Shown piece after piece: positions 1 through 64,000 of a stretch of DNA of 64,000 bases (its first letter is position 1; the number at the start of each line of letters is the position of its first letter). The stretch comes from an uncultured Gammaproteobacteria bacterium (GTDB lineage: Bacteria > Patescibacteriota > Patescibacteriia > SG8-24). Location of the stretch: positions 277,841-341,840 of the forward strand of contig CAZBFO010000002.1 of NCBI GenBank assembly GCA_964491475.1. Reading direction: 5' to 3'. The translations under genes were made by a program, and so were the position numbers. The notes under the pieces were generated by a model. The model searched no databases. It saw nothing but the letters and a program-made list of their open reading frames with translations, and was not told where the DNA came from.

Positions 1-1
1 G

Positions 2-733
2 GCCCAGCCGCCGGAGCCGAAGAACTGGGGGACCGTCTTCCATCAAGTGACCGAAGAGCCCGTTCCCAAAGCGGTCGTCCGCATCTTTTCGGCGCGCTTC
101 AACAAGCTGCTCGAGACGCAGGTCACCGACATCTTCGGTCGTTACCATTTCCGCGTGATGGACAACGTCTACTACCTGACCGTCACCAAGGAGGGCTTCC
201 GCAAGACCGAAACGGAGCCGATCGACCTGGTGGGCAGCTTCACGCCCATCATCATCGCCTCCGATTTGCCCCTGTCGCCGGTCGAGGGAGCGCTTATCGT
301 CGCGACCAAGAAGAAGCCCGCCGACGACAAGCCGAAGAAGTCGATGATCGTCGGGCCGCAGGCATACGGTGCCAAGACTGGCGGACCGAACGCGCCGTCG
401 CTGCCGGCGTCCCTGATGGGGGATGCGGAGCCGGTCAAGAAACCTGCCGAGAAGCCTTATGTGCCGCTGGTGGCTCCCGCAGTACCCGACGTCCTCAAGG
501 GGACGCACGACGAAGCTGCGCCGAAGAAGAAGGTGCCGGTACCGCTCTCGACGCCCGTCGTTCCCGAGGCGCTTTCCGACGGGACAAAGGGACCGCCAGC
601 CGTCGAAACGGCGCCCCCGCCAGCCGCGGTGCCGCCGATGGAAAAGCCCGTAGACGCGCCGAAGAGCGACGAACCGGACGACGAACCGAAAGAGCAGCCG
701 CCGAAGTCCGGCGCCTGGCACCGTGATCTGTAA
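2..733 (+). CDS. 3' part of a gene that begins upstream of the window. It carries a CarboxypepD_reg-like beta-sandwich motif followed by a Pro/Lys/Ala-rich low-complexity tail.
   Basis: The reading frame is open back to nt 2 with no stop. The GTVFHQVTEEP...VRIFSARF...TDIFGRYHF motif matches carboxypeptidase regulatory-like domains. The tail is rich in P/K/A (PKKKVPVPLSTPVVPE...). Confidence 0.5.
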   Translation, partial: AQPPEPKNWGTVFHQVTEEPVPKAVVRIFSARFNKLLETQVTDIFGRYHFRVMDNVYYLTVTKEGFRKTETEPIDLVGSFTPIIIASDLPLSPVEGALIVATKKKPADDKPKKSMIVGPQAYGAKTGGPNAPSLPASLMGDAEPVKKPAEKPYVPLVAPAVPDVLKGTHDEAAPKKKVPVPLSTPVVPEALSDGTKGPPAVETAPPPAAVPPMEKPVDAPKSDEPDDEPKEQPPKSGAWHRDL

Positions 734-736
734 CCC

Positions 737-1378
737 ATGCGTACCGAGCATTTCGACCAGGTGATGCGTGCGTTGAAGCGCCGTTACCGCGCGCCGGCGG
801 AATCGGCCAAGGGAACGCCGTGGGAGTGCGTGCTGTTCACCATGCTCACTGCCAGGTCGCGCGACGATCAGGTGGAAGGGCCTTTCCGGGCGCTGATGCG
901 CGCCTACCCCACGCCGCAGGCCTTGTCGCGCGCGAAGGTCGGCGACGTGGCGCAGGTCATCAGGGCCATCGGCCTGTACCGCGGCAAGGCCAAGAACGCG
1001 GTCGCTTTGGCAAAAGCGGTCACGGACCGTCATGGCGGCAAGGTGCCGGCGGACCTCGACGAGCTGGTCGAACTTCCCGGTGTCGGCCGGAAGACGGCCA
1101 GCTGCGTGCTGGTGTACGCCTTCGGCATTCCGGCCATCGCGGTCGACACGCACGTCCTGCGCATCGTCAATCGCCTCGGCTGGATCAGGGAGGAGACGCC
1201 CGAAAAGGCCGAGCGCGCCCTTCGGCGAGTGCTGCCCCAGAAGCATTGGCTGGACGTGAACCGGGTGATGGTCCAGTTCGGCCGCGACATCTGCACGCCG
1301 GGCGCCAAGCCGAAGTGCTGCGCCTGCCCAGTGGCAAAGTGGTGCGGCTTCCCCAAGAAAACCGGGGTGCCACGTTGA
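737..1378 (+). CDS. nth: Endonuclease III (HhH-GPD DNA glycosylase with a 4Fe-4S cluster)
   Basis: HhH-GPD core (LPGVGRKTASCVL...AVDTHVLRIVNRLGW) and a C-terminal C-x6-C-x2-C-x5-C motif (CTPGAKPKCCACPVAKWC). Confidence 0.9.
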   Translation: MRTEHFDQVMRALKRRYRAPAESAKGTPWECVLFTMLTARSRDDQVEGPFRALMRAYPTPQALSRAKVGDVAQVIRAIGLYRGKAKNAVALAKAVTDRHGGKVPADLDELVELPGVGRKTASCVLVYAFGIPAIAVDTHVLRIVNRLGWIREETPEKAERALRRVLPQKHWLDVNRVMVQFGRDICTPGAKPKCCACPVAKWCGFPKKTGVPR

Positions 1379-1443
1379 TTCTTCGGCGGTTTCCGACTAC
1401 AGTGGGCCAAGGAGCCGCTGCACCGCGGAAACGGCTTAGCACT

Positions 1444-2043
1444 ATGATTCGCTTTGACGCCGAGGCCTTTCGGAACATCAACGACATGGCGGGCCGCTCG
1501 TCGGCGCTTGACGCGGTAGGCGGTTTTTGCGCACGATGGCTGATCGTCGCGATGTTCGCGGCGGTCATCGCCCGCGCGGTCATCGCGTCACGCAGGCCGG
1601 GTTCACGCAAGGCGGCAGCGCTGTTCGCGGTGGCCGAAATCCGTGCTGTCATCGCCAGTGCCCTGGCGTTCGCCGGCAACTGGGTGTTCAGCCTGCTGGT
1701 CTTCCGACCGAGGCCATACGTCGCCCTCATGGGCGTGCACCTGATCGTGCCGGAACCGCTGACCCCTTACGCTTTTCCGTCCGGTCACTCGTCGGCCGCC
1801 TTCGCCCTCGGCTTCACGATGCTGCTTGTCGACCTGCCGTTCGGCCTGCTGCTGCTGGCCTGCGCCTGCGCCGTGGCCGTCGCCCGCGTCTACGTGGGCG
1901 TGCATTACCCGATGGACGTGCTGGCCGGCGTGTTCGTCGGACTGTTCTGGGCGCTGGTCATGCATTTCGTCGGCACGCGCCTGCACGACAAGTCGGCGCT
2001 GCTCCGCTTCTTCAGGAAATTCCGCGCTTCGCGCACCCGCTGA
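1444..2043 (+). CDS. PAP2-family membrane phosphatase (undecaprenyl-diphosphate or phosphatidic acid phosphatase-like)
   Basis: PSGHS and SRVYVGVHYPMDV motifs with multiple TM helices. The start was chosen at the first in-frame ATG after the nth stop; the longer ORF 820..2043 overlaps nth out of frame. Confidence 0.75.
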   Translation: MIRFDAEAFRNINDMAGRSSALDAVGGFCARWLIVAMFAAVIARAVIASRRPGSRKAAALFAVAEIRAVIASALAFAGNWVFSLLVFRPRPYVALMGVHLIVPEPLTPYAFPSGHSSAAFALGFTMLLVDLPFGLLLLACACAVAVARVYVGVHYPMDVLAGVFVGLFWALVMHFVGTRLHDKSALLRFFRKFRASRTR

Positions 2044-2044
2044 C

Positions 2045-3136
2045 ATGAAAGCGCTCATACTCGCCGGCGGCGGAGGCACGCGCCTCTGGCCGGTCTCCCG
2101 AAAAAACATGCCCAAGCAAGTGGAAGCCATCATCGGCGACTCCACCCTTTTGCGCGCCACTTACGACCGCGTGCGCGTCGGTTTCGCGCCCGAGGACATC
2201 TACGTGGCGGCCGCCGAGGCCCATGCCGAGCTGGTGCGCGCCCAGTTGCCGGACCTGCCTGCGGAAAACCTGGTGTTGGAGCCGTGCCGCCGCGAGACCG
2301 CCGCGGCCATCGGCTTCGCCCTGCTGCATGTCGCCAAGAAGGATCCGCAAGCCGCGTTCGTGACCGTCAATTCCGACGCCTTCGTCCGCGACGTGCCGGA
2401 ATACCATCGCGTGCTGCGCGCCGCCGAGCAGGCCGTTTCGGCCGACCCGACGCATACGGTGCTGGTCGGCATCACTCCGGCGTATCCGGAGACGGGCTAC
2501 GGCTACATCAAGACGGGGGAGCGCGTGCACGTGGCCGAAGCCGGCGGCAAGGACTTTCCCGTCTACGCCGTCGAACGCTTCGTCGAAAAGCCCGATCTCG
2601 CCGTTGCGGAAACGTACCTCGCCGACGGCAGCTACCTTTGGAACCCCACGCTCATCGTCGGCCGCGTCGACCATTTCCTGTCGCTGTACCGCAAGCACCT
2701 GCCGACGCACGCGCAGTACTTCGACCGCATCTCCGCCGCGCTCGGCACCGCCGACGAGGACGAGACCGTCCGCGCGCACTTCGCCCGGATTCCGGCCATC
2801 AGCGTCGACTACGGCATCCTCGAAAAGGCCGAAGGCATGCTGACGCTGCCCGCGAACTTCGGCTGGGCCGACGTCGGCCACTGGCGCACCGTGCGCGACA
2901 TCTTGGCCGACGGCCCGGAGGAGAACGTCGTCAAAGGCCGTCACGTCGGGGTCGACTCGCACGGCAACCTCATCTACGGCTACGGCGGCAAGCTCATCGC
3001 CACCGCCGGCATCCGCGACATGATCATCATCGACACCGGCGACGCCGTGCTGGTCTGCGCCAAGGACCGCGCCCAGGAAGTGAAGAAGATCGTCGGCGCG
3101 CTCGAAGAGGATTCGGAACTGCAAAAATACCTGTAA
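2045..3136 (+). CDS. manC: Mannose-1-phosphate guanylyltransferase (GDP-mannose pyrophosphorylase, nucleotidyltransferase fold)
   Basis: N-terminal MKALILAGGGGTRLWPVSRKNMPKQ glycine-rich NTP-transferase motif; the full-length architecture resembles ManC/CpsB. The ATG lies 1 nt after the PAP2 stop. Confidence 0.85.
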   Translation: MKALILAGGGGTRLWPVSRKNMPKQVEAIIGDSTLLRATYDRVRVGFAPEDIYVAAAEAHAELVRAQLPDLPAENLVLEPCRRETAAAIGFALLHVAKKDPQAAFVTVNSDAFVRDVPEYHRVLRAAEQAVSADPTHTVLVGITPAYPETGYGYIKTGERVHVAEAGGKDFPVYAVERFVEKPDLAVAETYLADGSYLWNPTLIVGRVDHFLSLYRKHLPTHAQYFDRISAALGTADEDETVRAHFARIPAISVDYGILEKAEGMLTLPANFGWADVGHWRTVRDILADGPEENVVKGRHVGVDSHGNLIYGYGGKLIATAGIRDMIIIDTGDAVLVCAKDRAQEVKKIVGALEEDSELQKYL

Positions 3137-3148
3137 CGTTTTCGCCGC

Positions 3149-4192
3149 ATGCGCAGAATGCTTGTCCCCGTCTGCATCGTCCTTATCCTGCTCGCCGCGA
3201 TCGGGTGGACGGGCGTTTGGCTGTCCGCCCCGGTCACCAAGGACGCCGCGGCATTCACGGTGGCCGTCGGCGAGAAGACCGACGTCATCATCGCGCATCT
3301 CAAGCAACGCGGGGTCATTCGCAGCACCGCGCTGTTCAAGCTGGCGCTCTCCAAGAGCGGGCTGGCCACCAAGCTGCAGCCCGGCACCTACGACCTGCGC
3401 GGCGCGGCGGACTTTGACGCGCTCATCAAGAAGCTGGCTTCCGGCGGCGTGGCCGCCAACGAGCAGGTGCTGCTGGTCAAGGAGGGCTGGGATCTGCGCG
3501 ACATCAACGACGCGCTGGCCCGGCTCGACGTCTCCGGCCGGGACCTGTACCGCGTCACCGGCGTCCCGGCGACGGACGCGCGCGCCTTCAATTCCGACAA
3601 GGCGCCGTTGGCAAAGGATTTTTCGGCGGACTTCCCGTATCTCAAGGACAAGCCCAAGTACGTCAGCTTGGAAGGGTTCCTGTTCCCCGACACTTACCGT
3701 TTGTTCAAGGACGCCACCGCCGAGGAAGTAGTCCGCAAGATGCTCGAGAACTTCGACCGCAAGCTGACTCCCGAATTGCGCGTCAGGATCGCCTCGCAGA
3801 AACGCACCGTCTACGAGGTCGTGACCATGGCCAGCGTCGTCGAGCGCGAAGTGCAGACCGACGAAGACCGCCGCAAGGTGGCCGATATCTTCTGGCGCCG
3901 CATCGATCGCGGCATGCCGCTGCAGGCCGACTCCACCGTCAACTACGTCACCGGCAAGGGGATGGCTTCGGTCAGCTACGATGACACCAAGAACGTTTCG
4001 CCCTATAATACCTACAAGTATCGCGGTTTGCCGCTCGGTCCCATTTGCAATCCCGGCCTTTCGGCCATCGATGCGGCCGTCAACCCCGAGCCGAACGACG
4101 CCTGGTACTTCCTGACCGACAAGGACGGCAAGGTGTACTACGCCCGCACGCTCGATGAGCACAACCGCAATAAGGCACGGTACATGCGCTGA
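3149..4192 (+). CDS. mltG: Endolytic murein transglycosylase MltG (YceG family)
   Basis: Single N-terminal TM helix, then a YceG-like domain (GTYDLRG...FLFPDTYRL...LQADSTVNYV...YNTYKYRGLPLGPICNPG). Confidence 0.85.
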   Translation: MRRMLVPVCIVLILLAAIGWTGVWLSAPVTKDAAAFTVAVGEKTDVIIAHLKQRGVIRSTALFKLALSKSGLATKLQPGTYDLRGAADFDALIKKLASGGVAANEQVLLVKEGWDLRDINDALARLDVSGRDLYRVTGVPATDARAFNSDKAPLAKDFSADFPYLKDKPKYVSLEGFLFPDTYRLFKDATAEEVVRKMLENFDRKLTPELRVRIASQKRTVYEVVTMASVVEREVQTDEDRRKVADIFWRRIDRGMPLQADSTVNYVTGKGMASVSYDDTKNVSPYNTYKYRGLPLGPICNPGLSAIDAAVNPEPNDAWYFLTDKDGKVYYARTLDEHNRNKARYMR

Positions 4193-4224
4193 AGCCTCCG
4201 GCGCGGTCCCTATCAGCCAGCGTT

Positions 4225-6012
4225 ATGCGTTACATGAAGGTTCGCGCAATTTTCGCCTCGATCGCCGTAGCGGCTTCGTGTTTTGCCGCGTCTGCCGCAG
4301 ACGCCCAGCCGTTGCCCCCGCCCGCCGAGGATCCGGCGCGGCTCGGCGCGCCGGCCCCTTTCGACGCCGGCCGCGAGGAGATCGAATCTTTTTTTTCGCG
4401 CCTGTCGGTGCACCAGGACGGCACCATGACGGTGGATGAGACCATCGACTACAATTTTCCGAGCGCCAAGCACGGCATCTATCGCGACATCCCCGTACGT
4501 TACGACATTGACGGCAAGACGGTCGAGATGCCCCTCGGCGCCTTTTCCGTCCGCGCTCCCGACGGCGAGGCGATTCCGTACGTGACGAAGAGGAACAAGG
4601 ACAGCGTCCGGATAAAGATCGGCGACCCGAACGTGACCGTCACCGGGGTGCGCGCCTACGTGATCGAATACTCCGTGTCCGGCGCGCTGCGCTATTTCGG
4701 AGACCATGACGAGCTGTACTGGAACGTGACCGGCAACGGCTGGGACGTGCCCATCCGCAAGTCGGGCGCGCAGGTCGTGCTGCCAGACGCCGTCGACGCC
4801 AAGTCCATCACGACGCGCTGCTTCACCGGGGGCGCGGGCTCGACAGCACAGGATTGCCTCGGCAGGCCGCAGGGCCCCGGTGCCAGCTTCGTGGCCAACG
4901 GGCCGTTGACCGTCGTCGTCGGCTGGAACAAGGGGGTCGTGCAGACGCTGCTTCCAAAGGAGGTCGGTTTCTTCGACAGCCACGGGAACCTGCTGCCGTT
5001 CCTGCTGCCCGTCCTCGTGCTCATCGGCCTCATCGCCGTCTGGGCAAAGAAGGGCCGTGATCCGGCCGGACGGGGCACCATCATGGTGCAATACGAGCCG
5101 CCAGGAGGAATGACGCCGGTGGAAGTCGGCGGCCTCTGCAAGGAAGACGTCAGTAACTCCGACGTTTCGGCCATCATCGTCAGCCTGGCCGTGCGCGGCT
5201 ACCTGCTGATCGCCGAAACCGAGAAGAAGGGGCTGCTGACCACCGGCGCCGATTACGAGTTCCGCCGGCTGAAGGACTACGCTAACGACTCCACGCTGCA
5301 GCCGTACGAGAAGCTGGTGCTCGACACGCTCTTCGGCGGGACCGGCATGCTGGTGCGCGTCTCGGAAATCTCCGAACAGCACCTGTTCTACAAGCAGATG
5401 CAGCCGGTGAAAAACGCGGTCTTCGCCAGGCTGGTGGAACAGGGCTACTTCCCGAGCGATCCGGCGAAGATCAAGGCGGGATACTACGGCGTCGGCATCA
5501 TGGCGCTGTTCGGACTTTTCTTCTTCGGCAACGTGTCGGATGCCTTTTCGGGCACCTTCTTCGGCAACGTTTTCCTGGCCATTGCGGTCTCGGCCGTGCT
5601 GGTGATGTTCTTCGCCCACCTGATGCCCCGCCGTACGCCCAAGGGCGTCGCTGCCTACGAAGCCGCCCTCGGGTTCAAGGATTACGTTTCTACGGCCGAG
5701 AAGTACCGCCTGCAGTGGCAGGAAAAGGAACATATCTTCGAGAACTTCCTGCCGTACGCGATGGTCTTCGGCGTGGTGGCCAAATGGTCCAAGGCGTTCG
5801 AGAACATGAACTTGCCGAAGCCGGAGTGGTATCAGGGCTCGGCATTCAGCGCCGGAGCATTCAACGCGGCGGCATTTTCCAGCGCCTTCGGCTCGATGGA
5901 TCGCGCCATGTCCTCGGCGATGATTTCGCGGCCGTCCAGCTCAAGCGGCGGCAGCGGCTTCGGCGGCTCTTCGGGCGGCGGCGGAGGCGGCGGAGGGGGA
6001 GGGAGCTGGTAA
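4225..6012 (+). CDS. DUF2207-family membrane protein with a C-terminal polyglycine tail
   Basis: Signal peptide, an extracellular domain and several TM helices. The GGSGFGGSSGGGGGGGGGG C-terminus is typical of DUF2207/YciQ-like proteins. Confidence 0.75.
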   Translation: MRYMKVRAIFASIAVAASCFAASAADAQPLPPPAEDPARLGAPAPFDAGREEIESFFSRLSVHQDGTMTVDETIDYNFPSAKHGIYRDIPVRYDIDGKTVEMPLGAFSVRAPDGEAIPYVTKRNKDSVRIKIGDPNVTVTGVRAYVIEYSVSGALRYFGDHDELYWNVTGNGWDVPIRKSGAQVVLPDAVDAKSITTRCFTGGAGSTAQDCLGRPQGPGASFVANGPLTVVVGWNKGVVQTLLPKEVGFFDSHGNLLPFLLPVLVLIGLIAVWAKKGRDPAGRGTIMVQYEPPGGMTPVEVGGLCKEDVSNSDVSAIIVSLAVRGYLLIAETEKKGLLTTGADYEFRRLKDYANDSTLQPYEKLVLDTLFGGTGMLVRVSEISEQHLFYKQMQPVKNAVFARLVEQGYFPSDPAKIKAGYYGVGIMALFGLFFFGNVSDAFSGTFFGNVFLAIAVSAVLVMFFAHLMPRRTPKGVAAYEAALGFKDYVSTAEKYRLQWQEKEHIFENFLPYAMVFGVVAKWSKAFENMNLPKPEWYQGSAFSAGAFNAAAFSSAFGSMDRAMSSAMISRPSSSSGGSGFGGSSGGGGGGGGGGSW

Positions 6013-6022
6013 CGCATTGCCT

Positions 6023-6451
6023 ATGAATGACGAACAGATCAGAAATATCCTGGAAGAGAATCGCGTCATCGCCTCGGTGGGCCTGTCGTCGAATCCTGAC
6101 AGGCCGAGCTACGGCGTCTGTTCTTTTTTGCGCATCAAGGGCTATCGCATCATTCCCGTGAATCCCAACGAGACCCAGGTGCTCGGCGAGAAGTCGTACC
6201 CTGACCTTCGCTCGGTGCCGGAGAAGGTCGACATCGTGCAGGTCTTCCGCAAGCCCGAAGCAGTGCCGCAGATCGTGGAAGACGCCATCGCCATCGGCGC
6301 CAAGGTGGTCTGGATGCAGGACGGCGCCGGCAACGTCGATGCGGCCAAGCGGGCCGAAGAAGCGGGCCTGGTCGCGGTCGTCGACGATTGCATGCTGCGC
6401 CAGTACCGTCGCCTGGATGCGGAATCGCCGATTCACGTAAAATCCGCTTGA
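6023..6451 (+). CDS. CoA-binding domain protein (YccU/YneT family)
   Basis: NILEENRVIASVGLSSNPDRPSYGV...GYRIIPVNP matches the CoA-binding Rossmann family. ATG at 6023 is preferred over the TTG at 6017. Confidence 0.8.
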   Translation: MNDEQIRNILEENRVIASVGLSSNPDRPSYGVCSFLRIKGYRIIPVNPNETQVLGEKSYPDLRSVPEKVDIVQVFRKPEAVPQIVEDAIAIGAKVVWMQDGAGNVDAAKRAEEAGLVAVVDDCMLRQYRRLDAESPIHVKSA

Positions 6452-6539
6452 GAGCAGCTGCCGCCAACGACCTTGGCGGCGTTTGTTTTTCCGGAGCCGT
6501 GCCTTTGGCCTTTTCGCGTCGGTCTAGTACAGTACCGCC

Positions 6540-8642
6540 ATGTCCCGCATCGACTACGAGAAGGAGCTCAACGAAGAACAGCTGGCCGCCGTCCGCGAGG
6601 GCGACGGCCCTTGCGTCGTGCTCGCCGGCGCCGGTTCGGGCAAGACGCGCACCATCGTCTACCGCGTCGCTTGGCTGATCGAGCACGGCGTCTCGCCGGA
6701 CTCGATTTTGCTTTTGACCTTCACCAACAAGGCGGCATCAGAAATGATGGGGCGCATCGGCAGCCTGCTGGGGTCCGAACTGCCCTTCGGTTCCGGCGGC
6801 GTCTGGGGCGGCACCTTCCATTCCGTCGCCAACCGTATCCTGCGCTCCTTTGCGGAACGCATCGGCTATACTTCGTCGTTCTCCATTCTCGATGACGAGG
6901 ACTCCCGCGACCTGATGAAGGCCTGCATGCGCGAGCTCGGCTTTGCCTCCGCCGACAAGCGCTTCCCCTCGCCGGCAGTCGTCCGCGACCTCATCAGCTA
7001 CGCCACCAACGCCATGAAGTCGCTGGAAGACGCCGTGGCCAAGAAGCACCCCAAGTTCGAGCCGCTGCTGCCCGACCTGCAGCGCATCGCCGAAGCCTAC
7101 GACGCCAAGAAGCGCAATTCCAACGCCATGGACTTCGACGACCTGCTCTCGAAGCTGTTCAAGCTGCTCTCCGCCGACGTCTCCGCGCGAGAACGCATCG
7201 CCGGGCGCTGGAAGTACGTGCTGGTCGACGAATACCAGGACACCAATCCGCTGCAGGCCTCGCTGGTCCGCCTGATGGTCGGTCCCGAGCAGAACCTCCT
7301 GGTGGTCGGCGACGACGCCCAGAGCATCTACTCCTTCCGCGCCGCCGACGTGCGCAACATCTTGGATTTTCCCAAGCAGTACCCGGGCTCCAAGATGTTC
7401 AAGCTGCTCACCAACTATCGCTCCGTCCCCGAAATCCTCAACCTGGCCAACGACGTCATCTCGCGCAACGTCGACCAGTTCCACAAGGAGTTGGTCAGCG
7501 TCAAAAAGCCGTTTCACAAGCCGGCCGTGGTGCCTTGCCCGTCCTCGTTCCAGGAAGCCGACTTCGTGGTCGGCAAGATCCGCGACCTGATCGAAGAGGG
7601 CGTGAAGCCGGAGGCGATAGCCGTGCTGTTCCGCGCCACGCATCACTCGCAGACCGTCGAATTCGAACTGATGAAGCGCGGCATCGCCTACGACTACCGC
7701 GGCGGCGTGAAGTTCTTCGACCGCGCCCACGTCAAGGACGCGCTGTCGTTCCTGCGCATCAAGAACAACTTCAACGACGAAGCCGCCTGGCTGCGCATCC
7801 TCACCATTCAGCCGGGAGTGGGGGAGGTGATGGCCGCCAAGATGCTGACCATGTTCCGCGCCGCCGGCAGCTTGGCGCACGCCGTGCTTTCACCGGTCGA
7901 GGCCGCGCTCGGCGCCCGCGCCGCCAAGGGCTGGGCTGAACTGCGCCCCACCTTGGAAAAACTGGTCGAGCAGCAGAAGCCCATGGACATCATCCGCACC
8001 GTCACCAAATCCGGCTACGTCGACTATCTCGAGAACGAGTATCCCAACTGGCGCGAGCGCCTTGAGGACATCGAGCAGCTCGCCGTCTTCGCCGAAGAGT
8101 ACGAGACCGCTTCGGAACTGCTGGCCGACATCGCCCTCGACTCCGGTGCCGCCGAGAAGCAGTCCAACCGCGGCCGCCAGCGCCGCGACGTGGCCGACAA
8201 GGTGGTGCTCTCCACCATCCACCAGGCCAAGGGCTTGGAGTGGGACGCCGTCTTCGTCATCCATCTCACCAACTCCGGCTTCCCCAACCGCAAGGCCGCC
8301 ATGGAAGAGGGCGGCATCGAGGAAGAGCGTCGCCTGTTCTACGTGGCCGTGACCCGTTCCAAGAAGCATCTTTATCTTTCGTATCCCGCCACAGCCGGTC
8401 GCGACATGTTCACGCTGGAACAACCGTCGATCTTCCTGGAAGAGGCCAACCCGAAGATGCTCGACCTCTCGCTGGTCGAAGGCCGTCTCGGCTTTGGCGG
8501 CAGCGGTCACTCCTTCGATGACAGCGACAGCGGTGGCTTCTACGAAGACAACGCAGTTTCCGTCGACGACTCCGAAAACCCCTTTGCCGAGATGAAGTCC
8601 AAGGTAAAGAAGATCAAGCGGAGCTATCTCCGCGACGTGTGA
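6540..8642 (+). CDS. uvrD: ATP-dependent DNA helicase, UvrD/PcrA (superfamily 1) family
   Basis: Walker A (GAGSGKTRT), motifs II (VLVDEYQDTN) and III onward, and a C-terminal UvrD_C region (VVLSTIHQAKGLEWDAVFV...LFYVAVTRSKKHLYLS). Confidence 0.9.
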   Translation: MSRIDYEKELNEEQLAAVREGDGPCVVLAGAGSGKTRTIVYRVAWLIEHGVSPDSILLLTFTNKAASEMMGRIGSLLGSELPFGSGGVWGGTFHSVANRILRSFAERIGYTSSFSILDDEDSRDLMKACMRELGFASADKRFPSPAVVRDLISYATNAMKSLEDAVAKKHPKFEPLLPDLQRIAEAYDAKKRNSNAMDFDDLLSKLFKLLSADVSARERIAGRWKYVLVDEYQDTNPLQASLVRLMVGPEQNLLVVGDDAQSIYSFRAADVRNILDFPKQYPGSKMFKLLTNYRSVPEILNLANDVISRNVDQFHKELVSVKKPFHKPAVVPCPSSFQEADFVVGKIRDLIEEGVKPEAIAVLFRATHHSQTVEFELMKRGIAYDYRGGVKFFDRAHVKDALSFLRIKNNFNDEAAWLRILTIQPGVGEVMAAKMLTMFRAAGSLAHAVLSPVEAALGARAAKGWAELRPTLEKLVEQQKPMDIIRTVTKSGYVDYLENEYPNWRERLEDIEQLAVFAEEYETASELLADIALDSGAAEKQSNRGRQRRDVADKVVLSTIHQAKGLEWDAVFVIHLTNSGFPNRKAAMEEGGIEEERRLFYVAVTRSKKHLYLSYPATAGRDMFTLEQPSIFLEEANPKMLDLSLVEGRLGFGGSGHSFDDSDSGGFYEDNAVSVDDSENPFAEMKSKVKKIKRSYLRDV

Positions 8643-8811
8643 CCCTGACCGGGCGACCGTTGACAAAAGGCCCGTTTCGTGATACGTTTCCTCTCGTACC
8701 CAAAAAGGCGAAAAACGGATATTTTCCCTAACTGAAGGCAAAAAACGAATGAGCCGGCTCCGGCGTGAGCTGGTCTTTTTTCTTCTGAAAATGTAATTTT
8801 TGTTTCCGGCA

Positions 8812-8822
8812 GCTGTAGTAGT
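8812..8822 (+). repeat. 11-bp direct repeat GCTGTAGTAGT, copy 1, upstream of the ECF sigma gene
   Basis: An exact 11-mer is shared with 10201-10211. The two copies flank the sigma/co-transcribed-membrane-protein module. Confidence 0.4.
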
Positions 8823-8854
8823 AGAGACCAGTAACGGCTAACCTCGGAGAGGCA

Positions 8855-9418
8855 ATGCAAGAGCAAACAGACGAGGAAATCGTTGTGCAGGTCCAAAAGG
8901 GGGACGTGGAGGCCTTTGGCGCGCTGATGAAGCGCTATGAGCCGAAACTGACGCGATATGCGCGAAAATTCCTCCTGGACGGCGGCGACGCCGAGGATTT
9001 GGTGCAGGAGGCCTTCATCAAGGCCTACATGAACGTGCGGGGCTTCGACCCTGCACGTCGTTTCTCGCCATGGATCTACCGCATCGCGCATAACGTCTTC
9101 ATCAACGCCATCAAGAAGCGCGGCACGGACAGGGTATCCTTCTTCAACCTCGACCTCGTCTTTCCCCACGCGGCGGCAAAGGAGACCGCCGACGACGAGA
9201 CGCAGAAGCGGGAACTGCGCGAAACGCTCGATGCGCACTTGGGCAAGCTGGACCGGAAGTACCGCGAACCGATCGTCCTCTACTTTTACGAAGACATGGA
9301 TTACCAGGGCATAGCCGAAACGCTGCAGATACCGGTATCCACCGTTGGCGTGCGGCTGCAAAGGGGCAAGGCGCTGCTCAAGAAGATCGCGGAAAAAAAC
9401 GAAGCGACGGCACTATGA
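8855..9418 (+). CDS. RNA polymerase sigma-70 factor, ECF subfamily
   Basis: Sigma-70 region 2 (DAEDLVQEAFIKAYMNVRGFD...FSPWIYRIAHNVFINAIKKR) and region 4 (GIAETLQIPVSTVGVRLQRGKALL). A GGAGAGG RBS precedes the ATG. Confidence 0.85.
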   Translation: MQEQTDEEIVVQVQKGDVEAFGALMKRYEPKLTRYARKFLLDGGDAEDLVQEAFIKAYMNVRGFDPARRFSPWIYRIAHNVFINAIKKRGTDRVSFFNLDLVFPHAAAKETADDETQKRELRETLDAHLGKLDRKYREPIVLYFYEDMDYQGIAETLQIPVSTVGVRLQRGKALLKKIAEKNEATAL

Positions 9419-10182
9419 ACCAACCCCAAAACGACAATCAGACGCTCGAGGACAAGGTGCTCGAGGCCATTCGGTGCGGTGACGTGCGGATGAAGCCGCG
9501 CTGGTTCTTCGCGCTGCGTGCGGTGCTGCTCGGCACGGGCATCACCATCCTGCTGTTCGCGTCGCTTTTCATCGGCAGCTTCATCGTGTTTTCGCTGCGC
9601 CAGACCGGTCTGTGGTTCGCGCCATCCTACGGCCTGCGCGGGACCTATCTGTTCCTGCGGGCGGTGCCGTGGGTGCTGGTGGCCCTCTCGGCGCTGTTCG
9701 TAGTCGTGCTGGAGCTGATGGTCCGGCATTACTCCTTCGCCTATCGGGCACCGCTGGCCTATTCGTTGCTCGGCGTGATGGGACTGGTCGGCTTCGGCGC
9801 GGTCATCGTGGCCCAGACGCCGCTGCACGGCAGGATTTTCATCTATACCCGCGGTCACGACGCCATGCCCTTTGCCGCGTTTTATCGCAGCTACCTGGTG
9901 CATGGAGACCGCGTCTATCACGGCCAGGTCGTCAGCTCCGGCCAAGGGGTGTTCGTCATAAAGACTTTTCCCGAGGGCATCAGCGCCACCGTCGCTCCCG
10001 ACAGGGACGACGCCGATCAGGACTTTACCGGCACGCAGGTCATCATCTTCGGCAATGAGCGCGACGGCATCATCCGTGCCGAGGAGATTCATCGGGCGCC
10101 GGCCGTGGAGATGTTCGAGGACGAAATGACGCCCGATCCCTATGATTTCGGTCCCCTCAACGCTCCGACCTACGTGCAATGA
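9415..10182 (+). CDS. Multi-TM membrane protein translationally coupled to the ECF sigma factor (putative anti-sigma factor)
   Basis: An ATGA overlap with the sigma gene stop indicates translational coupling. Polytopic membrane protein with no recognised zinc-finger anti-sigma motif. Confidence 0.5.
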   Translation: MNQPQNDNQTLEDKVLEAIRCGDVRMKPRWFFALRAVLLGTGITILLFASLFIGSFIVFSLRQTGLWFAPSYGLRGTYLFLRAVPWVLVALSALFVVVLELMVRHYSFAYRAPLAYSLLGVMGLVGFGAVIVAQTPLHGRIFIYTRGHDAMPFAAFYRSYLVHGDRVYHGQVVSSGQGVFVIKTFPEGISATVAPDRDDADQDFTGTQVIIFGNERDGIIRAEEIHRAPAVEMFEDEMTPDPYDFGPLNAPTYVQ

Positions 10183-10200
10183 AATAATTTCCCGATGACC

Positions 10201-10211
10201 GCTGTAGTAGT
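10201..10211 (+). repeat. 11-bp direct repeat GCTGTAGTAGT, copy 2, downstream of the co-transcribed membrane protein gene
   Basis: Exact match to 8812-8822, 19 nt after the stop at 10182. Confidence 0.4.
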
Positions 10212-10592
10212 CTGTGCGGAGGGCAAAAAAGCGGATCACCCGGTTCGCAAAGCCCGCCCGCACGGTCTCCCTAACCCATGACGACACGTCGTCCGCGTTG
10301 CATGTCGCGTTCGGCGGCTCGTCATCCGAAGTCCCCGTCGCGGGCGCAGCGAATTCCTCTCCCGCGAGGCCCGCGGCCGGGATCTCGGCACCATTTTTAC
10401 GAGAGGGCTCTTTCCTTCACTCTTAACGCTTGTTCGCCGATGAAGCACTTCCGCAGCTAGGCAGACAATTCGTCAACAGACACGGTCCTCATCCGCCTCA
10501 CGTCCGGATGGGGGCTTTTCTTTTGCGCACCCCGCAGGCAAAAGAAAGGGGGGTTGGTGCGGAGGGGGACGGTCGCGGCAAAACGTCGTTTG

Positions 10593-10626
10593 TAAAAGAA
10601 AAACCCTCCGACGTACGTCGGAGGGG
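10593..10626 (-). terminator. Rho-independent terminator downstream of the metallophosphoesterase gene
   Basis: The perfect 22-nt palindrome CCCTCCGACG-TA-CGTCGGAGGG is preceded on the + strand by GAAAAA, which is a U-run on the - strand transcript. Confidence 0.6.
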
Positions 10627-10643
10627 AGGGTGCCCTCAATGCG

Positions 10644-12554
10644 TCACTTGTGACGCTTGGGGCTGCGGTTGGTCTTGCGTTTCTTGGACTGCTTCTTGCG
10701 CGACGAGGTCTTTGCCGCGCCGACGCCGGCGCTTCTGGGGCGCTTCTTGCACTGGCCGTGCCAGGCGCCGTTCACGATGTTGATCAGCTGACGCTGACCG
10801 TTCGCGAAAATGAGCGCGTGGGTGTGGGTCCACTTGGTGCGCGGACCATTTACGTAGTGCTCGGTCAGGTGCGTGCAGGTGCCGACGCGCCAGACCGGTC
10901 CGAGGATGGCTGCGGAATGGTTGTGGCCGACGATCGTCCACTGGTTCCACTCGCGGTAGGCGTTCATCGAGGACGAACGCGCGCCGCTGGGACCGACGTC
11001 CCCGTGGAAGGAGCAGTTGATCTTCTTGGCCTCCGGCCCTTCCGGCAGCAGGAGGACGTCCTGCCGGCCGTAGGTCTTGGCGAACGGCGCATTCCGGTCG
11101 ATCCAGAACTTGACCGGGTCTTCCGCGGAGATCTCGTGGCTCTCCGGAGCGCGCTTCATCAGGTCCTCCTGCAGGTCCGCGAAAAGGCGGGCGCAGAAGG
11201 TGATGTTGACGGGCTCGCTGAACCACTTCTTGCTCTCGAGGTAACGCCCCAAGAACTCGTTGTGGTTGCTGGCGATGATGCGCAGGACCGCCTTGGGCAG
11301 CTGCGCGTGCATCCACTTGAGCTCTCCGACCATGTAGTCCAGCTCCGCCTTGACCGAGTCCGTTCCCGTGGCGCCCTTGTAGGCGCGCCGCGAGGCGTTC
11401 TGGTCGTCCCAGTGCGAGATGCTGTTCCCGTCGAACAGGTCGCCGAGGATGACATTTTTCGGTCCCAGCCTCTGGAGCATCTGGCTATCGCCGAAGGTGA
11501 TGTGCCGGACGTCCGGGTGCGTCTTGCCGGCGTGGTAGTCCCCCAGGTAGGCGGTGTCCACGTCGTCGGGCCGGTGCTCGATCTTCTCGGGCGTCACGAA
11601 GATTGCGCCGCCGCGGAGAGGATCGATGTCATAGAACTCGCCGGTCGAGGTGGCCAGGAGCTGCCGGTAGTGGAACGTCTTCTTGCTGGAGAACTCCAGC
11701 ACGATGGCCGCGTAGGTGTGCTCCGCCGCCGCGATTGCGCCGGTGCGGTCCTGCTGGCCGAGGTTGTCCACGTTGTAGTTCGGGTTGGTCACCGCGCCGC
11801 AGGTCATCGCCGCCTTCGGGTAGTCGTGCATCAGCCGGGGCAGATGCATGAGTTCCAGCTTGGGCGAGGCGAAGATCTGCGAGGTGTTGTACCCCCGTTG
11901 ACCCACCGCGGCGGAAATGAAGCGCATGAGCGTGGGGCGCAGGCGCATCGTGTTCAGGTTGATCATGCCGTTGGCGAGGAGGGTGTCCTCGAACAGCATG
12001 TGTCCCTTGAGCCGCTCGTCGAAGGTCGAGAGCAGCACGCGGCGGTCGAGCTCCTTCTGGTAGACGGTCTTGATCGCGCCGTACTTGATCGGGAGCACCA
12101 CCAGCTCGTACCCCATGTGCTGGGCGTAGCGCTTGAACGCCCGCCAGACTTCCACGTTCAGCGTCGCGCCGAACTGGGCGGCCGTCACGATGAGGCCCTT
12201 GGGGTTGCAGAGCTTGTCGGTGTCGATGCGGAACTCCGCCAGCTGCTCCAGGACGCCCTGGGGCACGCCGATGATGGTGCCGTCCTTGCCCTTGCGAAGG
12301 ATCAGCTCCGGAAGGTTCAGGTCCGGATGTTCCTGCTGGAACTTCCGGTACCGCTTGACCTTGTCGTTCAGCGCGCGCCGCTTGTCCTTGATGTCGCTGT
12401 TGGGGTAGAGCACCCGCAGCAGGTCGTGCATCAGCGGACAGACCTTGTGGTTGTTGTATACCTTGGCGAAGTCGCGCAATTCGCGCACGACTTCCTGCAG
12501 GCGCTGGCCCTTGTGCTTGCCTTGCGGCTTCTCATTATCCATGACTGACTCCAA
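10644..12554 (-). CDS. Large (636 aa) multidomain protein. The C-terminal half is a complete calcineurin-like metallophosphoesterase. The N-terminal ~330 aa is unassigned, and there is a Lys/Arg-rich C-terminal tail.
   Basis: All five metallophosphoesterase motifs are present: GDYHAG, GDLFDGN, SNHNE(F), FHGD and GHNH. The N-terminus has no P-loop or other motif I recognise. The tail is CKKRPRS...SRKKQSKKRKTNRSPKRHK. GC3 is high. The gene is isolated between low-coding spacers with a terminator hairpin immediately downstream. Confidence 0.75.
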   Translation of the reverse strand: MESVMDNEKPQGKHKGQRLQEVVRELRDFAKVYNNHKVCPLMHDLLRVLYPNSDIKDKRRALNDKVKRYRKFQQEHPDLNLPELILRKGKDGTIIGVPQGVLEQLAEFRIDTDKLCNPKGLIVTAAQFGATLNVEVWRAFKRYAQHMGYELVVLPIKYGAIKTVYQKELDRRVLLSTFDERLKGHMLFEDTLLANGMINLNTMRLRPTLMRFISAAVGQRGYNTSQIFASPKLELMHLPRLMHDYPKAAMTCGAVTNPNYNVDNLGQQDRTGAIAAAEHTYAAIVLEFSSKKTFHYRQLLATSTGEFYDIDPLRGGAIFVTPEKIEHRPDDVDTAYLGDYHAGKTHPDVRHITFGDSQMLQRLGPKNVILGDLFDGNSISHWDDQNASRRAYKGATGTDSVKAELDYMVGELKWMHAQLPKAVLRIIASNHNEFLGRYLESKKWFSEPVNITFCARLFADLQEDLMKRAPESHEISAEDPVKFWIDRNAPFAKTYGRQDVLLLPEGPEAKKINCSFHGDVGPSGARSSSMNAYREWNQWTIVGHNHSAAILGPVWRVGTCTHLTEHYVNGPRTKWTHTHALIFANGQRQLINIVNGAWHGQCKKRPRSAGVGAAKTSSRKKQSKKRKTNRSPKRHK

Positions 12555-12817
12555 GTTGTGAGAGGACGACTGTTCGTCTGCTGGCTATGAAGGAGCGAAA
12601 GACGGTTTCATCCTCCGACCCGGACGGGCGCCGAAAGCGTTCGGCCGGGCCGGAGGAAGAGCGTCTTCAGGCCAATGGTAACAGTCGGGGAAGTGCCGTC
12701 AACGATTTTTTCGATGGTGTCAAGGGTGGATAACGGCCAGATTGCACTTGCCCCAAACGGGGCGATGCGTTAAGGTACGCCCGTATTTTTTGGGCCACAA
12801 AACGGCGCAAAAAGCAT

Positions 12818-13855
12818 ATGAAAACGGTCGAATCCGTCACCGAAGGCCATCCCGACAAAGTCTGCGACCAGATCGCCGACGCGATTTTGGATGCGTATTT
12901 GTCGCGCGATCCCGCCAGCAGGGTGGCCATCGAGGCGTTCGGTTCTCACGGTGCGCTGATGCTCGGAGGCGAAGTCTCTTCGACCGCCGAGGTCGATCCG
13001 GCGCAGATCGCCCTCCGCGTCTACCGCGAAATCGGCTATCAGGATGACTTGGAGGTGTTCACCAATATCGAGGAGCAGTCTCCGGACATCGCCCGCGGCG
13101 TGGACACCGGCGGTGCCGGTGACCAAGGCATCATGTACGGCTACGCCACCGGCGAGACGCCGGAATTTCTGCCGATGCCCGTGGTGCTGGCCCACCGTCT
13201 CGCTTGGGGCCTCACCAATCTCCGTCGCAACCACCCCGAGTTTTCCTGGCTGCGGCCCGACGGCAAGACCCAGGTGACTATGGACGGCGGCCGCGTCACG
13301 ACCGTGCTGGTGTCCGCGCAGCATCGCGAGGACATGGCCCAGGCGGAGATGCGCAAGCTGATCGTCCAGCATCTCATCGGCCCGACCATCGGCGAGACCG
13401 CCGACGTGAAAGTGCTGTTCAACCCCACCGGCGCTTTCGTTCGCGGCGGTTTCTCGGCCGACACTGGCCTTACCGGTCGCAAGCTGATGGTCGACACCTA
13501 CGGCGGTCTTATTCCCCATGGCGGGGGAGCCTTCTCCGGCAAGGATCCGACCAAGGTCGACCGCTCCGGCGCCTACATGGCGCGCTTCGCCGCCAAGAAC
13601 CTGGTAGCCAACGGCATCGCCAAGAACTGCCTGGTGTCGGTGGCCTACGCCATCGGCAAGGAGGAGCCGGTGATGCTCCGCGCCGTTTCCGGGGAAGGCA
13701 AGGACGTTTCCGACTACCTCAAGACGCACTTCGACTTTCGTCCTCGCGCCATCATGGAGCGCCTGTCGTTGCGACGTCCCATTTACCGGCAAAGTGCCGC
13801 CTACGGCCATTTTGGCCGCGACGAGTTCCCGTGGGAACACATCGCGTTGCAGTAA
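12818..13855 (+). CDS. metK: S-adenosylmethionine synthetase (unusually short, 345 aa)
   Basis: N-terminal GHPDKVCDQIADAILDA and the GAGDQG flexible-loop motif are present. It is shorter than the typical 380-400 aa bacterial MetK. Confidence 0.9.
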   Translation: MKTVESVTEGHPDKVCDQIADAILDAYLSRDPASRVAIEAFGSHGALMLGGEVSSTAEVDPAQIALRVYREIGYQDDLEVFTNIEEQSPDIARGVDTGGAGDQGIMYGYATGETPEFLPMPVVLAHRLAWGLTNLRRNHPEFSWLRPDGKTQVTMDGGRVTTVLVSAQHREDMAQAEMRKLIVQHLIGPTIGETADVKVLFNPTGAFVRGGFSADTGLTGRKLMVDTYGGLIPHGGGAFSGKDPTKVDRSGAYMARFAAKNLVANGIAKNCLVSVAYAIGKEEPVMLRAVSGEGKDVSDYLKTHFDFRPRAIMERLSLRRPIYRQSAAYGHFGRDEFPWEHIALQ

Positions 13856-13884
13856 AGCCGGTCATGAATGGCCGGCTTTTCGTT
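13856..13884 (+). terminator. Rho-independent terminator after metK
   Basis: AGCCGGTCAT-GA-ATGGCCGGCT hairpin followed by TTTTCGTT. Confidence 0.55.
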
Positions 13885-13970
13885 ACTCGCATTGACACCG
13901 TCCCGTCGACCATTACAATGACCGCCTGCTTGTCGCAGGTCGCTCTTTCATATGGAGACCCGGAGGGCAC

Positions 13971-15032
13971 ATGTGGTCCGAGATCATCTTGTGGATCGTG
14001 GGACTGATGGAGTTCCTCATTTGCTTCTATTTCTGCGCTTACATCGCGTTGTACGCGGTTCCCTGGGGGGAGTTGCGGGAAAAACGCGACATCAGCCGTG
14101 GCATTGCCATGCGCCTGCCCGCGTTGCGGGCGCGCACGCGGCACGCCGCCAAACGGGCGGCCGCCGCGCCGCTGATTCGAAATCCCGTTCACTTGCGCGT
14201 GCTGTGCGGTCAGATGACCGACGATATCGTCGATCTTTCCGCGCATTGCGTCAGGCTGGTGGGGACCATCGAGCGCGAACACCGCACGTGGCCGCGCGAA
14301 ATGCTGTTGCTCGAGGACGTCTTGAGCAGGACGCTCGAGGTGCTGGAACGGACCTGCGCCATGCGCAACGCGCAGCTGCCCGTTCTTGCCAAGGCCTACG
14401 CGAAGATGGCCGCAGCGCGGATTTTGCACGTGGACGCCATGCGCCAGCACCTGCTGGCGCGGATCGACGCGCTTGCCTCTTCCGGCGCCTGCTACGACCG
14501 CGAGCGGCATTGCCTGACCATGCTCGGCAACGCCTTGCAGGCCCACGGGCAGATTGCCGAAAGCGATCCGGCACGGGTCATCGAAGTGTCGTTCAGGTGG
14601 GTCGCGCGCCTGAAGCTCGTCGCCGAGTCGATCGAGTTACGGGCGGTCGCCCAGCGGCGCCTGGCAGAGGTGCGTGCCGAGTTTCCGGAACGCGCCGAAC
14701 GGGTGCGCATGCTGTTAGGTTCGGTGCAGACGCTGTTGCCGGTGTTGCGGACGACCTCGGCACACAAGAGCGTCGCCCTGCGCATGGTGGTGCTTGAGTC
14801 TGCCGAACAGGGCATCGCCCAAGCGGAGCGGGAGCTTTCGCTGGCCGAAGCGTTCTGCCGCACCTCCGGCGTCGACTTGGGAGCGTCGGGGCAAAGCGGC
14901 CGAGGTTTGGCCGAAGCCCTGCGGTCCGCCGCGCGGGCTCATGCCACCTTGTCGGGTTTCGAGGACGATCTGGCCTTCATCGCCGCGATCGCGGCGGCAA
15001 ACAAGGGGGAGGATTCCGGCGAAGTGAACTGA
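13971..15032 (+). CDS. Hypothetical protein with an N-terminal TM helix and an Ala/Arg-rich helical body
   Basis: A GGAGGG RBS lies 5 nt upstream of the ATG. GC3 is high and a terminator follows at 15037-15062. No recognisable domain. Confidence 0.5.
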   Translation: MWSEIILWIVGLMEFLICFYFCAYIALYAVPWGELREKRDISRGIAMRLPALRARTRHAAKRAAAAPLIRNPVHLRVLCGQMTDDIVDLSAHCVRLVGTIEREHRTWPREMLLLEDVLSRTLEVLERTCAMRNAQLPVLAKAYAKMAAARILHVDAMRQHLLARIDALASSGACYDRERHCLTMLGNALQAHGQIAESDPARVIEVSFRWVARLKLVAESIELRAVAQRRLAEVRAEFPERAERVRMLLGSVQTLLPVLRTTSAHKSVALRMVVLESAEQGIAQAERELSLAEAFCRTSGVDLGASGQSGRGLAEALRSAARAHATLSGFEDDLAFIAAIAAANKGEDSGEVN

Positions 15033-15036
15033 AGCG

Positions 15037-15062
15037 AAGGAGGCGATTGCCTCCTTTTTTCG
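15037..15062 (+). terminator. Rho-independent terminator
   Basis: AAGGAGGC-GATT-GCCTCCTT hairpin followed by TTTTTT. Confidence 0.6.
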
Positions 15063-15103
15063 TCAGCGCAAAACCGCACGGCTTGGCGCCGCGCGGTCTT
15101 CTT

Positions 15104-15580
15104 TCAGGCAAATATGAGTACGCGGGAAATTTCGCTGCACGGTTCGGCCCTTTCCGCCTGGGCCACGCTGACGCGCAGCGACTTCCACAGGTTCTGAATC
15201 AGGAATTGTCGGACGCGACGTCGGCGCTGCTTGCGCGCCCAGTCCTTGTCCTCGTCGCCGTCATGGTGTTCTTCGTGACTGCCCTCGCCTTCGTGGCTGA
15301 TGATGGCCAGCGGGAAGGGGATTGCGCCGACCGCGCTTATCGTTTCCGGGCCGGAGGGACGGGTCAGCGTGACCGCCCTTTTGACCAGGTCTGCGGCGGC
15401 CGCCTCAAGAAGGCTCCCGCGAGCTTGCGCTGCGGTTCCGGCCTCGCCTTCCATCGATTGCAGGGCACTTTTGTACAGGTGCACCAGCTGTTCCCGAAAG
15501 ACGATCACAAGCTGGAGCAGGTACAAAAGCACCAACGCCCATTTTGCGTACTTATGCATATTCGGGTCCTCCGTCTTCAT
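15104..15580 (-). CDS. Small hypothetical membrane protein with a His/acidic-rich segment
   Basis: TM helix WALVLLYLLQLVIVF and the segment HEGEGSHEEHHDGDEDKD. GC3 is about 80% on this strand versus about 60% for the competing + ORF 15047..15676. Confidence 0.35.
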   Translation of the reverse strand: MKTEDPNMHKYAKWALVLLYLLQLVIVFREQLVHLYKSALQSMEGEAGTAAQARGSLLEAAAADLVKRAVTLTRPSGPETISAVGAIPFPLAIISHEGEGSHEEHHDGDEDKDWARKQRRRRVRQFLIQNLWKSLRVSVAQAERAEPCSEISRVLIFA

Positions 15581-15662
15581 CGTAAACCCGGAAGGACACC
15601 CATCGCAACGGGTTGTCAAGTGCGACAAAAAGGCCCGGTGGGGGACGGGCGAGACCCGACCG

Positions 15663-15671
15663 TGGTATACT
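15663..15671 (+). promoter_or_regulatory. Extended -10 element TGGTATACT for the ABC-2 exporter operon
   Basis: The ATG at 15683 is 12 nt downstream. Confidence 0.4.
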
Positions 15672-15682
15672 TATAGCCTTGT

Positions 15683-16417
15683 ATGTCTACACCTGCTCTG
15701 GAGCTCAAATCGGTGACGAAACGGTTCGGTCAGACGATTGCGGTCGAAAACTTGTCGCTGTCGCTCAAGGCCGGAGAAATGTACGGGCTCATCGGCCCGA
15801 ACGGCTCGGGCAAAACGACGACCATGAAGATGATTGCCGGACTGTACCGGCAGACCGGCGGGGACATTCTGGTGCAGGGCATGGACGTTCTGGTCGCGCC
15901 GACCAAGGCAAAGGCGAAAATCGGCTACGTGCCCGACGAGCCGGTCGCCTATGAGCTTCTTTCGGGGCGCGAATTCCTGCATTTCGTGGGCGAGCTGTAC
16001 GGCGTTCCGCGCCAGGAACGCGAGGGACGCATTTCGGCGCTGCTTTCGGCCTATCACCTCGAAGGCGTCGCAGACGGGCTGTTCATGCATTATTCCCGCG
16101 GCACCAAGCAGAAGCTGTCGATGATAGCGGCGCTGCTGCACGAGCCGTCGCTGCTGCTGGTGGACGAGCCGATGGTGGGTCTCGATCCCGAGTCCGCGCT
16201 GATCACCAAAAAGCTGCTGACCGATTTCGTGGCGAAGGGCGGCAGCGTGCTGCTGTCGACGCACACGCTTTCCGTCGCCGACGAGATCTGCAATCGATTC
16301 GGCATCATCAAGCATGGCAGGCTCATCGCCGAAGGCACGCATGCCGAACTGTCCGCCAAATCGGACCGTTTGGGCACCCTCGAAGACGTCTTCTTGGCGC
16401 TGACCGCCGGAGTATGA
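15683..16417 (+). CDS. ABC transporter ATP-binding protein (ABC-2/DrrA-like)
   Basis: Walker A (GPNGSGKTT), Q-loop, ABC signature (YSRGTKQKLSM), Walker B (LLLVDEP) and H-loop. Confidence 0.9.
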   Translation: MSTPALELKSVTKRFGQTIAVENLSLSLKAGEMYGLIGPNGSGKTTTMKMIAGLYRQTGGDILVQGMDVLVAPTKAKAKIGYVPDEPVAYELLSGREFLHFVGELYGVPRQEREGRISALLSAYHLEGVADGLFMHYSRGTKQKLSMIAALLHEPSLLLVDEPMVGLDPESALITKKLLTDFVAKGGSVLLSTHTLSVADEICNRFGIIKHGRLIAEGTHAELSAKSDRLGTLEDVFLALTAGV

Positions 16418-18093
16418 CCGCGGTATACGCCCTCATCGCCAACCGGCTGCGCATGATCGCCACCGCCGCGCACCGTTCGAGCTGGGCGCAACGTTTGGTC
16501 GCCGCTTGCTTCTTTGCCATCGGCGCGGCGCTGATGTTCGGCGCCTATCTGCTTTTCCGCCGCGCCTTCCGTTTCATCCTGTCGGATACGGTTTCCGGCG
16601 CGCTGTTGCTGCGGTACGTCCTCGATGCCGCCTTCGCCATCACCTATTTTCTGGGCGTTTCAAGCGTAATCGTCACCTCGAACTCCCTGCTGTTCGGCGC
16701 CGACGACTTGCGGCTGCTCGTCCCCAAACCCATCGGTTCGGCGTCGCTCTTTGCCTACCGTTTTCTTGCCGCGACCGCGGCTTCGTCATGGCCGGTGCTG
16801 CTCATCGCCTTCCCGGCTATCACGGCGCTGGGAGCGACCTTCGGCGCGTCGCCGCTGTTCGTGGTCGTCGGCCTGGCGGTGATGCTTCTGTTCGTCTGTT
16901 CGGTCACGATTCTTGGCGGGCTGCTCTCGTTCTTTCTCGCTTGGGCTTGCAGGCCGTTGTCGTTGGCATTCCGAAAATTCTTGGAATTGCTGGCGTTTTT
17001 CGTCTTCGGCATGCTGCTGGTCCGCAGGATCGTTCCTCGAGGCGTCTTTGCCCTGTTCAACGTGAATACGGCGGCAGAGGTCGAAGCGGCCGCCGCGAAA
17101 ATGCATGCTCTCTTCTCGCCGCTGCCCAGCCATCCGTTTGCGGCGACCGTTTCCGCACTGGTGCCCTCGGGGGCAGAGGGGCCGTTGGGCACGCAGCTCG
17201 CCCTCACCTGCGCGACGCTGCTCCTCGGGTTCGTCGTGCTGATGGTCGTCGCTTCGGCCGCCTACGTGCGGCTATGGCAGCGATACGGCGAGACGGGACT
17301 GACCGCCGGCGTGACGGATCGGCCCGCACGCCTCGGTTTCCGACAGCCGTTCCCGCGGGTGTTCCGATGGGGACACTCGTTCCTGTTCGAAAAAGACCTC
17401 TTGCTGTTCGTTCGCGACGGTGCCGCGGTTTCTCGCGCCGGTTTCCTGCTGCTGCTTCTGGGATTGTACCTGCTGATAGTCCGCGCGGTCATGCGCGCCG
17501 TCGACGGCCAAGTGACGGGACAGTTCTTCGCCCATGCCGTGACCTTCGCGTTCGCGGCTATCGGCTACTTCGTGCTGACGCTGACCTTGCGGTTCGTGTT
17601 TCCCGCCCTGTCGTTGGAGGGGCGCGGCGCATGGCTGGAATGGGCCAGTCCCGTGCACACGCACGAGCTTTTTTCATGGAAGGTGTTTTTCTGGACGTCG
17701 CTGTTCACCGTGGCCATGGAGACGGCAGCGGCGGCGGTCATGGCGCTGTTCAGGCTGCCGGCAGGGTTGAGCCTGGGGTTCGCCTACGCCACGTTCCTGA
17801 CCGTGCTGTCGCTGGTCACCTTCGGCATGGCCGCAGGTTCCGTCGCGCCCGACTTCCGCGCCAAGGATCCCGACGAAGTGGCGACCTCGCCGATGGGGCT
17901 CGCTGCCACGGCCGGCGGCGCCTTTTACCTGCTGATCATGGCTCGTTACGTCTTCGGCATGTCCGCCGCTGCGGCCTCGGGACAGGAATACGACGTGCTG
18001 GCGTTGGTGGGAATGACCGTCGTTTCCCTCACGGTCGTCGCCTCGTCATGGGCCATGGCGCTGCTCTTCGTGGACAGGCTGGAAGTGACTTGA
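16414..18093 (+). CDS. ABC-2-type transporter permease (polytopic, about 12 TM helices)
   Basis: An ATGA overlap with the ATPase gene. The protein is highly hydrophobic with many predicted helices. Confidence 0.7.
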   Translation: MTAVYALIANRLRMIATAAHRSSWAQRLVAACFFAIGAALMFGAYLLFRRAFRFILSDTVSGALLLRYVLDAAFAITYFLGVSSVIVTSNSLLFGADDLRLLVPKPIGSASLFAYRFLAATAASSWPVLLIAFPAITALGATFGASPLFVVVGLAVMLLFVCSVTILGGLLSFFLAWACRPLSLAFRKFLELLAFFVFGMLLVRRIVPRGVFALFNVNTAAEVEAAAAKMHALFSPLPSHPFAATVSALVPSGAEGPLGTQLALTCATLLLGFVVLMVVASAAYVRLWQRYGETGLTAGVTDRPARLGFRQPFPRVFRWGHSFLFEKDLLLFVRDGAAVSRAGFLLLLLGLYLLIVRAVMRAVDGQVTGQFFAHAVTFAFAAIGYFVLTLTLRFVFPALSLEGRGAWLEWASPVHTHELFSWKVFFWTSLFTVAMETAAAAVMALFRLPAGLSLGFAYATFLTVLSLVTFGMAAGSVAPDFRAKDPDEVATSPMGLAATAGGAFYLLIMARYVFGMSAAAASGQEYDVLALVGMTVVSLTVVASSWAMALLFVDRLEVT

Positions 18094-18171
18094 CCGCAGC
18101 TCGGTCCGGCAGCCGGCGATTGACATTCGGGCCGATGTGCGATAAGGCTGGGTTACGTTTTGGAGGTGATC

Positions 18172-18720
18172 ATGAAAGCAGAAATCCGGTTCCGCCTGCT
18201 GGCCCTTTCGCAAGTTTCCTACGAATCGGCACGCTACGCCCACGACGCGATTAAGCGGCGGCTGGGCCTCGCTCCCGAGAAGTCGGTCATAGTCAACGTG
18301 CCCGACGGCACCCCCTTCCGCGAGCTGCAGGTCACGCAAGGTCTTTCCTCGTCTGACCTCCTGCTTTCCTGCAAGAAGCTGTGGAACAACAGCATCGCGC
18401 GGGGTCACGTGAATCCGTACCTGTTCTGCGGCGTCATCTGTGACAGTTATCCGGAGCTGGAGGACCGCACGGTGGTCGCCGACAACCGGCAGCTGCTGCG
18501 CATCGCCATGCGTCATGCCGCCGGCATCGTCAAAATGGGGGCGCGGCGCAGCGCCTATCTGCCCGCCTTCGTCGACGCCCAGATGGCGCACCTTTCCGGT
18601 TGTCAGGGCTGCATTGACGCCGTCCTGGCGCGCATCCGCGCCGGCCTGCGCACACGCAGCGGCATCCGCGCGATGCTCGAACACGCCGGGCTGCGCCGTC
18701 CCGCTTCGCCGCCGGTCTGA
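18172..18720 (+). CDS. Hypothetical cytoplasmic protein
   Basis: A GGAGGTG RBS lies 4 nt upstream of ATG 18172 (the TTG at 18160 is rejected). GC3 is high. No known domain. Confidence 0.5.
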   Translation: MKAEIRFRLLALSQVSYESARYAHDAIKRRLGLAPEKSVIVNVPDGTPFRELQVTQGLSSSDLLLSCKKLWNNSIARGHVNPYLFCGVICDSYPELEDRTVVADNRQLLRIAMRHAAGIVKMGARRSAYLPAFVDAQMAHLSGCQGCIDAVLARIRAGLRTRSGIRAMLEHAGLRRPASPPV

Positions 18721-18726
18721 ACCTTT

Positions 18727-18756
18727 CCCCTGCATTGCCAGGGGATTTTTGTTTTT
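18727..18756 (+). terminator. Rho-independent terminator
   Basis: CCCCTG-CATTGC-CAGGGG hairpin followed by ATTTTTGTTTTT. Confidence 0.55.
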
Positions 18757-18778
18757 GGTCGGCGCGGAAAGGCTTTTT

Positions 18779-18787
18779 TGCTATACT
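18779..18787 (+). promoter_or_regulatory. Extended -10 element TGCTATACT
   Basis: An exact 9-mer shared with the sites at 35668, 38851 and 48092. It lies about 56 nt upstream of the adhesin A start and just after the upstream terminator. Confidence 0.45.
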
Positions 18788-18842
18788 GCCAGCATTGCCT
18801 ACGGGCCTCGTCGTTTCAATCACTTCTTTCGCTTGTCACGAT

Positions 18843-21314
18843 ATGTCGTTCATCAGGCGTTTCGCGCAGAGGATGCTTGCCGTCGTCGGGGTCGCCGCGG
18901 CGGTGGCCGCGTCGGTTTTTGCGCTTTCCGGATCGGTCTCATTGGCGCAGACGGGTGCTGCCCCGAAGATACTGACCGGCCCCACGGTCAGCAGCATCAC
19001 CGAGGATTCGGCCATCATTCGGTGGACGACCGACGTAGAAAGCACCACCGTGGTCGATTTCGGCACCACCGACTCGCTCGGGCAGACCTATCGAAAGATC
19101 ATCCCGATCGAAGAGACCGAGGTGACGGAGATTTCGCACACGATGACGCTGTCTCCGTTGAAGGCGGGCACGCGCTACTTCTTCAAAGTGTCCTCCTCGA
19201 CTTCCGGCGGCACAGCGTCTTCGGCCATCGTCGACTTCACTTCTGCCAGCCCGGCTTGCGGTCCTGACGCCTGGACTTGCACCGACTGGAGCGCCTGTGA
19301 GAAGGGCACCGGCGGCAGCTACGGCCAGACTCGCTCCTGCAGCGTGTCGGCGGCCTGCGCCGACGCGGGAGTACCAAAGCCGCAGACGTCGCAATCCTGC
19401 ACGCCCGCCTGCACCGAGGACACCTGGACCTGCGGAAATTGGCAGGCATGCTCGGCCGGCGGCACCCAGACCCGCGCCTGCACCTTGACGACCGATTGCC
19501 CGACGGCAAGCACGCCCAAGCCAGCCACTTCGCAGAGCTGCAGGCGGCCTTGTACTGCGGACGATTGGAAGTGCGGCGAGTGGGGCGATTGCAGCAAGGA
19601 GACGCAGACGCGCTCTTGCGCCCTGCCGACCACCTGCTCGGGCACGCCAGCCAAACCGGCCGAGAGCCAAAAGTGCGTCATGCCGAAACCGGCGTGCACC
19701 GACAAGGATTGGATTTGCGGAGAATGGGGCGCTTGTTCGGCCGACGGGAAGGCGAAGCGCGACTGTTCCTTGCCTACGACCTGCCTGCCCGTAAAGCCTG
19801 ACGAAAAAACCCGCTCCGAAATCAAGGACTGCCCGCCAGCCGGTGCCGAAGGCGACAAAAAGCCCGAAGAGCCGGCGAGTCCGACCGGGCAAGACCTGAA
19901 CGAGCCGCTGCCGCCCGACGCGAACGTGCCCTTCTCTCCCTCCGAGCCTCCCGCACCTCCGGTCCCGCCGCTTTCGGCGAGCACCGTTCTGGGCGGCGGC
20001 GACGAAAGCGCGGCGCTGCTGAAGGAATGTGCCGACAACAACATCGGTCCCGACCGTTGCCCGGCTTGGCTCGATGCCAAATATGGCGACCGTTCTTGCG
20101 AGGAAAACGGTATCTTCTCGAAGGAAGCCTGCGTTGCGTTCCTGCGCAAGACGCATGGGGGAACGGTTCCGGGCTGCGAGGGTAAGACCGAGGCGGAATG
20201 CAGCGAGATTTTGGCCCGCATGATGGCCGGCTACATGCCGGGAGACATGCATGACGAGATCGACGCCATGATCGGTACGACGAAGGCCGGCGAGATGTTT
20301 GACGCGCTCGGCGATGCGGCCCCGTCTGTGCTTGCCGTTCGTGCCAGCCACAAGGACAAGGTGCGCTGGTGGCCGTCCAAGCGCTCCGGCGATCAGGAGA
20401 CTTCGCCGGGAATGTTCGTCATCGACACCGATAAGGACGGCCTGCCGGACGACGTCGAGAAGCGGCTGGGCACCGATCCGAACGTTCCCGATGCGGCCGT
20501 CGCTCGTGAGATACTGAAGAAGTTCTTCGAGGCCGGCGACAAGCCTGCGCCGGAGCAGTTGGCCGTCCGCGAAAGGCTGAAGTCGTTCTTCGAGACGGGC
20601 GATAAGCCGTCCCAGGACGACGCCCGCGCGGCGATGGCCGCCTTCTTCGGCCCCGGCACGCCGCCAGGCAGCGTCAACGCCATCGACGCGGCGTTCATCC
20701 TCGGCTTGGCCGTCGGCCAGCCGACGGGGTCGGGTACCACGGACGACAGTTTCACCGTCGACGCCACCAGTTCGCCTGACGCCGCCGACGGCGGAGGCAT
20801 CACGCTGCACGGCCATGCGGCACCGGGCGCCGTGATCTTCCTGTACGTCTACAGCTACGTGCCGATGGTGCTGACCACCACCGCCGATGACAGCGGCAAC
20901 TACCAGTACGACATTTCCGACAACGTCGTCGACGGTTCGCATACCGCCTACGTGGCCCTGGTCGACGGCGCCGGCGACGTCGCCGCGAAGAGCAGGCCGC
21001 AGTCGTTCTTCGTGAAGACCGCCTTGGCAGTCACCGAAAGCGATTTCCTTGCCACCGACGCCAAGTTGACGCCGACCACGCCCGCTTCGAAAGCTACCAG
21101 CGTCTACCTGTACGGGGTCGCCGCGCTGTTGCTGGTCGCGCTGATTGCCGTCGGGTTCGTAATGCGGGGGACGCGGAAGCGGAAGGGCGCGGCACCGTCG
21201 CCCACGGGTCCGACGCCTCCGAAACCTCCTGCTCCACCGCCCACCGCTCCGCCAGCGCCTCAAACGCCGCCGGCACCGCCTGCGGCATCACCGCCCGCAG
21301 CACCGCCACGATAG
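18843..21314 (+). CDS. Giant surface protein, paralog A. Domain order: signal peptide, FN3-like domain, four TSP1-like Cys/Trp repeats, a Cys-rich module, a TSP3-like Asp box, an Ig-like domain, a TM anchor and a Pro-rich tail.
   Basis: Signal peptide MSFIRRFAQRMLAVVGVAAAVAASVFA. FN3-like ILTGPTVSSITEDSAIIRWTT...TRYFFKV. Four repeats of C-x3-W-x-C-x2-W-x2-C...QTR-x-C. DTDKDGLPDDVEKRLGTDPNVPD. The Ig-like domain ITLHGHAAPGAVIFLYVYSYVPMVLTTTADDSGNYQYD is homologous to the C-terminus of the 38869..42900 protein. TM helix VYLYGVAALLLVALIAVGFV followed by a proline-rich tail. Confidence 0.75.
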   Translation: MSFIRRFAQRMLAVVGVAAAVAASVFALSGSVSLAQTGAAPKILTGPTVSSITEDSAIIRWTTDVESTTVVDFGTTDSLGQTYRKIIPIEETEVTEISHTMTLSPLKAGTRYFFKVSSSTSGGTASSAIVDFTSASPACGPDAWTCTDWSACEKGTGGSYGQTRSCSVSAACADAGVPKPQTSQSCTPACTEDTWTCGNWQACSAGGTQTRACTLTTDCPTASTPKPATSQSCRRPCTADDWKCGEWGDCSKETQTRSCALPTTCSGTPAKPAESQKCVMPKPACTDKDWICGEWGACSADGKAKRDCSLPTTCLPVKPDEKTRSEIKDCPPAGAEGDKKPEEPASPTGQDLNEPLPPDANVPFSPSEPPAPPVPPLSASTVLGGGDESAALLKECADNNIGPDRCPAWLDAKYGDRSCEENGIFSKEACVAFLRKTHGGTVPGCEGKTEAECSEILARMMAGYMPGDMHDEIDAMIGTTKAGEMFDALGDAAPSVLAVRASHKDKVRWWPSKRSGDQETSPGMFVIDTDKDGLPDDVEKRLGTDPNVPDAAVAREILKKFFEAGDKPAPEQLAVRERLKSFFETGDKPSQDDARAAMAAFFGPGTPPGSVNAIDAAFILGLAVGQPTGSGTTDDSFTVDATSSPDAADGGGITLHGHAAPGAVIFLYVYSYVPMVLTTTADDSGNYQYDISDNVVDGSHTAYVALVDGAGDVAAKSRPQSFFVKTALAVTESDFLATDAKLTPTTPASKATSVYLYGVAALLLVALIAVGFVMRGTRKRKGAAPSPTGPTPPKPPAPPPTAPPAPQTPPAPPAASPPAAPPR
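19255..19832 (+). repeat. Four tandem ~47-aa thrombospondin type-1-like repeats (protein level) within adhesin A
   Basis: CGPDAWTCTDWSACEKGTGGSYGQTRSC, CTEDTWTCGNWQACSAGGTQTRAC, CTADDWKCGEWGDCSKETQTRSC and CTDKDWICGEWGACSADGKAKRDC, each ending ...PKP..SQ.C. Confidence 0.55.
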
Positions 21315-21335
21315 CCGCGCAAAAAACCCGCGAAC

Positions 21336-21370
21336 ATCGCCGTCGCCCCTAGCGCGACGGCGATTTTTTT
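21336..21370 (+). terminator. Rho-independent terminator after adhesin A
   Basis: An 11-bp stem ATCGCCGTCGC/GCGACGGCGAT followed by TTTTTTT. Confidence 0.7.
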
Positions 21371-21378
21371 GCTATAAT
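21370..21378 (+). promoter_or_regulatory. Extended -10 element TGCTATAAT (consensus), giving a near-leaderless transcript
   Basis: Directly follows the terminator T-run. The ATG at 21390 is 12 nt downstream. Confidence 0.5.
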
Positions 21379-21389
21379 TCAAGCAGATT

Positions 21390-22436
21390 ATGAGCTATAA
21401 GAAGTTCCAGACGTATTTCTTCATCGCTCTGCTGTCCGGCAGCCTTTTGCTGACATTGGCCGTTTTCCAGTCCTACCTGGTGCTGTTGGCTTTCGGCGGC
21501 GTTTTCGCCATCCTTGCCCGTCCGCTGTTCCTGCGTTTCGAGCGCTACCTCAAGTCCGAAACGGCCGCCGCATTCCTGACCATCACGGTCGTGGCCAGCC
21601 TGATCTTCGTGCCAACGGCACTGTTCGTGGCGCAGCTCACCGACGAATTGGGTCGGCTGTTCTCGAACATCAAGGGGTATCTGGACTACCAGGCGGTCAA
21701 CGCCCTGCTGGACAAGTACGTGCCCGCACAATTTCACGCCCAGGTTCCGGCGATGATGCAGGAGGGCGCCCGGCTGGTCAGCGCCCTGGCGCAGACGCTC
21801 TCAAGCAACCTGCTGGCGTTCTTCTCCAACCTGTTCGGCATGGTCTTCGGCCTGCTGGTGGTGGTCATTTCCGCTTACTACCTGCTGAAGGACGGCACCA
21901 AGATCAAGAAGGAGCTGCTGGTGCTTTCGCCTCTGGGCGACAACCATGACGAGCAGGTGTTTCGCCGCGTCGTCACGGCCGTCCGGGCGGTGTTCCTTGG
22001 GACACTCATCGTCGGTGCCGCCAAGGGCGTGCTTTCGGGAATCGCCTTCTGGCTGACGGGCCTTCCGGCACCGCTGTTTTGGGGAACCATGACCGGTTTG
22101 GCGTCGTTCGTCCCGATGGTCGGTTCGGCCATCGTGACGGTGCCCGCCGTGCTGTATCTCGTCGCCATCGGCAAGGTTAACGCCGCGATCGTCCTGTCGG
22201 TCGTGTCCATTGCGGTCATCGGCACCATCGACAACTTCATCCAGCCGAAGTTCGTGGAAAGCAAGACCAGCATCCATCCTTTGCTTGTGCTGCTGTCCAT
22301 TTTGGGGGGCATGCAGTTCTACGGGTTCGCCGGCTTCATCCTGGGTCCGCTGACCCTGGCCGTGTCGATGGCGCTGCTGGAAATCTACAAGAAGGAGTTC
22401 CGGCGCGGGCTCGACGGGGACGAAAAAGCGGAATGA
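21390..22436 (+). CDS. AI-2E family transporter (PerM/YhhT, UPF0118)
   Basis: Eight-TM topology and the conserved C-terminal core GLPAPLFWGTMTGLASFVPMVGSAIV...IDNFIQPKF. Confidence 0.85.
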   Translation: MSYKKFQTYFFIALLSGSLLLTLAVFQSYLVLLAFGGVFAILARPLFLRFERYLKSETAAAFLTITVVASLIFVPTALFVAQLTDELGRLFSNIKGYLDYQAVNALLDKYVPAQFHAQVPAMMQEGARLVSALAQTLSSNLLAFFSNLFGMVFGLLVVVISAYYLLKDGTKIKKELLVLSPLGDNHDEQVFRRVVTAVRAVFLGTLIVGAAKGVLSGIAFWLTGLPAPLFWGTMTGLASFVPMVGSAIVTVPAVLYLVAIGKVNAAIVLSVVSIAVIGTIDNFIQPKFVESKTSIHPLLVLLSILGGMQFYGFAGFILGPLTLAVSMALLEIYKKEFRRGLDGDEKAE

Positions 22437-22437
22437 A

Positions 22438-22470
22438 AAAACGGCCGCCGAGACGGGCCGTTTTTCGTTC
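22438..22470. terminator. Bidirectional terminator between convergent genes
   Basis: An A-run, the AACGGCC...GGCCGTT hairpin, then a T-run. Confidence 0.55.
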
Positions 22471-22990
22471 AGCGGGACGCCTTCCTGCTCGGCGCCTTTT
22501 TTTTCGGCTCAAGGTGCTTTTTGACGGTCGCGTAGGTCTTGCCGGCCAAACTGGAATTCGAAGACCAGGCTTCTTGGGAAACGTCGCGCCCGAACCATCG
22601 CGGGGGGACGAAGGCGGATCGGGCCGCCTCGTCTTTGAACTCCACCTCGACCATCGCCAGCCCTTCGAGCGGACCGTGGAAAACGTCCAGCTCGGCGGTC
22701 AGGTTATCGTCGAGACGGAGGTAGTGGCGGGTCTTGGTGAGGCCGCGTTTGGCCAGCGGCAGCAGCAGGTAATACTCCTCGCGGTCGAGAGGAACGGTGA
22801 TTTCCTCACGGCGCGAAAGGTCGTCACCGGCGACATTGAGCTTCTTCGTCAGTTCGTAGGTTCCTCCGGATCGGCGGATGCGCAGGGGTTCTTCGCCCTC
22901 GGACAGGTAGTGCTGCTCGATGTCTTTGCCAGGGATGCCGGCCAGGTCCGGCATGCGCTTCACCAAGTAAGACAGTTCATTTTCGATCAT
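22469..22990 (-). CDS. CYTH-domain protein (triphosphate tunnel metalloenzyme, inorganic triphosphatase/CyaB-like)
   Basis: N-terminal IENELSYLV (EIExKF-like) and C-terminal LAMVEVEFKDEAARSAFVPPRWFGRDVSQE, a typical CYTH ending. Confidence 0.65.
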   Translation of the reverse strand: MIENELSYLVKRMPDLAGIPGKDIEQHYLSEGEEPLRIRRSGGTYELTKKLNVAGDDLSRREEITVPLDREEYYLLLPLAKRGLTKTRHYLRLDDNLTAELDVFHGPLEGLAMVEVEFKDEAARSAFVPPRWFGRDVSQEAWSSNSSLAGKTYATVKKHLEPKKKAPSRKASR

Positions 22991-22996
22991 AGCGGA

Positions 22997-23404
22997 TCAG
23001 GGTGCCGTTGATGAGGCGTTGACGTTCGCCGCCGCGTTGACATTGGCGGTGACGGGCGCGGTTACCGAGTGCCAGGCCGTGACGAACAGGCCGAAGAATC
23101 CCGAGACCATGGACTTGAGGAACGGCCAGACGGCCTCCCAGGCCGTGGCCCACACGGAGGTGACCGCCTTCTGCATCTCGGGGGATTTTGCAGTTTCCGC
23201 CGCCGCTGCGGCCGCTTGGCCGGCCGGACCGTTCACGGACAGGTTGACGTTCGCTGCGTCATTGAGGAGCTGCTTGGCGCTGGCCGAAACGCCGGCCGAA
23301 GCGTTGACGTTGGTCGTCGCGGCCGCTGCGGATGAGGCGCAAAGCAGCGAAATGCCGAATGCGACCACCAAATGTTTTGCGGATTTGCGCGTGAGCATGG
23401 GCAT
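22997..23404 (-). CDS. Small secreted hypothetical protein with NVNA repeats
   Basis: Signal peptide MPMLTRKSAKHLVVAFGISLLCASSAAA. ANVN repeats at both ends. Lies in an operon between the 23464..25128 and CYTH genes. Confidence 0.45.
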   Translation of the reverse strand: MPMLTRKSAKHLVVAFGISLLCASSAAAATTNVNASAGVSASAKQLLNDAANVNLSVNGPAGQAAAAAAETAKSPEMQKAVTSVWATAWEAVWPFLKSMVSGFFGLFVTAWHSVTAPVTANVNAAANVNASSTAP

Positions 23405-23463
23405 GGCGTTAACTCGTATCTGTCGATGGGACTGTACCACGGGCGCGGTGCAGCGCACAGTCG

Positions 23464-25128
23464 TCACCGTTTGGCGCGGAAGGTCTGCATGTTGGCGTCG
23501 AACTGCGCCTTTTGCTCGGCCGTCAACATTCCCGGACCCTTGGGATTGTAACCGCCTTCCACCTCCCGGCCGTCTCCGAAGCCGTCACCGTCGGTGTCGG
23601 CCTTGAGAGGGTCGGTGCCGTAGACGTAGATTTCTTCTCCATCGGAAAGGCCGTCGAGGTCGGTGTCGGCGACGTTGGGGTTGGTGTTATAGACCATGGT
23701 CTCCTGCTCGTCGGACACGCCGTCGCCGTCGGTGTCGGCAGAAGGAGCGGCATCCGTTTGCGGGGCTTCGGCAGGAAGGGGATTCGACGGCGACGGCTGT
23801 TGTTCGGGGACGTTCGTCGCCGATGGCGGGGCGGGCACTGTCGTGGTGACGGTCTTTTCGTCCGGCGGTACCGTCGTCGGCTGCGGAGCCACGTCGAAGC
23901 CGTTGAGGCTAAGCGTATGGGGTCCTTTTGCGAAAGCCAGTACGCCCTGCTCCAGGGTGAAGCTGATGACGAAGGTCAGGTCCCGTTTCTGGTAACCGTA
24001 CCCAGGACCGTCGGGGTCCTTCGGTACCGTCTTCAGGTACCTTGGCGAAAGCTGGTCGAGCGAATCCGGATACGCCTTGTTGTCGCTGAACCAGCTGCCT
24101 AGCGCCAGCTTGATCATGTTCACGTCACCGTAACGCTGCAAGTCGCGTTCTTCGGGGGTGCTGGCGTACTTGGGAGGGGCGGTGACGGGCGCCGCCGAAG
24201 GTTCCCTGGCCTGCCGCTCGCCGAACGGGGCGTTGACGCTGATCTTGGTGAGGTCCGCAAGGTTGAACTTGGCGCGAGTCAGGAAGAAAACCGGCAGGGC
24301 TATGATGCCGACGAGACAAAACGCGCCGAGCGCCGCCAGGATGCGGTAGAAAAGCTTGCGCGAGGGCTTGACCGTCCATTCTTTTCCCACGACGGCCACG
24401 CAGTCCTCGTAGAACGTCTGCAGGTAGATGAGGTAGAAGGGGGAGAACAGCGCCGCGAACAGCCAACTTGCGGCCGAGGCCGCCGGCGAGACGAGTGCGG
24501 GCTTCGTGACCCAAGCTGCCGCCGCAGCGATGCCGCTGAACGCCAGGCCGATGATGCCGCCCATGACGGCAAGTCCCAACTGGTCGAAGAGCAGCGTAGT
24601 CGTGCGGCCGTATATCAGGTCGCGGCTTCGGGCCAGTGCCTCGACGCCCTTGCGGCGTTCATTGATGACGACGTAAACGGTTAACGTGAACCGGACGGCC
24701 ATTATCACCGCCGGGACGATCAGAAGGGAGGGCAGGAAGATGACCAATGAAAAAACAAACGTCGTGAAGATACCGGGAAGCAAGGAACCCAGACCTCGGC
24801 TGAAAGCCCTGCCGAATCGGAGTTCTCCGGCGGCGACCGCCACCAGCACGTAGGGTGCCAGCAAAGACGCCACAAAGCCGACGATGCCCAGGCCTGCAGC
24901 GGGGGCGGCCGGCAGATGGCCGCGCATCGCGGCCAATATGATGGAGGGCAGGCCGGTGACGCCGCTGATGAGCACGAACATGCCTAGCGAGGCCCGATAC
25001 CGTATGAAGGTCCTGTGCAGCCTGTCCTTCATCGGCGGAAAGATCACGGGCTTCACGAAGCCAACCGACGGCGCGGCTGGCACCGGCTGTGCGGGTTGTG
25101 CCGGAGTCACGATGGGTTCGGCTGGCAT
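23464..25128 (-). CDS. Chimeric membrane protein, paralog B: a polytopic N-terminal TM domain, a type IV pilin-like globular domain and three C-terminal TSP3-like Asp-rich calcium-binding repeats
   Basis: Six to eight TM helices in the first ~300 aa. Pilin-like motif ERDLQRYGDVNMIKLALGSWFSDNKAYPDSL...YLKTVPKDPDGPGYGY. C-terminal DTDGDGVSDEQE...DTDLDGLSDGEE...DTDGDGFGDGRE. Confidence 0.65.
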   Translation of the reverse strand: MPAEPIVTPAQPAQPVPAAPSVGFVKPVIFPPMKDRLHRTFIRYRASLGMFVLISGVTGLPSIILAAMRGHLPAAPAAGLGIVGFVASLLAPYVLVAVAAGELRFGRAFSRGLGSLLPGIFTTFVFSLVIFLPSLLIVPAVIMAVRFTLTVYVVINERRKGVEALARSRDLIYGRTTTLLFDQLGLAVMGGIIGLAFSGIAAAAAWVTKPALVSPAASAASWLFAALFSPFYLIYLQTFYEDCVAVVGKEWTVKPSRKLFYRILAALGAFCLVGIIALPVFFLTRAKFNLADLTKISVNAPFGERQAREPSAAPVTAPPKYASTPEERDLQRYGDVNMIKLALGSWFSDNKAYPDSLDQLSPRYLKTVPKDPDGPGYGYQKRDLTFVISFTLEQGVLAFAKGPHTLSLNGFDVAPQPTTVPPDEKTVTTTVPAPPSATNVPEQQPSPSNPLPAEAPQTDAAPSADTDGDGVSDEQETMVYNTNPNVADTDLDGLSDGEEIYVYGTDPLKADTDGDGFGDGREVEGGYNPKGPGMLTAEQKAQFDANMQTFRAKR

Positions 25129-25206
25129 AACGTTTTGCCCGACGGTCAGGCGGGCTATTCGTCGTCAGTATAGCACGGGCGGGCGCTGCCGAAGAACGCC
25201 CGCGCG

Positions 25207-25244
25207 ACAAAAAGAAAGCCCCGGACGCGAAGTGCGTCCGGGGC
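25207..25244 (-). terminator. Rho-independent terminator downstream of the 25256..25933 gene on the - strand
   Basis: GCCCCGGACGC-GAAGT-GCGTCCGGGGC, a perfect 11-bp stem. The + strand AAAAAGAAA gives a U-run on the - transcript. Confidence 0.7.
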
Positions 25245-25255
25245 AAAGTGCCCGT

Positions 25256-25933
25256 TCAGAACTGTTCGGCCGCGAATTCGGCCATCATGTTGTCCGTGCG
25301 CACGCCGGTGTCGATGCCCAACTGCGACAAAGTGTCATCGTCGATGGGGACTTCGACCCGCGGAACCCAGTCGTAACTGATGCGGACAGACATGGAGTCC
25401 ATGTCCCATTCGGCGGAGATCACGTGATCGTCGCCGTAGTTGAGGTGACCGAGCCGAATCGGTCCGGCCAAGGAAACGTAGCCGCGGTCGGCGCATTCGG
25501 CGCTGGTGCTCTGGCCGGGGTTCAGCTTGGTCGAGACGTACAACGCGCTCATGCCGTCCGGTTCGCGCCGGACCATCGCGTACAGCAGGTTGCAAGGGTC
25601 CTTGGCCATGAACTTCATGCCGATCTGGTGCCGCACCTCGCCGTTGCCGAGGTGCGATACTCCCCCGGTTTCGCCGAGGAAGATGAACTGCAGATCGGCA
25701 CCGAACGTCAGCCTGCGGCTGCGGGGGAAGAGGAAGATGCCGCGCATTTCCGGACTTTCGGTCCGGAAAGGCAGGACGTCTCCGGTGCCGACGTGGCCGT
25801 CGGTCACCAGGATGCGCGTGGTCTTGTCGTCCTCGGGGCCGATGTCCGCCATGCGGACGTTGCAGCCGAGGCCGAAACAGGCAATCGCGGTGAGCGTAAG
25901 CGCGTACGCGAAACTGTCGAAATGCTTGTGCAT
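25256..25933 (-). CDS. Hypothetical lipoprotein
   Basis: Signal peptide with a lipobox-like LTAIACFGLGC. A terminator hairpin lies immediately downstream on the - strand. Confidence 0.5.
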   Translation of the reverse strand: MHKHFDSFAYALTLTAIACFGLGCNVRMADIGPEDDKTTRILVTDGHVGTGDVLPFRTESPEMRGIFLFPRSRRLTFGADLQFIFLGETGGVSHLGNGEVRHQIGMKFMAKDPCNLLYAMVRREPDGMSALYVSTKLNPGQSTSAECADRGYVSLAGPIRLGHLNYGDDHVISAEWDMDSMSVRISYDWVPRVEVPIDDDTLSQLGIDTGVRTDNMMAEFAAEQF

Positions 25934-26014
25934 TGCACACCTCTATTCGTTGGAATGGGGACGGTTTTTGACGAGTGACATGATAATGGGCAACTGCTAA
26001 AAATAGCACAAAAA

Positions 26015-26027
26015 TGACATTTTGTCA
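26015..26027. promoter_or_regulatory. Palindromic operator-like site TGACA-TTT-TGTCA in a divergent intergenic region
   Basis: A perfect 5-3-5 inverted repeat with further TGACA/TGTCA half-sites within about 90 nt (GTGACATG, CGTGTCAG, CTTGACAA), between divergent lipoprotein genes. Confidence 0.35.
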
Positions 26028-26150
26028 ATCGTGTCAGAAGGATCTGAACTATCATTTTTTGGCTTTGTTGAGCCCTTGACAAACTCCTTATTTTATCGCA
26101 TGCTGGCCGGTCGCATTCATGCGGCAACAAGAAAAAGGGGAGTCCCGTCC

Positions 26151-26774
26151 ATGAAGAAAAAACTGCTCGTTTCCTTCGCCGTGATCGGCGCCCTCGCCGG
26201 TTGCAACATGCCCTTCGACACCTCGCCCAACACGCCGTCATCCAAGAAGAAGACGGTCGTTCCGACCGACGTCGTGGCCGACCGGCCGGCGCCGTCCTCG
26301 CCGTTCATGGGCCATCGGTTCTTCTTCGACGGCGCGTTGCCGGAAGGCTGGTACGTGTCCGCACGCGGCGACGATCAGCCGCTGGCGCCGGGATACGCCG
26401 CGCTGTGCGTGCTGTCCCGCGCCAAGAGCAGGGACAAGGTCCTGATCCTGCTGGCGTCATCGGTCGATGCGGCCGCGCGCGCCGAGGTGACGGCGCGCAT
26501 GCGCGATGCCGAATGGTGGCAACCGCGCATTCCGCTGTCCTTCTTCGACGCCGACCGCGTCGGTGCCGACGTCGGCCTGCACGTCACCAAAGGCCAGTTC
26601 GCCGACATCGACTCGCTGCTGCTCTTCGCGGTCCTCCGCTGTCAGAGGGAGAGCTGCGAGGCCTCGCTGGAACAGACACGCGAAATCGCCAACCGTCTGC
26701 AGTTGCGCCCCGCACGCGCGGACGACGAGCACGTCGTCAGCCCCTCGGGCGGCGATTGCGGTTCGCGTTTCTGA
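26151..26774 (+). CDS. Hypothetical lipoprotein
   Basis: MKKKLLVSFAVIGALAGC lipobox. An AAAAAGGGGA RBS precedes the ATG and a terminator follows at 26786-26814. Confidence 0.55.
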   Translation: MKKKLLVSFAVIGALAGCNMPFDTSPNTPSSKKKTVVPTDVVADRPAPSSPFMGHRFFFDGALPEGWYVSARGDDQPLAPGYAALCVLSRAKSRDKVLILLASSVDAAARAEVTARMRDAEWWQPRIPLSFFDADRVGADVGLHVTKGQFADIDSLLLFAVLRCQRESCEASLEQTREIANRLQLRPARADDEHVVSPSGGDCGSRF

Positions 26775-26785
26775 CGTTTCGTCGC

Positions 26786-26814
26786 GACCTCCGGTTTGCT
26801 CGGAGGTTTTTTGT
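26786..26814 (+). terminator. Rho-independent terminator
   Basis: GACCTCCG-GTTTGCT-CGGAGGT followed by TTTTTTG. Confidence 0.55.
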
Positions 26815-26895
26815 CGGGAAATCTTGACAAACCGGCCGATTCGGGACAGAGTAGCGCATCCGGAATGAGCCGGATCATCATGAAAGGAGCCGCAG

Positions 26896-27501
26896 ATGAG
26901 AACAGGTCCATTGGTGGCATTCACGGCAGCGCTGGCGGTCGGCTGCGTTGCGTCACGGCCGCCGCAGACGGCGAAAAAGCCGGCACCGTCAGTGCCCGTT
27001 CTGGCAGCGACTGCGCCGGAGGCACGACCGGACGCGGTGCCGCAGGCGGCGGCGGTGGCCAGTGAGGCGTTGGAGATGTCGTACTCGCTTCCCGACGCGG
27101 AAGACTGGACGGAGGGCGACCGCCGCGCGGTCGGCTTCGACGGCTGGACGCCGGATGCGGTCATCCGCAACGAGAAGCTGGGCGCGACCATCGTCTTTGC
27201 CGGCTATCCGCGGAACCTCGGTTCGACGCTCGACGTCGCCGACTCGCTGCGCGCCAAGTTCGCGGCTTCCTCGGCCGTGATGGCCGAGGCGACCGGCCGT
27301 TTCGCTTTCTTCGCCTTCTGCAAGAAGCGCACCAAGGGCGAATCCGAAAGGACCTGCGGCAAGGTCTACGTGGTGCGGCCCGGCGGGGATGGCGGCCAGT
27401 ACGTGCTCATCGTAGGCATCTGGCCGGAATCGTCCGGCGCGGATGCCGCCAGGGACGTCGATGCGGTCGCGCGAAGCTTTTCCGCGACCCACGCGCAGTA
27501 G
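26896..27501 (+). CDS. Hypothetical lipoprotein
   Basis: MRTGPLVAFTAALAVGC lipobox. An AAAGGAG RBS precedes the ATG and a bidirectional terminator follows. Confidence 0.55.
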   Translation: MRTGPLVAFTAALAVGCVASRPPQTAKKPAPSVPVLAATAPEARPDAVPQAAAVASEALEMSYSLPDAEDWTEGDRRAVGFDGWTPDAVIRNEKLGATIVFAGYPRNLGSTLDVADSLRAKFAASSAVMAEATGRFAFFAFCKKRTKGESERTCGKVYVVRPGGDGGQYVLIVGIWPESSGADAARDVDAVARSFSATHAQ

Positions 27502-27512
27502 CGCGGACAGTC

Positions 27513-27546
27513 AAAAAACCTCCGACGATGTCGGAGGTTCTTTATT
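27513..27546. terminator. Bidirectional terminator between the lipoprotein and dus genes
   Basis: AAAAAA, CCTCCGAC-GAT-GTCGGAGG, then TTCTTTATT. Confidence 0.6.
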
Positions 27547-28561
27547 ATGTCGCGCAGCTGGCTTCGAGCGCGGGTTCGCGGACGGCAGTCGCGGACCCGT
27601 ATCCGGCCAAGTACTCGTCCATTACGGCATGCAGTTCGGGCAGCGTGGAAATTTTCATCATCTTGTCGCGGAGCGCCTTGGCGCCGGGCTGGCCCTTGAA
27701 GTACCAGGTGAGGTGCTTGCGGAAGCTGACCAGCTGGCCGCCGTACAGCTCGGCGTGCAAGATGCCGTGGTCGCGGACCGTGGCGATGCGCTCGGTCATG
27801 GTCGGCGCGACGATCGGTTTGCCGGCCAGCGCGGCTTCGATCTGCGGGAAGATCCAGGGGTTGCCCAGCGCGCCGCGGGCGATGAGCAGGCCGTCGCAGC
27901 CGGACTCGGCCAGCGCCTTGGGCGCCAGGTCGGCGGTATGCACGTCGCCATTGCACAGCACCGGAACGGACACGTTGGCGGCGGCGCGTCCGACCATCTT
28001 CCAGTCGGCGACGCCGGAGTAGCCTTGCGCCTTGGTGCGGCCGTGGATGGTGACCAGCGCTGCGCCGGCGTCCTCGATGACCTTGATGAACTCCAGGCAT
28101 TCCGTCGGATCGGACCAGCCGAGGCGGATCTTCACGGACACCGGCTTGTCGGTGGCGGCCTTCATCGCCTTGATGATGGCCGTGGCCAGCACGGGGTCTT
28201 TCATCAGCGCGGCGCCGTTGAAGTTGGAGACGATCTTGTAGACGGGGCAGCCCATGTTGATGTCGAAGCCGTCGGGGGAGTAGGCCTCGTCGATCATGCG
28301 GGTGGCTTCGGCCATCGAGGCGGGATCGGCGCCGAACAGCTGCTGCACGATCGGCCGCTCTTCCTCGACGAACCGGCCCATTTCCATCGACTTCTGGCTG
28401 CCGTGCACAAGCCCTTCGGCGGAGATCATCTCGCGGAAAACGATCGGCGCGGCGTAGCGCTTGGCGATGCGGCAAAAAGCCGAGTCGGTCATGTCGGCCA
28501 TGGGGGAGAGCGCGATGATCGGTTTTCGCATTTGAGACCAGTCAAACATAGCTCGCAGCAT
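27545..28561 (-). CDS. dus: tRNA-dihydrouridine synthase (Dus family, FMN TIM barrel)
   Basis: IIALSPMADMTDSAFCRIAKRY...DINMGCPVYKIV...VKIRLGW matches Dus. Start chosen at MLRAMFDW; an ATG 30 nt further downstream is equally possible. The ORF extends back to 28660. Confidence 0.8.
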   Translation of the reverse strand: MLRAMFDWSQMRKPIIALSPMADMTDSAFCRIAKRYAAPIVFREMISAEGLVHGSQKSMEMGRFVEEERPIVQQLFGADPASMAEATRMIDEAYSPDGFDINMGCPVYKIVSNFNGAALMKDPVLATAIIKAMKAATDKPVSVKIRLGWSDPTECLEFIKVIEDAGAALVTIHGRTKAQGYSGVADWKMVGRAAANVSVPVLCNGDVHTADLAPKALAESGCDGLLIARGALGNPWIFPQIEAALAGKPIVAPTMTERIATVRDHGILHAELYGGQLVSFRKHLTWYFKGQPGAKALRDKMMKISTLPELHAVMDEYLAGYGSATAVREPALEASCAT

Positions 28562-28665
28562 AGCGGAAAAACGGCTCCATGGCAAGAGGGGAGCGTGTCG
28601 GTTGTTTCGCCTTCCTAAATAAACTGAAGTCTGATAGGATAGCCCTGTTCTCCCTCGCAATCATT

Positions 28666-30348
28666 ATGAAAATCACCCGCAAAAAAATCATTTGGACGGC
28701 GGTCATTATCGCTGCAGTCGGCGGCATAGGTTTTTTGGCCACGCGAAAGCCGACCATCAAGTACGAGACGGAGAAGATCGTCCGCGGCGCCGTGGTCGAA
28801 GAGGTCTCCGTCACCGGCTCGCTGGCACCGACGCACAAGATCGAGCTCCAGCCCGAAGTCACCGGCAAGATCACCAAACTCAACGTCGATTCCGGGGCGG
28901 TCGTCAAGGAAGGCGACGTCCTGGCCGAGCTGGACTCGCGTGACGTGCAGTCCAAGATCGCCTCGCAGCGCGCCGCGCTCGATTCCGCCCGCGCCCGCCT
29001 GGCCGAACTTTCCGCCGGCGCGACCGCGCAGGAGCTCGCCGTGGCCCAGACGGCCGTCGACACCGCCAAGTCCAAGCTGGACTCGGCCGTTTCCGCCAAG
29101 GCCGATGCGCAGACCGCGCTCGACAACGCCAAGGCCAAGTCCGACACGCAATCGGCCGCAAAGCTGCAAGCCTTGCTGCTCGACTACGACAAGGCGGTGG
29201 TCGACGCCAAGGACGCCGTCGTCCGCCTGACCGGTCCGATGTTCACCACCGACAACCTGCTGACCTTCAGCACCACCAGCTCGATTCCCGAAACCAACGC
29301 CCGCAATTCCCGCGCTCTCGCCAAGGACAAGGCCGATCAGCTCGCGGCTACCGTCGCTTCGGTGAAAGCCGTCGGGAGCGTCGGCGCGGCGCTCGGCGCC
29401 TACGCCGGCATCACCGCTAACCTTAACGTCATCAAATCGCATCTCGAGGATTGCCGCGAAGTGCTCAACTACACCAACGGCCTGTCGTCGCAGACGCTCG
29501 CCGACTACCGCGCCAGCGTCAGCACCGGCCTGACGACGCTTTCGGCGACCATCACGCTGCTCGACGGCGACCGTTCCAGCCTCGACCTGCAGGCCCGTCA
29601 GAGCGACAGCGACATCAGCGCCGCCCAGTCGCAGCTGAATGCCGCCGCCTTTGCCGCCGACACCGCCAACAAGGGCTTGGCCCAGGCGCAGGCCGACCTG
29701 ACCCTCAAGAAGACCGGCAACCGCCCCGAAGTCATCGCCAGCCAGCGCGCCGAAGTCGAAGTGCAGGACGCCGCGCTCACCGGACTGCTGACCGACCTGT
29801 CCAAACGACGCATCGTCGCGCCCATCGACGGCATCGTCACCGACGTGCCGGTGGAGATCGGCGAGACCGTCGCGCCGGGCAAGACGGCCATCAGCATGCA
29901 GACCAAGGGCAACTTCCAGATCACCACCAACGTGTCCGAAATCGACATCGGCCGAGTGAAGGTCGGCGATCCCGTCGGCATCACCCTCGACGCGTTCCCC
30001 AAGACCGAGAAGTGGACCGGCAAGGTCATCAAGATCGATCCGGCCGAGAAGGTCGTCGAGGGGGTCATCTTCTACGAGACCACCATCGTCTTCGACAGCG
30101 AGGACGCGCGCCTGCGCTCCGGCATGACCGCCAACCTGACCATCGAGACCAACCGCAAGGAGGACGCCCTGCGCGTGCCTTTGCGCGGCTTGCATGACAC
30201 CGGCACCAAGACCACCGTCAACGTGCTGCGCGGCGGCAAGTCCGAGACCGTCGACGTGACCGTCGGTCTGCAGAACAACACCCATGCCGAGCTGCTCACC
30301 GGCCTGCAGGAAGGTGACGAGGTCATCGTCGGGCAGTCGACCAAGTAG
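28666..30348 (+). CDS. Efflux-transporter periplasmic adaptor (HlyD/MacA-like membrane fusion protein) with a long coiled-coil
   Basis: N-terminal TM helix, an alpha-helical hairpin rich in AQ/AK repeats, and a C-terminal beta-barrel/lipoyl-like region (RIVAPIDGIVTDVPVEIGETVAPGKTAI). Confidence 0.8.
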   Translation: MKITRKKIIWTAVIIAAVGGIGFLATRKPTIKYETEKIVRGAVVEEVSVTGSLAPTHKIELQPEVTGKITKLNVDSGAVVKEGDVLAELDSRDVQSKIASQRAALDSARARLAELSAGATAQELAVAQTAVDTAKSKLDSAVSAKADAQTALDNAKAKSDTQSAAKLQALLLDYDKAVVDAKDAVVRLTGPMFTTDNLLTFSTTSSIPETNARNSRALAKDKADQLAATVASVKAVGSVGAALGAYAGITANLNVIKSHLEDCREVLNYTNGLSSQTLADYRASVSTGLTTLSATITLLDGDRSSLDLQARQSDSDISAAQSQLNAAAFAADTANKGLAQAQADLTLKKTGNRPEVIASQRAEVEVQDAALTGLLTDLSKRRIVAPIDGIVTDVPVEIGETVAPGKTAISMQTKGNFQITTNVSEIDIGRVKVGDPVGITLDAFPKTEKWTGKVIKIDPAEKVVEGVIFYETTIVFDSEDARLRSGMTANLTIETNRKEDALRVPLRGLHDTGTKTTVNVLRGGKSETVDVTVGLQNNTHAELLTGLQEGDEVIVGQSTK

Positions 30349-30358
30349 CGTCACCGCC

Positions 30359-31033
<675 letters not shown>

Positions 31034-31035
31034 CC

Positions 31036-32283
31036 ATGCCGCAGATTTTCGCCGACGTGAAATACTCGCTGCACGCGCTTGCGGCCGCCAAGAGCCGCAC
31101 GATCTTGACGATGCTCGGCATCATCATCGGAGTGATGTCGGTGCTGGCGGTGTCGTCGGTAGGGCAGTCGGCGCAGCAGCTCATCTTGGGGCAGGTCACC
31201 TCGCTCGGCACCAACCTCGTGGGCGTGCTGCCGGGCGCCAGCCAGGAAAACGGCCCGCCGCCCATCGCCTTCGGCATCGTCACCAAGACGCTGACCCGCG
31301 AGGACGTCGCGGCCATCGGCCAGATTCCCGACGTCGTCGCCGCCTCGTCGTACGTGCGCGATTCCGACGCCGTTTCCAATCGCGAGAACTCCGTCACCAC
31401 CACCATCCAGGGCGTCGACGAGACGTATCCGAACGTCGAGAATTTCTCGTTGGCCGAGGGCGACAGGGGCGGCCGGTTCTTCGGCGCGCAGGACCTGGCG
31501 TCGTTCGCCCGCGTGACCGTGCTGGGCCATACCGTGGCGCAGAAGCTGTTCGGCGACGCCAATCCCGTGGGGCAGAACGTACGGGTCAAGGACATCGCCT
31601 TCGAGGTCGTGGGCGTGGCCGCCAAGCGCGGCTCGGCCGCTTTCCAGGATCAGGACGATCAGATATTCGTGCCGGCCACGACGGCACAGCGCCTGCTGCT
31701 GGGCATCGACTACGTCACCTTCGCGCGCCTCAAGGTGGACGACGCCGGCCACATCGACGCGGTCAAGCAGGACATCAAGCGCCTGCTGCTCCGCCGTCAT
31801 CACATCAACGACCCCGACAGGGCCGACTTCGGCGTGCGCAGCACGGACACGGCCATCAGCATCCTCGGCGGCGTCACCGGCGCCATCAAGGGGTTCCTGC
31901 TGGCGGTCACGGCCATCTCGCTGCTGGTCGGCGGCATCAACATCATGAACATCATGTACGTGGCCGTGCGCGAGCGCACCCGCGAGATCGGCCTGCGGAA
32001 GGCGCTCGGCGCCCGCCGCAGCCGCATCCTGTCGCAGTTCCTGATCGAAAGCGCCGTGGTCTCGGTGCTCGGCGGGATGCTCGGCGTGCTCTTGGGCGTC
32101 GGCGTCATCGGCCTGGTTGCCCTGGCGGTGCGGCATGCGGGCTATTCCTGGCAGTTCATCCTGCCCGTCTCCGGGCTGCTCGCCTCGTTGGGCATCTCGG
32201 TGGGCATCGGCCTGGTCTTCGGGATGGCTCCGGCCGTTTCCGCCTCGCGCCTCGAGGCCATCGAGGCGCTCCGCTACGAATAG
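31036..32283 (+). CDS. ABC transporter permease, FtsX/MacB-type (copy 1)
   Basis: An N-terminal TM helix, a large periplasmic domain and a C-terminal FtsX four-TM bundle (ISLLVGGINIMNIMYVAVRERTREIGLRKALGA). Confidence 0.85.
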   Translation: MPQIFADVKYSLHALAAAKSRTILTMLGIIIGVMSVLAVSSVGQSAQQLILGQVTSLGTNLVGVLPGASQENGPPPIAFGIVTKTLTREDVAAIGQIPDVVAASSYVRDSDAVSNRENSVTTTIQGVDETYPNVENFSLAEGDRGGRFFGAQDLASFARVTVLGHTVAQKLFGDANPVGQNVRVKDIAFEVVGVAAKRGSAAFQDQDDQIFVPATTAQRLLLGIDYVTFARLKVDDAGHIDAVKQDIKRLLLRRHHINDPDRADFGVRSTDTAISILGGVTGAIKGFLLAVTAISLLVGGINIMNIMYVAVRERTREIGLRKALGARRSRILSQFLIESAVVSVLGGMLGVLLGVGVIGLVALAVRHAGYSWQFILPVSGLLASLGISVGIGLVFGMAPAVSASRLEAIEALRYE

Positions 32284-32286
32284 CCT

Positions 32287-33540
32287 ATGAAACTCTGGGA
32301 CTCCTTCAAGACAGCATCTCGTAACATGCGCCGGAGCAAGCTCCGGACCGCCTTGTCGCTGCTCGGCATGGTGGTCGGCGTGTTCGCCGTGACGCTGATC
32401 GTCTCGCTGGGCCTGGGACTGAAGGGGTACGTGGTCGGGCAGATTTCGCAGTTCGGCACGGACTTCCTGGCCATCCATGCGATCGTCCCCGGCGTCGGCC
32501 AGCGCGGTTCCATCGGCACCGGCACCATCGGCGTGCCGGCCACGTCTTTGCGCAACGACGACCTGGCGCTGCTGAACGACGCCTCGACCTTCCCGTACCT
32601 GACTGCCGCCGTCGGCATGCGCACCGCCTACGAAGTGGCGTCGAACGGCAACAAGGACCTGCGTATCTTCGTGAACGGCACCAATGCCGCCTATCCGACC
32701 GTCGATCCCCAGACGGTCGCGGAGAACGGCCGGTTCTTCAACGACGACGAGGACCGATCGCTGGCTTCGGTCATCGTGCTCGGCAAGACCGTGGCCTCGC
32801 GGCTGTTCGGCGATGCCGACCCCGTCGGCGAAAAGGTCCGCGTGAAGGACGTCAGCCTCACGGTCGTCGGCGTGCTCAAGAAGCGCGGCTCGTTCGGACC
32901 GTTCGACCTGGACCAAATGGTGTTCGTGCCGCTGGGCGTGGTCGAGAAGCGCATCGCCCACGTCGACTACCTGCAGGAGATCGACCTGAAAGTGAAGGAC
33001 CAGTCGTACCTGCCGGCTGCCGTCGACGACATCACCCGCGTGCTGCGCCGCCGCCACGGCATCTCCGATCCCGGCAAGGACGACTTCCAGGTGACCACCG
33101 CCACCGACGTGCTCGAACAGGTGAACACCGTGACCACGGCCATCACCTGGCTGCTCGGTTTCCTCGCCGCCATCTCGCTGCTGGTCGGCGGCATCGGCAT
33201 CATGAACATCATGCTGGTATCGGTGACCGAGCGCATCCGCGAAGTCGGCCTGCGCAAGGCAGTCGGCGCCAGGCGCGGCGACATCATGACCCAGTTCCTG
33301 GCCGAGTCGGTGCTGCTGACCTTCGTCGGCGGCATCACCGGCGGACTTCTGGCGATGCTGGCCACCGTCGGCCTGGTTGCGGCGGCGCGTCATGTGGGCC
33401 TGTCGGTACCCTATGTCGTCTCGCTTCCGGCTTTCGTCATCGCGGCGGTCGTGTCCGCGGCCATCGGCATCGTCTTCGGCATCTACCCCGCGCGAAAGGC
33501 CGCCGGCCTCGATCCGATCGTGGCGCTGCGTTTCGAATAG
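32287..33540 (+). CDS. ABC transporter permease, FtsX/MacB-type (copy 2)
   Basis: Paralogous to the previous permease (ISLLVGGIGIMNIMLVSVTERIREVGLRKAVGA). Confidence 0.85.
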   Translation: MKLWDSFKTASRNMRRSKLRTALSLLGMVVGVFAVTLIVSLGLGLKGYVVGQISQFGTDFLAIHAIVPGVGQRGSIGTGTIGVPATSLRNDDLALLNDASTFPYLTAAVGMRTAYEVASNGNKDLRIFVNGTNAAYPTVDPQTVAENGRFFNDDEDRSLASVIVLGKTVASRLFGDADPVGEKVRVKDVSLTVVGVLKKRGSFGPFDLDQMVFVPLGVVEKRIAHVDYLQEIDLKVKDQSYLPAAVDDITRVLRRRHGISDPGKDDFQVTTATDVLEQVNTVTTAITWLLGFLAAISLLVGGIGIMNIMLVSVTERIREVGLRKAVGARRGDIMTQFLAESVLLTFVGGITGGLLAMLATVGLVAAARHVGLSVPYVVSLPAFVIAAVVSAAIGIVFGIYPARKAAGLDPIVALRFE

Positions 33541-33589
33541 CGGACATGCTACACTGCGTCAGTCAGAAACATTCCTTGCGCCTATTTCC

Positions 33590-34057
33590 ATGAAGTCATT
33601 TTCGCGTCATTTCCTTGCATCTGCGGTCGGACTGCTGGCTTCGGCACTGTTGATCGCCGCCCCTGCTTTCGCCGAAGCGCCACCCATTCAGGAACTCGAC
33701 GGTTCTTCTCCCGCGCCGGCTCTTTCCGCAGGCGGCGAGAAGCTCTTGGCCGACGCCGCGTCCAAAGTCGGCCCCGCCGCCGCGTACCCCGTCGACTACG
33801 TCAATTTCGTCCGGAACGTCCTGCTTATCGCCACCATCTTCCTGACCATGCATTACATCGGCAGCGCTGCCCCTGCCAAGAAAAAGAAACGCGGGAGCGA
33901 AACCAAAAGGGGCGGCACAGGCAAATGGCTGTTATTGGCTGCCGCCGGCCTGCTGCTTACCCAGGCGCTCTCCTTTTACCTCTACGATCAGGAAACCGGA
34001 CCCCCAGGCAGGATGCACAAGTCGGTGCCGTTCGGTCATGAATACTTCGTCTATTAG
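33590..34057 (+). CDS. Small secreted/membrane hypothetical protein
   Basis: Signal peptide MKSFSRHFLASAVGLLASALLIAAPAFA, followed by two hydrophobic segments and a KKKKRG patch. Confidence 0.45.
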   Translation: MKSFSRHFLASAVGLLASALLIAAPAFAEAPPIQELDGSSPAPALSAGGEKLLADAASKVGPAAAYPVDYVNFVRNVLLIATIFLTMHYIGSAAPAKKKKRGSETKRGGTGKWLLLAAAGLLLTQALSFYLYDQETGPPGRMHKSVPFGHEYFVY

Positions 34058-34144
34058 GCGCGGGCCGGACCCTTCCCAAAAGCCGAAAATCTGCTAGGGT
34101 GCATCCGTTAGGAGCCGCATTAGCGGCGGAGGTGGCTTAGCCAT

Positions 34145-35617
34145 ATGTTTTTCAAGAAGCCGACCGTGACGCGCTTAGCGCAAGACCGGATCAGCGCCAG
34201 CATGTTCTACAAGTACGACGCCTGTCCGCATTGGCTGTATTTTGACGCCTACGGCGATCCGTCCAAGAAGGCGTCGGTGACGCAGTTCACGGAGATGCTG
34301 CTCAAGGGCGGCGTGCTGCACGAGCAGGAGGTCATCAAGGACATGCAGTGCGTGCAGCCCAAGGGCGACACGCAGGAAGAGCGGTTCTCGGCCACGCTGC
34401 AGCTCATGCGCGACGGCGCGGCCTGCATCTACCACGGCGTGCTGATGGACGACGAGTTCGTGGGCGAGCCGGACCTGCTGGAGCGACGCGACGGCTCGGC
34501 CGGTTCGACCTTCGGCAGCTACCATTACGTGCCCGTGGAGATCAAGAGCGCCGAACGCGTTTCCGACGCGCACAAGTACCAGTTGTACTGTTATGGCGAA
34601 CTGCTGGAACGGCTGCAGGGCACGCGGCCCGAGGAAGCCTACGTGCTGAACGGCTCGGGCCTGCGCATCGGTTTCATGCTGCGCGAGTTCCGCGAGCAGT
34701 TCGCCGCCGCCGTCGAGGACATCCGCAAGACTTTGGCCGGCGATCCTCCGCCGCCGCACGTGGCCTCGAGCTGCAAGCAGTCGCCATGGTTCAAGGAGTG
34801 CCTGGCCTTCGCCGAGAAGCAGGACGACATCGCCCTGCTGTACAACGTGAAGAAGAAGGTGGTGGCGGCGCTGCGCGAACACGGCGTCAGGACCGTCCAG
34901 GACGCCGCCAAGATCGAGCCGAACCGGCTCGCCAAGGAAGACAAGCTGTTCAAGCCGGCGCTGCTGGAGCGCATCGTGCTGCAGGCCCGGGCGCTGATCG
35001 AAAAGCGCCACTTCGTCCGCAAGCCGCTCGACATTCCCGAAGCGCCCCTGGAAATCTTCTTCGACATCGAAGGCGATCCGCTGCGGCAGGTGGAATACCT
35101 GTTCGGCTTCCTGGTGCGCCGCCAAGGACAGGAGGAAAAGTACGAGTACCAGATTGCCGAACGCGCCGAGGACGAAGCCAAGATGTGGAACGAGTTCCTG
35201 ACGTGGGTGAGCGCGCTCGAAGGGGATTACGTGGTGTACCACTACGGCACCTATGAGCTGACGAGGCTCATCCAGCTGGAGGCGCGTCACGGTTGCCCGG
35301 CAGGGCAGGCCGCGGCGCTCAATCTGTTCCGCGACCGGTTGGTGGACCTGAACGAGCTGGTGAAGGACGCGGTGGTGTTTCCGCTGTACTTCTACAGCAT
35401 CAAGGACATCGGCAAGTACATCGGCTTCACCCGAGAGGGCGCCATCGTCGGGGGCGGGGAGTCGGTGGCGGTCTACGAGGACTGGCTGGCCAACGGCGAC
35501 CGCAAAAAGCTCGACGACATCATCCTCTACAACAAGGAGGACGTGATCGCCACGCGCTACCTCAAGGACTGGCTGGTACTGGAACGCGACCGCGAAAAGG
35601 CCGATCGGGCCCTGTAA
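34145..35617 (+). CDS. TM0106-family putative nuclease (RecB/Cas4-like PD-(D/E)xK domain plus a C-terminal RNase H-like domain)
   Basis: N-terminal YKYDACPHWLYFD...EPDLLERRDG...YVPVEIKS (PD-(D/E)xK) and C-terminal FFDIEGDP...YHYGTYE (RNase H-like exonuclease). Confidence 0.75.
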   Translation: MFFKKPTVTRLAQDRISASMFYKYDACPHWLYFDAYGDPSKKASVTQFTEMLLKGGVLHEQEVIKDMQCVQPKGDTQEERFSATLQLMRDGAACIYHGVLMDDEFVGEPDLLERRDGSAGSTFGSYHYVPVEIKSAERVSDAHKYQLYCYGELLERLQGTRPEEAYVLNGSGLRIGFMLREFREQFAAAVEDIRKTLAGDPPPPHVASSCKQSPWFKECLAFAEKQDDIALLYNVKKKVVAALREHGVRTVQDAAKIEPNRLAKEDKLFKPALLERIVLQARALIEKRHFVRKPLDIPEAPLEIFFDIEGDPLRQVEYLFGFLVRRQGQEEKYEYQIAERAEDEAKMWNEFLTWVSALEGDYVVYHYGTYELTRLIQLEARHGCPAGQAAALNLFRDRLVDLNELVKDAVVFPLYFYSIKDIGKYIGFTREGAIVGGGESVAVYEDWLANGDRKKLDDIILYNKEDVIATRYLKDWLVLERDREKADRAL

Positions 35618-35643
35618 ACGCTCGGATTTTCCGGGCGTTTTTC
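35617..35643 (+). terminator. Rho-independent terminator
   Basis: AACGCTCGG-ATTTT-CCGGGCGTT followed by TTTTC. Confidence 0.5.
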
Positions 35644-35667
35644 AGTCGTGGCATTGGCTTTGGCCCG

Positions 35668-35676
35668 TGCTATACT
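35668..35676 (+). promoter_or_regulatory. Extended -10 element TGCTATACT for pgi, with a short leader or leaderless
   Basis: The ATG at 35686 is 10 nt downstream. The element follows the upstream terminator. Confidence 0.45.
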
Positions 35677-35685
35677 GTCCCCGTT

Positions 35686-37017
35686 ATGCCCACACCATCA
35701 CGCATCGGTTACGACCACGCCAACATGTGGAGCTCGGCGGCAGAGAGCGGTTCCGCCGATGTCCGTCGCGAAGCGATCCTGCACCCGCTCGAAGGCGTGA
35801 AGCAGAAGCTCGAAGCCGACTGGGCTTCGGGACGCGCGGGATTTTTCACGATTCCTGACCTGAAGAAAGATCTGGCGGCGACCAAAAAGCTTGCCGTCGC
35901 CGTCGCCAAGGAGTTCCGCGACTTGGTGGTCATCGGCATCGGCGGTTCGGACCTGGGCGCGCGGGCGCTGCTGCGCGCGCTGCAAAAGGACGGGAAGGGG
36001 ATGCGGGTGCATTTCATCGGCGCCAACACCGACCCCGACGAGATCGAGGCGCTGCTCGCGCGCATCGACCTGCGCAAGACCGCGCTGAACGTCATTTCCA
36101 AGTCGGGCGACACCATCGAGCCGATGAGCGCCTTCCTGCTGCTCCGCGACCTGCTCATCAAGAAGGTGGGGCACAAGAAGCACGCGCGGCATGTCGTCGC
36201 CACCACTGACGCGAAGAACGGCACCATGCGGCAGATCGCCGACCGCGAGGGGTACCGCACGCTGCCCGTGCCGGGCAACATCGGCGGGAGGTTCTCGGCG
36301 CTGACTACGGTGGGCCTGTTTCCCGCCGCCTGCGCAGGCATCGACGTTTCCGCGTTGGTGGCCGGCGCCGCCGCGGAGCGCTCCGCCTTCGACAGGGCCA
36401 AGGCAGACGACTACGGGCCGCTGCTTTTTGCCGCGCTGCAGTACGACGCCAACGAAGATGGCGGCCGGAACATCAACGTCCTGATGCCTTACGCCGACGG
36501 CCTCAAGGAACTCGGCGCCTGGTTCCGCCAGCTGTGGGCCGAGAGCCTCGGCAAAAAGCTCGACCGGCGCGGGCAAATCGTGCACCGCGGCATGACGCCG
36601 GTAGCCGCGTTGGGCGCCACCGACCAGCACTCGCAGGTGCAGCTGTACGTCGAAGGTCCGGCCGACAAGACCGTCACCTTCATCGAAGTGAAGAAGTTCG
36701 CCTCGAAGCTGAAAGTGCCGAACCCGTATCCCGACATCGAGGGCGTGGCCTACATGGCAGGGCATTCCTTCGAGAAGATCATCCATGCCGAGCGCGCCGC
36801 GACGGCGCATGCCCTCGCTCGCAACGGGCGCCCCAACGGCACCATCTTCATTCCGTCCGTCGATGCCAAAACGGTGGGCGGCCTGATGTTTTTCTTCATG
36901 ATCGCCACCGCCGCCGCCGCCGAGCTGCTCGACGTGAACGCCTATGACCAGCCGGGCGTGGAGGGGGGCAAAAAGGCCATGTACGCCATGCTCGGCCGCA
37001 AAGGGTATTCGCTGTAA
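35686..37017 (+). CDS. pgi: Glucose-6-phosphate isomerase
   Basis: SIS-domain motifs VVIGIGGSDLGARAL and ISKSGDTIEP. An extended -10 lies 10 nt upstream of the ATG. Confidence 0.9.
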   Translation: MPTPSRIGYDHANMWSSAAESGSADVRREAILHPLEGVKQKLEADWASGRAGFFTIPDLKKDLAATKKLAVAVAKEFRDLVVIGIGGSDLGARALLRALQKDGKGMRVHFIGANTDPDEIEALLARIDLRKTALNVISKSGDTIEPMSAFLLLRDLLIKKVGHKKHARHVVATTDAKNGTMRQIADREGYRTLPVPGNIGGRFSALTTVGLFPAACAGIDVSALVAGAAAERSAFDRAKADDYGPLLFAALQYDANEDGGRNINVLMPYADGLKELGAWFRQLWAESLGKKLDRRGQIVHRGMTPVAALGATDQHSQVQLYVEGPADKTVTFIEVKKFASKLKVPNPYPDIEGVAYMAGHSFEKIIHAERAATAHALARNGRPNGTIFIPSVDAKTVGGLMFFFMIATAAAAELLDVNAYDQPGVEGGKKAMYAMLGRKGYSL

Positions 37018-37055
37018 GCCCAAAGATGGTACACTTTGAACACCACTTATCTTCT

Positions 37056-37823
37056 ATGCATAAACGTACCTCGCCGCACTTCATGACCGCCGCTGCCGCC
37101 GTCTTGCTGCTTATCGGCGCAGGCTGTTCTTCTCCCGGAAAACAGGTGGCTTTGACCGCCGGACAGGCCAACGACCAGTCCGCAATCACCGCGCCGGATG
37201 CCGACAGCATCCGCATGAACGCAGAGCAGTTTGAGGCCGACCAGAAAGCCCCGCCGAACAAGACCGACAGCGCCGGCAATGCCCAGGCGCCCGAACCCCC
37301 GCCCGCACCGGCGACACCCGCTAAGACACCCGATGAACCGAAAAAGACCATGACCCCCCGCACGTTCCCCGGACTTCTTCCTTCGGCCGAGATTCACGGC
37401 AAGCAGATTCGCCTCGAGACCACCAAGGGCACCATCGTGTTCGAGCTGTATGACGGCGACGCGCCCCTGACCGTGTCCAATTTCGTCGCGCTCACCAAGA
37501 GCGGCTTCTACGACGGGCTGACCTTTCACCGTGTCGTCCCCGGTTTCGTGATTCAGGGCGGCGACCCGCTCGGCAACGGCACCGGCGGGCCCGGCTATAA
37601 GTTCCAGGATGAGCCCGTTCACCGCGACTACGACCAGGGCATCGTGGCCATGGCCAATTCCGGACCCAACACCAACGGCAGCCAGTTCTTCATCATGCTC
37701 GAGAAAAATCCGCTTCCCAAGCAGTACACCATCTTCGGCAAGGTGACTTCCGGCATGGACGCGGTCCACAAGATCATCGTTGGCGACAAGATGACCAAAG
37801 TGACCGTCGAGGAAAAGAAGTAG
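37056..37823 (+). CDS. Peptidyl-prolyl cis-trans isomerase, cyclophilin type, as a lipoprotein
   Basis: LLLIGAGC lipobox, and a cyclophilin core (FHRVVPGFVIQGGDP...GYKFQDE...NSGPNTNGSQFFI). Confidence 0.9.
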   Translation: MHKRTSPHFMTAAAAVLLLIGAGCSSPGKQVALTAGQANDQSAITAPDADSIRMNAEQFEADQKAPPNKTDSAGNAQAPEPPPAPATPAKTPDEPKKTMTPRTFPGLLPSAEIHGKQIRLETTKGTIVFELYDGDAPLTVSNFVALTKSGFYDGLTFHRVVPGFVIQGGDPLGNGTGGPGYKFQDEPVHRDYDQGIVAMANSGPNTNGSQFFIMLEKNPLPKQYTIFGKVTSGMDAVHKIIVGDKMTKVTVEEKK

Positions 37824-37866
37824 GAAGGAAACCAGGAGGAAAGGGTACGTCCGAAATCGCGTTCGT

Positions 37867-38829
37867 ATGGAACCACCGCTCCCGCCACTTCATCCGCTGT
37901 TGCCGCAGCTGCTGGACCACCTGCAGCTGCGCGTGGTGGATGCCATCAAATGGAACGTGCTCGCCTGCGTCGAGGCCGACGATCCCGGCACTGACCCGAC
38001 GCTCATTTTGAAGTTCGGCAGCGACGATCGGAAGACCGACAGCATCAATTACGAAGTACGGATGATGCGCGACGTGCTTCCGACCATCGATCAGAGCATG
38101 TTCGAGCGGCTGGTGCTGCCGGAGTTCGTGAAGGACGGCATCCAGGGCGGAGTGCGCTGGATGCTGATTCGGCATGTGGCCGGCAAGCCGCTTGTACACC
38201 AGTGGTCCGAATTGACCCTCAAGCCCGAGACGCTCGGCGGCAAGGGCATCGAACCGGAGGGGGGCAAGCTCGCGGTCGACGTCCTTCGCGACCTGCGCCT
38301 GGTGGAAATCGCCGAGCTGCCTAAGTTCGTCCGCCGCTTCAACTTCGCTTCTTGGCTGGAGGCTTTTGAGGTGCAGGGCAAGGAACTGGTTCGCCGCGGC
38401 CTGATGGAGCAGGTGACGCTTGATGACGCCCACAAGCTGTTTTCCACCAAGGAAGCCCAGCGTTACGAGGGTTCGATGTTCACCAACGGCGATTTTTATC
38501 CCCGCAACTTCATCCTGCTGCCGCACGGGAAGGTGGCCGTGGCTGACTGGGTCGGCGGCATCGATCCGTGGGAATTCGTGGCCATGCACGCCTGGCTGCT
38601 GATGTGGGGCAATCCCGCCTGGCAGCAGACCTATTTGCGCGAAATCAACAAGCACTTTCCCGTTGACGTGGGCGAGATGCAGGTCGGCCTGCTGGTGAAA
38701 TCGTTCGACGTCATCTGGCGCTGGCGGGACATGCCCGAGGAGCAGGTCGGTTTTGCACGCACGCAGATGATCGCCTACTTCAAGCAGTGCATCGATCCCG
38801 AATACGTGGGCAAGATTTTCGAACTGTAA
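37867..38829 (+). CDS. Phosphotransferase-family protein (APH/choline-kinase-like kinase fold)
   Basis: Brenner-like catalytic loop FTNGDFYPRNFIL and a DW/DPWE-type motif VADWVGGIDPWEF. Confidence 0.6.
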   Translation: MEPPLPPLHPLLPQLLDHLQLRVVDAIKWNVLACVEADDPGTDPTLILKFGSDDRKTDSINYEVRMMRDVLPTIDQSMFERLVLPEFVKDGIQGGVRWMLIRHVAGKPLVHQWSELTLKPETLGGKGIEPEGGKLAVDVLRDLRLVEIAELPKFVRRFNFASWLEAFEVQGKELVRRGLMEQVTLDDAHKLFSTKEAQRYEGSMFTNGDFYPRNFILLPHGKVAVADWVGGIDPWEFVAMHAWLLMWGNPAWQQTYLREINKHFPVDVGEMQVGLLVKSFDVIWRWRDMPEEQVGFARTQMIAYFKQCIDPEYVGKIFEL

Positions 38830-38850
38830 CGCCCGTGCTTGGACGGGAAG

Positions 38851-38859
38851 TGCTATACT
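38851..38859 (+). promoter_or_regulatory. Extended -10 element TGCTATACT for giant surface protein C
   Basis: The ATG at 38869 is 10 nt downstream. Confidence 0.45.
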
Positions 38860-38868
38860 TTTCGCGGT

Positions 38869-41800
38869 ATGCCAGCCAAAAAGACCCGGTCGCGAAAATC
38901 GTCCAAACCGTCGGCGGAGCACGGCGACTCCGTCCTGTTGCGATTGGCCGTCGGGGCGGTCCTGCTGGGCATGGTCTGGGCCGCAGTTCCGCTGGCGAAA
39001 GCGCTGACCACCACCATCACTTCCGTCGTCGATCAGGCGTTTTCGGCGGCGGTGACCGCGCCGTCGTCAGGCTCGACCATCAGCGGAACGGTGCCGTTGG
39101 AGGCGCGGGTCGCGGCTGCGGCGAGTTCGGGGATATTCACGCTTTCCGGCGGTCCGAACGGTTTGCAACAGCCCATACAGGGCACGCAAGACGCTTCGGA
39201 CGCGCTGAAGTGGACGGCCAAGCTTGATGCTTCCGTGCTTGTTGCCGGCACCTATGCCCTGGGATTTTCCGCCGTGCGCGCCGTCGACGGGCTGACAGCC
39301 AGTTCGCCGCAGATTTCCCTGATCGTCGCCGATCAGGCGCCGGCCAAGTACGTCATCACCTTCGTGTCGCCCAGATCGGGCTCAACGGTATCCGGCACTG
39401 TCGCGCTCACGGCCGGCGTGAACCTGGCAGCTGACTCGCTGACCTACGTCGTCACGCCCGTAGCCGGCGGGGGATTGGTAGAGTTGAAGTCGTCTTTTGA
39501 CGGCACGAACGGCACTTGGGTCGGCAGCTGGAATACCGCCGAATTTCCGAATGGCACCTATACCGTGGTGCCCCACGCCTTTCACGCCGCCGTGATGGAA
39601 GTGGGCGACCCCGTTACCTTGACCGTCAGCAATGCCGCTCCGCCTCCGACCTTCACCGCGACCGTGCGGACGCCCGCCTCGGGCAGCGCGCTGAAGGGCA
39701 TCGTGACGTTCAGCTCCGTCACCAACCTGGCCGCCACCGGCCTTGCCTATGTCGTGACCGATGCCGGCGGCGCGCCTGTCGCTTCGCTGAACGCCGCTCC
39801 TTCTAACGGCAGCCTGCAATGGGACGCGACTTGGGACACGACGGCAGTATCCAACGGCACCTATTCGCTCAAGGCCACCTCGATCCGTACGGGCGCGCAG
39901 GCGGAGGCCGGCCCGGTTTCCTTCACGATCGCCAACCAGGCCGCGTCGACGTTATTGACCGTCCTGATGGCCGCGCCGGCCAAGGGCGCGGTGGTCTCTG
40001 GCAGCGTGCAGGTGTACGCGCAGACTTCCCTGGCGGCAGACAGCCTTTCCTTCACCATCACCCAGACTTTCGGCAGCAAGCACGTCACGCAGCTTGCGGC
40101 GGCAGGAGGTCCGACCTCCTGGTATGCCGCCTGGGATTCTTCGGCATTGGAGCCGGGGGCCTACCTCATTCACGCCACGGCCCTGAAGGGCACGGGAACG
40201 AACGTGAGCGACGACGTCGCTTTCAGCGTCACGGCGCCGTCCGCCGGATCGCCGACGCCGGTCTCCGCTGCCGTCAACGTCACGGTGCCGGTTTCGGGCG
40301 CGACGGTCGCCGGTCAGATGAGCCTGGCTGCGCGCACGGACTCCGCCGTGGACCTCGCCGGGTTTGAGTTGCGCAACGCCGTCGCGCCGGACGCGGCGCC
40401 TGTCGCCACGGTGGCTGCCAGCGGAGCCGACGGCGGTACCTCGTGGACGGCGACGATGAACACTACCGCCATTCCCGACGGCGAATACGTGGTGGTGGCC
40501 GTCGTGACCCGCAACGGCGTGAAAGCCTCCAGCGCGGCCGTTCCCGTGCATTTGAAGAATCTCACCAGCGGCCAGGCGGCCGTGCCCTCTTTTGAAATCC
40601 GATCGCCCGCGCCCGGCGCCTCGGTCTCCGGCATCGTGCCTTTCTACGCCTCATCCTCGGCCGCCATCGACGGGCTGGCCTTCATTCTTCAGGGGCCGAC
40701 AGTACCCGGCAGCAGGATGGCGTTGCCGGCTACCGGCAACGCCGAAAAGACCGCATGGACGGTCAATTGGAATTCCGGAACGGTGCCCGACGGCAGCGTC
40801 TCCCTGTCGGCCGTGGCTTCGAAATCGGGACATGAGTCCGAGGGGGCGCCGCGCGCGTTCACGGTCGCCAACGGCGCTTCGGCCCCGGTGCAGCCTCCTC
40901 CGACCGCCACCGCGCCTCCGGCAGCGGCCACGACCTTCAAGGTGACCGTGGTCAATCCGGTGACCGGACAGATTTACGCCGGACAAGTGCCATTGGCCGC
41001 CGCCGTCGACGGCGGCACCGCGCTGAACGTGCGGTTCACCGTCGGTGCCGCGAGCGGCGGTGCCGTGGCGGACATCGACGCGCATTTCGATTCGAAGACC
41101 AAGCGCTGGGTGGCGCTCTGGAAGCCAGACGCCGCCGCAACCGGCACTTACGTCGTGACGGCGACGGCCCAAAATACCAGAGGCCAGACGGCGCAAAGCG
41201 AAAGGGTCAAAGTGCTTTTCGGCGCTTCTAGGCCGGGGGAGCCAGCCGCGCCCGGATCGCCGCCGTCGCCGCCGGAGGTGCCGAAGCCCGTCGTTTCGGG
41301 AGAAAAAGCGGCGCTCATCGTGAAAATCTCCTCGCCTGTCGCTTCGTCGGTATTGCGCGGACCGGCGGTACTTGCCGCAGACGCAGAGGGCGCGGCTGAA
41401 GTCGGTTTCGCCATCCGCCCGATCAAAGAAGGGGAGGCGACGACTCGACGCGCGGCCAGCGACGGAACGCGCTGGGTCGCTTATCTCGACACCACGGCAA
41501 TTCCTGACGGCGATTACGAAATCGAAGCTTCGGCCGTCGACGCCGCCGGCAATCGCGCGGTCTCGCAGCGTCTGCCTTTCGGCGTGCGCAACGCGGGCGG
41601 CGGGGCGCCCGTGAGCAGGGTGGACGTCGTGCCTCCCGCGGCAGTAGTCGCTTCGGTGCTCGAACGGCCGCAAGGATCCGTCTCGCTTTCCGCCGATCCG
41701 CTGCCGCAGTCCGTTTCGGACGCGACCGACCAGCTCAATGCCGACTGCATCGCCAGGAAAGTTCCCGCCGAGAGGTGTTCCGAATGGTTGGCTCGGCAGT

Positions 41801-42900
41801 CGGAGCGGCAGGAATGCGCGGCCGCCGGCATCGTCACCAAGGAAGAGTGCCTTGCCTATCTGAAATCCAAGCGCGGCGGACAGGTGGCAGCCTGCGAAGG
41901 CCGCACCGACGAAGACTGCGCCAAAGTCGTGGCCATCGCCACCGCCGACCTGATCTTTGACGCCGACCTGCGCGCTTTGCGCGACGCTGCCTTGCAGAAC
42001 GTGGGACGGGTGCTGCAAATGCCCCCGCGCGGCAAGCAGGCAGCAGGCGGCGGGGACATTCCTCCGGCGCCGCCCGGATTGGCAGACCTTTCGCCTTTCG
42101 CGGGAGAAGCGCCGGTGAACGTCGGCTTGCACGCCTCGCCCGGTTTCGGCACGACCGACGGCAACGTCGCCCATCAGAACCTGCCGGCCTTCGTAATGGT
42201 CGACACCGACGGTGACAACTTGCCGGACGACATCGAGCTCCGCCTGGGAACCGATCCGCGCAATCCCGATTCCGACGGCGACGGCTACAACGACGGCTTG
42301 GAAGTCGAACGCGGCTACAATCCGCTCGGTCCGGGGGCGCTTCTTGGGAACGTGACCTTGGCGCCGGTCGATCAGGCGGTCATCTCCGGCATTGCCATCG
42401 AGCAACCGACTGACGCGGGAACGGTCGCGCCTGACCTGAAGGTGGAGACGGCAGTCGCCCAAAAGGAAAAGGAAGGCACCTTCACCATCGGGGGCCGCGC
42501 CAAGCCGCACGACGTCGTGACGGTGTTCGTCTACAGCTACCTGCCGGTCGTGTTCACTACCGCCGCCAAGGACGACGGCACCTGGACCTACGATCTCGGA
42601 ACGGGCCTGGCCGACGGGCAGCACGAGGCCTACGCGACCGTGACCGACGACACGGGAAAGATTTCCGCCAAGAGCGAACCGCTGTCGTTCTTCGTCTCCG
42701 GCGCGAAGGCCGTGACGCAGGATGAATTCTTCAATCCCTCCTCGTCGCCGCTTTCCGCCGCGGCGGTGGCGGCACCCAGCCAGGCGCTGCTCGGCTGGTA
42801 CATCGGCGCAGTGGCGATGCTGATGGGCATCGCGCTGGTCGTCTCGTTCCTGCTGTTCATGCGGCCAAAAAAGAATCAGCCGCCTCCTCCGTCGCAATAG
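38869..42900 (+). CDS. Giant surface protein, paralog C (1343 aa). Domain order: signal/TM, about 9-10 tandem Ig-like domains, a Cys-rich module, TSP3-like Asp boxes, an Ig-like domain, a TM anchor and a Pro-rich tail.
   Basis: A repeated ~100-aa unit (P.SGS.VSGTV.L.A...L.YVVT...W....W.T....NGTY). The Cys module DCIARKVPAERCSEWL...ECAAAGIVTKEECLAYLKSKRGGQVAACEGRTDEDC is homologous to paralog A. DTDGDNLPDDIELRLGTDPRNPDSDGDGYNDG. TM helix WYIGAVAMLMGIALVVSFLLF followed by KKNQPPPPSQ. Confidence 0.8.
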   Translation: MPAKKTRSRKSSKPSAEHGDSVLLRLAVGAVLLGMVWAAVPLAKALTTTITSVVDQAFSAAVTAPSSGSTISGTVPLEARVAAAASSGIFTLSGGPNGLQQPIQGTQDASDALKWTAKLDASVLVAGTYALGFSAVRAVDGLTASSPQISLIVADQAPAKYVITFVSPRSGSTVSGTVALTAGVNLAADSLTYVVTPVAGGGLVELKSSFDGTNGTWVGSWNTAEFPNGTYTVVPHAFHAAVMEVGDPVTLTVSNAAPPPTFTATVRTPASGSALKGIVTFSSVTNLAATGLAYVVTDAGGAPVASLNAAPSNGSLQWDATWDTTAVSNGTYSLKATSIRTGAQAEAGPVSFTIANQAASTLLTVLMAAPAKGAVVSGSVQVYAQTSLAADSLSFTITQTFGSKHVTQLAAAGGPTSWYAAWDSSALEPGAYLIHATALKGTGTNVSDDVAFSVTAPSAGSPTPVSAAVNVTVPVSGATVAGQMSLAARTDSAVDLAGFELRNAVAPDAAPVATVAASGADGGTSWTATMNTTAIPDGEYVVVAVVTRNGVKASSAAVPVHLKNLTSGQAAVPSFEIRSPAPGASVSGIVPFYASSSAAIDGLAFILQGPTVPGSRMALPATGNAEKTAWTVNWNSGTVPDGSVSLSAVASKSGHESEGAPRAFTVANGASAPVQPPPTATAPPAAATTFKVTVVNPVTGQIYAGQVPLAAAVDGGTALNVRFTVGAASGGAVADIDAHFDSKTKRWVALWKPDAAATGTYVVTATAQNTRGQTAQSERVKVLFGASRPGEPAAPGSPPSPPEVPKPVVSGEKAALIVKISSPVASSVLRGPAVLAADAEGAAEVGFAIRPIKEGEATTRRAASDGTRWVAYLDTTAIPDGDYEIEASAVDAAGNRAVSQRLPFGVRNAGGGAPVSRVDVVPPAAVVASVLERPQGSVSLSADPLPQSVSDATDQLNADCIARKVPAERCSEWLARQSERQECAAAGIVTKEECLAYLKSKRGGQVAACEGRTDEDCAKVVAIATADLIFDADLRALRDAALQNVGRVLQMPPRGKQAAGGGDIPPAPPGLADLSPFAGEAPVNVGLHASPGFGTTDGNVAHQNLPAFVMVDTDGDNLPDDIELRLGTDPRNPDSDGDGYNDGLEVERGYNPLGPGALLGNVTLAPVDQAVISGIAIEQPTDAGTVAPDLKVETAVAQKEKEGTFTIGGRAKPHDVVTVFVYSYLPVVFTTAAKDDGTWTYDLGTGLADGQHEAYATVTDDTGKISAKSEPLSFFVSGAKAVTQDEFFNPSSSPLSAAAVAAPSQALLGWYIGAVAMLMGIALVVSFLLFMRPKKNQPPPPSQ
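39050..41270 (+). repeat. About 9-10 tandem ~100-aa Ig-like (Big-like) domain repeats (protein level) in surface protein C
   Basis: Recurrent SGSTVSGTV.L.A....AADSLTYVVT...W.A.WDT.A.PNGTY... units. The nucleotide sequences have diverged. Confidence 0.55.
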
Positions 42901-42903
42901 CCG

Positions 42904-43812
42904 ATGTCCAGAGCAGCCAGATCATCAAAAACGCGCAGGTCGTCCGCCCTGTTTTTCCGGCGGACGATCTTGCGTTGGTTCGCGTCGCATGGACGTGACT
43001 TGCCTTGGCGCCGCACCCGCGATCCCTGGCGCATCCTGGTGTCCGAAATCATGCTGCAGCAGACGCAGGTGGATCGGGTGATTCCCAAGTATGAGGCCTT
43101 TCTGGCCAAGTGGCCGACGCCGGCGACCTTCGCCGATTCGAGCCTGGGCGACGCGCTTTCGACCTGGAGCGGGCTGGGCTACAACCGCCGCTGCAGGCAT
43201 CTGCACCTTGCCGCCAAGGAAATCGTCGCGCGTCACGGTGGAGCGACGCCGACGGACGTCGAGGCGCTGTTGGCGTTGCCGGGCATCGGTCCTTATACCG
43301 CGCGCGCCGTCGCCTCGTTTTCCGCCAACGCCGACGTGGTGCTGTGGGACACCAATGTCCGGCGCATCGTCCTGCGTCACTTCTTCCGCGGAGAGTTTGC
43401 CGGACGGACTCCCGATGATGCCGAGCTGCATGCGGCGCTGGAGGCCGCCTTTCCCGAGGGTCGGTCGCGCGATTGGCATAACGCCCTGATGGACTTCGGG
43501 TCGGCCGTCTGCACGGGACGTTCGCCGTCCTGCGCCGCCTGTCCGCTGCGACGCACCTGCCTTGCTGCCCCGAAGTTCCTGGGCGGGCACGCTGCCAAAG
43601 TGCGGCTGGTGAAACCGCAGGCGCGATTCGAAGGTTCGCGACGTCAGGCTCGCGGCGCGATCCTGCGTGCGCTCGCCGCTGCGGGCAAGAAGGGCGCAGC
43701 CCTCAAGGAACTGCAGGCCGGATTGCGGGATCATGACGCCGGGGTGCTGATGGAGGCGTTGGTCAAAGAGGGGATGGCGGTACGGAAAGGCGCGAAGGCG
43801 TACCTTCCGTGA
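42904..43812 (+). CDS. mutY: A/G-specific adenine DNA glycosylase MutY-like protein (HhH-GPD catalytic domain plus a 4Fe-4S loop, with no NUDIX domain)
   Basis: WFASHGRDLPWR...ILVSEIMLQQTQV...WSGLGYNRR...LPGIGPYTA and CTGRSPSCAACPLRRTC. At 302 aa it lacks the C-terminal MutT-like domain. Confidence 0.8.
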   Translation: MSRAARSSKTRRSSALFFRRTILRWFASHGRDLPWRRTRDPWRILVSEIMLQQTQVDRVIPKYEAFLAKWPTPATFADSSLGDALSTWSGLGYNRRCRHLHLAAKEIVARHGGATPTDVEALLALPGIGPYTARAVASFSANADVVLWDTNVRRIVLRHFFRGEFAGRTPDDAELHAALEAAFPEGRSRDWHNALMDFGSAVCTGRSPSCAACPLRRTCLAAPKFLGGHAAKVRLVKPQARFEGSRRQARGAILRALAAAGKKGAALKELQAGLRDHDAGVLMEALVKEGMAVRKGAKAYLP

Positions 43813-43874
43813 CCCTGCCCCTTTCGCGTACATCTGGTATTCTGTAGCTGTACCTCTTCCCGTTGATGACGCTT

Positions 43875-44750
43875 ATGAAGAAAGTCCGATTTATAGCCAT
43901 TTTGCTGGCAGTTTGCCTCGCCGGATACCTGCTCGGCCGCGCCACGTCCACCGGCGACGTGCGCGGCATCGCCGGGGGCGTACACAAAGACATCCCGCTC
44001 TTTCCGGCTCCACCCAAGGCCGACCTGGCAATCAAGCCGGACGCGCCGCCGAAGCCGGACGTGAACGTCATCATCGAAACGCCCGAGGAAGGCACTCGTC
44101 CGCCCGGTCCGGCGTTCGAAGTCTCCGGCCGCGCCAAGGTCGGAGTGGAGAACGTACGTATCACCGTCACCGACAGCAACGGGAGCCCGCTGTACGACCA
44201 GGTGGCCGTCGTGGCCCCTGCCCCGGGCGGTCCCTTCGGCAGGTTCGTAGCCATCGTCAACTTGGTCAGCGCCCCGACCGCCCCCGTGACGCTCACCGTC
44301 ACTCGTGACGCTGCGGCCAACGAGACCGTCACGCGCACGGTCCTTTACGGCCAGCCCGACCAGGTCGGCCTCAAGGTCTACTTCAAAAACGACGGCATGA
44401 ATTCCGACAAGGCCTGCGAACTGGTCTTTCCGGTGGTCCGCACCGTTTCCGGAAAGATCGCCATCTACCGCGCGGCCATCGAGGCGCTGCTCGCGGGACC
44501 GAACGCCGATGAGGTGTCTGGCGGGTACGCTACCGCCATACCGGGCAGCGTCATCCTCAAATCGGTCGCTGCCGACAGCAGCGGCACCGTGACCGCCGAT
44601 TTCAACGAACGGCTTTCCAACGGCGTGACCGGCACCTGTCGCATCGGTGCGCTGCGGGCGCAGATCGCGGCGACGCTCAAGCAGTTCCCCGAAGTCCACG
44701 ACGTCATCATCTCGGTCAACGGCAGGTCCGAAAACGTCCTGCAGCCGTAA
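43875..44750 (+). CDS. GerMN-domain secreted protein
   Basis: Signal peptide MKKVRFIAILLAVCLAGYLLG and a C-terminal GerMN domain (VKVYFKNDG...ACELVFPVVRTVS...AIEALLAGP). Two alternative ATGs lie 9-12 nt upstream. Confidence 0.7.
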   Translation: MKKVRFIAILLAVCLAGYLLGRATSTGDVRGIAGGVHKDIPLFPAPPKADLAIKPDAPPKPDVNVIIETPEEGTRPPGPAFEVSGRAKVGVENVRITVTDSNGSPLYDQVAVVAPAPGGPFGRFVAIVNLVSAPTAPVTLTVTRDAAANETVTRTVLYGQPDQVGLKVYFKNDGMNSDKACELVFPVVRTVSGKIAIYRAAIEALLAGPNADEVSGGYATAIPGSVILKSVAADSSGTVTADFNERLSNGVTGTCRIGALRAQIAATLKQFPEVHDVIISVNGRSENVLQP

Positions 44751-44777
44751 CGGCTCACCCTCCTAAACCGCATCACC

Positions 44778-45209
44778 ATGTCCAAGGTCACGCAGGCCAT
44801 TCACGAGGGTTGGGAAGCGATTCTTCGTCGCGACATCGACGAGGCCGAGCATTTGTTTGCCGAAGCGACCGAAGCCGACCCGGAAGCCGCTGACGGTTGG
44901 AACGGCGTCGGTGCGGTGCATTTCGAAAAAGGGGAGCTGGAACGGTCGCTGGAGAGCTACGAGCGCGCCCTGAAAGCCGCCAAAAAGGCCCTTGGCGGCA
45001 AACTGCCGGCTCGCCTCGCCTGGGACGATCACGGCAAGCCGGCGCTGCGGGCGCTGCACGGCGTCGGACTCAACCGCTACCGCATGGGACATCTCGACGA
45101 GGCCGTCGAATCGTTCGAACAGCTGCTCGCGCTGAATCCGGAAGACAATCAGGGCGCGCACTTTCTCCTGCAGGACGCCAAAAAGAAGAAGTCACTTTGG
45201 AAAAAATAA
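44778..45209 (+). CDS. Tetratricopeptide-repeat protein
   Basis: TPR-like helical repeats (AEHLFAEATEADPEAADGWNGVGAVHFEKGELERSLESYERALK). Confidence 0.7.
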   Translation: MSKVTQAIHEGWEAILRRDIDEAEHLFAEATEADPEAADGWNGVGAVHFEKGELERSLESYERALKAAKKALGGKLPARLAWDDHGKPALRALHGVGLNRYRMGHLDEAVESFEQLLALNPEDNQGAHFLLQDAKKKKSLWKK

Positions 45210-45221
45210 GCCCACGATCGT

Positions 45222-46403
45222 ATGAAGAAGTTCCTCTTCCTGCTGCTGGTGGCCGGCGGATCGGTGTTCGCCTACTTTTGGTACGTGAGGGGGATAAATC
45301 TTCTGCAGATGGAGGATGCCAACCCGCTGCCCTACTACGGCATCGCCATGCGTCTTCCTCCAAAGCAGGCCGACGGCAAGCGCGCCGCTACCGTCAATGT
45401 CGACGCCTATCAGTGGTATGCAGCCGCGTCGATGCTGAAGCCGAGGGTCAGCGCGGCGGTGGCGGCGATCGATTCGCATGTGTACGTCATGGGCGGCGTC
45501 GACGGTTTCGACCGCACTCTGGCTGACGTCGAAATGTACGACACCAAGAGCGACACTTGGACCAAGCTGCATCCGATGCCGCGCGCCACCGAGGACGCGG
45601 CCGTTGCTGTGGTCGACGGCAAGATCTACGTTTTCGGGGGGTTCCAGGGCTTGGCGGACAATCCCCTCGACAGCCTGCTGGTGTACGATCCGTCCACGGA
45701 CGAATGGAAGCAGGGACATGATCTGCCGGCCGCCGTCGGCGGCGCCGCGGCCGTGGCGGTCGACGGAAAGATTCACCTGTTCGGCGGCAAGTCGCTCGGC
45801 ACGGACGTGGACACCCACTCCGTCTATGACCCTGCGACCGACGGCTGGGAGAACTCCCTCGAGATGAACGTGGGGCGCGAGCGCGCCGACGCCCTGCTGG
45901 TCGGCCGTAAAATTTACCTTGTCGGCGGACGCCAGGGATCCTTGGTGTACAACCTGGATTCGGTCGAGGTGTATGACATCGACCGCAACACTTGGGACAC
46001 GGTCAGCCTGATGCCGCGCAAGCGGAGCAATCACGTCGCCCTGCTGTTCCAAGGGAAGATTTACGTCTTCGGCGGCGAGGCGCCGACATTGACCTTTGGG
46101 GACGTCGACGTCTATGACGTCGCCGCAAACCGCTGGTCGACCATGAAGACGACGCTGCCGCATCCGCGCTACGGGCTTGGCGGCGCGGTGGTGGACGGCA
46201 AGTTCTTCCTGGTGGGCGGCGGCCAGCGGCCCGGCCTGTCCGTATCCGATTTCAACGAGGTGTTCGCCCCGCCGGCCGCTGGACTCGCTGCGGAAACCGC
46301 TCCCGCGCCTGCGCCGACCAACGTGAACGCGCCCGCGTCCAAGCCGGCCACGACAAAGAAGAAGCCCGCGACCGCTCCCAAAACGACCGCCCCCGCCCCA
46401 TGA
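45222..46403 (+). CDS. Kelch-repeat beta-propeller protein, membrane anchored
   Basis: N-terminal TM helix. Six Kelch blades (YVMGG, YVFGG, HLFGGK, YLVGG, YVFGG, FLVGGG). A-P-T-rich tail. Confidence 0.8.
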   Translation: MKKFLFLLLVAGGSVFAYFWYVRGINLLQMEDANPLPYYGIAMRLPPKQADGKRAATVNVDAYQWYAAASMLKPRVSAAVAAIDSHVYVMGGVDGFDRTLADVEMYDTKSDTWTKLHPMPRATEDAAVAVVDGKIYVFGGFQGLADNPLDSLLVYDPSTDEWKQGHDLPAAVGGAAAVAVDGKIHLFGGKSLGTDVDTHSVYDPATDGWENSLEMNVGRERADALLVGRKIYLVGGRQGSLVYNLDSVEVYDIDRNTWDTVSLMPRKRSNHVALLFQGKIYVFGGEAPTLTFGDVDVYDVAANRWSTMKTTLPHPRYGLGGAVVDGKFFLVGGGQRPGLSVSDFNEVFAPPAAGLAAETAPAPAPTNVNAPASKPATTKKKPATAPKTTAPAP

Positions 46404-47644
46404 ACGCGCTGACCGTTTCCCAATTCGTCGAGTTCCTGAACACCGCCCTGGCCACGGCGGTGTTTCCTGAAGGCGCCGTGATCGAAGGCGAGGTCGTGGA
46501 ATACCGCATGTCCCAAGGCAAGTGGATCTGGTTCAAGCTGAAGGACGAGTCCGCCGTGGTGGACTGCTTCGCCACCGTCTGGCAGCTGCGGACGCCGCTG
46601 GAAGACGGCATGAAAGTGCGCGCCTACGGCATGCCCAAGGTGCACCCGAAGAGCGGCAAGTTCTCCGTGAACGTGGAACGGGTGGAGCTGGTGGGCGAGG
46701 GAGCCCTTCGCCGCGCTTTCGAGCTGCTCAAGAAGAAGCTGGAAGCCGAAGGCCTGTTCAGCGCCGCGCGCAAGCGCCTGTTGCCGCGCTTCCCGCGCAA
46801 GATCGGCCTTATCGCTTCTGCCGAATCCGCGGCGTACGGGGACTTCATGCGCATTCTCGGCAACCGCTGGGGCGGGTTGGAAATCGCCCTGGCCGACGTG
46901 TCGGTGCAGGGCCGCGATGCCGTGGCCGAAATCACCTCGGCTTTCCGCTGGTTCAACGCCCATCCTGACGCGGCCGAAGTGCTGGTGCTGACCCGCGGCG
47001 GCGGCTCGATGGAGGACCTGCAGGCGTTCAACTCCGAAGAAGTGGCCCGTGCGGTGTTCTCGTCGCTGCTTCCCGTCATCGTCGGCGTCGGTCACGAGCG
47101 CGACGAGTCCCTGGCCGACTATGCCGCCGACGTCCGCGCCTCCACGCCGTCCAACGCCGCCGAGCGGCTGGTCCCGGATCGCCGGGACATCCTGTCGTTC
47201 ATCGACGGGGGAGTGCGCCGGATGGATGCCGGCATGCGCGGCGCGCTCGTCGGAAAGCAAGACGCCATCGAGTCCCTCGCCGGCAGAATCGAAGCCCACG
47301 CCCGCCGCGGCATCGACCGGTTCCGTCACCTCCTCAAGGATTTCGCCAACCGCTTCACCGGTTTCGAGGCGTCGTTCAGAGAGCGGGCAACCGCCATCCT
47401 GACGTTGAACGCCAGATTGGCGACCGGCGCCAAATACTGGATGTCGCATCTCACGCAGGAACTCGAGTCCCGGGAGCGCCTGCTGAAGTCGATGGACCCC
47501 AACCGACCGCTGCAGTTGGGTTACGCCCTGGTGAGGGGTCCCGACGGTCTTGTCACCGACGCTTCCAAAATAGAAATCGGCACCAAGGTGGAAATCGCGT
47601 TGAGAAGGGGAACTCTCGAAACCGAAGTGGTAGGAAAGAAGTAA
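46400..47644 (+). CDS. xseA: Exodeoxyribonuclease VII large subunit
   Basis: N-terminal OB-fold (LTVSQFVEFLNTALATAVFP...VEGEVVEYR...GKWIWFKLKDE) and a catalytic core (IGLIASAESAAYGDF...LTRGGGSMEDL). An ATGA overlap with the Kelch gene stop. Confidence 0.9.
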   Translation: MNALTVSQFVEFLNTALATAVFPEGAVIEGEVVEYRMSQGKWIWFKLKDESAVVDCFATVWQLRTPLEDGMKVRAYGMPKVHPKSGKFSVNVERVELVGEGALRRAFELLKKKLEAEGLFSAARKRLLPRFPRKIGLIASAESAAYGDFMRILGNRWGGLEIALADVSVQGRDAVAEITSAFRWFNAHPDAAEVLVLTRGGGSMEDLQAFNSEEVARAVFSSLLPVIVGVGHERDESLADYAADVRASTPSNAAERLVPDRRDILSFIDGGVRRMDAGMRGALVGKQDAIESLAGRIEAHARRGIDRFRHLLKDFANRFTGFEASFRERATAILTLNARLATGAKYWMSHLTQELESRERLLKSMDPNRPLQLGYALVRGPDGLVTDASKIEIGTKVEIALRRGTLETEVVGKK

Positions 47645-47802
47645 CGTCTTGCGCATATCGAACCGGGGGTGGCAGGGGGTGGGGGACCCCGTCAGCGCGG
47701 AGGTCGCCCGCAGGCGACCGAGCACTGCCGGGGGTGACCCCCTGACAGGACCCCCGGCCCGCATGGCAGCAACATCCTTATAAGTGATTAACTTGGTATC
47801 GC
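47645..47802 (+). other. Structured GC-rich spacer between xseA and xseB (G5/C5 runs, alternative hairpins, possible G-quadruplex)
   Basis: G5 runs at about 47664-47684 (GGGGGTGGCAGGGGGTGGGGGACCCC). Hairpin GGTCGCC-CGCA-GGCGACC. The overlapping hairpins GCCGGGGG...CCCCCGGC and GGGGG-TGA-CCCCC are mutually exclusive. xseA/xseB are usually contiguous or overlapping. Confidence 0.45.
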
Positions 47803-48060
47803 ATGTCACCCAAATCCAAAGGAGAAAAATCCCCCGAAGGTTTCGACTTCGGCAAGTCCTACAAGGAGCTGGAAGAGATCGTCGACTGGTTCGAACAGGA
47901 AGAAGTCGATCTTGACGAGGGCCTCAAGAAGTTCGAGCGCGGCCTGCAGCTCGCCAAGGCCTGCAAATCGCGCCTCAAGGAGGTCGAGAACAAGGTCACG
48001 CAGATCAAGGCCAAGTTCGGCGAGCTGGAAGACGACAGGGAACAGTCCTCGCTCATCTAG
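47803..48060 (+). CDS. xseB: Exodeoxyribonuclease VII small subunit
   Basis: FDFGKSYKELEEIVDWFEQEEVDLDEGLKKFERGLQLAKACKSRLKEVENKV is a typical XseB helical hairpin. Confidence 0.85.
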   Translation: MSPKSKGEKSPEGFDFGKSYKELEEIVDWFEQEEVDLDEGLKKFERGLQLAKACKSRLKEVENKVTQIKAKFGELEDDREQSSLI

Positions 48061-48091
48061 CGGGCCGCCTCTCGTCAGGGGGTCGCTTTTG

Positions 48092-48100
48092 TGCTATACT
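48092..48100 (+). promoter_or_regulatory. Extended -10 element TGCTATACT
   Basis: The ATG at 48110 is 10 nt downstream. Confidence 0.45.
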
Positions 48101-48109
48101 GAAACGGAT

Positions 48110-48868
48110 ATGAAGACCGCCGTGGGCAAAGCTACGTTTTTGAGGCTGCTGGGCATAGTCGCCGGTTCCATGGTTTTCGCCATGGCCGTCCCCGTCGCTT
48201 ATGACCCCTCCGCATTCAACATGCTTTTGCCGGTGGCGATTTTTACCGCCGCCCTGCTGGCGATAATGATCGTCAATGCCGCCGACCGCCGCGAAAAGCT
48301 GATGGAGGCCGTCCGTCTGGAGCTCAACAAGCTTCGCCGCATCTACCATCTCTCCAAGAACATCGCCGAGAACAACGGCAAGTACCGCACCTGGTTCACC
48401 GACATGCACGGTTTCATCTACGGCTACCTGTCGGGGTTTTCGGGCAAGGACTTTTCGGCTTACGACAAGTTCAACGGCGGTTTCCGCAAGGTCAGCTATC
48501 ATATCTACACCATCCCCGACATGGACACCCGCAAGTGCGAGGTGCTCTTCCAGGACTTGCTCCACACCGCGGGTACGGTCGCCGAGGCGCGCCAGCAGAT
48601 CAAGGAGCTGTGGGATAACCGCATGTCGGCGTTCGGCTGGACGGTCGTCGGACTTTCTTCGCTGGGATACGTCGTAGCCACGATTTTCGCCATGGACGAC
48701 TGCCTGCAATGCAGGATAGTCAGCGGCATCTCCATCGCCGCGATGCTCCTGGCCCTCGATTACCTCCGTGATACCGATACCCTCTCGGGCGAAAAGAAGG
48801 CCTTGGCGGAGCGCTATGTGGCTAACGTCGGACGCCTTGAGCTGGGCCGCAGGCACGAGGAAGAATAA
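48110..48868 (+). CDS. Hypothetical membrane protein
   Basis: Two N-terminal TM helices and two C-terminal TM helices. The ATG lies 10 nt after a TGCTATACT extended -10. No recognised domain. Confidence 0.5.
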   Translation: MKTAVGKATFLRLLGIVAGSMVFAMAVPVAYDPSAFNMLLPVAIFTAALLAIMIVNAADRREKLMEAVRLELNKLRRIYHLSKNIAENNGKYRTWFTDMHGFIYGYLSGFSGKDFSAYDKFNGGFRKVSYHIYTIPDMDTRKCEVLFQDLLHTAGTVAEARQQIKELWDNRMSAFGWTVVGLSSLGYVVATIFAMDDCLQCRIVSGISIAAMLLALDYLRDTDTLSGEKKALAERYVANVGRLELGRRHEEE

Positions 48869-48871
48869 ACT

Positions 48872-49021
48872 ATGAAAAATCACGCGGGCGGAAACCGAAA
48901 GTCGGGACCGGGCTACCGCACGCCCAGCACTTTCCGTTTCGAGGTCCAGCGCCGGACCCGCAATCAGCAGGTGAAGAACAAATATTCCAACGACAATCAT
49001 CCGTTCACCAAGAAAGCCTGA
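48872..49021 (+). CDS. Small (49 aa) basic hypothetical protein
   Basis: An AGGAAG RBS lies 7 nt upstream. GC3 is about 70%. A strong rho-independent terminator follows immediately. This ORF is below the cutoff of the supplied ORF track. Confidence 0.35.
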   Translation: MKNHAGGNRKSGPGYRTPSTFRFEVQRRTRNQQVKNKYSNDNHPFTKKA

Positions 49022-49046
49022 TGAGGACATCGTCAGTCTTTTTTTA
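49015..49046 (+). terminator. Rho-independent terminator after the 49-aa ORF
   Basis: CTGATGA-GGACA-TCGTCAG (7 bp, one G-U pair) followed by TCTTTTTTT. Confidence 0.55.
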
Positions 49047-49060
49047 ACGCCCACCGCACT

Positions 49061-49753
49061 ATGCCACGCTCGCACGAAACCGTCGTCCTTTCCCTCGGCG
49101 GCTCGCTGATCGCCCCCAGGGAGGGGATAGACGTGGCGTTCCTGAAGGCCTTCGGGAACTTGGTGCGCCGCCACGTCAAGAAGGGCCGGCGCTTCGTGAT
49201 CATCTGCGGCGGCGGCACCACCGCACGCAACTACCAGGGCGCGGCAGAGAAGGTCACCAAGCTCACTCGCGACGATTTGGACTGGCTGGGCATCCATGCC
49301 ACGCGCCTCAATGCGCACCTGCTGCGCACGGTGTTCCGCAACCTGGCCCATCCGCGCATCATCACCGACCCGCACGAGGACATGGCTTCGCGCCGGCCGG
49401 TCATCATCGGCGCAGGCTGGCGTCCGGGCTGCTCGACCGACTACGATGCGGTGCTCCTGGCCAAGCGCTACGACGCCACGCGACTCATCAACCTTTCAAA
49501 CATCGCCTACGTCTACGACAAGGACCCCCGCAAGCATGCCGACGCCGTTGCCCTGCCGTCGCTCACTTGGAAGGAGTTCCGCAAGCGCTTCGGTTCGCGC
49601 TGGCACCCGGGACTCAACAGCCCCTTCGACCCCGTAGCCTCGAAGGAAGCCGAACGTATCGGCTTGACCGTGGTCATCGCAGAGGGCCGTGACATCGCCA
49701 ACCTGGATCGGATGCTGGAAGGGAAGCCGTTCAAGGGGACGATGGTCGGCTGA
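49061..49753 (+). CDS. pyrH: UMP kinase, archaeal-type (amino-acid kinase family)
   Basis: VVLSLGGSLI...VIICGGGTTARNY...IIGAGWRPGCSTDYDAVLLAKR resembles archaeal PyrH rather than the bacterial KYKRILLKLSGE type. Confidence 0.7.
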   Translation: MPRSHETVVLSLGGSLIAPREGIDVAFLKAFGNLVRRHVKKGRRFVIICGGGTTARNYQGAAEKVTKLTRDDLDWLGIHATRLNAHLLRTVFRNLAHPRIITDPHEDMASRRPVIIGAGWRPGCSTDYDAVLLAKRYDATRLINLSNIAYVYDKDPRKHADAVALPSLTWKEFRKRFGSRWHPGLNSPFDPVASKEAERIGLTVVIAEGRDIANLDRMLEGKPFKGTMVG

Positions 49754-49796
49754 ATCGCGTTGACGAAACCGCCGCCCGTTGTTAAAAAAGACGGGT

Positions 49797-50264
49797 ATGC
49801 ATGACGCCTCCAAGAAGAAACTGCTTTCCGCCGCCGTTCCGGTCGGACTCGCCCTGGTCATCATCGCCGTCATGGGCTTCATCATGTCCCGTGACGCCCA
49901 AAAGCTGATGGTTCGCGCCTCGGACAAGCCGCCGGCGATTGATTTCAGCTGGTCGCCTGCCGGCCCGGTCTCGCTGGCCGAAATGAAGGGCATGCTCAAG
50001 ATCGCCGATGACTACGGTTTGGACTTCACCACCTATCACATGAAGCTGGTGGAGCTTGATCGTGACATCGACCTTCCCATTCCGGGCCTGATCGGCAAGG
50101 AATACGAGCAACCGATCTCGTTCTCGCTGATTGCCAACGACCCCAAGCTGATCGGCCTGAACCGCCTGACGGTCGTCACGTCCATCGCCGACGACCGCGG
50201 GCAGAGGACGGAACTGACGCGCGTCATCGACCTTCGCCAGGACGTCTCCATTAATCCCAAGTAA
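49797..50264 (+). CDS. Hypothetical membrane-anchored protein
   Basis: N-terminal TM helix LLSAAVPVGLALVIIAVMGFIM and a soluble domain with no recognised motif. A bidirectional terminator follows. Confidence 0.5.
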   Translation: MHDASKKKLLSAAVPVGLALVIIAVMGFIMSRDAQKLMVRASDKPPAIDFSWSPAGPVSLAEMKGMLKIADDYGLDFTTYHMKLVELDRDIDLPIPGLIGKEYEQPISFSLIANDPKLIGLNRLTVVTSIADDRGQRTELTRVIDLRQDVSINPK

Positions 50265-50265
50265 A

Positions 50266-50300
50266 GAAAAAAGCCCTCGCAAGCGCGAGGGCTTTCCGTT
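50266..50300. terminator. Bidirectional terminator between convergent genes
   Basis: AAAAAA, GCCCTCGC-AAGC-GCGAGGGC, then TTTCCGTTTC. Confidence 0.65.
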
Positions 50301-51482
50301 TCAGGCGGGTTCGTCGTTGGCGGCATCTTCGCGCTCGGCGGCCGCGAGCCGATGCTCCAGGCCGGCCAGCTCGTTGCCGGCTGCTTTGCGTCGCAGGACG
50401 ATGTGCGGGCGCACGTGCACGGTCTTGGTGCGCGTGTCTTCGCCTTCCGCATCCTTGCGGCGCGGCGGACGACGCCAGTGGCCTGGCTTGATGTGCGCCG
50501 GGAGGTCGCTGCCGCCGCCCAGCATGCCGATGCCCAGGAACATCCTGCGATGCTCGGAGGTAAGCGGCTTGTCGGTGCTGACGACGGCGTATTCGGCACC
50601 GTGCAGTACGGGATCAGGACAAGCCTTCCAAGGTGACACCAGCGCGGTGTCTTTCGGCAGCGTGTCCAGGTACAGGCACAGGCCGATGACCAGGCGAGCC
50701 GCCTGATCCCATTCGGGGTGGGTGCCGCCGCAGCCGCACAGTTTCCCGTGCTGCTTCTGCATCAGGTCGTCGATCGAGTCGGTCACCGGGAGGTCGGCGA
50801 TGCCGTCTTCAAACAGGCCGAAGTTCGAGAGGCTGCCTGCATGGACGCGCTGCCGTGCCGCCTTGAATTCGGCGTCTAGTGTCGGCCAGCGCTTTTCTGC
50901 CAGCGCCTTTTCCATGCGCGCCCTCGTGCCTGGTTCAAGCGGAGCGCGTTCCAATCTCTTGGAGAGCAGCCGGAAGCTGATCAGCGTCCTGGGTTCGCCG
51001 CCACCGGGGTCGGCGAGACAAATGCCGTTTACCAAAATGGCATCGATAGGTGCGCCGGTCTTGTCGATGATGGGCTCCTCAAGTCCCACCACAAAGGCAC
51101 CGGACGGCCAGGGAATTCCAGACCAGGTGACGCCCTTGAGGGAAGTCGCGTTGAGCAGCGCCTGCAAGTCGCGGGACAGGCGATAGCCGCGGCGCGACTC
51201 CGTCATCCATGACGCGACGTGCACCGGAATCATGACCCGCGTGGCGCCGACCGCCTCTATCAGGGTATCTTCCGGCTGCAGATAAGGCGCTAAATGGTCG
51301 AGGCTCCCTGTGGCCTTGGCATGGACTTCGGTCCGCAGCTGTCGGTTGTTCTTAACGACCCAGTCCAGCGGACTGGGCGGAATGCCGCCGGTCCTTGCGT
51401 TCAGCGCCTTTCGCATGCCGTACAGGAAAATGCAGTCCTCCCAAATGCGAAGCATCTGGCTGACGCGGGCGAGCTGTTTCAT
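50301..51482 (-). CDS. Hypothetical protein (393 aa) with a CGCGG motif and an Arg/His-rich C-terminus
   Basis: GC3 is high and the gene is divergent from the rplJ leader region. Contains HGKLCGCGGTHPEWD and ...HIKPGHWRRPPRRKD...VHVRPHIVLRRK. No family recognised. Confidence 0.55.
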   Translation of the reverse strand: MKQLARVSQMLRIWEDCIFLYGMRKALNARTGGIPPSPLDWVVKNNRQLRTEVHAKATGSLDHLAPYLQPEDTLIEAVGATRVMIPVHVASWMTESRRGYRLSRDLQALLNATSLKGVTWSGIPWPSGAFVVGLEEPIIDKTGAPIDAILVNGICLADPGGGEPRTLISFRLLSKRLERAPLEPGTRARMEKALAEKRWPTLDAEFKAARQRVHAGSLSNFGLFEDGIADLPVTDSIDDLMQKQHGKLCGCGGTHPEWDQAARLVIGLCLYLDTLPKDTALVSPWKACPDPVLHGAEYAVVSTDKPLTSEHRRMFLGIGMLGGGSDLPAHIKPGHWRRPPRRKDAEGEDTRTKTVHVRPHIVLRRKAAGNELAGLEHRLAAAEREDAANDEPA

Positions 51483-51607
51483 CGGATTCTCCTCTGAAAT
51501 GAGCGGTTTTCTTGCACGATGCCCACCGGCATCGACGCTCTTTTGTAGCAGCGTTTGGGCTTTCGGTCAACATGCGGCGTTTATCCACCCTTGTCGGCAC
51601 CAGCACC

Positions 51608-51636
51608 TTGACGGTTATGGGCGGTTCATATACAGT
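51608..51636 (+). promoter_or_regulatory. Candidate sigma-70-type promoter for rplJL (TTGACG-17-TACAGT)
   Basis: A TTGACG -35 and a TACAGT -10 with a 17-nt spacer, about 210 nt upstream of the rplJ ATG, leaving room for a long structured leader. Confidence 0.4.
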
Positions 51637-51658
51637 ACCGGCACAACCGAATTGCCTA

Positions 51659-51770
51659 AGACAATGGGTCCCGAAAAGGGTTAAGTGCTCGCGAAAGCGG
51701 GCGGCCTATCGAGGTAACAGCCTTTGATTTTCCCCGTAAACGGGCGAAAACGCATTGGAACCCATTGTCT
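51659..51770 (+). promoter_or_regulatory. Structured 5' leader of rplJ, candidate L10(L12)4 autoregulatory leader
   Basis: An 11-bp perfect long-range inverted repeat (AGACAATGGGT...ACCCATTGTCT) encloses about 90 nt containing a CCC-GAAAA-GGG hairpin, a CUCGC-GAAA-GCGGG GNRA hairpin and a CCCG-UAAA-CGGG hairpin. Confidence 0.4.
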
Positions 51771-51844
51771 GCGGCCATACGGCGTGCAGATGTTTTGTTT
51801 TAAAGGTCGATTTGGAGGAATCAACGTAAAAGGAGAATCCCACT

Positions 51845-52369
51845 ATGGCCAAGTCTCGTGCAAAGAAGCAATCAGAAGTTCAGGAGTTCGTTGAAGGTTT
51901 CACCAAGTCGAACGCGGTCGTCTTCGCGGACTTGTCAGGACTCAAGGTGAACGACGCCTCGTCGTTCCGCCGCACCGCCAAGAAGGAGGACGTCGCCATC
52001 AACACGGCGAAGAAGACCCTTCTGAAGATCGCCCTCAAGGAAGCTGCCGTGACGGCAGTCGACACCAAGGACCTCGGCGGCTCGGTCTCGATGCTCTTCG
52101 GCTTCGGCGACGCCGTCGCTCCCGCCAAGGTGCTCGAGGAGTTCCGCAAGGATCACGCCAACGTCAAAGTGCTCGGCGGCATCCTCGAAGGAAAGTGGAT
52201 GACCACCCAGCAGGTCCAGGCGCTCGCCAAGCTTCCTTCGAAGCAGCAGCTGCTGGGACAGCTCGTCGGTACGCTCAACGCGCCGGTCTCCGGCTTCGTC
52301 AACGTGCTCGCCGGCAACCTCCGCGGTCTCGTCACCGTTCTCAATGCGGTCAAGGAAGCCAAGGCTTAA
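51845..52369 (+). CDS. rplJ: 50S ribosomal protein L10
   Basis: An AAAGGAG RBS, and N-terminal FVEGFTKSNAVVFADLSGLKVNDASSFRR typical of L10. Confidence 0.95.
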   Translation: MAKSRAKKQSEVQEFVEGFTKSNAVVFADLSGLKVNDASSFRRTAKKEDVAINTAKKTLLKIALKEAAVTAVDTKDLGGSVSMLFGFGDAVAPAKVLEEFRKDHANVKVLGGILEGKWMTTQQVQALAKLPSKQQLLGQLVGTLNAPVSGFVNVLAGNLRGLVTVLNAVKEAKA

Positions 52370-52402
52370 TACTCAACTGTTGTTAAACTACCCACCACTA
52401 CT

Positions 52403-52807
52403 ATGTCGGAAATGAAGAACGTGGAGGTCCCGGCCAAGTTCAAGGACCTCGTCGAGTCGATCGAAAAGATGACCGTCCTTGATCTCGCCGAGCTCGTGAA
52501 GCTCCTCGAGGACAAGTTCGGCGTCTCCGCCGCCGCTCCTGCCATGATGATGGCCGCCCCGGCCGTCGGCGGTGCAGCTGCCGCCGCCGAAGAGAAGACC
52601 TCTTTCGACGTTGAGCTCACCGATGCCGGCGCCAACAAGATCGGCGTCATCAAGGCGGTCCGCGAACTGACCCAGCTCGGCCTCAAGGAGGCCAAGGACA
52701 TGGTCGACGGCGCCCCCAAGATGGTCAAGGAAGGCGTCGCCAAGGCCGATGCCGACACCATGAAGAAGAAGCTCGAAGAGGCCGGCGCCAAGGTTACCCT
52801 CAAGTAA
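52403..52807 (+). CDS. rplL: 50S ribosomal protein L7/L12
   Basis: N-terminal dimerisation helix, an Ala-rich hinge ([22 protein letters not shown]) and a C-terminal domain ([67 protein letters not shown]). Confidence 0.95.
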
Positions 52808-52820
52808 CCGGCGCAACCGA

Positions 52821-52852
52821 AAAGACCGCTCGCAAGGGGCGGTCTTTTTTTG
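52821..52852 (+). terminator. Rho-independent terminator after rplL
   Basis: AGACCGC-TCGCAAGGG-GCGGTCT followed by TTTTTTT. Confidence 0.7.
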
Positions 52853-52870
52853 CGGCTATGCGATGTGAGG

Positions 52871-53035
52871 GCCAGCGGCGCAGCCGCGAGGCGGCCCCGC
52901 CCGCAGGGGTACAGAATATTTTTTAGCCTGCGGGCCAAAAAATTTCCTCTACCTCGCGCGAAATCCGGCTGCGGCCGGATTTCGCGCTGCGGTAAGCCCC
53001 CTGCGGGCGGGGCCGCCTCGCGGCTGCGCCGCTGG
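52871..53035. repeat. MITE-like nested palindromic element with perfect 39-bp terminal inverted repeats enclosing two internal hairpins
   Basis: Left arm 52871-52909 (GCCAGCGGCGCAGCCGCGAGGCGGCCCCGCCCGCAGGGG) is the exact reverse complement of right arm 52997-53035. The 87-nt core holds ATTTTTT-AGCCTGCGGGCC-AAAAAAT and a 14-bp stem GCGCGAAATCCGGC-TGCG-GCCGGATTTCGCGC. Confidence 0.6.
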
Positions 53036-53128
53036 CGTGGCAGATGCAGGGGCTCAAATTGACCGGGCTGGCGGACGTGGTACTGTTGCGGCGTTGTTCA
53101 TTTCGTTACACGAAAAAGAGGTGCGACG

Positions 53129-53980
53129 ATGTCGCGGATTGTTGGCGTGGATTGCGGCACTTCTTTGCGGAAGTATGCTTGGCGCGGCGACGACGGGAAG
53201 CTGCAGTTTCGGACCTGTTTCGGCGACGCGCGGGAAGAGCAGCTGCTCAAGGAGCTGATCGGCGGGTGCTGCGTCACGGCGCAGCTGGTCGGGATAGGTG
53301 AGCGGCCCACGGCCGACTGCGTCATTTATCGCACGGCGACCGGAGATGTCATCGACGACGAGGTGCGGTTGCAGGCCGAGGGCGTGCGGCAGCTGCTCAA
53401 GGAGCAGGGGATGCCGCACGACGAATTCTTGGTCGCGTCGGTCGGGACGGGAACGTCTTACGCCGTTTTTGCCGACGGAAAGGCGGAGAAACTGCCGTTC
53501 GGAAATCCGATCGGCGGCGGGTTCATTTCCGGACTCTCTCGGGGTGCGCCGCACTGGGTGATGGCCGATCTGGCGGCCAAGTCCATGGGCGATTCGCTCG
53601 ATCTGCTGTATAAGCACGTCTTTCCCGAGAAGGAAGGGAGCGCAGAAGGCGAATTCGTCATTTCGCATTTCGCGCGCAAAGTCGAAAAGCGCACCGCCGA
53701 ACAGTACTACGCCAGCGTGCTGAACACCGTCGCCGTGGCGGTGGCGCGCGACCTGCTGATGTATCGCGCGTCGCGTCCGCTGCCGCAGCAGGTGGCGTTC
53801 ATAGGCACGTGCGTCAGCATGATGCGGCCGCTGGCGCTGCTGCTGCAGGCGTACGCGGCGGGAATCGGGTTCACCCCGACGGTGCCCGTCAGCGGGGAAT
53901 ATTCGGCGGCGATCGGCGCCTTGCTTTCGGCGGAGGCGGAACGTGCCGCCGAGCAGGGCGGAGACATCGGCGAACGCTGA
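53129..53980 (+). CDS. ASKHA-superfamily ATPase, putative type II (fumble-like) pantothenate kinase
   Basis: Phosphate-1 motif IVGVDCGTSLRKYAW and phosphate-2/adenosine motif LVASVGTGTSYAVF resemble CoaW/fumble PanK. An AAGAGG RBS precedes the ATG. Confidence 0.55.
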   Translation: MSRIVGVDCGTSLRKYAWRGDDGKLQFRTCFGDAREEQLLKELIGGCCVTAQLVGIGERPTADCVIYRTATGDVIDDEVRLQAEGVRQLLKEQGMPHDEFLVASVGTGTSYAVFADGKAEKLPFGNPIGGGFISGLSRGAPHWVMADLAAKSMGDSLDLLYKHVFPEKEGSAEGEFVISHFARKVEKRTAEQYYASVLNTVAVAVARDLLMYRASRPLPQQVAFIGTCVSMMRPLALLLQAYAAGIGFTPTVPVSGEYSAAIGALLSAEAERAAEQGGDIGER

Positions 53981-53985
53981 CGCAG

Positions 53986-54024
53986 AACGAAAGGACCGGC
54001 TCTTGTGAGCCGGTCCGTTTTCAT
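53986..54024. terminator. Bidirectional terminator
   Basis: GGACCGGCTC-TTGT-GAGCCGGTCC, a perfect 10-bp stem, flanked by AACGAAA on one side and GTTTTCATT on the other. Confidence 0.7.
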
Positions 54025-54032
54025 TCCGCGGC

Positions 54033-56357
54033 TTACTTCACGTCCGGAAGTGCGAAGCGGAGCACTTGATTTCCCTTGGTGACGTAGGCGACGGTGCCCT
54101 TGTCGTCGATGGTGAAGTCGGTGGCGCCGTTCATGGCCTCGTTGACGTATTGGGCCACCAGCGTGCCGACGTGCTTGTCGTAACGGAGGATGCGGGCGGG
54201 ATTGGTGTCGAGCACGAACAGGTCGGCGTCAGGCGCGGTGCGGATGCGCACTGCCGACGTGACCGGCGGGTCCGCTGCCGAGACGTCGAACGGGGATTGC
54301 AGGCCCTTGACCACGTGGACGATGCTGCCGTCCTTGTTGAGCACCCAGACCGCGCCGTCGATCGCCATGGAGACGCCGCGGCTCAAGTCGGTGCCGTCCT
54401 TGAGATAGAACTGCGGTTTGCCGAAATCCTTGGATTCGGCCAGATGCCGGGTGATGCGGTTATGGCTGGCGTCGAGGACGTACAGGCGGGAGTTGTAGAT
54501 TCCGGCATCGGCAGGATCGGTCTGCGAGGAGGCGAAGTCGACGGGCACGTCGTTCTTTTTTCCGGCCAGGGTGATGCGAGCGCCCGCGCCGGCGGAAGTC
54601 GCCACGTACACGTCCTTGCCCTGCGCGATGAACACGGCGGGGGAAGCGCCTCCGGGGACGTCACCTGCCTTTTCGGCAGTGCCGCCGCTGGTCGCCAGGC
54701 GGTACACCTCGCCGGCCGATGAGGCCACCCAGAGGGTGTCGTCGGCGGAAGTCATTTTGGCCAATGATGCGGCGCCCGCCGCGGAAGTGATGCTGGCGAG
54801 GATGTCGGGCTGGCCGACTTTGACTTCGCGGCGCAGGCTGTCATGCGCGGCGGCGATTTTCTTCGTCAGCGCCTCCTTGGCGTCTTTTTCGGAAGGTTTT
54901 GCGTCGGGGAGCACGGCGACGGCGGACGTGGCGTCTGCCAGCAGGGAAGCCGCGCGGGATTCGTCATGGTAGATGGCGCTGGCTTCGGCCGAATCGATCT
55001 TCTGTTGGATGGCCGTGAGCTGCTGTTCGTACGCGGCGAACCGGTCTTCCTTGGCCTTGTTCCACGAAGACGTCATCAAGCCTGCCTTGGCAACGAATAT
55101 CATCAGCAGCGCAGCCAGCAGCAGGGCCCTGCTCGGCTTGTTCAACGAGTTGAACCTGTCGACCATTCGGTTCATGAAACCGTCGGTGTTCTGCCGCACG
55201 GCCGCGATTTTTGCCGATCGTTTTTCCCTGCTGAACATCGCCAACAGGAACGAGCCGATGCCCGACAGCAGCGCCAGCAGTCCTTTTGCCGAGGCTTTCA
55301 GCGCTTTGGCGGCCATTTCCAGCACGGAACCGACCAGCGTGCGCTCGGACGGTTGGATCGGAGCAGGGACGCGGAGCGATGCGGGCTTCTCTGGCGCACG
55401 CGAGTCGCTTGGTGCCTGCGTCGCGGGTTTTTTCTGCTGCTGGGCGGGTGCCGGTTTGCCGTCCTCGCGGCGGAGCATGCCATTCATCTTTTTGCCGATG
55501 CCATTCATCAACGACGGGGCCATGGTCTCGCCGGTTTCCGATTGCGTGCGCAGCAGTTGCGCCATTGAGGCGCTGGTCTTGGAGCCCGCGGCGCGCTGTG
55601 CGGCCGGCGAGAGCGACGGATCGTTTTCGAGGTAACGGATTTCGGCGACGTCGAGCACCAGCAGGGCCATGGTGAGCATCCGGTCGCGAGGCGAAAGCAG
55701 GCGATTCAGCCGCGAGGTCGCCTCGGCGGGCTCATGTCCGAGAATGGCGGCGGTCAGCGCGTCGTCGCCGAGGTGATGGCGCAGGTCGTCAGATGCGACA
55801 AGCAGGCGGTCGCGCTTGCCAAGGCGGCCGGCGATGATGCTGCCGAAGCAGCGGCGCGCATAGACCGTCTTGTACGACGCTTGCTCCGCAGAGCCGTCAT
55901 CGACCAAGTCGAAAATCCGGGCGGCGTCGTTAGGAAGCGGATGGAACAGGAGCATCGAGGGTCCGCCCCAGGTGGAGGCGACCATGTCGTGATCCTTGAT
56001 GGACACGATAGCGGCGCTGACCCTTTCGGGGTCGATGTCCAGGCCGTATTCGCCAAACAGCCGGTTCAGGGCGTGGTTTGTGCGGCTGATTGCCGCTTCG
56101 AAAAGCTGGTCCTGCGGAGCGTCGCCGGAAAGCCGGCGTACCGCCTCGGCCGCACCGCGGGTGAAGGCGTCTTCGAGGTGCGCGGCCAATGCTTCGGCGT
56201 GACGGCCGTTGGCGTCGGCGGCGATGATGCCGTATGCGCGGCCGAAACGCTCCGTCGTTTCGCGGTCAAAATCCAAACGGAGAGCGTGAACGAAAGTCGC
56301 TCCCTTCTTGGCGTCCCAGCGGACGAGGTGGCTCATTCGTGCTTCCGTCAGTGACAT
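54033..56357 (-). CDS. Membrane protein with an N-terminal cytoplasmic PP2C-like (PPM) phosphatase domain, a TM segment and a C-terminal extracellular beta-propeller (NHL/YVTN-like blades)
   Basis: PPM-like motifs GIIAADANGRHAE, VSIKDHDMVASTWGGPSMLLF, RLLVASDDL and MLTMALLVLDV. TM segment LLALLSGIGSFLLAMF. Repeated blades VYVATSAG, LYVLDASHNRITRH, VWVLNKDGSIVHV, LFVLDTNPARILRY and VAYVTKGNQVLRF. Confidence 0.7.
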   Translation of the reverse strand: MSLTEARMSHLVRWDAKKGATFVHALRLDFDRETTERFGRAYGIIAADANGRHAEALAAHLEDAFTRGAAEAVRRLSGDAPQDQLFEAAISRTNHALNRLFGEYGLDIDPERVSAAIVSIKDHDMVASTWGGPSMLLFHPLPNDAARIFDLVDDGSAEQASYKTVYARRCFGSIIAGRLGKRDRLLVASDDLRHHLGDDALTAAILGHEPAEATSRLNRLLSPRDRMLTMALLVLDVAEIRYLENDPSLSPAAQRAAGSKTSASMAQLLRTQSETGETMAPSLMNGIGKKMNGMLRREDGKPAPAQQQKKPATQAPSDSRAPEKPASLRVPAPIQPSERTLVGSVLEMAAKALKASAKGLLALLSGIGSFLLAMFSREKRSAKIAAVRQNTDGFMNRMVDRFNSLNKPSRALLLAALLMIFVAKAGLMTSSWNKAKEDRFAAYEQQLTAIQQKIDSAEASAIYHDESRAASLLADATSAVAVLPDAKPSEKDAKEALTKKIAAAHDSLRREVKVGQPDILASITSAAGAASLAKMTSADDTLWVASSAGEVYRLATSGGTAEKAGDVPGGASPAVFIAQGKDVYVATSAGAGARITLAGKKNDVPVDFASSQTDPADAGIYNSRLYVLDASHNRITRHLAESKDFGKPQFYLKDGTDLSRGVSMAIDGAVWVLNKDGSIVHVVKGLQSPFDVSAADPPVTSAVRIRTAPDADLFVLDTNPARILRYDKHVGTLVAQYVNEAMNGATDFTIDDKGTVAYVTKGNQVLRFALPDVK

Positions 56358-56440
56358 ACGTAGCGCTACTTTTCCACACTCTTAAGGATAGCTTATTCTT
56401 CGGCAAAAGGCATCGGTTCGGCGGTCCAAAACGGCCGTTG

Positions 56441-56469
56441 TTGACCGCCGCATACTGGGGGATTATACT
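56441..56469 (+). promoter_or_regulatory. Sigma-70-type promoter TTGACC-17-TATACT
   Basis: A near-consensus -35 and -10 with a 17-nt spacer, about 54 nt upstream of ATG 56523. Confidence 0.5.
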
Positions 56470-56522
56470 ACACGAGAACTTAAAGGGGTACTGCAGTTTG
56501 CGGCCCCGGTGTGGACACCGAC

Positions 56523-57155
56523 ATGCTTGAACAGCTTTTTGGTTCAAAGACGCGAGTCCGACTGCTTCGGCTCTTCCTGAACAACGCCAAAGGAGCGTTC
56601 TTCGTGCGCGAGCTGTCCCGCAAAATCGGCGCCCAGATCAACGCCATCCGCAATGAGCTCGAGAACCTGGTCGACATGGGCATCATTTCGGTGGTCACCG
56701 ACGTCGATGATTCCGAGGACGAGACCAAGGGCCGCGCCAAGAACCGTCGTTCCGTGCAGCAGCGCAAGTACTACCGCCTCAACCAGGACTCCCTCCTGTA
56801 TCCCGAGCTGCGCGCCCTGTTCATGAAGTCGCAGGTGATGCTTGAAAAGGACTTCGTGCGCAAGCTGGCCTCCGCCGGCACCATCAACTACCTGGCACTC
56901 ACGGGCTTCTTCGTCAGCGAGGAACCGCTGCCCACCGACATGCTCATCGTCGGCAAGCTCAACGCCGACAAGCTGGCCAGCGTCATTCGCAACTTCGAGC
57001 GCGAAATCGGCCGCGAGGTCAACTACACGCTCTTCACCCCCCAGGAATTCCGCTACCGCCGCGACGTCACCGACCGCTTCCTCTACAGCATCCTGGAATC
57101 GCGCAAGCTGGTGGTCGTCGACACCATGTCCGACCGCGTCGGCATTCCGGCGTAA
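56523..57155 (+). CDS. Winged-helix DNA-binding protein with a C-terminal alpha/beta domain (putative transcriptional regulator)
   Basis: SKTRVRLLRLFLNNAKGAFFVRELSRKIGAQINAIRNELENLVDMGII is ArsR/MarR-like wHTH. An upstream TTGACC-17-TATACT promoter supports an ATG at 56523 rather than the GTG at 56511. Confidence 0.55.
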   Translation: MLEQLFGSKTRVRLLRLFLNNAKGAFFVRELSRKIGAQINAIRNELENLVDMGIISVVTDVDDSEDETKGRAKNRRSVQQRKYYRLNQDSLLYPELRALFMKSQVMLEKDFVRKLASAGTINYLALTGFFVSEEPLPTDMLIVGKLNADKLASVIRNFEREIGREVNYTLFTPQEFRYRRDVTDRFLYSILESRKLVVVDTMSDRVGIPA

Positions 57156-57191
57156 CACGGGAAGGCGCGGCACTCTGTGCCCTCGTATTTT

Positions 57192-57608
57192 ATGTTGCTT
57201 TATCTCGATCTCCGCCGCGACGAAGTGACGCTTGCCGCCGTCGACGCCAGGGGCGCCAAGTGGCTCGTCGTGCCCGGCGACAACATGATCGGCCGCGCGC
57301 TCGACAAGGCCAAGAAACCGTTCGGTCTGCTCCGCAAGAAGCCGACCGGCGTGGTGCTGGCCATGAACGCGCCGGGCGCGGTGCGGAACGTTTCTTGGAG
57401 CGGCGTTCGCCAAGGCGTGGCCACGGCAAACTCCCTGGCCTTCGCCTGGGGCGTGCCGGTCGCCGCCGTCGGCATCTGCGGCGACGAGTCGCGCCAAGCG
57501 CTTGCCGAGATGGCGCGCAGGGCTGCCGACGGCGCCAAGCTTGGCGAATGGGTCGGTGCGGTATACAGCGGCGAGCCGACCATTACCAAGTCGAAAAACG
57601 AATTATGA
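57192..57608 (+). CDS. tsaB: tRNA threonylcarbamoyladenosine biosynthesis protein TsaB-like (YeaZ; inactive Kae1 homolog, short)
   Basis: MLLYLDLRRDEVTLAAVDARG matches the TsaB N-terminal ASKHA motif. A bidirectional terminator follows. Confidence 0.65.
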   Translation: MLLYLDLRRDEVTLAAVDARGAKWLVVPGDNMIGRALDKAKKPFGLLRKKPTGVVLAMNAPGAVRNVSWSGVRQGVATANSLAFAWGVPVAAVGICGDESRQALAEMARRAADGAKLGEWVGAVYSGEPTITKSKNEL

Positions 57609-57636
57609 AAGACCGGACGTTTGTCCGGTCTTTTTT
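57609..57636. terminator. Bidirectional terminator between tsaB and the methyltransferase gene
   Basis: AAGACCGGAC-GTTT-GTCCGGTCTT followed by TTTTTT. Confidence 0.7.
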
Positions 57637-57639
57637 GCC

Positions 57640-58212
57640 CTACGACTTCGTCGCCTTCATCAAGAAGGCCGGGAAGAGGTTAAGCAGTTCGAACTCCAGG
57701 TGCACCGGTCCGAACGCCTCTTTCATGTACGGCATCATCAGCGGCGAGTACTGGTGGAAGATGACGAAGGTGCCTCCGGGGCGGAGCATCTTCTTGGCCG
57801 ACGCCACCACCGAGCGGCGCTCGTCTTTGGAAAGATAAGTGAAAGGGATACTGGCGATGACAGCATCGGCGTTGCCGACTGCTTCCGGCAGGTGCTTTTC
57901 CAAGTCCTGCGCCACGCCCTCGATTATGGTCAGCCGAGAATCGGTAATCTTGCGCAGGTCCGCGACGAAATGCGGATTGCGCTCGATGGCGATGACCCTG
58001 GCGTTCTGGCCCATCTTGGCCAGCACGGCCATGGTAGAAACCCCGTCGCCAGGACCAAGCTCGACCACCAGCTTGGCGCCAGCCAGATCCATCTGGCGGC
58101 ACAGGCGCTTCATCAGGAAGCCGAGGCTGGGACTGACGGCCGCGACATGCGGGTCGCCCAGCCATTTTCGAACGTAAGACGTGGGTTTGGCAGCAGAAGA
58201 TGTTGAGGGCAT
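57640..58212 (-). CDS. Class I SAM-dependent methyltransferase
   Basis: Motif I VVELGPGDGVSTMAV, motif II RVIAIERNP and post-I acidic motif. Start chosen at MPSTSS; the ORF extends to 58371. Confidence 0.7.
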   Translation of the reverse strand: MPSTSSAAKPTSYVRKWLGDPHVAAVSPSLGFLMKRLCRQMDLAGAKLVVELGPGDGVSTMAVLAKMGQNARVIAIERNPHFVADLRKITDSRLTIIEGVAQDLEKHLPEAVGNADAVIASIPFTYLSKDERRSVVASAKKMLRPGGTFVIFHQYSPLMMPYMKEAFGPVHLEFELLNLFPAFLMKATKS

Positions 58213-58304
58213 AAGAGGGAGATGACCGGAGTGTAGCGGAAGCCTCGTTTGCCGTCGAGCCTTTGAGCCTGTGTTTTCCGAATGCGGCGCGGTACACTGC
58301 AGCC

Positions 58305-58931
58305 ATGTCCTGGTTCTACCAGCCCAAACGACCCGTGGCCACCAAGCGAAACGGCACCATGATGCTGTCACGCTTCCTTGGCGTCTGGACGCTGTGGGGA
58401 CATGACGGCACCCATCAGGCGTCGCAGTACATGAACGTGGTGTGGAGCAAGATCGTGCGTCATCTGCGTCGTGAATACGGCGAATTCGAACCGCGCCGAT
58501 GCCTGATTTTGGGCGTGGCCATGGGCGCCACCTTCGGCATCGTCCAAAAGGCCTGGCCCGACGCCGACGTCGTCGGCATCGATTGGGAGCCGGATCTCTT
58601 CGCGCTCGGAAAAAAGCTCGGCATCTTCCGTCCCGGCCCGCGCCTGACGTTCGTCGAGGGCGATGCCGCCGTCGAGGTGCCGAAACTCGAAGGTAAGTTC
58701 GACTTGGTCATCGTCGACCTTTTCAACGGCCATCGCGTGGCCGATGTCGTCGCGCAAAACGGCTTCCGTGCGGCACTGACGGATCATTTGGCCGAAGGGG
58801 GCGTATTGGCGCTGAACTGCTACGACCAGCGACAGTTCCTCGAAGAGTGGCCGCCGCAGCTCCGTCAGCCGACGCTCGTCCGGCACGAGGCCAACACCAT
58901 CGGCATCTTCGGTTCCTCGGAGCGAACCTAG
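58305..58931 (+). CDS. Spermidine-synthase-like / class I methyltransferase-fold protein
   Basis: ILGVAMGATFGIV...VVGIDWEPDLFALGKK...FDLVIVDLFNGH resembles spermine/spermidine synthase family proteins. Confidence 0.55.
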   Translation: MSWFYQPKRPVATKRNGTMMLSRFLGVWTLWGHDGTHQASQYMNVVWSKIVRHLRREYGEFEPRRCLILGVAMGATFGIVQKAWPDADVVGIDWEPDLFALGKKLGIFRPGPRLTFVEGDAAVEVPKLEGKFDLVIVDLFNGHRVADVVAQNGFRAALTDHLAEGGVLALNCYDQRQFLEEWPPQLRQPTLVRHEANTIGIFGSSERT

Positions 58932-59002
58932 GAGCGTCGGGACCATTGATAGTACGGGGGATTGCTGCTATGGTGACCAGCGACGCGCAGGGCGTTTTTT
59001 CT

Positions 59003-60556
59003 ATGGAAGACAGCCCTCAATCAAGCCAAAATCAGCCGATGGTCCGCAGCGACGAAGAAGGCCGTCGGCGCATCGGCAACCGTGCCTACCGCCTCTTGGA
59101 AATGATCCCGGGCACCGCCGTCTGGGCGACGTTGGTCGTGGCGGTACTTTTGTCGTTCCTGTATCCGATCGTCGCCATCTATTTCATCATCGTCTTCGAC
59201 CTGTTCTGGCTGTTCCGCGTCTGCTACTTCGTCATCTTCCTGATGACTTCGTGGCGGCGCTATCAGCGCGACATCCGTACCGACTGGACCTCGCTTGCGA
59301 CAGGTCACCCGCGCTACGGTCAGATGCACCACCTGATCTTCATGCCCACCTACAAGGAGGACGTGGAAATCATCCGCCAGGCGTTCCGCAGCATCGCCTA
59401 CTCGTCCTACCCGGGAATGAAGGAACGGTTCATCGTGGTGCTGGCGGGCGAGGAACGCGCCAAGGAGCAGTTCATGGCCACCGCTGCGGAAATCGAAAAG
59501 GAGTTCGCCGCCGGCTTTTTGAAGCTGCTCGTGACCGTGCACCCCAAGGACTTGCCGAACGAGATGCCGGGCAAGGGTTCGAACATCAACTGGGCCGGCC
59601 ATCGCGCCAAGGAGCTCGTCGATCAGCTGGGCCTTCCGTACGAGAACGTCATCGTCTCTTCTTTTGACGTGGACACGCAGGTGCATCCGCAGTACTTCTC
59701 CTGCCTCACCTTCAAGTACCTGACGCATCCCCACCCGACGCGCTCGTCGTTCCAGCCCATCGCGCTGTACAACAACAACATGTGGGACGCGCCCGCGCTG
59801 ATACGCGTGGCCGCCTTCGGCACCACCTTCTGGCTGATGACCGAGCTGACCCGTCCCGAGCGCCTGTTCACCTTCTCGTCGCACAGCATGTCGTTCAAGG
59901 CGCTGGTCGACGTCGGTTTCTGGCAGAAGGACATCGTCACCGAAGACTCGCGCATTTTCCTGCAATGCCTCCTCAAGTATGACGGCGACTATTCCGTGAC
60001 GCCGATGCACGTGCCGGTCTCGATGGACACGGTCATGGCCGACACCTGGAGCCGCAGCCTCAAGAACCTGTACCTGCAGCAGCGGCGCTGGGCCTGGGGA
60101 GTGGAGCACTTCCCGTACCTGATGAGCCGCTTCTGGAAGAACAAGACCTTCCCGCTCCGCAAGAAGATATTCCACGTGTGGACCTTGTCGGAAGGCATGT
60201 ATACTTGGGCCACCGCCCCGCTGATGATTTTCATTCTCGGCTACCTGCCCTTCTGGGTGGCGCCGGAAGCCATTCGTACCTCGGTGTTCTTCCAGAACAC
60301 GCCGCACACCCTGGAACGGCTGATGCAGTTCGCCATGATCGGCGGCTTTACCTCGGCGGCGTTGAGCTTCACGCTGCTGCCGTCGCGGCCGCAGCACAAG
60401 CGGAGCCACGACATGCTGGTGATGCTGCTGCAATGGCTGCTGGTGCCCATCACCTTCATCGGTTTCGGCTCTTTTCCGGCTATAGATGCGCAGACCAAGC
60501 TCATGCTCGGAAAATATCTCGGCTTTAACGTCACGGAAAAGAAGCGCAAGACCTGA
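59003..60556 (+). CDS. Membrane-embedded family-2 glycosyltransferase (cellulose-synthase-like processive GT2)
   Basis: N-terminal TM helices, a GT-A domain (FMPTYKEDVEIIRQAF...SFDVDTQ) and a QQRRWAWG (QxxRW) motif followed by C-terminal TM helices. Alternative starts at 58969 and 59039. Confidence 0.8.
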   Translation: MEDSPQSSQNQPMVRSDEEGRRRIGNRAYRLLEMIPGTAVWATLVVAVLLSFLYPIVAIYFIIVFDLFWLFRVCYFVIFLMTSWRRYQRDIRTDWTSLATGHPRYGQMHHLIFMPTYKEDVEIIRQAFRSIAYSSYPGMKERFIVVLAGEERAKEQFMATAAEIEKEFAAGFLKLLVTVHPKDLPNEMPGKGSNINWAGHRAKELVDQLGLPYENVIVSSFDVDTQVHPQYFSCLTFKYLTHPHPTRSSFQPIALYNNNMWDAPALIRVAAFGTTFWLMTELTRPERLFTFSSHSMSFKALVDVGFWQKDIVTEDSRIFLQCLLKYDGDYSVTPMHVPVSMDTVMADTWSRSLKNLYLQQRRWAWGVEHFPYLMSRFWKNKTFPLRKKIFHVWTLSEGMYTWATAPLMIFILGYLPFWVAPEAIRTSVFFQNTPHTLERLMQFAMIGGFTSAALSFTLLPSRPQHKRSHDMLVMLLQWLLVPITFIGFGSFPAIDAQTKLMLGKYLGFNVTEKKRKT

Positions 60557-60557
60557 T

Positions 60558-61616
60558 ATGCATGTCGTCATCTCCATCGTCGCCTGGAACAGCATGAAGT
60601 ACCTGCCGGAAGCGCTCGGTTCGCTTGATACGCAGACGTATCGCGACTTCACGCTGGTCGTGGTGGACAATGCCTCGGCAGACGGGGTCGAGGAATACGT
60701 GCGCGGCCACCATCCGCGCGCCGCCATCATCCGCAACACCAAGAACCTCGGCTTCGCCCGCGCCCACAACCAGGCCATCGCCTACGCCAGGGCGCGCATC
60801 GCGCCCGAACGCGGCGACTTGCTGATGCTGGTGATGAATCCCGACGCGGTGCTCGAACCGACCTTCCTCGAGGAGGCCGTGCGCACCATGACGCTGCATC
60901 CCGAGGCGGGAAGCGTGTCGGGCAAGCTGCTGCGCATGCGGCATTCGACGGACGAGATGGCCACCGGCGGCGAGAAAACCTCCGTCATCGACTCGGCCGG
61001 CCTGCGCATCCGCAAGACGCGCCGCATGGACGACCGCGGGGCAGGGGAGCAGGACGGCTCCGATTACGGCAAGGCCCGCGAGATTTTCGGCCCGTCCGGC
61101 GCCTTGGGCCTTTACCGCCTGTCCGCATTGGAGTCGGTAGCCTTTCCCGTCGGCAAGAACGGCGGCAACCGCGAGGAATACTTCGATGAGGATTTTTTCG
61201 CCTACAAGGAAGACCTCGATTTGGCTTGGCGCCTGCGCCTGGCCGGTTGGAGCTCTTTGTTTGAGCCGCGCGCCCTGGCCTACCACTACCGCACGGCCCG
61301 CGGCAAGGACAAGGCGTCGTACTTTTCGCTCGGCAAGAACCGCCGCGGACGTTCGCCTTTCGTGAAGTTCCTGTCGTACCGCAACCACTGGCTGGTGCTC
61401 ACCAAAAACGACCACTTCGTGAACCGCCTGATTGACTTGCCGCGCATCGCGTGGTATGAGACGGGAAAGTTCCTGTATGCCCTGCTGCTCGAACCGAGCA
61501 CGTTGAAGTCCATTCCTTCGGCGCTGGCCCTGTGGCCGAAGATGCGCCGCAAGCGCGCCTTCATCATGAAGTCGGCCCGAGTCTCGGCCAAGGACATTCG
61601 AAAATGGTTTGCCTGA
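60558..61616 (+). CDS. Family-2 glycosyltransferase (GT-A fold)
   Basis: VVISIVAWNSMKYLPEALGSL...FTLVVVDNASADG...NLGFARAHNQA has a DxD-type architecture. The ATG lies 2 nt after the upstream stop. Confidence 0.85.
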   Translation: MHVVISIVAWNSMKYLPEALGSLDTQTYRDFTLVVVDNASADGVEEYVRGHHPRAAIIRNTKNLGFARAHNQAIAYARARIAPERGDLLMLVMNPDAVLEPTFLEEAVRTMTLHPEAGSVSGKLLRMRHSTDEMATGGEKTSVIDSAGLRIRKTRRMDDRGAGEQDGSDYGKAREIFGPSGALGLYRLSALESVAFPVGKNGGNREEYFDEDFFAYKEDLDLAWRLRLAGWSSLFEPRALAYHYRTARGKDKASYFSLGKNRRGRSPFVKFLSYRNHWLVLTKNDHFVNRLIDLPRIAWYETGKFLYALLLEPSTLKSIPSALALWPKMRRKRAFIMKSARVSAKDIRKWFA

Positions 61617-61618
61617 AC

Positions 61619-62467
61619 ATGGACCTGTCGATCATCATCCTCAACTACAAGAGCCGCGGACTGGTGCGCCAGTGCGTAAAGACCATCGAGCTGTACGCTC
61701 CCAAGCGTTCATACGAAGTCATCGTCGTGGACAACGACTCCAAGGACGGCACGGCAGAAATGCTCGCCGCGTATTTTCCTGCCGAAAAGTTTCCGCACGT
61801 GCGCTTCATCCAGACCGGCGCCAACCTCGGTTTCGCCGCCGGCAACAACGTCGGCATCCGGGCCTCGAGCGGCAAGTACGTCATGATCATGAATCCGGAC
61901 ATCACCGTGCGCCCGGGCTCGATTGACGAGATGCTGCGCTTCATGGACGCGCACCAGGACGTCGGCGTGGCCGGTCCCAAGCTGGTCCATCCGGACGGCT
62001 CGATCGACCATTCCTGCTACCGCTTTCCCACGCCGGCCATTCCGGTGTATCGCCGCACGCCGCTCGGCAAGCTGCCGATGGGCAGGCGCGCCGTGGCCGA
62101 CTACCTGATGGAGGACTACGACCATGAGACCACCTGCGACGTCGATTGGCTGCTGGGCGCCGTGCTGACCGTGCGCCGCGCGGCGCTCGACGCCGTCGGC
62201 CTGCTCGACGAGCAGTACTTCCTCTACTTCGAGGACACCGACTGGTGCCGCCGTTTCTGGAACGCCGGTTGGCGCGTGGTGTATCACACCGGCGCGAACA
62301 TGGTACACTTCCACGAGAGGCTCTCCGCGCAGGGGAGCTGGATCACCTCGCCGTTCCGCAAGTCCACGCGCATCCACATCGAGAGCTGCCTGAAGTACTT
62401 CAGGAAGTGGAACGCCGCAAACGACAAGGCGGCGCTGCGGCTGGCGAAGGAAAAACAAACGGCATGA
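61619..62467 (+). CDS. Family-2 glycosyltransferase (GT-A fold)
   Basis: LSIIILNYKSRGLVRQCV...VIVVDNDSKDGT...NLGFAAGNNVG. The ATG lies 3 nt after the upstream stop. Confidence 0.85.
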   Translation: MDLSIIILNYKSRGLVRQCVKTIELYAPKRSYEVIVVDNDSKDGTAEMLAAYFPAEKFPHVRFIQTGANLGFAAGNNVGIRASSGKYVMIMNPDITVRPGSIDEMLRFMDAHQDVGVAGPKLVHPDGSIDHSCYRFPTPAIPVYRRTPLGKLPMGRRAVADYLMEDYDHETTCDVDWLLGAVLTVRRAALDAVGLLDEQYFLYFEDTDWCRRFWNAGWRVVYHTGANMVHFHERLSAQGSWITSPFRKSTRIHIESCLKYFRKWNAANDKAALRLAKEKQTA

Positions 62468-62509
62468 GGCGGCGGGGTACCCGTGCCTCGTGCGCGACGC
62501 GCCCGTCCC

Positions 62510-64000
62510 ATGCCCCACCATCATCACAATTTTCTCACGGCCGGATCGACGAAGCCCCGCCGCATGCACCCCGCCGTGCGCGGTACGGTCATCGCCTTCG
62601 TGATTCTGGCTGCCGTCGTCGGCGTCACGGTGCTGCTCGTGGCGCCGTTTTGGTACGTGAGCGAGCGCGTGTATTCGCGCGCCGAACAAGGCAAGCGCGA
62701 GCTGGACGCGGCGCAGAGGCTGGCCGGCGGCTTGCGTTTCGCCGAGGCCGCCAAGCAAGTCGCGGCGGCCGAGCAGGACTTCGCCGCCGCGCAAGCGGAA
62801 CTGTCGCGCCTGCAGCCGCTGACGGGCCTGCCGTTCATCGGGCCGCACGTCGTCGCCGGCGACCGGCTGCTGGCTTCGGGCATCGCCGCATCGCATGCGG
62901 TGGGCGACGTGCTCGGCGTCGCGGACGCCATGACCGCCACCTTGGCCGAGACTGAAGGCTTGAGCGGCGCGCTCACGGGATCGCTGCCCGATGCCGCCAA
63001 GCTGTTCAAGGACTTGGCCCCCGAGCAGAAACGCAAGGTGCTGGCCGCCTTTGCCGGCGGCGTGCCGGCGATGCGCGACGCATTGGAAAAAATCGACGCG
63101 TCCATCTCGTCCTTTGACGACATCCCGCAGGACGACATCGCCGCTTCGGTTTCCGCCGCGCTGCAGCCCATGCGTCCCAAGCTGGTCGCCATCCGTGACG
63201 CGCTGTCGCTGCTGTTGCCCGTCGCCGAGAAGGCGCCGGCGGTGCTCGGCTATCCCGAAGCGCGCCATTACCTGTTCTTCTTCCAGAACGACACCGAGCT
63301 GCGTCCGACGGGAGGATTCCTCGGCGTGTACGGCCTGGCGACCGTGAAGGATGCCGATCTGGCCGACATCGCCACCGATGACGTCTACTCCCTCGACGGC
63401 CCGGCGGATGCCGGACCGCGGCCGGCGCCGCCCGCGCCCGTCCAGAAGTACCTCGGCGTGTCCAAGTGGTTCCTGCGCGACGCCAACTGGTCGCCGGACT
63501 TCGTGACGTCCTCCAGGCAGATGGCGCAGTTCTTCGCCCAGGAGTATGCCGCGGCCAGGAAGGCCGACGCGCCGCCCATCGACGGCATGTTCACCGTCGA
63601 CACCGAAGTCGCGCGCGACCTGCTGCGCATCACCGGCCCGATCGTCGTGCAGGGCAAGACCTTCAACGCCGATAACGTGGTCGACGAGCTGGAGTTCGCC
63701 GTCGAGAAGGGCTTCGTGAAGGAAGGCGTGGCCTACGAGGCGCGCAAGGGCATCGTCGGCGAGCTGGTGAAAGAGGTGATCGGCCGGCTGGAGTCGATGC
63801 CGCTGGAAAAACTGCTCGGCGCGCTCGACGTCGTCAAGCGCAACCTCCAGGAAAAGCACATCCTGCTGGCGATGCGCGATTCCGATCTCGAAGGCTCCAT
63901 TCTCGACAGGCGCTGGGGCGGCAAGCTTCTGCCCGTGCAGGCCGATTACCTGTCGGTCATCGACGCCAACCTGGCGAGCCTCAAGACCGACCCTTCGGTG
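62510..64000 (+). CDS. DUF4012-domain protein (a family associated with polysaccharide biosynthesis loci); 5' part, continuing past the window end
   Basis: N-terminal TM helix, a coiled region and the DUF4012 hallmark YLFFFQNDTELRPTGGFLGVYGL. The frame stays open to nt 64000 and GC3 is high. Confidence 0.75.
   Translation, partial: MPHHHHNFLTAGSTKPRRMHPAVRGTVIAFVILAAVVGVTVLLVAPFWYVSERVYSRAEQGKRELDAAQRLAGGLRFAEAAKQVAAAEQDFAAAQAELSRLQPLTGLPFIGPHVVAGDRLLASGIAASHAVGDVLGVADAMTATLAETEGLSGALTGSLPDAAKLFKDLAPEQKRKVLAAFAGGVPAMRDALEKIDASISSFDDIPQDDIAASVSAALQPMRPKLVAIRDALSLLLPVAEKAPAVLGYPEARHYLFFFQNDTELRPTGGFLGVYGLATVKDADLADIATDDVYSLDGPADAGPRPAPPAPVQKYLGVSKWFLRDANWSPDFVTSSRQMAQFFAQEYAAARKADAPPIDGMFTVDTEVARDLLRITGPIVVQGKTFNADNVVDELEFAVEKGFVKEGVAYEARKGIVGELVKEVIGRLESMPLEKLLGALDVVKRNLQEKHILLAMRDSDLEGSILDRRWGGKLLPVQADYLSVIDANLASLKTDPSV

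What the first reader, a model, noticed from the sequence alone, without database searches (positions are those of the whole stretch)
19255..19832. Four tandem thrombospondin type-1-like (TSR-like) Cys/Trp repeats in a bacterial protein
Each ~47-aa unit follows C-x3-W-x-C-x2-W-x2-C-x(4-9)-QTR-x-C-x-L/V-x-T-x-C...PKP..SQ.C. The W-x2-W spacing, the conserved G..QTR.C and the six-Cys pattern recall the TSR layered Trp/Arg fold (WSxWSxW...CSxTCGxGxxxRxRxC). Bacterial TSR-like repeats are rare and have been implicated in adhesion to host matrices. Position-by-position conservation of the Cys residues across the four repeats argues for a disulfide-stabilised extracellular module.
Basis: partly seen in the sequence, partly recalled or inferred. 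Interest (0 to 1): 0.6.

Follow-up and report, generated by a model that had tools for sequence, protein, structure and literature searches.

The report
Bacterial thrombospondin-repeat-like six-cysteine modules
A surface protein of an uncultivated (CPR/Patescibacteria-type) bacterium carries four small six-cysteine modules whose predicted fold resembles the animal thrombospondin type-1 repeat, and they belong to a large bacterial repeat family that the Pfam and NCBIfam libraries searched here do not match.

Summary
Four tandem units of 42-48 aa (first to last Cys), six Cys each, lie at nt 19251-19832 in the frame of one gene (18843..21314 +). That gene encodes a signal peptide, an FN3-like domain, the four repeats, a Pro-rich linker, a Cys-rich segment, a TSP3-like Ca motif, an Ig-like domain and a C-terminal TM anchor.

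- No Pfam TSP_1-type model matches, even at E<=10.
- The Trp spacing is W-x4-W, not W-x2-W.
- Only one Arg is conserved, and the CSxTCG motif is absent.
- The repeats are acidic, unlike heparin-binding TSRs.

An AlphaFold2 model of one repeat (pLDDT 93.5) is a three-stranded ribbon.
- Most Foldseek matches are also TSR proteins, but none is significant.
- A profile-profile comparison aligns the core W-x2-C-S...G-x-Q-x-R-x-C and beats 200 of 200 shuffles.

The repeat is not rare. A profile finds 1555 cluster representatives, with up to 17 repeats per protein. Named ones are CPR bacteria, and 29 of 66 scanned carry a trypsin-like protease domain.

A four-Cys variant lacks Cys2 and Cys4 together, which implies a Cys2-Cys4 disulfide.

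The most likely role is a disulfide-stapled extracellular adhesion or spacer module. This is a new variant of a known fold.

The parts
18843..21314 (+). Gene for the 823-aa surface protein. The mechanical ORF starts at TTG 18735. The ATG at 18843 is the start used in public gene calls.
   Evidence: ORF list. P0007 is 100% identical over 823 aa. The gene is called as 823 aa on a Logan contig. GC3 is 0.79, as in the neighbouring genes.
18843..18947 (+). N-terminal signal-peptide-like segment (MSFIRRFAQRMLAVVGVAAAVAASVFALSGSVSLAQ).
   Evidence: Hydrophobic window at aa 10-35. The cleavage site is inferred from the sequence and was not predicted with a dedicated tool.
18978..19241 (+). FN3-like / purple-acid-phosphatase N-terminal-type beta-sandwich domain.
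   Evidence: Pfam Pur_ac_phosph_N, E 2.4e-7, 31.6 bits (cut-off 30). fn3, E 8.7e-5. Both at aa 82-169 of the 859-aa ORF.
19251..19406 (+). TSR-like six-Cys repeat 1. It has a 4-5-residue insertion in the A-B loop relative to the other repeats.
   Evidence: Family HMM 41.3 bits, E 4.6e-14. Sequence. Strands A/B/C predicted in the four-repeat model.
19401..19544 (+). TSR-like six-Cys repeat 2, the closest of the four to the family consensus.
19548..19682 (+). TSR-like six-Cys repeat 3.
   Evidence: Family HMM 46.0 bits, E 1.6e-15..
19686..19832 (+). TSR-like six-Cys repeat 4, the most divergent (AKR for QTR, longer C-terminal loop).
   Evidence: Family HMM 35.4 bits, E 3.2e-12. Strands 168-174 and 188-194 of the four-repeat model.
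19833..20027 (+). Pro/Glu/Ala-rich linker with no predicted domain.
   Evidence: Sequence. No Pfam hit.
20028..20201 (+). Second, unrelated Cys-containing segment (six Cys, aa 432-489 of the ORF). It opens the C-terminal cassette shared with a paralogue in the window.
   Evidence: Cys positions. Aligned with conserved Cys to the protein at 38839..42900.
20424..20489 (+). Thrombospondin type-3-like Ca-binding motif (DTDKDGLPDDVEKRLGTDP). It is unrelated to the type-1-like repeats.
   Evidence: Pfam TSP3_bac, E 2.5e-5, 24.5 bits, just under the cut-off of 25.
20805..21005 (+). Bacterial Ig-like domain.
   Evidence: Pfam Big_13, E 9.7e-5, 23.2 bits, below the cut-off of 27. It is conserved in the paralogue and is listed as PF19077 for orthologues.
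21099..21167 (+). C-terminal transmembrane helix (SVYLYGVAALLLVALIAVGFVM), followed by a basic RGTRKRK stretch and a Pro-rich tail that runs to 21311.
   Evidence: Hydropathy windows at aa 750-777 of 823. The topology (tail inside the cell) is inferred from the positive-inside rule.

Best explanation
The four units are small extracellular modules held together by disulfide bonds. Their predicted shape is a three-stranded ribbon like the thrombospondin type-1 repeat (TSR).

Predicted layout of one repeat:
- An irregular first strand carries two Trp (C-x4-W-x-C-x2-W-x2-C).
- A second strand carries the invariant G-x-Q-T-R-x-C.
- A short third strand ends in Q-x-C.

The repeats belong to a large bacterial repeat family. 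The named members are from CPR/Patescibacteria. The family has diverged so far from eukaryotic TSRs that no Pfam TSP_1-type model detects it. It is best described as a TSR-like fold family, not as a member of Pfam TSP_1.

Disulfide pairing is inferred as follows:
- Cys2-Cys4 cross-links strands A and B. This rests on strong co-occurrence.
- Cys3-Cys6 is the bottom cap, equivalent to the TSR W-x2-C...C pair. This is weak.
- Cys1-Cys5 is the top cap, as in 'group 2' TSRs. This follows by elimination.

In this gene the modules sit in the N-terminal half of a protein anchored by a C-terminal TM helix. They follow an FN3-like domain and precede a linker and a conserved anchoring cassette.

Most likely mechanism (inferred, not shown): after Sec export the Cys are oxidised and the four modules form a semi-rigid, protease-resistant, multivalent segment. 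That segment presents the FN3-like domain and itself contacts a partner surface, such as a host or neighbour cell envelope or a polymer. In many other family members the same modules would tether a secreted trypsin-like protease to its target, in the way TSRs serve ADAMTS proteases.
For: Real coding repeats:
- The four units are in frame and each has six Cys.
- The family HMM hits only these four places in the window.

Family:
- Homologues include CPR proteins named by their sources as Falkowbacteria, Paceibacterota and Kerfeldbacteria.
- A profile search of 1.84 billion cluster representatives gives 1555 with E<=1e-3, 432 with E<=1e-10 and 83 with E<=1e-30, with up to 17 matched stretches per protein.
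- Most listed members begin with a signal-peptide-like N-terminus.

Fold:
- The AF2 single-repeat model has pLDDT 93.5, and all five models score 90.6-93.5. It has three strand regions.
- The four-repeat model has pLDDT 83.9 and repeats the same strand pattern four times.
- Foldseek gives MIC2 TM 0.61/0.60, plus Unc5A, properdin and C6.
- The four-repeat query again puts properdin, pleiotrophin, C6, C8, MIC2, Sema5A and TSP-1 near the top.

Sequence link:
- hhalign against eight PDB-verified TSRs gives probability 57% and 44% (E 1e-4 and 2.4e-4) over the W-x2-C-S...G-x-Q-x-R-x-C core.
- 0 of 200 column-shuffled controls reach the observed score.
- The only PDB sequence hit of the family profile is the pleiotrophin TSR-like domain, at E 0.2.
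- Recurrent sub-threshold Pfam hits go to TSP1_ADAMTS, PTN_MK_C and TSP1_CCN.

Disulfides:
- Among 623 repeats, Cys2 and Cys4 are both present in 555, both absent in 67, and unpaired in 1. When absent they are replaced by Tyr plus Ile/Val.
- P0015 alternates the six-Cys and four-Cys forms within one protein.

Modular, accessory role:
- Orthologues carry 4, 4, 3, 2, 1, 0 and 0 canonical repeats.
- Among 66 family members, 29 have Trypsin_2, 8 Trypsin, 7 Laminin_G_3, 6 Pur_ac_phosph_N, 5 Big_13 and 3 TIG.
- The C-terminal 430 aa form a cassette shared with another surface protein in the window that has a different ectodomain.
Against: - No TSP_1-family Pfam model matches the window repeats at E<=10. 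No NCBIfam model does either.
- I could not see which part of the large hit chains was aligned.
- The structure is a prediction. AlphaFold may be drawn toward a TSR geometry by the W/C/R motif. I had no access to coordinates, so Trp-Arg stacking and S-S distances were not checked.
- Defining TSR motifs are absent: WxxWxxW, RxRxR and CSxTCG.
- The best shuffled hhalign controls (20.2 and 20.6) come close to the observed scores (22.8 and 20.7).
- The repeats are acidic (pI 4.6-5.1; family mean net charge -2.1). The basic-groove and glycosaminoglycan-binding mechanism of classical TSRs therefore does not transfer.
- No binding partner, expression data or disulfide-forming enzyme was identified. 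Pfam scans of about 40 window ORFs returned no thioredoxin-, Dsb- or VKOR-type family.
- Loss of all repeats in some orthologues fits a dispensable spacer as well as it fits an adhesin.
Confidence: 0.6

Rival explanations
1. Analogy, not homology. The units are an independent bacterial invention: a small disulfide-rich beta-ribbon that only superficially resembles a TSR. Few stable shapes are open to a 45-residue, three-disulfide peptide with aromatic residues.
Against: The structural hits are highly specific: 13 of 14 among 48,164 chains. A second method gives the same protein families. The aligned motif W-x2-C-S...G-x-Q-x-R-x-C lies in the same structural position as in TSRs (the end of strand A, the turn, then strand B) and beats 200 of 200 shuffles. 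The pleiotrophin TSR-like domain is the only PDB sequence hit.
Confidence: 0.25
2. A pure spacer. The modules have no ligand of their own and serve only as rigid, protease-resistant length elements that set the distance between the FN3-like tip and the membrane, or between domains of secreted proteases.
For: Copy number varies from 0 to 4 among orthologues that otherwise share the same architecture. Arrays reach 17 copies. Surfaces are acidic and Thr/Ser/Pro-rich. Short P-x-C or direct C-x2-3-C joints connect consecutive units.
Against: In this protein the repeats lie in the N-terminal half, far along the chain from the C-terminal membrane anchor, and a separate Pro-rich linker is already present. 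Several non-Cys positions are strongly conserved across the family (Q22 78%, T23, D31, K39, P40 93%). That is more than a spacer needs, although these residues may be structural. The frequent fusion to proteases and lectin-like domains resembles targeting modules.
Confidence: 0.3
3. A recent horizontal acquisition of a eukaryotic TSR (a 'eukaryote-like' domain) by a host-associated bacterium.
For: TSRs are best known from animals and apicomplexans (PMC2173040, PMC3417536).
Against: Eukaryote-trained HMMs give no match. The family is large and diverse, with bacterial domain partners such as Trypsin_2, Big_13, TIG and SLH. GC content and GC3 are those of the surrounding genome. The repeats within the gene are old, at 56-62% DNA identity.
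Confidence: 0.04
4. An artefact: a non-coding or wrong-frame pattern, or a chance Cys-rich translation of GC-rich DNA.
For: High-GC DNA gives many long spurious ORFs. One example is the 774-aa antisense ORF at 18939..21263.
Against: An identical protein exists in public gene calls. There are orthologues at 72%, 39% and 37% identity, and hundreds of homologous repeats elsewhere. GC3 is 0.79 in this frame.
Confidence: 0.01

Closest known systems
Thrombospondin type-1 repeat (TSR; Pfam TSP_1 PF00090 and relatives TSP1_spondin, TSP1_ADAMTS, TSP1_CCN; structures 1LSL, 3R6B, 7YYK)
   Same: - About 45-55 aa, extracellular, six Cys, usually in tandem arrays.
- The predicted fold is a three-stranded antiparallel ribbon, with Trp on the first strand and a conserved Arg on the second.
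- The core W-x2-C-S...G-x-Q-x-R-x-C aligns.
- A Cys sits at the start of strand A, as in 'group 2' TSRs. A Cys also lies between two Trp on strand A, as in the C-terminal TSRs of complement C6-C9 (PMC2173040).
- It is often an accessory module of secreted proteases, as in ADAMTS proteins.
   Different: - No HMM match.
- W-x-C-x2-W replaces WxxWxxW.
- There is one Arg instead of RxRxR.
- The second Cys of CSxTCG and the O-fucosylation motif are missing.
- The inferred pairing is 1-5, 2-4, 3-6, against 1-5, 2-6, 3-4 in TSP-1.
- The surface is acidic rather than basic.
- The host is bacterial.
Midkine / pleiotrophin TSR-like domains (Pfam PTN_MK_C PF01091; 8VOI_B, 2LUT)
   Same: - The only PDB sequence found by the family profile (E 0.2). 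The alignment is C..Y.F..WG.C...KTRT, which closely matches the four-Cys variant CTSWTYSAWGACS..GQQTRT.
- Sub-threshold PTN_MK_C hits in 5 of 150 members, best E 0.0099.
   Different: - Those are basic heparin-binding cytokine domains of vertebrates, present as two domains rather than long arrays.
- No hit reaches threshold.
Apicomplexan TRAP/MIC2-family TSRs (8J64_B, 4OKU)
   Same: - The best compact structural match: MIC2 (49-aa chain) with 42 residues aligned at 2.2 A and TM 0.61/0.60.
- Those proteins, as generally described, are type-I membrane adhesins. The protein here also has a C-terminal TM anchor.
   Different: - Eukaryotic parasites, part of a gliding-motility adhesin.
- The sequence motif WxxWxxC...RxR is retained there and not here.
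Bacterial TSP3 repeat (Pfam TSP3_bac PF18884)
   Same: It occurs in the same protein (aa 564-585 of the ORF) and in two neighbouring surface proteins. It is also named after thrombospondin.
   Different: It is an unrelated Asp-rich calcium-binding loop motif (type-3 repeat). It has no Cys/Trp pattern and lies outside the finding.

Membership tests
Pfam TSP_1 (PF00090) and sister models TSP1_spondin, TSP1_ADAMTS, TSP1_CCN | Profile-HMM match at or above the gathering score. | tested here: not met
   hmmscan of the 193-aa repeat region at E<=10 returned 0 families. Among 150 family repeats there are only sub-threshold hits: TSP1_ADAMTS in 9 (best E 0.036) and TSP1_CCN in 1 (E 0.075).
TSR fold (Tan et al. 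2002, PMC2173040) | Three-stranded antiparallel fold with an irregular A strand and regular B and C strands. | tested here: met
TSR fold (Tan et al. 2002, PMC2173040) | WxxWxxW motif on strand A forming the W layers. | tested here: not met
   The family consensus is W-x-C-x2-W: two Trp at i and i+5, with a Cys (or Tyr in the four-Cys variant) between them.
TSR fold (Tan et al. 2002, PMC2173040) | Arg ladder (RxRxR) on strand B stacking between the Trp (the CWR layers). | tested here: inconclusive
   A single Arg is about 95% conserved (Q-T-R-x-C).
TSR fold (Tan et al. 2002, PMC2173040) | Six Cys forming three disulfides that cap the top and bottom of the layered core. | tested here: inconclusive
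   Six Cys per repeat is met. Cys2-Cys4 is inferred from co-occurrence (555 both present, 67 both absent, 1 unpaired). That pair is a mid-stack A-B cross-link not seen in TSP-1. The other two pairs are inferred only weakly. No experimental map exists.
TSR (group 1) modification motifs | CSxTCG with the POFUT2 O-fucosylation consensus C-x2-(S/T)-C-x2-G. | tested here: not met
   The second Cys of the motif is absent: W-x2-C-S-x2-G-x-Q.
Classical heparin-binding TSR, midkine and pleiotrophin | A positively charged recognition face. | tested here: not met
   The repeats have pI 4.6-5.1. The family mean net charge is -2.1.
Pfam PTN_MK_C (PF01091) | Profile-HMM match at or above threshold. | tested here: not met
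   5 of 150 members hit at best E 0.0099. The family profile against the PDB finds pleiotrophin at E 0.2.
Bacterial six-Cys/four-Cys TSR-like repeat family defined here (alignments A3 and A5) | The consensus C-T-x-D-x-W-x-[C/Y]-x2-W-x2-C-S-x2-G-x-Q-T-R-x-[C/IV]-x5-C-x7-P-x3-Q-x-C, with a significant HMM match. | tested here: met
   All four window units score 35-61 bits, E 3e-12 to 2e-20. The window sequences were part of the seed alignment. However, homologues were first found independently by phmmer, and the profile finds 1555 other cluster representatives.
Secreted or surface-exposed protein | An N-terminal export signal and/or a membrane anchor placing the repeats outside the cell. | tested here: met
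   Hydrophobic N-terminal segment at aa 10-35 and a C-terminal TM at aa 750-777, followed by a basic stretch. Most family members start with signal-like sequences. No dedicated signal-peptide predictor was available.

The most novel reading that the evidence does not exclude
The thrombospondin type-1 / midkine fold may not be a eukaryotic invention. It may have a large, ancient bacterial sister family, centred on the ultrasmall episymbiotic CPR/Patescibacteria. There it would be a standard building block of surface adhesins and secreted proteases that contact host cells. The four-Cys form (W-x-Y-x2-W...Q-T-R-T) would be the link to eukaryotic TSR and midkine domains.
Probability: 0.3. Interest if true: 0.65.

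Novelty: new variant of a known kind. Interest (0 to 1): 0.5.

Why it matters
If the fold assignment holds, this widespread extracellular repeat of uncultivated bacteria gets a structural identity. At least 1555 clusters at 50% identity carry it, and Pfam and NCBIfam gave no match to it here. That helps to read the many 'hypothetical' surface proteins and secreted proteases of CPR bacteria. As generally reported, their lifestyle depends on attaching to other cells. It would also extend the known range of the TSR/midkine fold deep into bacteria and raise the question of where that fold originated. Practically, the alignment built here could seed a new domain model. The six-Cys/four-Cys pair gives a testable prediction for the disulfide map.

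Tried and rejected
It was repeated with 19254.
- A single-repeat profile run through the word-indexed search gave nothing at E<=0.01, because a 47-column profile cannot reach significance against 5.8 billion sequences. The exhaustive representative search worked instead.
- phmmer of the repeat region against PDB sequences found nothing.
- The wider 150-sequence profile against the PDB gave only noise: an LDL-A-like hemoglobin linker and a Fab.
- The AFDB Foldseek library was not available. No comparison with predicted bacterial structures was therefore possible.
- An exact look-up of P0007 found no record. The locus was recovered through the neighbouring gene.
- tblastn against phage genomes found no match.
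- The GTDB genome scan found only one distant relative, in a Paceibacterota MAG.
- Cluster look-ups gave almost no names.
- Seven literature searches for bacterial or CPR type-1 repeats found nothing relevant.
- Weak single-member Pfam hits (Nodulin_late, TNFR_c6, Ldl_recept_a, EB, zinc knuckles) were considered and rejected as Cys-composition noise.
- A glycosaminoglycan-binding mechanism was rejected because the modules are acidic.
Full report
**1. The observation**

The window is about 63% G+C. The finding lies inside one long ORF, 18735..21314 on the + strand. Public gene calls start it at the ATG at 18843, giving 823 aa. P0007 is 100% identical over that length. A Logan contig carries the same gene between the same neighbours.

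Translating 19254-19832 gives four consecutive units with six Cys each, 24 in all. Aligned to each other they are 37-51% identical. The invariant columns are six Cys, two Trp, one Arg and P-K-P.

At DNA level the units are only 56-62% identical. Tandem Repeats Finder reports no array of that period. They are therefore old duplications, not an assembly artefact.

A family HMM run over all six frames of the window finds exactly four matches and nothing else above noise:
- 19251-19406
- 19401-19544
- 19548-19682
- 19686-19832

These score 35-61 bits.

- The first spacing is C-x4-W, not C-x3-W.
- The two Trp are W-x-C-x2-W (i and i+5), so there is no W-x2-W.
- Repeat 4 has AKR in place of QTR.

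**2. The protein around the repeats**

Pfam finds three further elements:
- an FN3-like / purple-acid-phosphatase-N domain just before the repeats (aa 82-169 of the ORF; E 2.4e-7)
- a thrombospondin type-3-like calcium motif (TSP3_bac, aa 564-585; just under threshold)
- an Ig-like Big_13 domain (aa 691-757; sub-threshold)

NCBIfam gives nothing.

Hydropathy shows two hydrophobic segments. One is a signal-like N-terminus, at aa 10-35 of the 823-aa protein. The other is a C-terminal helix at aa 750-777, followed by RGTRKRK and a Pro-rich tail. The inferred topology is a C-terminally anchored surface protein. The FN3-like domain and the four repeats lie in its N-terminal half.

The last 430 aa or so are a cassette made of a second Cys-containing segment, the TSP3-like motif, the Ig-like domain, the TM helix and the tail. 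This cassette is shared at 30% identity (E 4e-44) with a 1353-aa protein at 38839..42900. That protein carries Ig-like arrays instead of the FN3-like domain and repeats.

Orthologues with the same overall architecture carry 4, 4, 3, 2, 1, 0 and 0 canonical repeats. One of them (P0009) has two more divergent units by eye. The repeat block is therefore a modular, variable insert in a conserved scaffold.

The neighbouring genes give no functional hint. They include an ABC ATPase and permease, an AI-2E-family transporter, housekeeping genes and another TSP3_bac protein.

**3. The family**

phmmer with the repeat region finds short CPR proteins with one or two copies of the same unit. Sources name them Candidatus Falkowbacteria and Candidatus Paceibacterota.

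A 15-sequence single-repeat profile was scored against all 1.84 billion cluster representatives. It finds 1555 of them at E<=1e-3, 432 at E<=1e-10 and 83 at E<=1e-30. Some have up to 17 matched stretches. One further named member is from Candidatus Kerfeldbacteria. The nearest GTDB genome hit is a Paceibacterota MAG.

Most listed members start with a signal-like N-terminus.

From 623 extracted repeats the consensus is:

x-C-T-x-D-x-W-x-C-x2-W-x2-C-S-x2-G-x-Q-T-R-x-C-x4-D-C-x6-K-P-x3-Q-x-C

Conservation figures come from a non-redundant subset of 269 repeats:

| Position | Conservation |
|---|---|
| W13 | 96% |
| R24 | 95% |
| P40 | 93% |
| Q22 | 78% |
| G20 | 77% |

Among 66 family members, Pfam finds these partner domains:

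| Domain | Members |
|---|---|
| Trypsin_2 | 29 |
| Trypsin | 8 |
| Laminin_G_3 | 7 |
| Pur_ac_phosph_N | 6 |
| Big_13 | 5 |
| TIG | 3 |

Single cases include subtilase, SLH, CARDB, NHL and others. None of the precomputed or newly computed Pfam annotations covers the repeat itself.

**4. A four-Cys variant and the disulfide inference**

Some relatives carry a related unit, C-T-S-W-T-Y-S-A-W-G-A-C-S..G-Q-Q-T-R-T-I...C...Q-S-C. These include P0018, P0019 and every second unit of P0015. This unit lacks the second and fourth Cys.

Across the 623 repeats, Cys2 and Cys4 are both present in 555, both absent in 67 and unpaired in only 1. The Fisher p-value is 6e-90, not corrected for relatedness. When absent, they are replaced by Tyr plus Ile/Val/Ala.

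This is strong indirect evidence for a Cys2-Cys4 disulfide bridging the first and second strands. A hydrophobic pair can substitute for it.

Two repeats lack Cys3 and Cys6 together. This is weak evidence for Cys3-Cys6, and it leaves Cys1-Cys5 by elimination.

P0019 lies next to a B12-dependent methionine-synthase-like gene and contains cytochrome-c motifs. P0018 lies on a 1.79-Mb contig beside a pilin/TIG protein. P0019's context suggests that the four-Cys form may not be confined to CPR bacteria.

**5. Is it a TSR?**

*Sequence level.* No TSP_1-type Pfam model matches the window repeats even at E<=10. Among 150 diverse family repeats only sub-threshold hits occur:
- TSP1_ADAMTS: 9 members, best E 0.036
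- PTN_MK_C: 5 members, best E 0.0099
- TSP1_CCN: 1 member
- obvious Cys-composition noise, such as Nodulin_late in 11 members

The family profile against all PDB sequences finds one chain, the pleiotrophin C-terminal TSR-like domain, at E 0.2. A wider profile finds only noise.

I assembled eight TSRs whose sequences I verified against PDB entries (TSP-1 TSR1-3 and properdin TSR1-5). Profile-profile comparison gives probability 57% (E 1e-4) and 44% (E 2.4e-4). The aligned segment is W-x2-C-S...G-x-Q-x-R-x-C. None of 200 column-shuffled TSR alignments reaches the observed score. However, the largest shuffled scores come close: 20.2 against 22.8, and 20.6 against 20.7.

*Structure level.* AlphaFold2 on repeat 2 with a 48-sequence repeat alignment gives pLDDT 93.5. 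All five models score 90.6-93.5. The strands lie at residues 7-10, 21-23, 26-30 and 43-45. This is one short irregular strand carrying the Trp, a long second strand with the Arg, and a short third strand.

A four-repeat model built from only five sequences has pLDDT 83.9 and repeats that pattern four times.

- complement C8 alpha, C8 beta, C6, C7 and C9
- MIC2 (49-aa chain; 42 residues aligned at 2.2 A)
- pleiotrophin and midkine
- TSP-1 TSRs
- Sema5A TSR3-4
- a POFUT2-TSR fusion

Foldseek gives no significant E-value. Its list is Unc5A, properdin, MIC2 (TM 0.61/0.60), C6/MAC and Elapor1. The four-repeat query gives the same proteins on top with more noise.

All scores are low, as expected for a domain of about 45 residues. 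The argument rests on the specificity of the hit list, not on any single score. I could not see which part of the large chains was aligned, and I had no access to model coordinates.

*Defining features.* I compared the repeat with the features in Tan et al. 2002 (PMC2173040).

The predicted three-stranded ribbon and the six Cys are shared. The following are absent:
- WxxWxxW
- the RxRxR ladder
- CSxTCG
- the basic face (pI here is 4.6-5.1; family mean net charge is -2.1)

Two details do have precedents in that paper:
- A Cys at the very start of strand A characterises 'group 2' TSRs and midkine.
- A Cys between the first two Trp of strand A occurs in the C-terminal TSRs of complement C6-C9.

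The W-x2-C...C-terminal Cys pair corresponds to the TSR bottom cap (Cys429-Cys466 in TSP-1 TSR2).

My conclusion is that this is a TSR-like fold family with a faint but non-random sequence link. It is not a member of Pfam TSP_1.

**6. How it most likely works**

Shown:
- The repeats are coding, conserved and numerous.
- They sit in proteins with export signals.
- Cys2 and Cys4 co-vary.

Predicted:
- The fold is a TSR-like ribbon.

Inferred:
- After Sec export the Cys are oxidised.
- The four modules form a semi-rigid, protease-resistant, multivalent segment in the N-terminal half of a C-terminally anchored protein.
- They present the FN3-like domain and probably contact a partner surface.
- In the many protease fusions they would act as targeting or tethering modules, in the way TSRs do in ADAMTS enzymes.

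Because the modules are acidic, the glycosaminoglycan-binding mechanism of classical TSRs is unlikely to apply.

The copy-number variation among orthologues, including zero, keeps a pure-spacer role as a serious rival. Pfam scans of about 40 window ORFs returned no thioredoxin-, Dsb- or VKOR-type family. The rest of the genome was not available.

**7. Novelty**

Seven full-text searches found no description of type-1-like repeats in CPR or other bacteria. The library is incomplete, so this is not proof.

Pfam (2025 copy) and NCBIfam (2026) do not match the repeat. I could not query Gene3D, SUPERFAMILY, ECOD or AFDB, any of which might already link it to TSRs.

I rate it a new variant of a known kind. 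It is a large, unmodelled bacterial branch of the TSR/midkine-like fold with its own Cys pattern.

Interest is moderate. It is useful for annotating CPR surface proteomes and relevant to the origin of the TSR fold. However, it rests on predicted structure and weak scores, and there is no functional evidence.

Noticed in passing
window 38839..42900 (+) compared with 20001..21206 of the finding's gene: A 1353-aa surface protein (Big_7, Big_3_3, Big_13, TSP3_bac) shares its C-terminal ~430 aa with the finding's protein (30% identity, E 4e-44). The shared part comprises a Cys-containing segment, a TSP3-like motif, an Ig-like domain, a TM helix and a basic tail. It looks like a common anchoring cassette carrying swapped N-terminal ectodomains.
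   Followed up: partly
window 20028..20201 (+): A second, unrelated six-Cys segment (C..DRC..WL...C...G..SKE.C..FL....GG..PGCEG.TE.EC) has Cys conserved in the paralogue and in orthologues. It has no Pfam match. Its fold and role are unknown.
   Followed up: no
window ~20505..20642 (+): A short internal repeat, LKKFFEAGDKP...LKSFFETGDKP(...AAFFGPGTPPG), follows the TSP3-like motif. The same 'LKSFFEKGDKPT' unit recurs in orthologues P0009 and P0010. Orthologues P0011-P0013 instead have ordinary Asp-rich TSP3 repeats at that place.
   Followed up: no
window 23464..25128 (-): A 554-aa protein two genes downstream has two TSP3_bac repeats (E 1.5e-14) and a weak match to the Ca-binding domain of binary toxin B / anthrax PA. 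It is a third TSP3-bearing exported protein within 25 kb.
   Followed up: no
window 18939..21263 (-) and other long antisense ORFs: A 774-aa ORF runs antisense across the whole gene. It is one of many long shadow ORFs in this 63% G+C window. Codon-position GC (GC3 0.79 on the + frame) and the homologues support only the + strand gene.
   Followed up: yes
P0015 (755 aa): One trypsin-like protease alternates four-Cys and six-Cys versions of the repeat (4-6-4-6-4-6) in a single array. This may mean a two-unit super-repeat was the unit of duplication.
   Followed up: partly
P0019 / L005 699-3029: The four-Cys variant occurs seven times in a protein that also has CxxCH cytochrome-c-type motifs. The gene sits next to a B12-dependent methionine-synthase-like gene. 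This context does not look CPR-like, so the repeat family may extend beyond CPR bacteria.
   Followed up: partly
window 15683..18093 (+): An ABC ATPase gene and a large ABC_tran_2-type permease gene overlap by 4 bases and lie ~750 bp upstream of the surface-protein gene on the same strand. A 182-aa ORF with no family match (18160..18720) lies between them and the surface-protein gene. No evidence of a functional link.
   Followed up: no

What the first reader, a model, noticed from the sequence alone, without database searches (positions are those of the whole stretch)
47645..47802. 158-nt G-run/C-run structured spacer inserted between xseA and xseB
xseA and xseB usually overlap or abut; here they are separated by 158 nt with no ORF. 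The spacer contains four G5 runs within 25 nt (GGGGGTGGCAGGGGGTGGGGGACCCC; G-quadruplex potential on the coding strand). It has a clean 7-bp hairpin (GGTCGCC-CGCA-GGCGACC). Two mutually exclusive hairpins compete for the same G5 run (GGGGG-TGA-CCCCC versus GCCGGGGG...CCCCCGGC), the hallmark of an RNA switch or attenuator. The CCCGCAGGC core recurs in the MITE-like element and in the spacer at 10531. It could be a small regulatory RNA, a REP-like insertion or a translational-coupling disruptor controlling ExoVII subunit stoichiometry.
Basis: seen in the sequence. Interest (0 to 1): 0.5.

Follow-up and report, generated by a model that had tools for sequence, protein, structure and literature searches.

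The report
Lineage-specific hairpin insert between xseA and xseB
The 158-base gap between the two exonuclease VII genes is real and folds into one long hairpin, but the closest relatives lack it, so it is most likely a recent, ordinary palindromic insertion rather than a conserved RNA switch.

Summary
The gap is real. xseA (46400-47644) and xseB (47803-48060) are separated by 158 nt with no credible ORF. Bases 47649-47772 fold into one nested, imperfect hairpin of 44 bp.

The structure is only moderately above background on the mRNA strand (z about -2.5). It is stronger on the opposite strand (z -6.3).

It is not conserved:
- The three closest orthologous loci have spacers of 67, 34 and 15 nt.
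- The window carries a private 92-nt block (47647-47738).
- Across 83 relatives the median spacer is 4 nt.
- There is no Rfam match, and no second copy in the 64-kb window or in about 1.2 Mb of related loci.

The proposed competing hairpins have about zero ensemble probability. Forcing them costs +8.6 and +11.6 kcal/mol. There is no canonical G-quadruplex motif: three G5 runs are clustered, not four. The shared CCCGCAGGC core is at chance level.

Unrelated hairpins sit in the same gap in several other Patescibacteria lineages. Per junction this is not more frequent than at other co-directional junctions (8/68 vs 29/420, p = 0.21).

Best reading: a lineage-specific palindromic insertion inside the xseAB operon. 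At most it uncouples xseB translation or acts as an intercistronic mRNA hairpin. Interest is low.

The parts
46400..47644 (+). xseA (exonuclease VII large subunit, 414 aa). Its ATG overlaps the stop of the upstream Kelch-repeat gene by 4 nt.
   Evidence: Pfam PF02601 4.3e-72 and OB-fold PF13742. ORF list. 86% identical to L001 and L130 XseA.
47645..47802 (+). 158-nt non-coding xseA-xseB spacer
   Evidence: No Rfam family. No tRNA. No other copy in the window or in the loci.
47649..47772 (.). One long nested imperfect hairpin of 44 bp in five stacked helices: 47649-60/47760-72, 47663-70/47750-57, 47673-80/47737-44, 47687-98/47722-33, 47702-08/47713-19.
   Evidence: MFE -78 kcal/mol on the + strand, z -2.47. 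-89.5 kcal/mol on the - strand, z -6.33. DNA parameters give the same architecture, z -2.58. Pair probabilities are mostly above 0.9.
47647..47738 (.). 92-nt block present in the window but absent from the closest relative L001. It comprises the 5' arm plus the apex of the hairpin.
   Evidence: Pairwise and four-way alignments.
47739..47802 (+). 3' 64 nt of the spacer, shared with L001's 67-nt spacer. It holds the 3' arm of the outer stems plus the AT-rich xseB leader.
   Evidence: Alignment. blastn 87% over 30 nt.
47665..47685 (+). Cluster of three G5 runs (GGGGG T GGCA GGGGG T GGGGG). A fourth G5 run lies at 47730-47734.
   Evidence: Pattern found once against 0.03 expected. No canonical G4 motif, and a two-tetrad G4 only in the G4-aware fold.
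47702..47719 (.). Apical 7-bp stem with CGCA tetraloop (GGTCGCC CGCA GGCGACC)
   Evidence: I6. Pair probabilities 0.99-1.0. The same 18-mer in a phage contig is an unrelated terminator.
47773..47802 (+). AT-rich (37% GC), largely unpaired segment directly upstream of the xseB ATG. It has no Shine-Dalgarno-like motif. It contains TATAAG (47779-84) and GATTAA (47786-91).
   Evidence: GC content and upstream sequence. Weak pairing only. No two-hexamer sigma-70 match. L001 has GATAAT at the position aligned with GATTAA.
47803..48060 (+). xseB (exonuclease VII small subunit, 85 aa)
   Evidence: Pfam PF02609 8.4e-16. 78-80% identical to L001 and L130 XseB.
48067..48100 (+). Terminator-like hairpin plus T-run just after xseB. 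It overlaps a promoter-like site (TCGTCA-17-TATACT) for the next gene (ATG 48111).

Best explanation
The spacer is a lineage-specific, non-conserved palindromic insertion into an operon junction that is normally tight.

Shown:
- The ancestral xseA-xseB junction in this Patescibacteria (Uhrbacteria-like) clade is overlapping or very short.
- The lineage of the window and L001 carries a spacer of about 64 nt with an AT-rich end next to xseB.
- The window alone has a further 92 nt. Together with the shared part these make a 124-nt imperfect hairpin.

Inferred:
- The 92 nt arose in one of two ways. Either a hairpin-forming element or an inverted duplication (template switching) was inserted in the window's lineage, or L001 deleted the 5' arm of an older palindrome.
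- The block is carried passively on the xseA-xseB transcript.
- Its likely consequence is mechanical, not regulatory. A stable stem-loop 30 nt upstream of the xseB ATG, and 158 nt of distance, would abolish termination-reinitiation coupling.
- xseB would then be translated independently from the unstructured AT-rich leader without a Shine-Dalgarno motif, or from its own weak promoter there.
- The hairpin could also act as a 3' barrier for the xseA message.
For: Not conserved:
- Spacers are 67 nt in L001 (XseA 86%), 34 nt in L130 (86%) and 15 nt in L131 (76%). L130 and L131 have the same downstream genes, as called in their contigs.
- The median over 83 relatives is 4 nt.

Orphan:
- No Rfam family.
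- No second copy in 64 kb or in about 1.2 Mb of loci.

Single dominant fold:
- Pair probabilities exceed 0.9 for most of the 44 hairpin pairs. The alternative hairpins have P about 0.

General phenomenon:
- Unrelated hairpin spacers occur at the same junction in L002, L066, L015, L022, L026, L073 and L084. In L062 the spacer is only weakly structured.
- Every one of them has a nearest sampled relative with a different, in most cases much shorter, spacer. For example L002 has 85 nt and L063 has 7 nt at 81% identity.
- Per junction this is not more frequent than at other co-directional junctions: 8/68 vs 29/420, Fisher p = 0.21.

Local context:
- Another, much stronger palindromic element lies in the same window at 52871-53036 (z = -15).
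- The hairpin has no T-tract, while this genome uses canonical T-tract terminators elsewhere.
- The xseB leader is 37% GC and has no Shine-Dalgarno-like motif in the window. By eye, none is seen in L001, L130 or L131 either (alignment).
- Only 12 of 41 genes have a Shine-Dalgarno-like motif, so initiation without one is normal here.
Against: - The outer stem pairs window-specific 5' sequence with 3' sequence that pre-exists in L001, and partly in L130. A simple insertion of a foreign element does not predict this. It requires either templated synthesis or a deletion in L001.
- Among spacers of 50 nt or more, xseA-xseB spacers are more often structured than other spacers (8/14 vs 29/149, p = 0.004). 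This could reflect selection for a hairpin here.
- The - strand folds markedly better than the + strand (6 G-U pairs against 2). Passive carriage does not explain this.
- Only 64 kb of a contig of about 386 kb could be searched, so a low-copy dispersed family is not excluded.
Confidence: 0.6

Rival explanations
1. Selected intercistronic regulatory hairpin. The stem-loop is kept because it sets the XseA:XseB ratio. It could protect the xseA 3' end, create an RNase III/E processing site, partially terminate transcription, or insulate an xseB-proximal promoter. On this reading several Patescibacteria lineages reached the same solution with unrelated sequences.
For: - Non-homologous hairpins occur in the same gap in at least 7 further lineages.
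- Long xseA-xseB spacers are structured more often than other long spacers (8/14 vs 29/149, p = 0.004).
- The small subunit is needed in several-fold excess over the large one in the ExoVII complex (own knowledge, not tested here).
- An AT-rich segment with -10-like hexamers lies just downstream of the hairpin.
Against: - Per junction there is no enrichment (p = 0.21).
- Each hairpin is private to its lineage, and close relatives lack it.
- Most of the clade (60 of 83) does well with 30 nt or less.
- There is no T-tract and no two-hexamer promoter match.
- The enrichment among long spacers is what one expects if the only way this junction becomes long is by hairpin insertion.
Confidence: 0.2
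2. Member of a dispersed repeat family (REP/REPIN-, ERIC- or MITE-like) whose other copies lie outside the 64-kb window.
For: - It has the size and imperfect-palindrome architecture typical of such elements, and lies in a transcribed intergenic region.
- A second, unrelated long palindromic element lies in the window at 52871-53036.
Against: - No second copy in the window or in related loci.
- No similarity to the 52871 element.
- No direct repeat (target-site duplication) flanks the palindrome (left ...TAACGTC, right CATCCTT...).
- The 3' arm is shared with the orthologous spacer of L001, so it is not flanking-independent.
Confidence: 0.1
3. The element functions on the opposite strand, as an antisense small RNA or a single-stranded DNA structure, because the - strand fold is much more stable.
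For: - The - strand gives -89.5 kcal/mol, z = -6.33, with an MFE frequency of 0.20. The + strand gives -78 kcal/mol, z = -2.47, with a frequency of 0.02.
- It ranks third in the window on the - strand.
- Six G-U pairs form only on that strand.
Against: - There is no promoter-like site or terminator on the - strand around the spacer.
- All neighbouring genes are on the + strand.
- There is no conservation.
- A handful of A-C mismatches that become G-U pairs on the other strand can arise by chance in a single sequence.
Confidence: 0.05
4. RNA switch or attenuator built on mutually exclusive hairpins, or a G-quadruplex/hairpin switch on the coding strand.
For: - The G5 and C5 runs can pair in several registers.
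- The G-run cluster is improbable by chance.
- A G4-aware fold places a two-tetrad quadruplex in the 5' G-runs and lowers the energy by 3.9 kcal/mol.
Against: - The alternative hairpins have P about 0 and cost +8.6 and +11.6 kcal/mol.
- There is no canonical four-tract G4 motif.
- The G runs are paired with C runs at P about 1.0.
- There is no T-tract terminator or leader peptide.
- There is no Rfam family, and orthologues lack the sequence.
Confidence: 0.04

Closest known systems
ERIC/IRU and REP/BIME elements of enterobacteria (imperfect palindromes inserted in transcribed intergenic regions of operons)
   Same: An imperfect palindrome of about 120 nt between co-transcribed genes. It is predicted to fold in the mRNA and is present or absent between close relatives. 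The plausible effect is on mRNA stability or processing and on coupling, not on sensing.
   Different: Those are multi-copy families with a recognisable consensus (own knowledge). Only one copy is seen here.
MITEs (for example Correia elements of Neisseria)
   Same: A short non-coding element with inverted-repeat architecture lying between genes.
   Different: There are no clean terminal inverted repeats and no target-site duplication. The arms are imperfect (no self reverse-complement blastn hit at E < 1e-3). Part of the 3' arm is orthologous spacer sequence. By contrast, the 52871-53036 element in the same window has perfect 39-bp arms.
Hairpins created by template switching during replication (Monttinen and Loytynoja 2022, PMC8794818; Loytynoja and Goldman 2017, PMC5453318)
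   Same: New sequence is complementary to pre-existing neighbouring sequence. Several exact 8-9-nt inverted copies are present: CCGGGGGT and GCCGGGGGT against ACCCCCGGC, and CAGGGGGT against ACCCCCTG.
   Different: A single recent event would give perfect arms. Here the outer arms are clearly imperfect, with bulges and mismatches. With one informative outgroup, the direction (gain in the window or loss in L001) cannot be polarised.
Intrinsic (Rho-independent) terminators and attenuators
   Same: A GC-rich stem-loop downstream of a stop codon.
   Different: No T/U tract follows the stem. The stem is far longer than usual. This genome has canonical T-tract terminators elsewhere. No alternative anti-terminator fold is populated.

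Membership tests
Riboswitch / cis-regulatory RNA family (Rfam) | Match to a curated covariance model | tested here: not met
   No hit at gathering score in the window. Only E = 1.3 and E = 7.7 noise hits in 47550-47900.
Riboswitch / attenuator | Conservation of sequence and structure in orthologous leaders, with covariation | tested here: not met
   L001, L130 and L131 lack the 92-nt block or nearly the whole spacer. No homologue was found to align.
Riboswitch / attenuator | Two mutually exclusive, comparably stable folds, one of them a terminator or sequestrator | tested here: not met
   The alternative hairpins have P about 0 and cost +8.6 and +11.6 kcal/mol. There is no T-tract terminator.
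REP/REPIN, ERIC, MITE (dispersed palindromic repeats) | Multiple copies in the genome sharing a consensus | tested here: inconclusive
   There is a single copy in 64 kb and none in about 1.2 Mb of related loci. The rest of the contig of about 386 kb could not be read.
MITE | Terminal inverted repeats flanked by a target-site duplication | tested here: not met
   The flanks ...TAACGTC and CATCCTT... share no direct repeat. The arms are imperfect, with bulges and mismatches in the fold.
REP/REPIN | Associated RAYT (Y1 transposase) in the genome | not tested
   The window's ORFs were not screened for PF01797. The whole genome is not available.
Canonical G-quadruplex | Four G-tracts of at least 3 G separated by loops of 1-7 nt | tested here: not met
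   The regex finds none on the + strand of the window. There are three G5 runs plus a GG, and the fourth run is 44 nt away.
Intrinsic terminator | GC-rich stem followed by a T/U tract | tested here: not met
   The scan of 46000-49500 lists no site in 47645-47802 on the + strand.
Exonuclease VII operon (xseA-xseB) | Both subunit genes are present, adjacent and co-directional | tested here: met
   Pfam PF02601 and PF02609. The same gene order is seen in relatives.

The most novel reading that the evidence does not exclude
In Patescibacteria the xseA-xseB junction may have been repeatedly and independently fitted with unrelated long hairpins. These would uncouple the two cistrons and tune the excess of the small subunit. 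That would be convergent evolution of an intercistronic structural 'valve', built from whatever palindromic DNA arises locally, perhaps by template switching. The window's G-run/C-run hairpin would be one instance.
Probability: 0.12. Interest if true: 0.5.

Novelty: new member of a known kind. Interest (0 to 1): 0.15.

Why it matters
As it stands, it matters little. It is an example of how fast intergenic palindromes come and go in the compact genomes of uncultured Patescibacteria, here inside an operon whose two genes normally overlap.

It is useful as a negative result. G-run/C-run complementarity in a 70% GC spacer looks like a switch by eye, but it resolves to one dominant hairpin and is not conserved.

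It would gain interest only if the recurrent, unrelated hairpins at this junction turned out to be selected for setting exonuclease VII subunit ratios.

Tried and rejected
- Exact-protein look-ups for the window's own XseA and XseB, and for P0001 (100% identical, on a contig of 385,998 nt), returned nothing. The rest of the source genome could therefore not be scanned for more copies.
- The first sliding-window fold scan timed out. It was rerun with 4 processes.
- An RNALfold-style filter (unbranched hairpins of at least 20 bp) was far too permissive in 63% GC DNA and was discarded. On energy per nucleotide, the + strand hairpin is not exceptional among coding regions.
- The first version of the gene-map script crashed. 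The final gene map is crude (ORF length and GC3), so the junction statistics are approximate.
- A viral-contig scan for the apical 18-mer gave one hit, which is an ordinary phage terminator (AAAAGGTCGCCCGCAGGCGACCTTACTT), so it is chance.
- A metagenome scan with XseA found no relative closer than about 70%. Closer ones came from the protein search and contig look-ups.
- Readings considered and rejected on the available evidence:
  - An integron attC site or a Xer/dif site. By eye there are no R'/R'' core motifs. This was not formally tested.
  - An assembly artefact. The 3' half is independently present in L001.
  - A small protein. The 44-aa TTG ORF lies in the hairpin, and most of it falls in the block missing from L001.
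  - A tRNA or tmRNA.

Full report
**What is there**

The window is a 63.5% GC genome fragment. Its closest relatives are metagenome-assembled Patescibacteria/CPR genomes, several labelled Candidatus Uhrbacteria.

xseA (46400-47644, 414 aa; Exonuc_VII_L 4.3e-72 plus OB fold) and xseB (47803-48060, 85 aa; Exonuc_VII_S 8.4e-16) are confirmed. They are separated by 158 nt (47645-47802).

The only ORF in the gap is a 44-aa TTG frame inside the GC-rich hairpin. Most of that frame falls in the 92 nt that L001 lacks.

xseA itself overlaps the upstream Kelch-repeat gene by 4 nt. So the operon is otherwise compact.

**Structure**

Bases 47649-47772 fold into a single nested, imperfect hairpin of 44 bp in five stacked helices. 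RNA and DNA parameters give the same architecture.

On the mRNA (+) strand:
- The energy is -78 kcal/mol.
- The z-score is only -2.47 against dinucleotide shuffles, and 5 of 200 shuffles fold as well.
- In a GC-corrected 140-nt sliding scan of the whole window it is the 11th distinct locus, at z = -2.7.

On the - strand:
- The energy is -89.5 kcal/mol and z = -6.33.
- It ranks third in the window.
- Six positions that are A-C mismatches on the + strand become G-U pairs.

The structure is therefore real but, on the coding strand, not far above what 70% GC sequence gives.

- G runs. There are three G5 runs within 21 nt (47665-47685). The fourth is 45 nt downstream. The cluster is improbable by chance, at 1 found against 0.03 expected.
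- G-quadruplex. The + strand has no canonical four-tract G4 motif. A G4-aware fold only adds a two-tetrad quadruplex worth 3.9 kcal/mol.
- Competing hairpins. The two 'mutually exclusive hairpins' exist as complementarities. Their ensemble probability is about 0. Enforcing them costs +8.6 and +11.6 kcal/mol. The promiscuous pairing is a by-product of repeated G5/C5 runs, not a populated switch.
- Shared core. CCCGCAGGC occurs three times against 1.9 expected, and 32% of shuffles do as well. blastn finds no similarity between the spacer and the 52871-53036 element.
- Other signals. No Rfam family matches at gathering or permissive thresholds. There is no tRNA. The spacer holds no two-hexamer sigma-70 site and no T-tract terminator.

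**Comparative evidence**

A genome-collection scan, a metagenome scan and a protein search followed by contig look-ups gave 131 related loci.

Among 83 loci with both genes, the median xseA-xseB spacer is 4 nt. 60 have 30 nt or less and 12 have 100 nt or more.

The three closest relatives have the following spacers:

| Locus | XseA identity to window | Spacer |
|---|---|---|
| L001 | 86% | 67 nt |
| L130 | 86% | 34 nt |
| L131 | 76% | 15 nt |

L130 and L131 show the same downstream synteny (bestrophin-like gene, then amino-acid kinase) in their called genes.

L001's spacer aligns with the 3' 64 nt of the window's spacer. The window has a private 92-nt block (47647-47738), which is the 5' arm plus the apex.

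With window, L001 and L130 nearly equidistant, I cannot polarise the event. There are two scenarios:
- The window gained 92 nt that are partly complementary to pre-existing sequence. This is the pattern expected from template switching (PMC8794818).
- L001 deleted the 5' half of an older palindrome.

**Is the junction special?**

Several other lineages carry long, strongly structured but mutually unrelated spacers at the same junction:

| Locus | Spacer |
|---|---|
| L002 | 85 nt |
| L066 | 123 nt |
| L015 | 142 nt |
| L022 | 163 nt |
| L026 | 111 nt |
| L073 | 62 nt |
| L084 | 77 nt |

L062 (109 nt) is only weakly structured.

None of these spacers is found elsewhere in about 1.2 Mb of loci. 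Each has a nearest sampled relative with a different, in most cases much shorter, spacer. For example L002 has 85 nt and L063 has 7 nt at 81% XseA identity.

Using a crude gene map:
- Structured spacers of 50-300 nt occur at 8 of 68 unique xseA-xseB junctions and at 29 of 420 other co-directional junctions (odds ratio 1.8, p = 0.21).
- Among long spacers only, xseA-xseB ones are structured more often (8/14 vs 29/149, p = 0.004).

I read this as follows. Hairpin-forming inserts are a general, fast-turnover feature of intergenic junctions in these genomes. A junction that is ancestrally overlapping becomes long essentially only when such an insert lands. A selected role is not excluded, and I give it 0.2.

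**Mechanism (inferred)**

The insert is most likely co-transcribed with xseA and xseB.

The xseB ATG has no Shine-Dalgarno-like motif in the window. By eye, none is seen in L001, L130 or L131 either (alignment). Such motifs are rare in this genome generally, at 12 of 41 genes.

With 158 nt and a 44-bp stem between stop and start, termination-reinitiation coupling is implausible. xseB would then initiate independently on the 30-nt, 37% GC, largely unpaired segment 47773-47802.

That segment contains -10-like hexamers (TATAAG 47779-84 and GATTAA 47786-91). L001 has GATAAT at the position aligned with GATTAA, 10 nt upstream of its ATG. Other genes in the window have TGnTATAAT-like boxes 10-11 nt upstream of their ATG. 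So a short-leader or leaderless xseB promoter shared by the window and L001 is possible, but it is unproven: the formal promoter scan found no match.

The hairpin lacks a T-tract, whereas this genome has canonical T-tract terminators. Efficient intrinsic termination is therefore unlikely.

**Verdict**

The spacer, the hairpin and the G-run cluster are real. The '4 x G5 in 25 nt', the competing hairpins and the shared core are not as described.

'REP-like insertion' and 'coupling disruptor' are reasonable. 'Switch or attenuator', 'G4' and 'conserved regulatory RNA' are not supported.

This is a new, single-copy instance of a known kind of thing, a lineage-specific intergenic palindrome. Interest is low.

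Noticed in passing
window 52871-53036: A 166-nt element with perfectly complementary 39-bp terminal arms and a second internal palindrome (52956-52987). It folds at -152.7 kcal/mol with z = -15. It sits just after a canonical T-tract terminator (52821-52850) and before the gene starting at 53129. It is by far the strongest structure in the window. It has no similarity to the xse spacer and no copy in any fetched locus.
   Followed up: partly
L002 4180-4264; L066 1016-1138; L062 2172-2280; L015 3695-3836; L022 1526-1688; L026 4207-4317; L073 11174-11235; L084 1227-1303: Unrelated, lineage-private spacers occupy the xseA-xseB gap in other Patescibacteria. Most are strongly hairpin-forming. L062 is only weakly structured. 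Some arms are built from short tandem units, for example GGTATTGAG-like x4 in L066 and GTACTGA/GTACGCA-like units in L062.
   Followed up: partly
window 21370-21392, 15663-15685, 48092-48113: Extended -10-like boxes (TGCTATAAT, TGGTATACT, TGCTATACT) end 10-11 nt upstream of ATG start codons. Only 12 of 41 crude gene starts have a Shine-Dalgarno-like motif. This suggests frequent leaderless or very short-leader mRNAs in this genome.
   Followed up: no
window 27453-27620: The second most stable 140-nt stretch of the window on both strands (z = -3.6 and -4.4). It lies where two predicted ORFs (26896-27501 and 27443-28618) overlap. The gene model there is uncertain.
   Followed up: no
window 53981-54032: A 52-nt spacer between convergent genes with a very strong fold (z = -6.0 on + and -10.2 on -). 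It is probably a bidirectional terminator.
   Followed up: no
window 31513-32048 vs 32770-33305: Direct repeats of 123 and 142 nt at 73-80% identity, spaced exactly 1257 nt apart. They indicate a tandem duplicated gene or domain (families D3, D4, D12, D17).
   Followed up: no
window 20422-20901 vs 42200-42583: Two distant stretches of 60-81 nt at 74-78% identity lie inside large ORFs (18735-21314 and 38839-42900). They are probably paralogous secreted-protein repeats (families D6, D13).
   Followed up: no
window 46169-47809 (- strand): A 546-aa GTG-initiated ORF runs antisense across all of xseA and the spacer. It is most likely a shadow ORF of high-GC DNA, since xseA has the Pfam match and GC3 of 0.84.
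   Followed up: no

What the first reader, a model, noticed from the sequence alone, without database searches (positions are those of the whole stretch)
52871..53035. 165-bp element with perfect 39-bp terminal inverted repeats and two internal hairpins directly after the rplL terminator
A perfect 39-bp inverted repeat (52871-52909 and 52997-53035) is far beyond what transcription termination needs. The 87-nt core contains a 7+3-bp hairpin (ATTTTTT AGCC-TGCG-GGCC AAAAAAT) and a perfect 14-bp hairpin (GCGCGAAATCCGGC-TGCG-GCCGGATTTCGCGC). Both hairpins share the loop TGCG, and the arms contain the same CCTGCGGGC core as the first hairpin. This nested, self-similar palindromic organisation is typical of MITEs or REP/BIME-like genomic repeats. 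As RNA it would form a 39-bp perfect duplex, a substrate for RNase III. As DNA it could extrude a cruciform. Only one copy is visible in this window.
Basis: seen in the sequence. Interest (0 to 1): 0.65.

Follow-up and report, generated by a model that had tools for sequence, protein, structure and literature searches.

The report
Orphan 166-bp nested palindrome after rplL
A real but one-off 166-bp DNA palindrome sits between a ribosomal-protein operon and the next gene of an uncultured Patescibacteria (CPR) bacterium; related genomes lack it and no other copy was found, so it looks like a young local oddity, not a proven mobile repeat or conserved regulator.

Summary
It starts 15 nt after the rplL terminator. 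It is the only long inverted repeat in the 64 kb.

The genome is a 63% GC Patescibacteria/Parcubacteria-like MAG. I found no second copy in the window, GTDB species genomes, JGI metagenomes, IMG/VR, plasmids, phages or 5.8 billion predicted proteins. There is no convincing target-site duplication, no transposase or recombinase in the window, no Rfam match and no promoter in the core.

Four related genomes (five contigs; RplL 87-91% identical) have only the terminator after rplL. The L10 leader upstream is clearly conserved in the three relatives whose contigs cover it. So this is not an ancestral regulatory RNA.

A fifth genome, one of the closest relatives by RplL (L014), has a simpler TGCG-loop hairpin at the equivalent place.

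Best reading (0.4): a young palindrome grown locally from such a hairpin by replication template switching. Main rival (0.3): a solitary MITE-like insertion. Either way, read-through RNA would form a 39-bp duplex.

Interest is low to moderate.

The parts
51637..51807 (+). L10 leader-like RNA upstream of rplJ. It is context and a control, not part of the element.
   Evidence: Rfam RF00557 scores 32.9 bits, E=0.0048, below the gathering score. It has an imperfect 26-nt stem. Blocks are invariant across the three relatives aligned, L008, L014 and L010.
51845..52807 (+). rplJ (51845-52369) and rplL (52403-52807)
   Evidence: Pfam Ribosomal_L10, Ribosomal_L12 and Ribosomal_L12_N
52820..52855 (+). 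rplL intrinsic terminator: stem AAAAGACCGC.../...GCGGTCTTTT plus a T run
   Evidence: (I6). An equivalent terminator is present in all relatives.
52871..52909 (.). Left arm of the perfect 39-nt inverted repeat (90% GC)
52908..52953 (+). Hairpin 1: a degenerate 21-nt palindrome with a 7+3-bp inner stem, AT-rich (39% GC), loop TGCG at 52929-52932
   Evidence: (I2)
52956..52987 (+). Hairpin 2: perfect 14-bp stem, loop TGCG at 52970-52973
   Evidence: (I3)
52998..53036 (.). Right arm of the perfect 39-nt inverted repeat
   Evidence: The Logan contig starts at 53007, 30 nt from the arm's outer end.
53059..53086 (+). The only promoter-like site between the element and the next gene (TTGACC, 16 nt, TACTGT; 8 of 12 matches). 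This is inferred, not shown.
53129..53980 (+). Downstream gene, a type II pantothenate kinase-like protein
   Evidence: NCBIfam NF009842 aligns full length with E=3e-24, below its cut-off. Homologues carry PF03630.

Best explanation
This is a real, single-locus, evolutionarily young nested palindrome. It lies in the spacer between the rplL terminator and the likely promoter of the next gene.

The most likely origin is local, not transposition. I infer the following history. An ancestral C(TGCG)G-loop hairpin sat downstream of the rplL terminator; a simpler one is still seen at that place in L014, one of the closest relatives by RplL. Replication template switching (inverted copying onto the opposite or nascent strand) expanded and homogenised it. 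The result is the degenerate hairpin 1, the perfect hairpin 2 and the perfect 39-bp arms.

The likely consequences are also inferred, not shown:
- The element is transcribed only by read-through of the rplL terminator.
- That RNA folds into a three-way structure closed by a 39-bp perfect duplex. Such a duplex is an RNase III substrate and a barrier to 3' exonucleases.
- This would separate transcripts of the strongly expressed rplJL operon from the pantothenate kinase-like gene.
- In supercoiled DNA it could extrude a cruciform.

It is probably neutral or only mildly useful, tolerated because it sits in a transcriptionally quiet gap.
For: Shown:
- The arms are perfect and unique.
- No other copy was found in the window, GTDB species genomes, JGI metagenomes, IMG/VR, plasmids or phages, or as any translated frame among 5.8 billion proteins.
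- The flanks are ...GTGAGG|arm and arm|GTGGCA, so there is no target-site duplication.
- Pfam scans of about 50 window proteins found no transposase, integrase or recombinase.
- The element is absent after rplL in L007, L008/L009, L010 and L015. The syntenic rplL-to-kinase spacer is 118 bp in L008/L009 against 321 bp here.
- The L10 leader is conserved in the relatives whose contigs cover it, L008, L014 and L010. Functional non-coding RNA is therefore still alignable at this distance.
- L014 (RplL 91%, RplJ 80%) has the hairpin CCCGCGCC-TGCG-GGCGCGGG about 90 nt after the rplL stop, in the same orientation. Its 10-nt centre is the same as that of hairpin 1. It matches the inner part of the arm at 17 of 18 positions; 4 of 200 shuffles score as well.
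- Among 66 perfect hairpins in about 100 kb of this clade, TGCG loops occur only at these two rplL-downstream sites. The probability that a shuffled L014 tail contains one is 0.00085.
- CTGCGG occurs four times in direct orientation inside the element. This is the densest cluster in the window and is consistent with repeated copying of one hairpin centre.
- No promoter-like site exists in the core; the only one lies downstream of the element.

From the literature:
- Template switching can create perfect stems of tens of bases in one event, with patterns up to 59 bp observed (PMC8794818).
- It preferentially corrects imperfect bacterial inverted repeats to perfect ones (PMC5941160).

Inference: zero mismatches across 106 paired positions implies formation or homogenisation within roughly 0.03 substitutions per site. 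That is far more recent than the split from the relatives.
Against: - No ancestral or empty-site sequence close enough to align was available, so no template-switch event could be reconstructed.
- The L014 resemblance was noticed after the fact and rests on one contig that ends 14 nt past the hairpin.
- The spacer is about 200 bp longer than in L008. That needs net insertion of sequence, not just conversion.
- The AT-rich hairpin 1 region (39% GC in a 63.5% GC genome) and the overall architecture (long perfect terminal repeats, short structured non-coding core, 166 bp) are exactly what a MITE looks like.
- The rest of this genome could not be searched, so 'single copy' is shown only for 64 kb.
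- There are no expression data. The RNase III and insulation effects are untested.
Confidence: 0.4

Rival explanations
1. A solitary or low-copy MITE-like (foldback) non-autonomous transposable element, or the internally deleted remnant of an insertion sequence (IS). It would have inserted into the safe spacer after the rplL terminator.
For: - Architecture: 39-bp perfect terminal inverted repeats, a 166-bp non-coding structured core, and a partly AT-rich interior.
- It is absent from the equivalent spacer of relatives, which is about 200 bp shorter in the syntenic L008.
- Prokaryotic MITE families can have as few as one copy per genome (MITEAba12: 1-22 copies; PMC10969869).
- The L014 contig ends right after a similar hairpin, which could reflect a repeat there.
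Against: - No second copy anywhere searched.
- No target-site duplication, although perfect arms imply a young insertion whose duplication should still be intact. At most there is an ambiguous GC/GGC overlapping the arm ends.
- No transposase in 64 kb.
- No similarity to plasmid or phage sequences.
Confidence: 0.3
2. A dedicated, selected cis-regulatory structure. On the sense strand it would act as an RNA processing, stabilising or insulating element after rplL. Alternatively it would be a protein-binding DNA palindrome.
For: - Both core hairpins carry C(UGCG)G loops on the rplL-sense strand. That fits the stable UNCG tetraloop class (my own knowledge), and the orientation is the same as in L014.
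- The structure is extremely stable: -150 kcal/mol, z = -15.
- The placement is between a strong operon's terminator and the next gene.
Against: - Not conserved in L007, L008/L009, L010 or L015, while the L10 leader is conserved in L008, L014 and L010.
- No Rfam family matches, even at E = 10.
- A 39-bp stem with no G-U pair or mismatch is unlike selected RNA stems. The L10 leader stem in this same locus is 81% complementary.
- Strand evidence conflicts. The A x C mismatch in hairpin 1 becomes a G-U pair on the minus strand, which folds slightly better (-154.9 against -149.7 kcal/mol).
Confidence: 0.12
3. An inverton: a DNA segment flipped by a site-specific recombinase acting on the 39-bp repeats, switching expression of the downstream gene.
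For: - Inverted repeats flank a short intergenic segment upstream of a gene.
- The size is within the range reported for invertons; more than 75% are under 300 bases (PMC11602134).
- k-mer assemblies cannot tell the two orientations apart.
Against: - The core has no promoter-like site in either orientation.
- No invertase or recombinase in 64 kb.
- The downstream gene is a housekeeping-type kinase, not a surface or variable function.
Confidence: 0.05
4. An assembly artefact: a chimeric join or an artificially homogenised repeat.
For: The window comes from a metagenome-assembled contig. Inverted repeats longer than k are difficult for assemblers. Only the right junction is independently seen.
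Against: - The rplJL-to-kinase order is syntenic with L008, so the flanks are truly adjacent.
- The Logan contig carries the right arm joined to the right flank. It breaks exactly at k-1 inside the arm, which requires the arm to occur in two contexts in the reads.
- The structure has unique flanks, two arms and a unique core. That is not the form of amplification or foldback chimeras.
Confidence: 0.04

Closest known systems
Prokaryotic MITEs, especially Correia/CREE elements of Neisseria
   Same: - A short (about 100-200 bp) non-coding element bounded by long terminal inverted repeats.
- Intergenic placement next to genes.
- When transcribed, the repeats pair into a duplex. For Correia elements RNase III cleaves this duplex (PMC2649163, PMC10969869).
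   Different: - Correia elements have about 26-bp repeats (my own knowledge), a TA target duplication (my own knowledge), an IHF site and promoters, and more than 100 copies per genome.
- Here there is one copy, no duplication, no promoter-like site and no sequence similarity.
REP/BIME elements
   Same: GC-rich palindromic units clustered just after the 3' ends or terminators of genes. They could protect upstream mRNA from 3' exonucleases (my own knowledge of REP function).
   Different: REPs are 20-40-nt imperfect palindromes present in tens to hundreds of copies and associated with RAYT transposases. No other copy and no RAYT is present in 64 kb.
Quasipalindrome correction and template-switch mutations
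   Same: They produce perfect reverse-complement repeats of tens of bases in one step and keep bacterial inverted repeats perfect (PMC8794818, PMC5941160). This would explain perfect arms, nested palindromes, a shared hairpin centre, single-locus occurrence and the lack of a target duplication.
   Different: Documented events are mostly short. The largest pattern in PMC8794818 is 59 bp. Building a 166-bp structure would need several events, and no ancestral sequence is available to show any of them.
Invertons (invertible promoters)
   Same: Inverted repeats flanking a segment under 300 bp, upstream of a gene (PMC11602134).
   Different: No promoter in the segment, no recombinase nearby, and a housekeeping downstream gene.

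Membership tests
MITE | Terminal inverted repeats bounding a short (about 50-800 bp) non-coding sequence | tested here: met
   39-nt perfect arms, 166 bp in total. No frame of the element matches any predicted protein.
MITE | Direct target-site duplication flanking the repeats | tested here: not met
   The flanks are GTGAGG| and |GTGGCA, with only 1 nt shared. A 2-3-nt GC/GGC overlapping the arm ends cannot be told from chance.
MITE | Several related copies in the genome (a family) | tested here: inconclusive
   None in 64 kb. None in GTDB species genomes, JGI metagenomes, IMG/VR, plasmids, phages or the protein collection. The rest of this MAG could not be searched.
MITE | A parent insertion sequence or transposase with matching terminal repeats | tested here: inconclusive
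   No transposase in the window and no match in plasmids or phages. No insertion-sequence database (such as ISfinder) and not the whole genome were available.
REP/BIME | Short imperfect palindromes repeated at many intergenic sites | tested here: not met
   This is the only such palindrome in 64 kb. No partial copy is longer than 16 nt.
REP/BIME | An associated RAYT (Y1 transposase) | tested here: not met
   No such domain in about 50 window proteins. The rest of the genome was not tested.
Inverton | A promoter inside the invertible segment | tested here: not met
   No sigma-70-like site in the core in either orientation.
Inverton | A cognate site-specific recombinase | tested here: not met
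   None in the 64-kb window.
Inverton | Both orientations present in the population | not testable with these tools
   This needs reads spanning a whole 39-nt arm. k=31 graphs are identical for both orientations.
Known structured RNA families (Rfam 15) | A match to a covariance model | tested here: not met
   No hit at gathering score. At E up to 10 there are only chance microRNA or small-RNA hits to hairpin 2.
Intrinsic terminator | A GC-rich hairpin followed by a U run | tested here: not met
   Neither the arms nor either core hairpin is followed by a T run on either strand. The true rplL terminator lies upstream at 52820-52855.
Template-switch-derived palindrome | One arm is ancestral local sequence and the other is its inverted copy | tested here: inconclusive
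   L014 has a TGCG-loop hairpin at the equivalent place, similar to the inner part of the arm. No alignable ancestor is available.

The most novel reading that the evidence does not exclude
The element is a snapshot of the de novo birth of a long, perfect RNA/DNA stem-loop structure. An ancestral UNCG-type hairpin after the rplL terminator would have been amplified by successive replication template switches into a three-way structure with a 39-bp stem. That structure would now be starting to act as an RNase III-dependent insulator between rplJL and the downstream kinase gene in a reduced CPR genome.
Probability: 0.2. Interest if true: 0.5.

Novelty: new member of a known kind. Interest (0 to 1): 0.3.

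Why it matters
If the element arose locally, it would be a clean bacterial example of template switching building a long perfect stem from a small hairpin. So far that idea rests mainly on ancestral reconstructions of rRNA and microRNA genes. It would also be a useful example for CPR genomes, where I found no literature on repeat or palindrome biology.

If it proves to be a MITE, I know of no described MITE family in Patescibacteria (one search found none), so it could be an early example.

Either way there is a practical lesson. A perfect inverted repeat longer than k breaks k-mer assemblies exactly at the arm, as seen in Logan. It also leaves the orientation of the core unresolved.

On present evidence this is an orphan curiosity with no demonstrated function.

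Tried and rejected
**Searches for other copies**
- Exact 24-mers from the arm against genome contigs gave one hit. It codes for GEAAPPAGE in a Planctomycetota gene and diverges immediately, so it is chance.
- The outer 24-mer against metagenome contigs gave three hits. All diverge after 24-25 nt and none has a partner arm, so they are chance.
- IMG/VR gave nothing for the arm 24-mer or hairpin 2.
- blastn against plasmids and phages gave only matches with E of 0.1 or worse, covering 13-22% of the query.
- A six-frame translation of the element against 5.8 billion proteins gave nothing.
- blastn-short against the rest of the window and all loci gave chance matches of 16 nt or less.

**Attempts to get more sequence**
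- Recovering the left junction in the Logan assembly through a guessed partial RplL product failed.
- Extending the genome sample beyond the window added only about 1.9 kb.
- The closest relative by the kinase gene (78% identity, JGI contig L005) starts inside that gene, so its spacer is unseen.
- RplL relatives in IMG/VR gave only a 41%-identical hit.

**Ideas rejected**
- A genome-wide CCTGCGGG hairpin motif: 7 sites observed against about 7 expected by my own composition estimate (observed).
- Terminator, ribozyme, 6S RNA, retron, attC or origin readings: no U run, no Rfam hit, no reverse transcriptase or integrase, no GC-skew or gene-orientation switch.
- A Tn3-type 38-bp terminal repeat: the GGGG is at the inner end of the arm, not the outer end (my own knowledge of Tn3 repeats).

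Full report

Yes. The window carries a perfect 39-nt inverted repeat at 52871-52909 and 52998-53036.

The core holds two hairpins.
- Hairpin 1 has a 7+3-bp inner stem with an A x C mismatch and loop TGCG (52929-52932). It sits inside a degenerate 21-nt palindrome, 52908-52953.
- Hairpin 2 has a perfect 14-bp stem at 52956-52987 and loop TGCG (52970-52973).

CCTGCGGGC is shared by hairpin 1 and the right arm, and its reverse complement is in the left arm.

The arm has no chance expectation in shuffles of the window. It is the only long inverted repeat in 64 kb. The element folds with z of about -15 as RNA on either strand and as DNA.

The rplL terminator (52820-52855) is a canonical hairpin plus T run. 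The element begins 15 nt after it.

A Logan (k=31) contig from run SRR12313479 starts exactly 30 nt inside the right arm. That is the expected graph break when the arm occurs in two contexts, so the repeat is in the reads and is not an invention of one assembler.

**2. Context**

The genome is a 63.5% GC Patescibacteria/Parcubacteria-like bacterium. The RplL neighbours that carry a name are mostly labelled that way. The identical proteins sit on a 386-kb NCBI contig and in two Logan runs.

rplJ-rplL stand alone, with no rpoBC after them. An L10 leader-like RNA precedes them. A type II pantothenate kinase-like gene follows at 53129.

The only promoter-like site in the spacer is TTGACC, 16 nt, TACTGT at 53059-53086, downstream of the element. 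The core has none in either orientation. The element therefore lies in a gap that is probably transcribed only by terminator read-through. This is an inference.

Pfam scans of about 50 window proteins found no transposase, integrase, invertase or RAYT.

**3. Copies elsewhere**

None were found.
- In the window, no match to the arm with up to 3 mismatches, and no partial match above 16 nt.
- GTDB species genomes gave one 24-mer hit inside a Planctomycetota coding region that diverges at once.
- JGI metagenomes gave three 24-25-nt hits that diverge at once and have no partner arm.
- IMG/VR gave zero hits.
- Plasmids and phages gave nothing significant.
- All six reading frames against 5.8 billion predicted proteins gave nothing.

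No Rfam family matches.

The limits of this are clear. Seeds were exact 24-mers, and the remainder of this MAG could not be searched.

**4. Relatives**

Contigs carrying the closest RplL proteins (87-91% identity) were fetched.
- L008/L009 are syntenic (xseAB..., rplJL, kinase). Their spacer is 118 bp, against 321 bp here, and holds only the terminator.
- L007, L010 and L015 have other genes after rplL and also only a terminator.

Beyond the terminator the spacers do not align.

As a control, the L10 leader upstream of rplJ aligns with invariant blocks in L008, L014 and L010. Selected non-coding RNA is therefore still recognisable at this distance, and the 166-bp element is not an ancestral conserved structure.

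These relatives are distant; the kinase in L008 is only 42% identical. So no precise empty site could be defined.

**5. A lead from L014**

L014 is among the closest relatives (RplL 91%, RplJ 80%). About 90 nt after its rplL stop it carries the hairpin CCCGCGCC-TGCG-GGCGCGGG, in the same orientation. The contig ends 14 nt later.
- Its 10-nt centre, GCCTGCGGGC, is the same as the centre of hairpin 1.
- It matches the inner part of the arm at 17 of 18 positions with one gap. Four of 200 shuffles score as well.
- Among 66 perfect hairpins (stem of 6 bp or more, 4-nt loop) in about 100 kb of this clade, TGCG loops occur only at these two rplL-downstream sites.
- A shuffled L014 tail contains such a hairpin with probability 0.00085.

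This was noticed after the fact and rests on one contig. It does suggest that a TGCG-loop hairpin after the rplL terminator predates the elaborate palindrome.

Inside the element, CTGCGG occurs four times in direct orientation. That is the densest cluster in the window.

**6. Interpretation**

Perfect pairing over 106 positions (the two arms plus hairpin 2) means the structure formed or was homogenised within roughly 0.03 substitutions per site. That is much later than the split from the relatives.

Two origins fit.

(a) Local growth by replication template switching. This can create perfect stems of tens of bases in one event (up to 59 bp observed; PMC8794818). It also preferentially perfects bacterial inverted repeats (PMC5941160). 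It explains the single locus, the lack of a target duplication, the nested palindromes with a shared centre and the L014 hairpin. I rate it 0.4.

(b) A solitary MITE-like insertion. It fits the architecture, the extra 200 bp or so and the AT-rich hairpin 1 region (39% GC). MITE families can be single-copy in some genomes (PMC10969869). However, a young insertion with perfect repeats should still show its target duplication, and there is none. I rate it 0.3.

Less likely readings:
- A selected regulatory structure (0.12). The C(UGCG)G loops on the sense strand speak for it. The lack of conservation, the unnaturally perfect stem and a conflicting G-U signal on the minus strand speak against it.
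- An inverton (0.05). There is no promoter in the core and no recombinase.
- An assembly artefact (0.04). Synteny with L008 and the k-1 break in Logan argue against it.

A REP/BIME-type high-copy family is excluded for this window.

**7. How it would act (inferred)**

Read-through transcripts from the strongly expressed rplJL operon would fold into a three-way structure closed by a 39-bp perfect duplex. Long perfect duplexes are RNase III substrates, as shown for the paired repeats of Correia elements (PMC2649163, PMC10969869). Stable 3' hairpins block exonucleases.

The net effect would be to uncouple rplJL transcripts from the downstream kinase gene, which appears to have its own promoter. 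None of this is shown.

**8. Verdict**

The MITE/REP label is not demonstrated. The element is an orphan, lineage-specific, young nested palindrome of a known general kind, with no sequence relatives.

Interest is about 0.3. It would rise if reads or closer genomes showed stepwise template-switch growth or RNA processing.

Noticed in passing
window 51637-51807: An L10 leader-like RNA upstream of rplJ. It is below the Rfam gathering score (32.9 against 44 bits, E=0.0048). However, blocks such as GCCTATCGAGGTA and GTCTGCGG are invariant in three related genomes. It is probably a divergent CPR version of RF00557.
   Followed up: partly
window 50301-51482 (- strand): A 393-aa ORF with good codon-position GC bias lies between a 161-aa ORF and rplJ. 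It is absent from the syntenic contig L008 and from L010. It has no Pfam, PHROG or NCBIfam match and no flanking repeats. It is a second lineage-specific insertion, 1.4 kb from the palindrome.
   Followed up: partly
L014 1386-1424: One of the closest relatives has an extended hairpin, GGTG..CCCGCGCC-TGCG-GGCGCGGG..CACC, about 90 nt after rplL. The loop and closing pairs are the same as in hairpin 1. The Logan contig ends 14 nt later, so whether a larger palindrome follows is unknown.
   Followed up: partly
window 52808-53128 compared with L007, L008, L010, L015: rplJL is not followed by rpoBC in this clade, and the gene after rplL differs between relatives: a kinase, a convergent 134-aa gene, the 741-aa gene, or an amidohydrolase. 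The region just after rplL seems to be a rearrangement hotspot.
   Followed up: partly
L001 1-30 (window 53007-53036): The Logan k=31 contig starts exactly k-1 bases inside the 39-nt arm. Perfect inverted repeats longer than k fragment these assemblies, and the ends mark the repeat.
   Followed up: yes
window 47702-47719: A 7-bp hairpin, GGTCGCC-CGCA-GGCGACC. On the minus strand its centre reads GCC-TGCG-GGC, the same as hairpin 1. It probably lies inside the xseB coding region and is likely chance.
   Followed up: no
window 34145-35617: A TM0106-family RecB-like or Cas4-like nuclease (TIGR03491, E=1e-92). No CRISPR array or other cas genes were noticed nearby.
   Followed up: no
window 25411-25436: A 26-nt near-palindrome, CGGCGGAGATCACGTGATCGTCGCCG, centred on CACGTG. 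It is the only other inverted repeat that passed the whole-window scan.
   Followed up: no
window 18735-21314, 23464-25128, 38839-42900: Three large proteins with bacterial Ig-like, fibronectin type III and TSP3 repeats, probably surface proteins, are clustered in the window.
   Followed up: no
window 10500-10570: A likely bidirectional terminator between convergent genes, CTTTCTTTTGC...GCAAAAGAAAG. Its loop contains CCCGCAGG.
   Followed up: no
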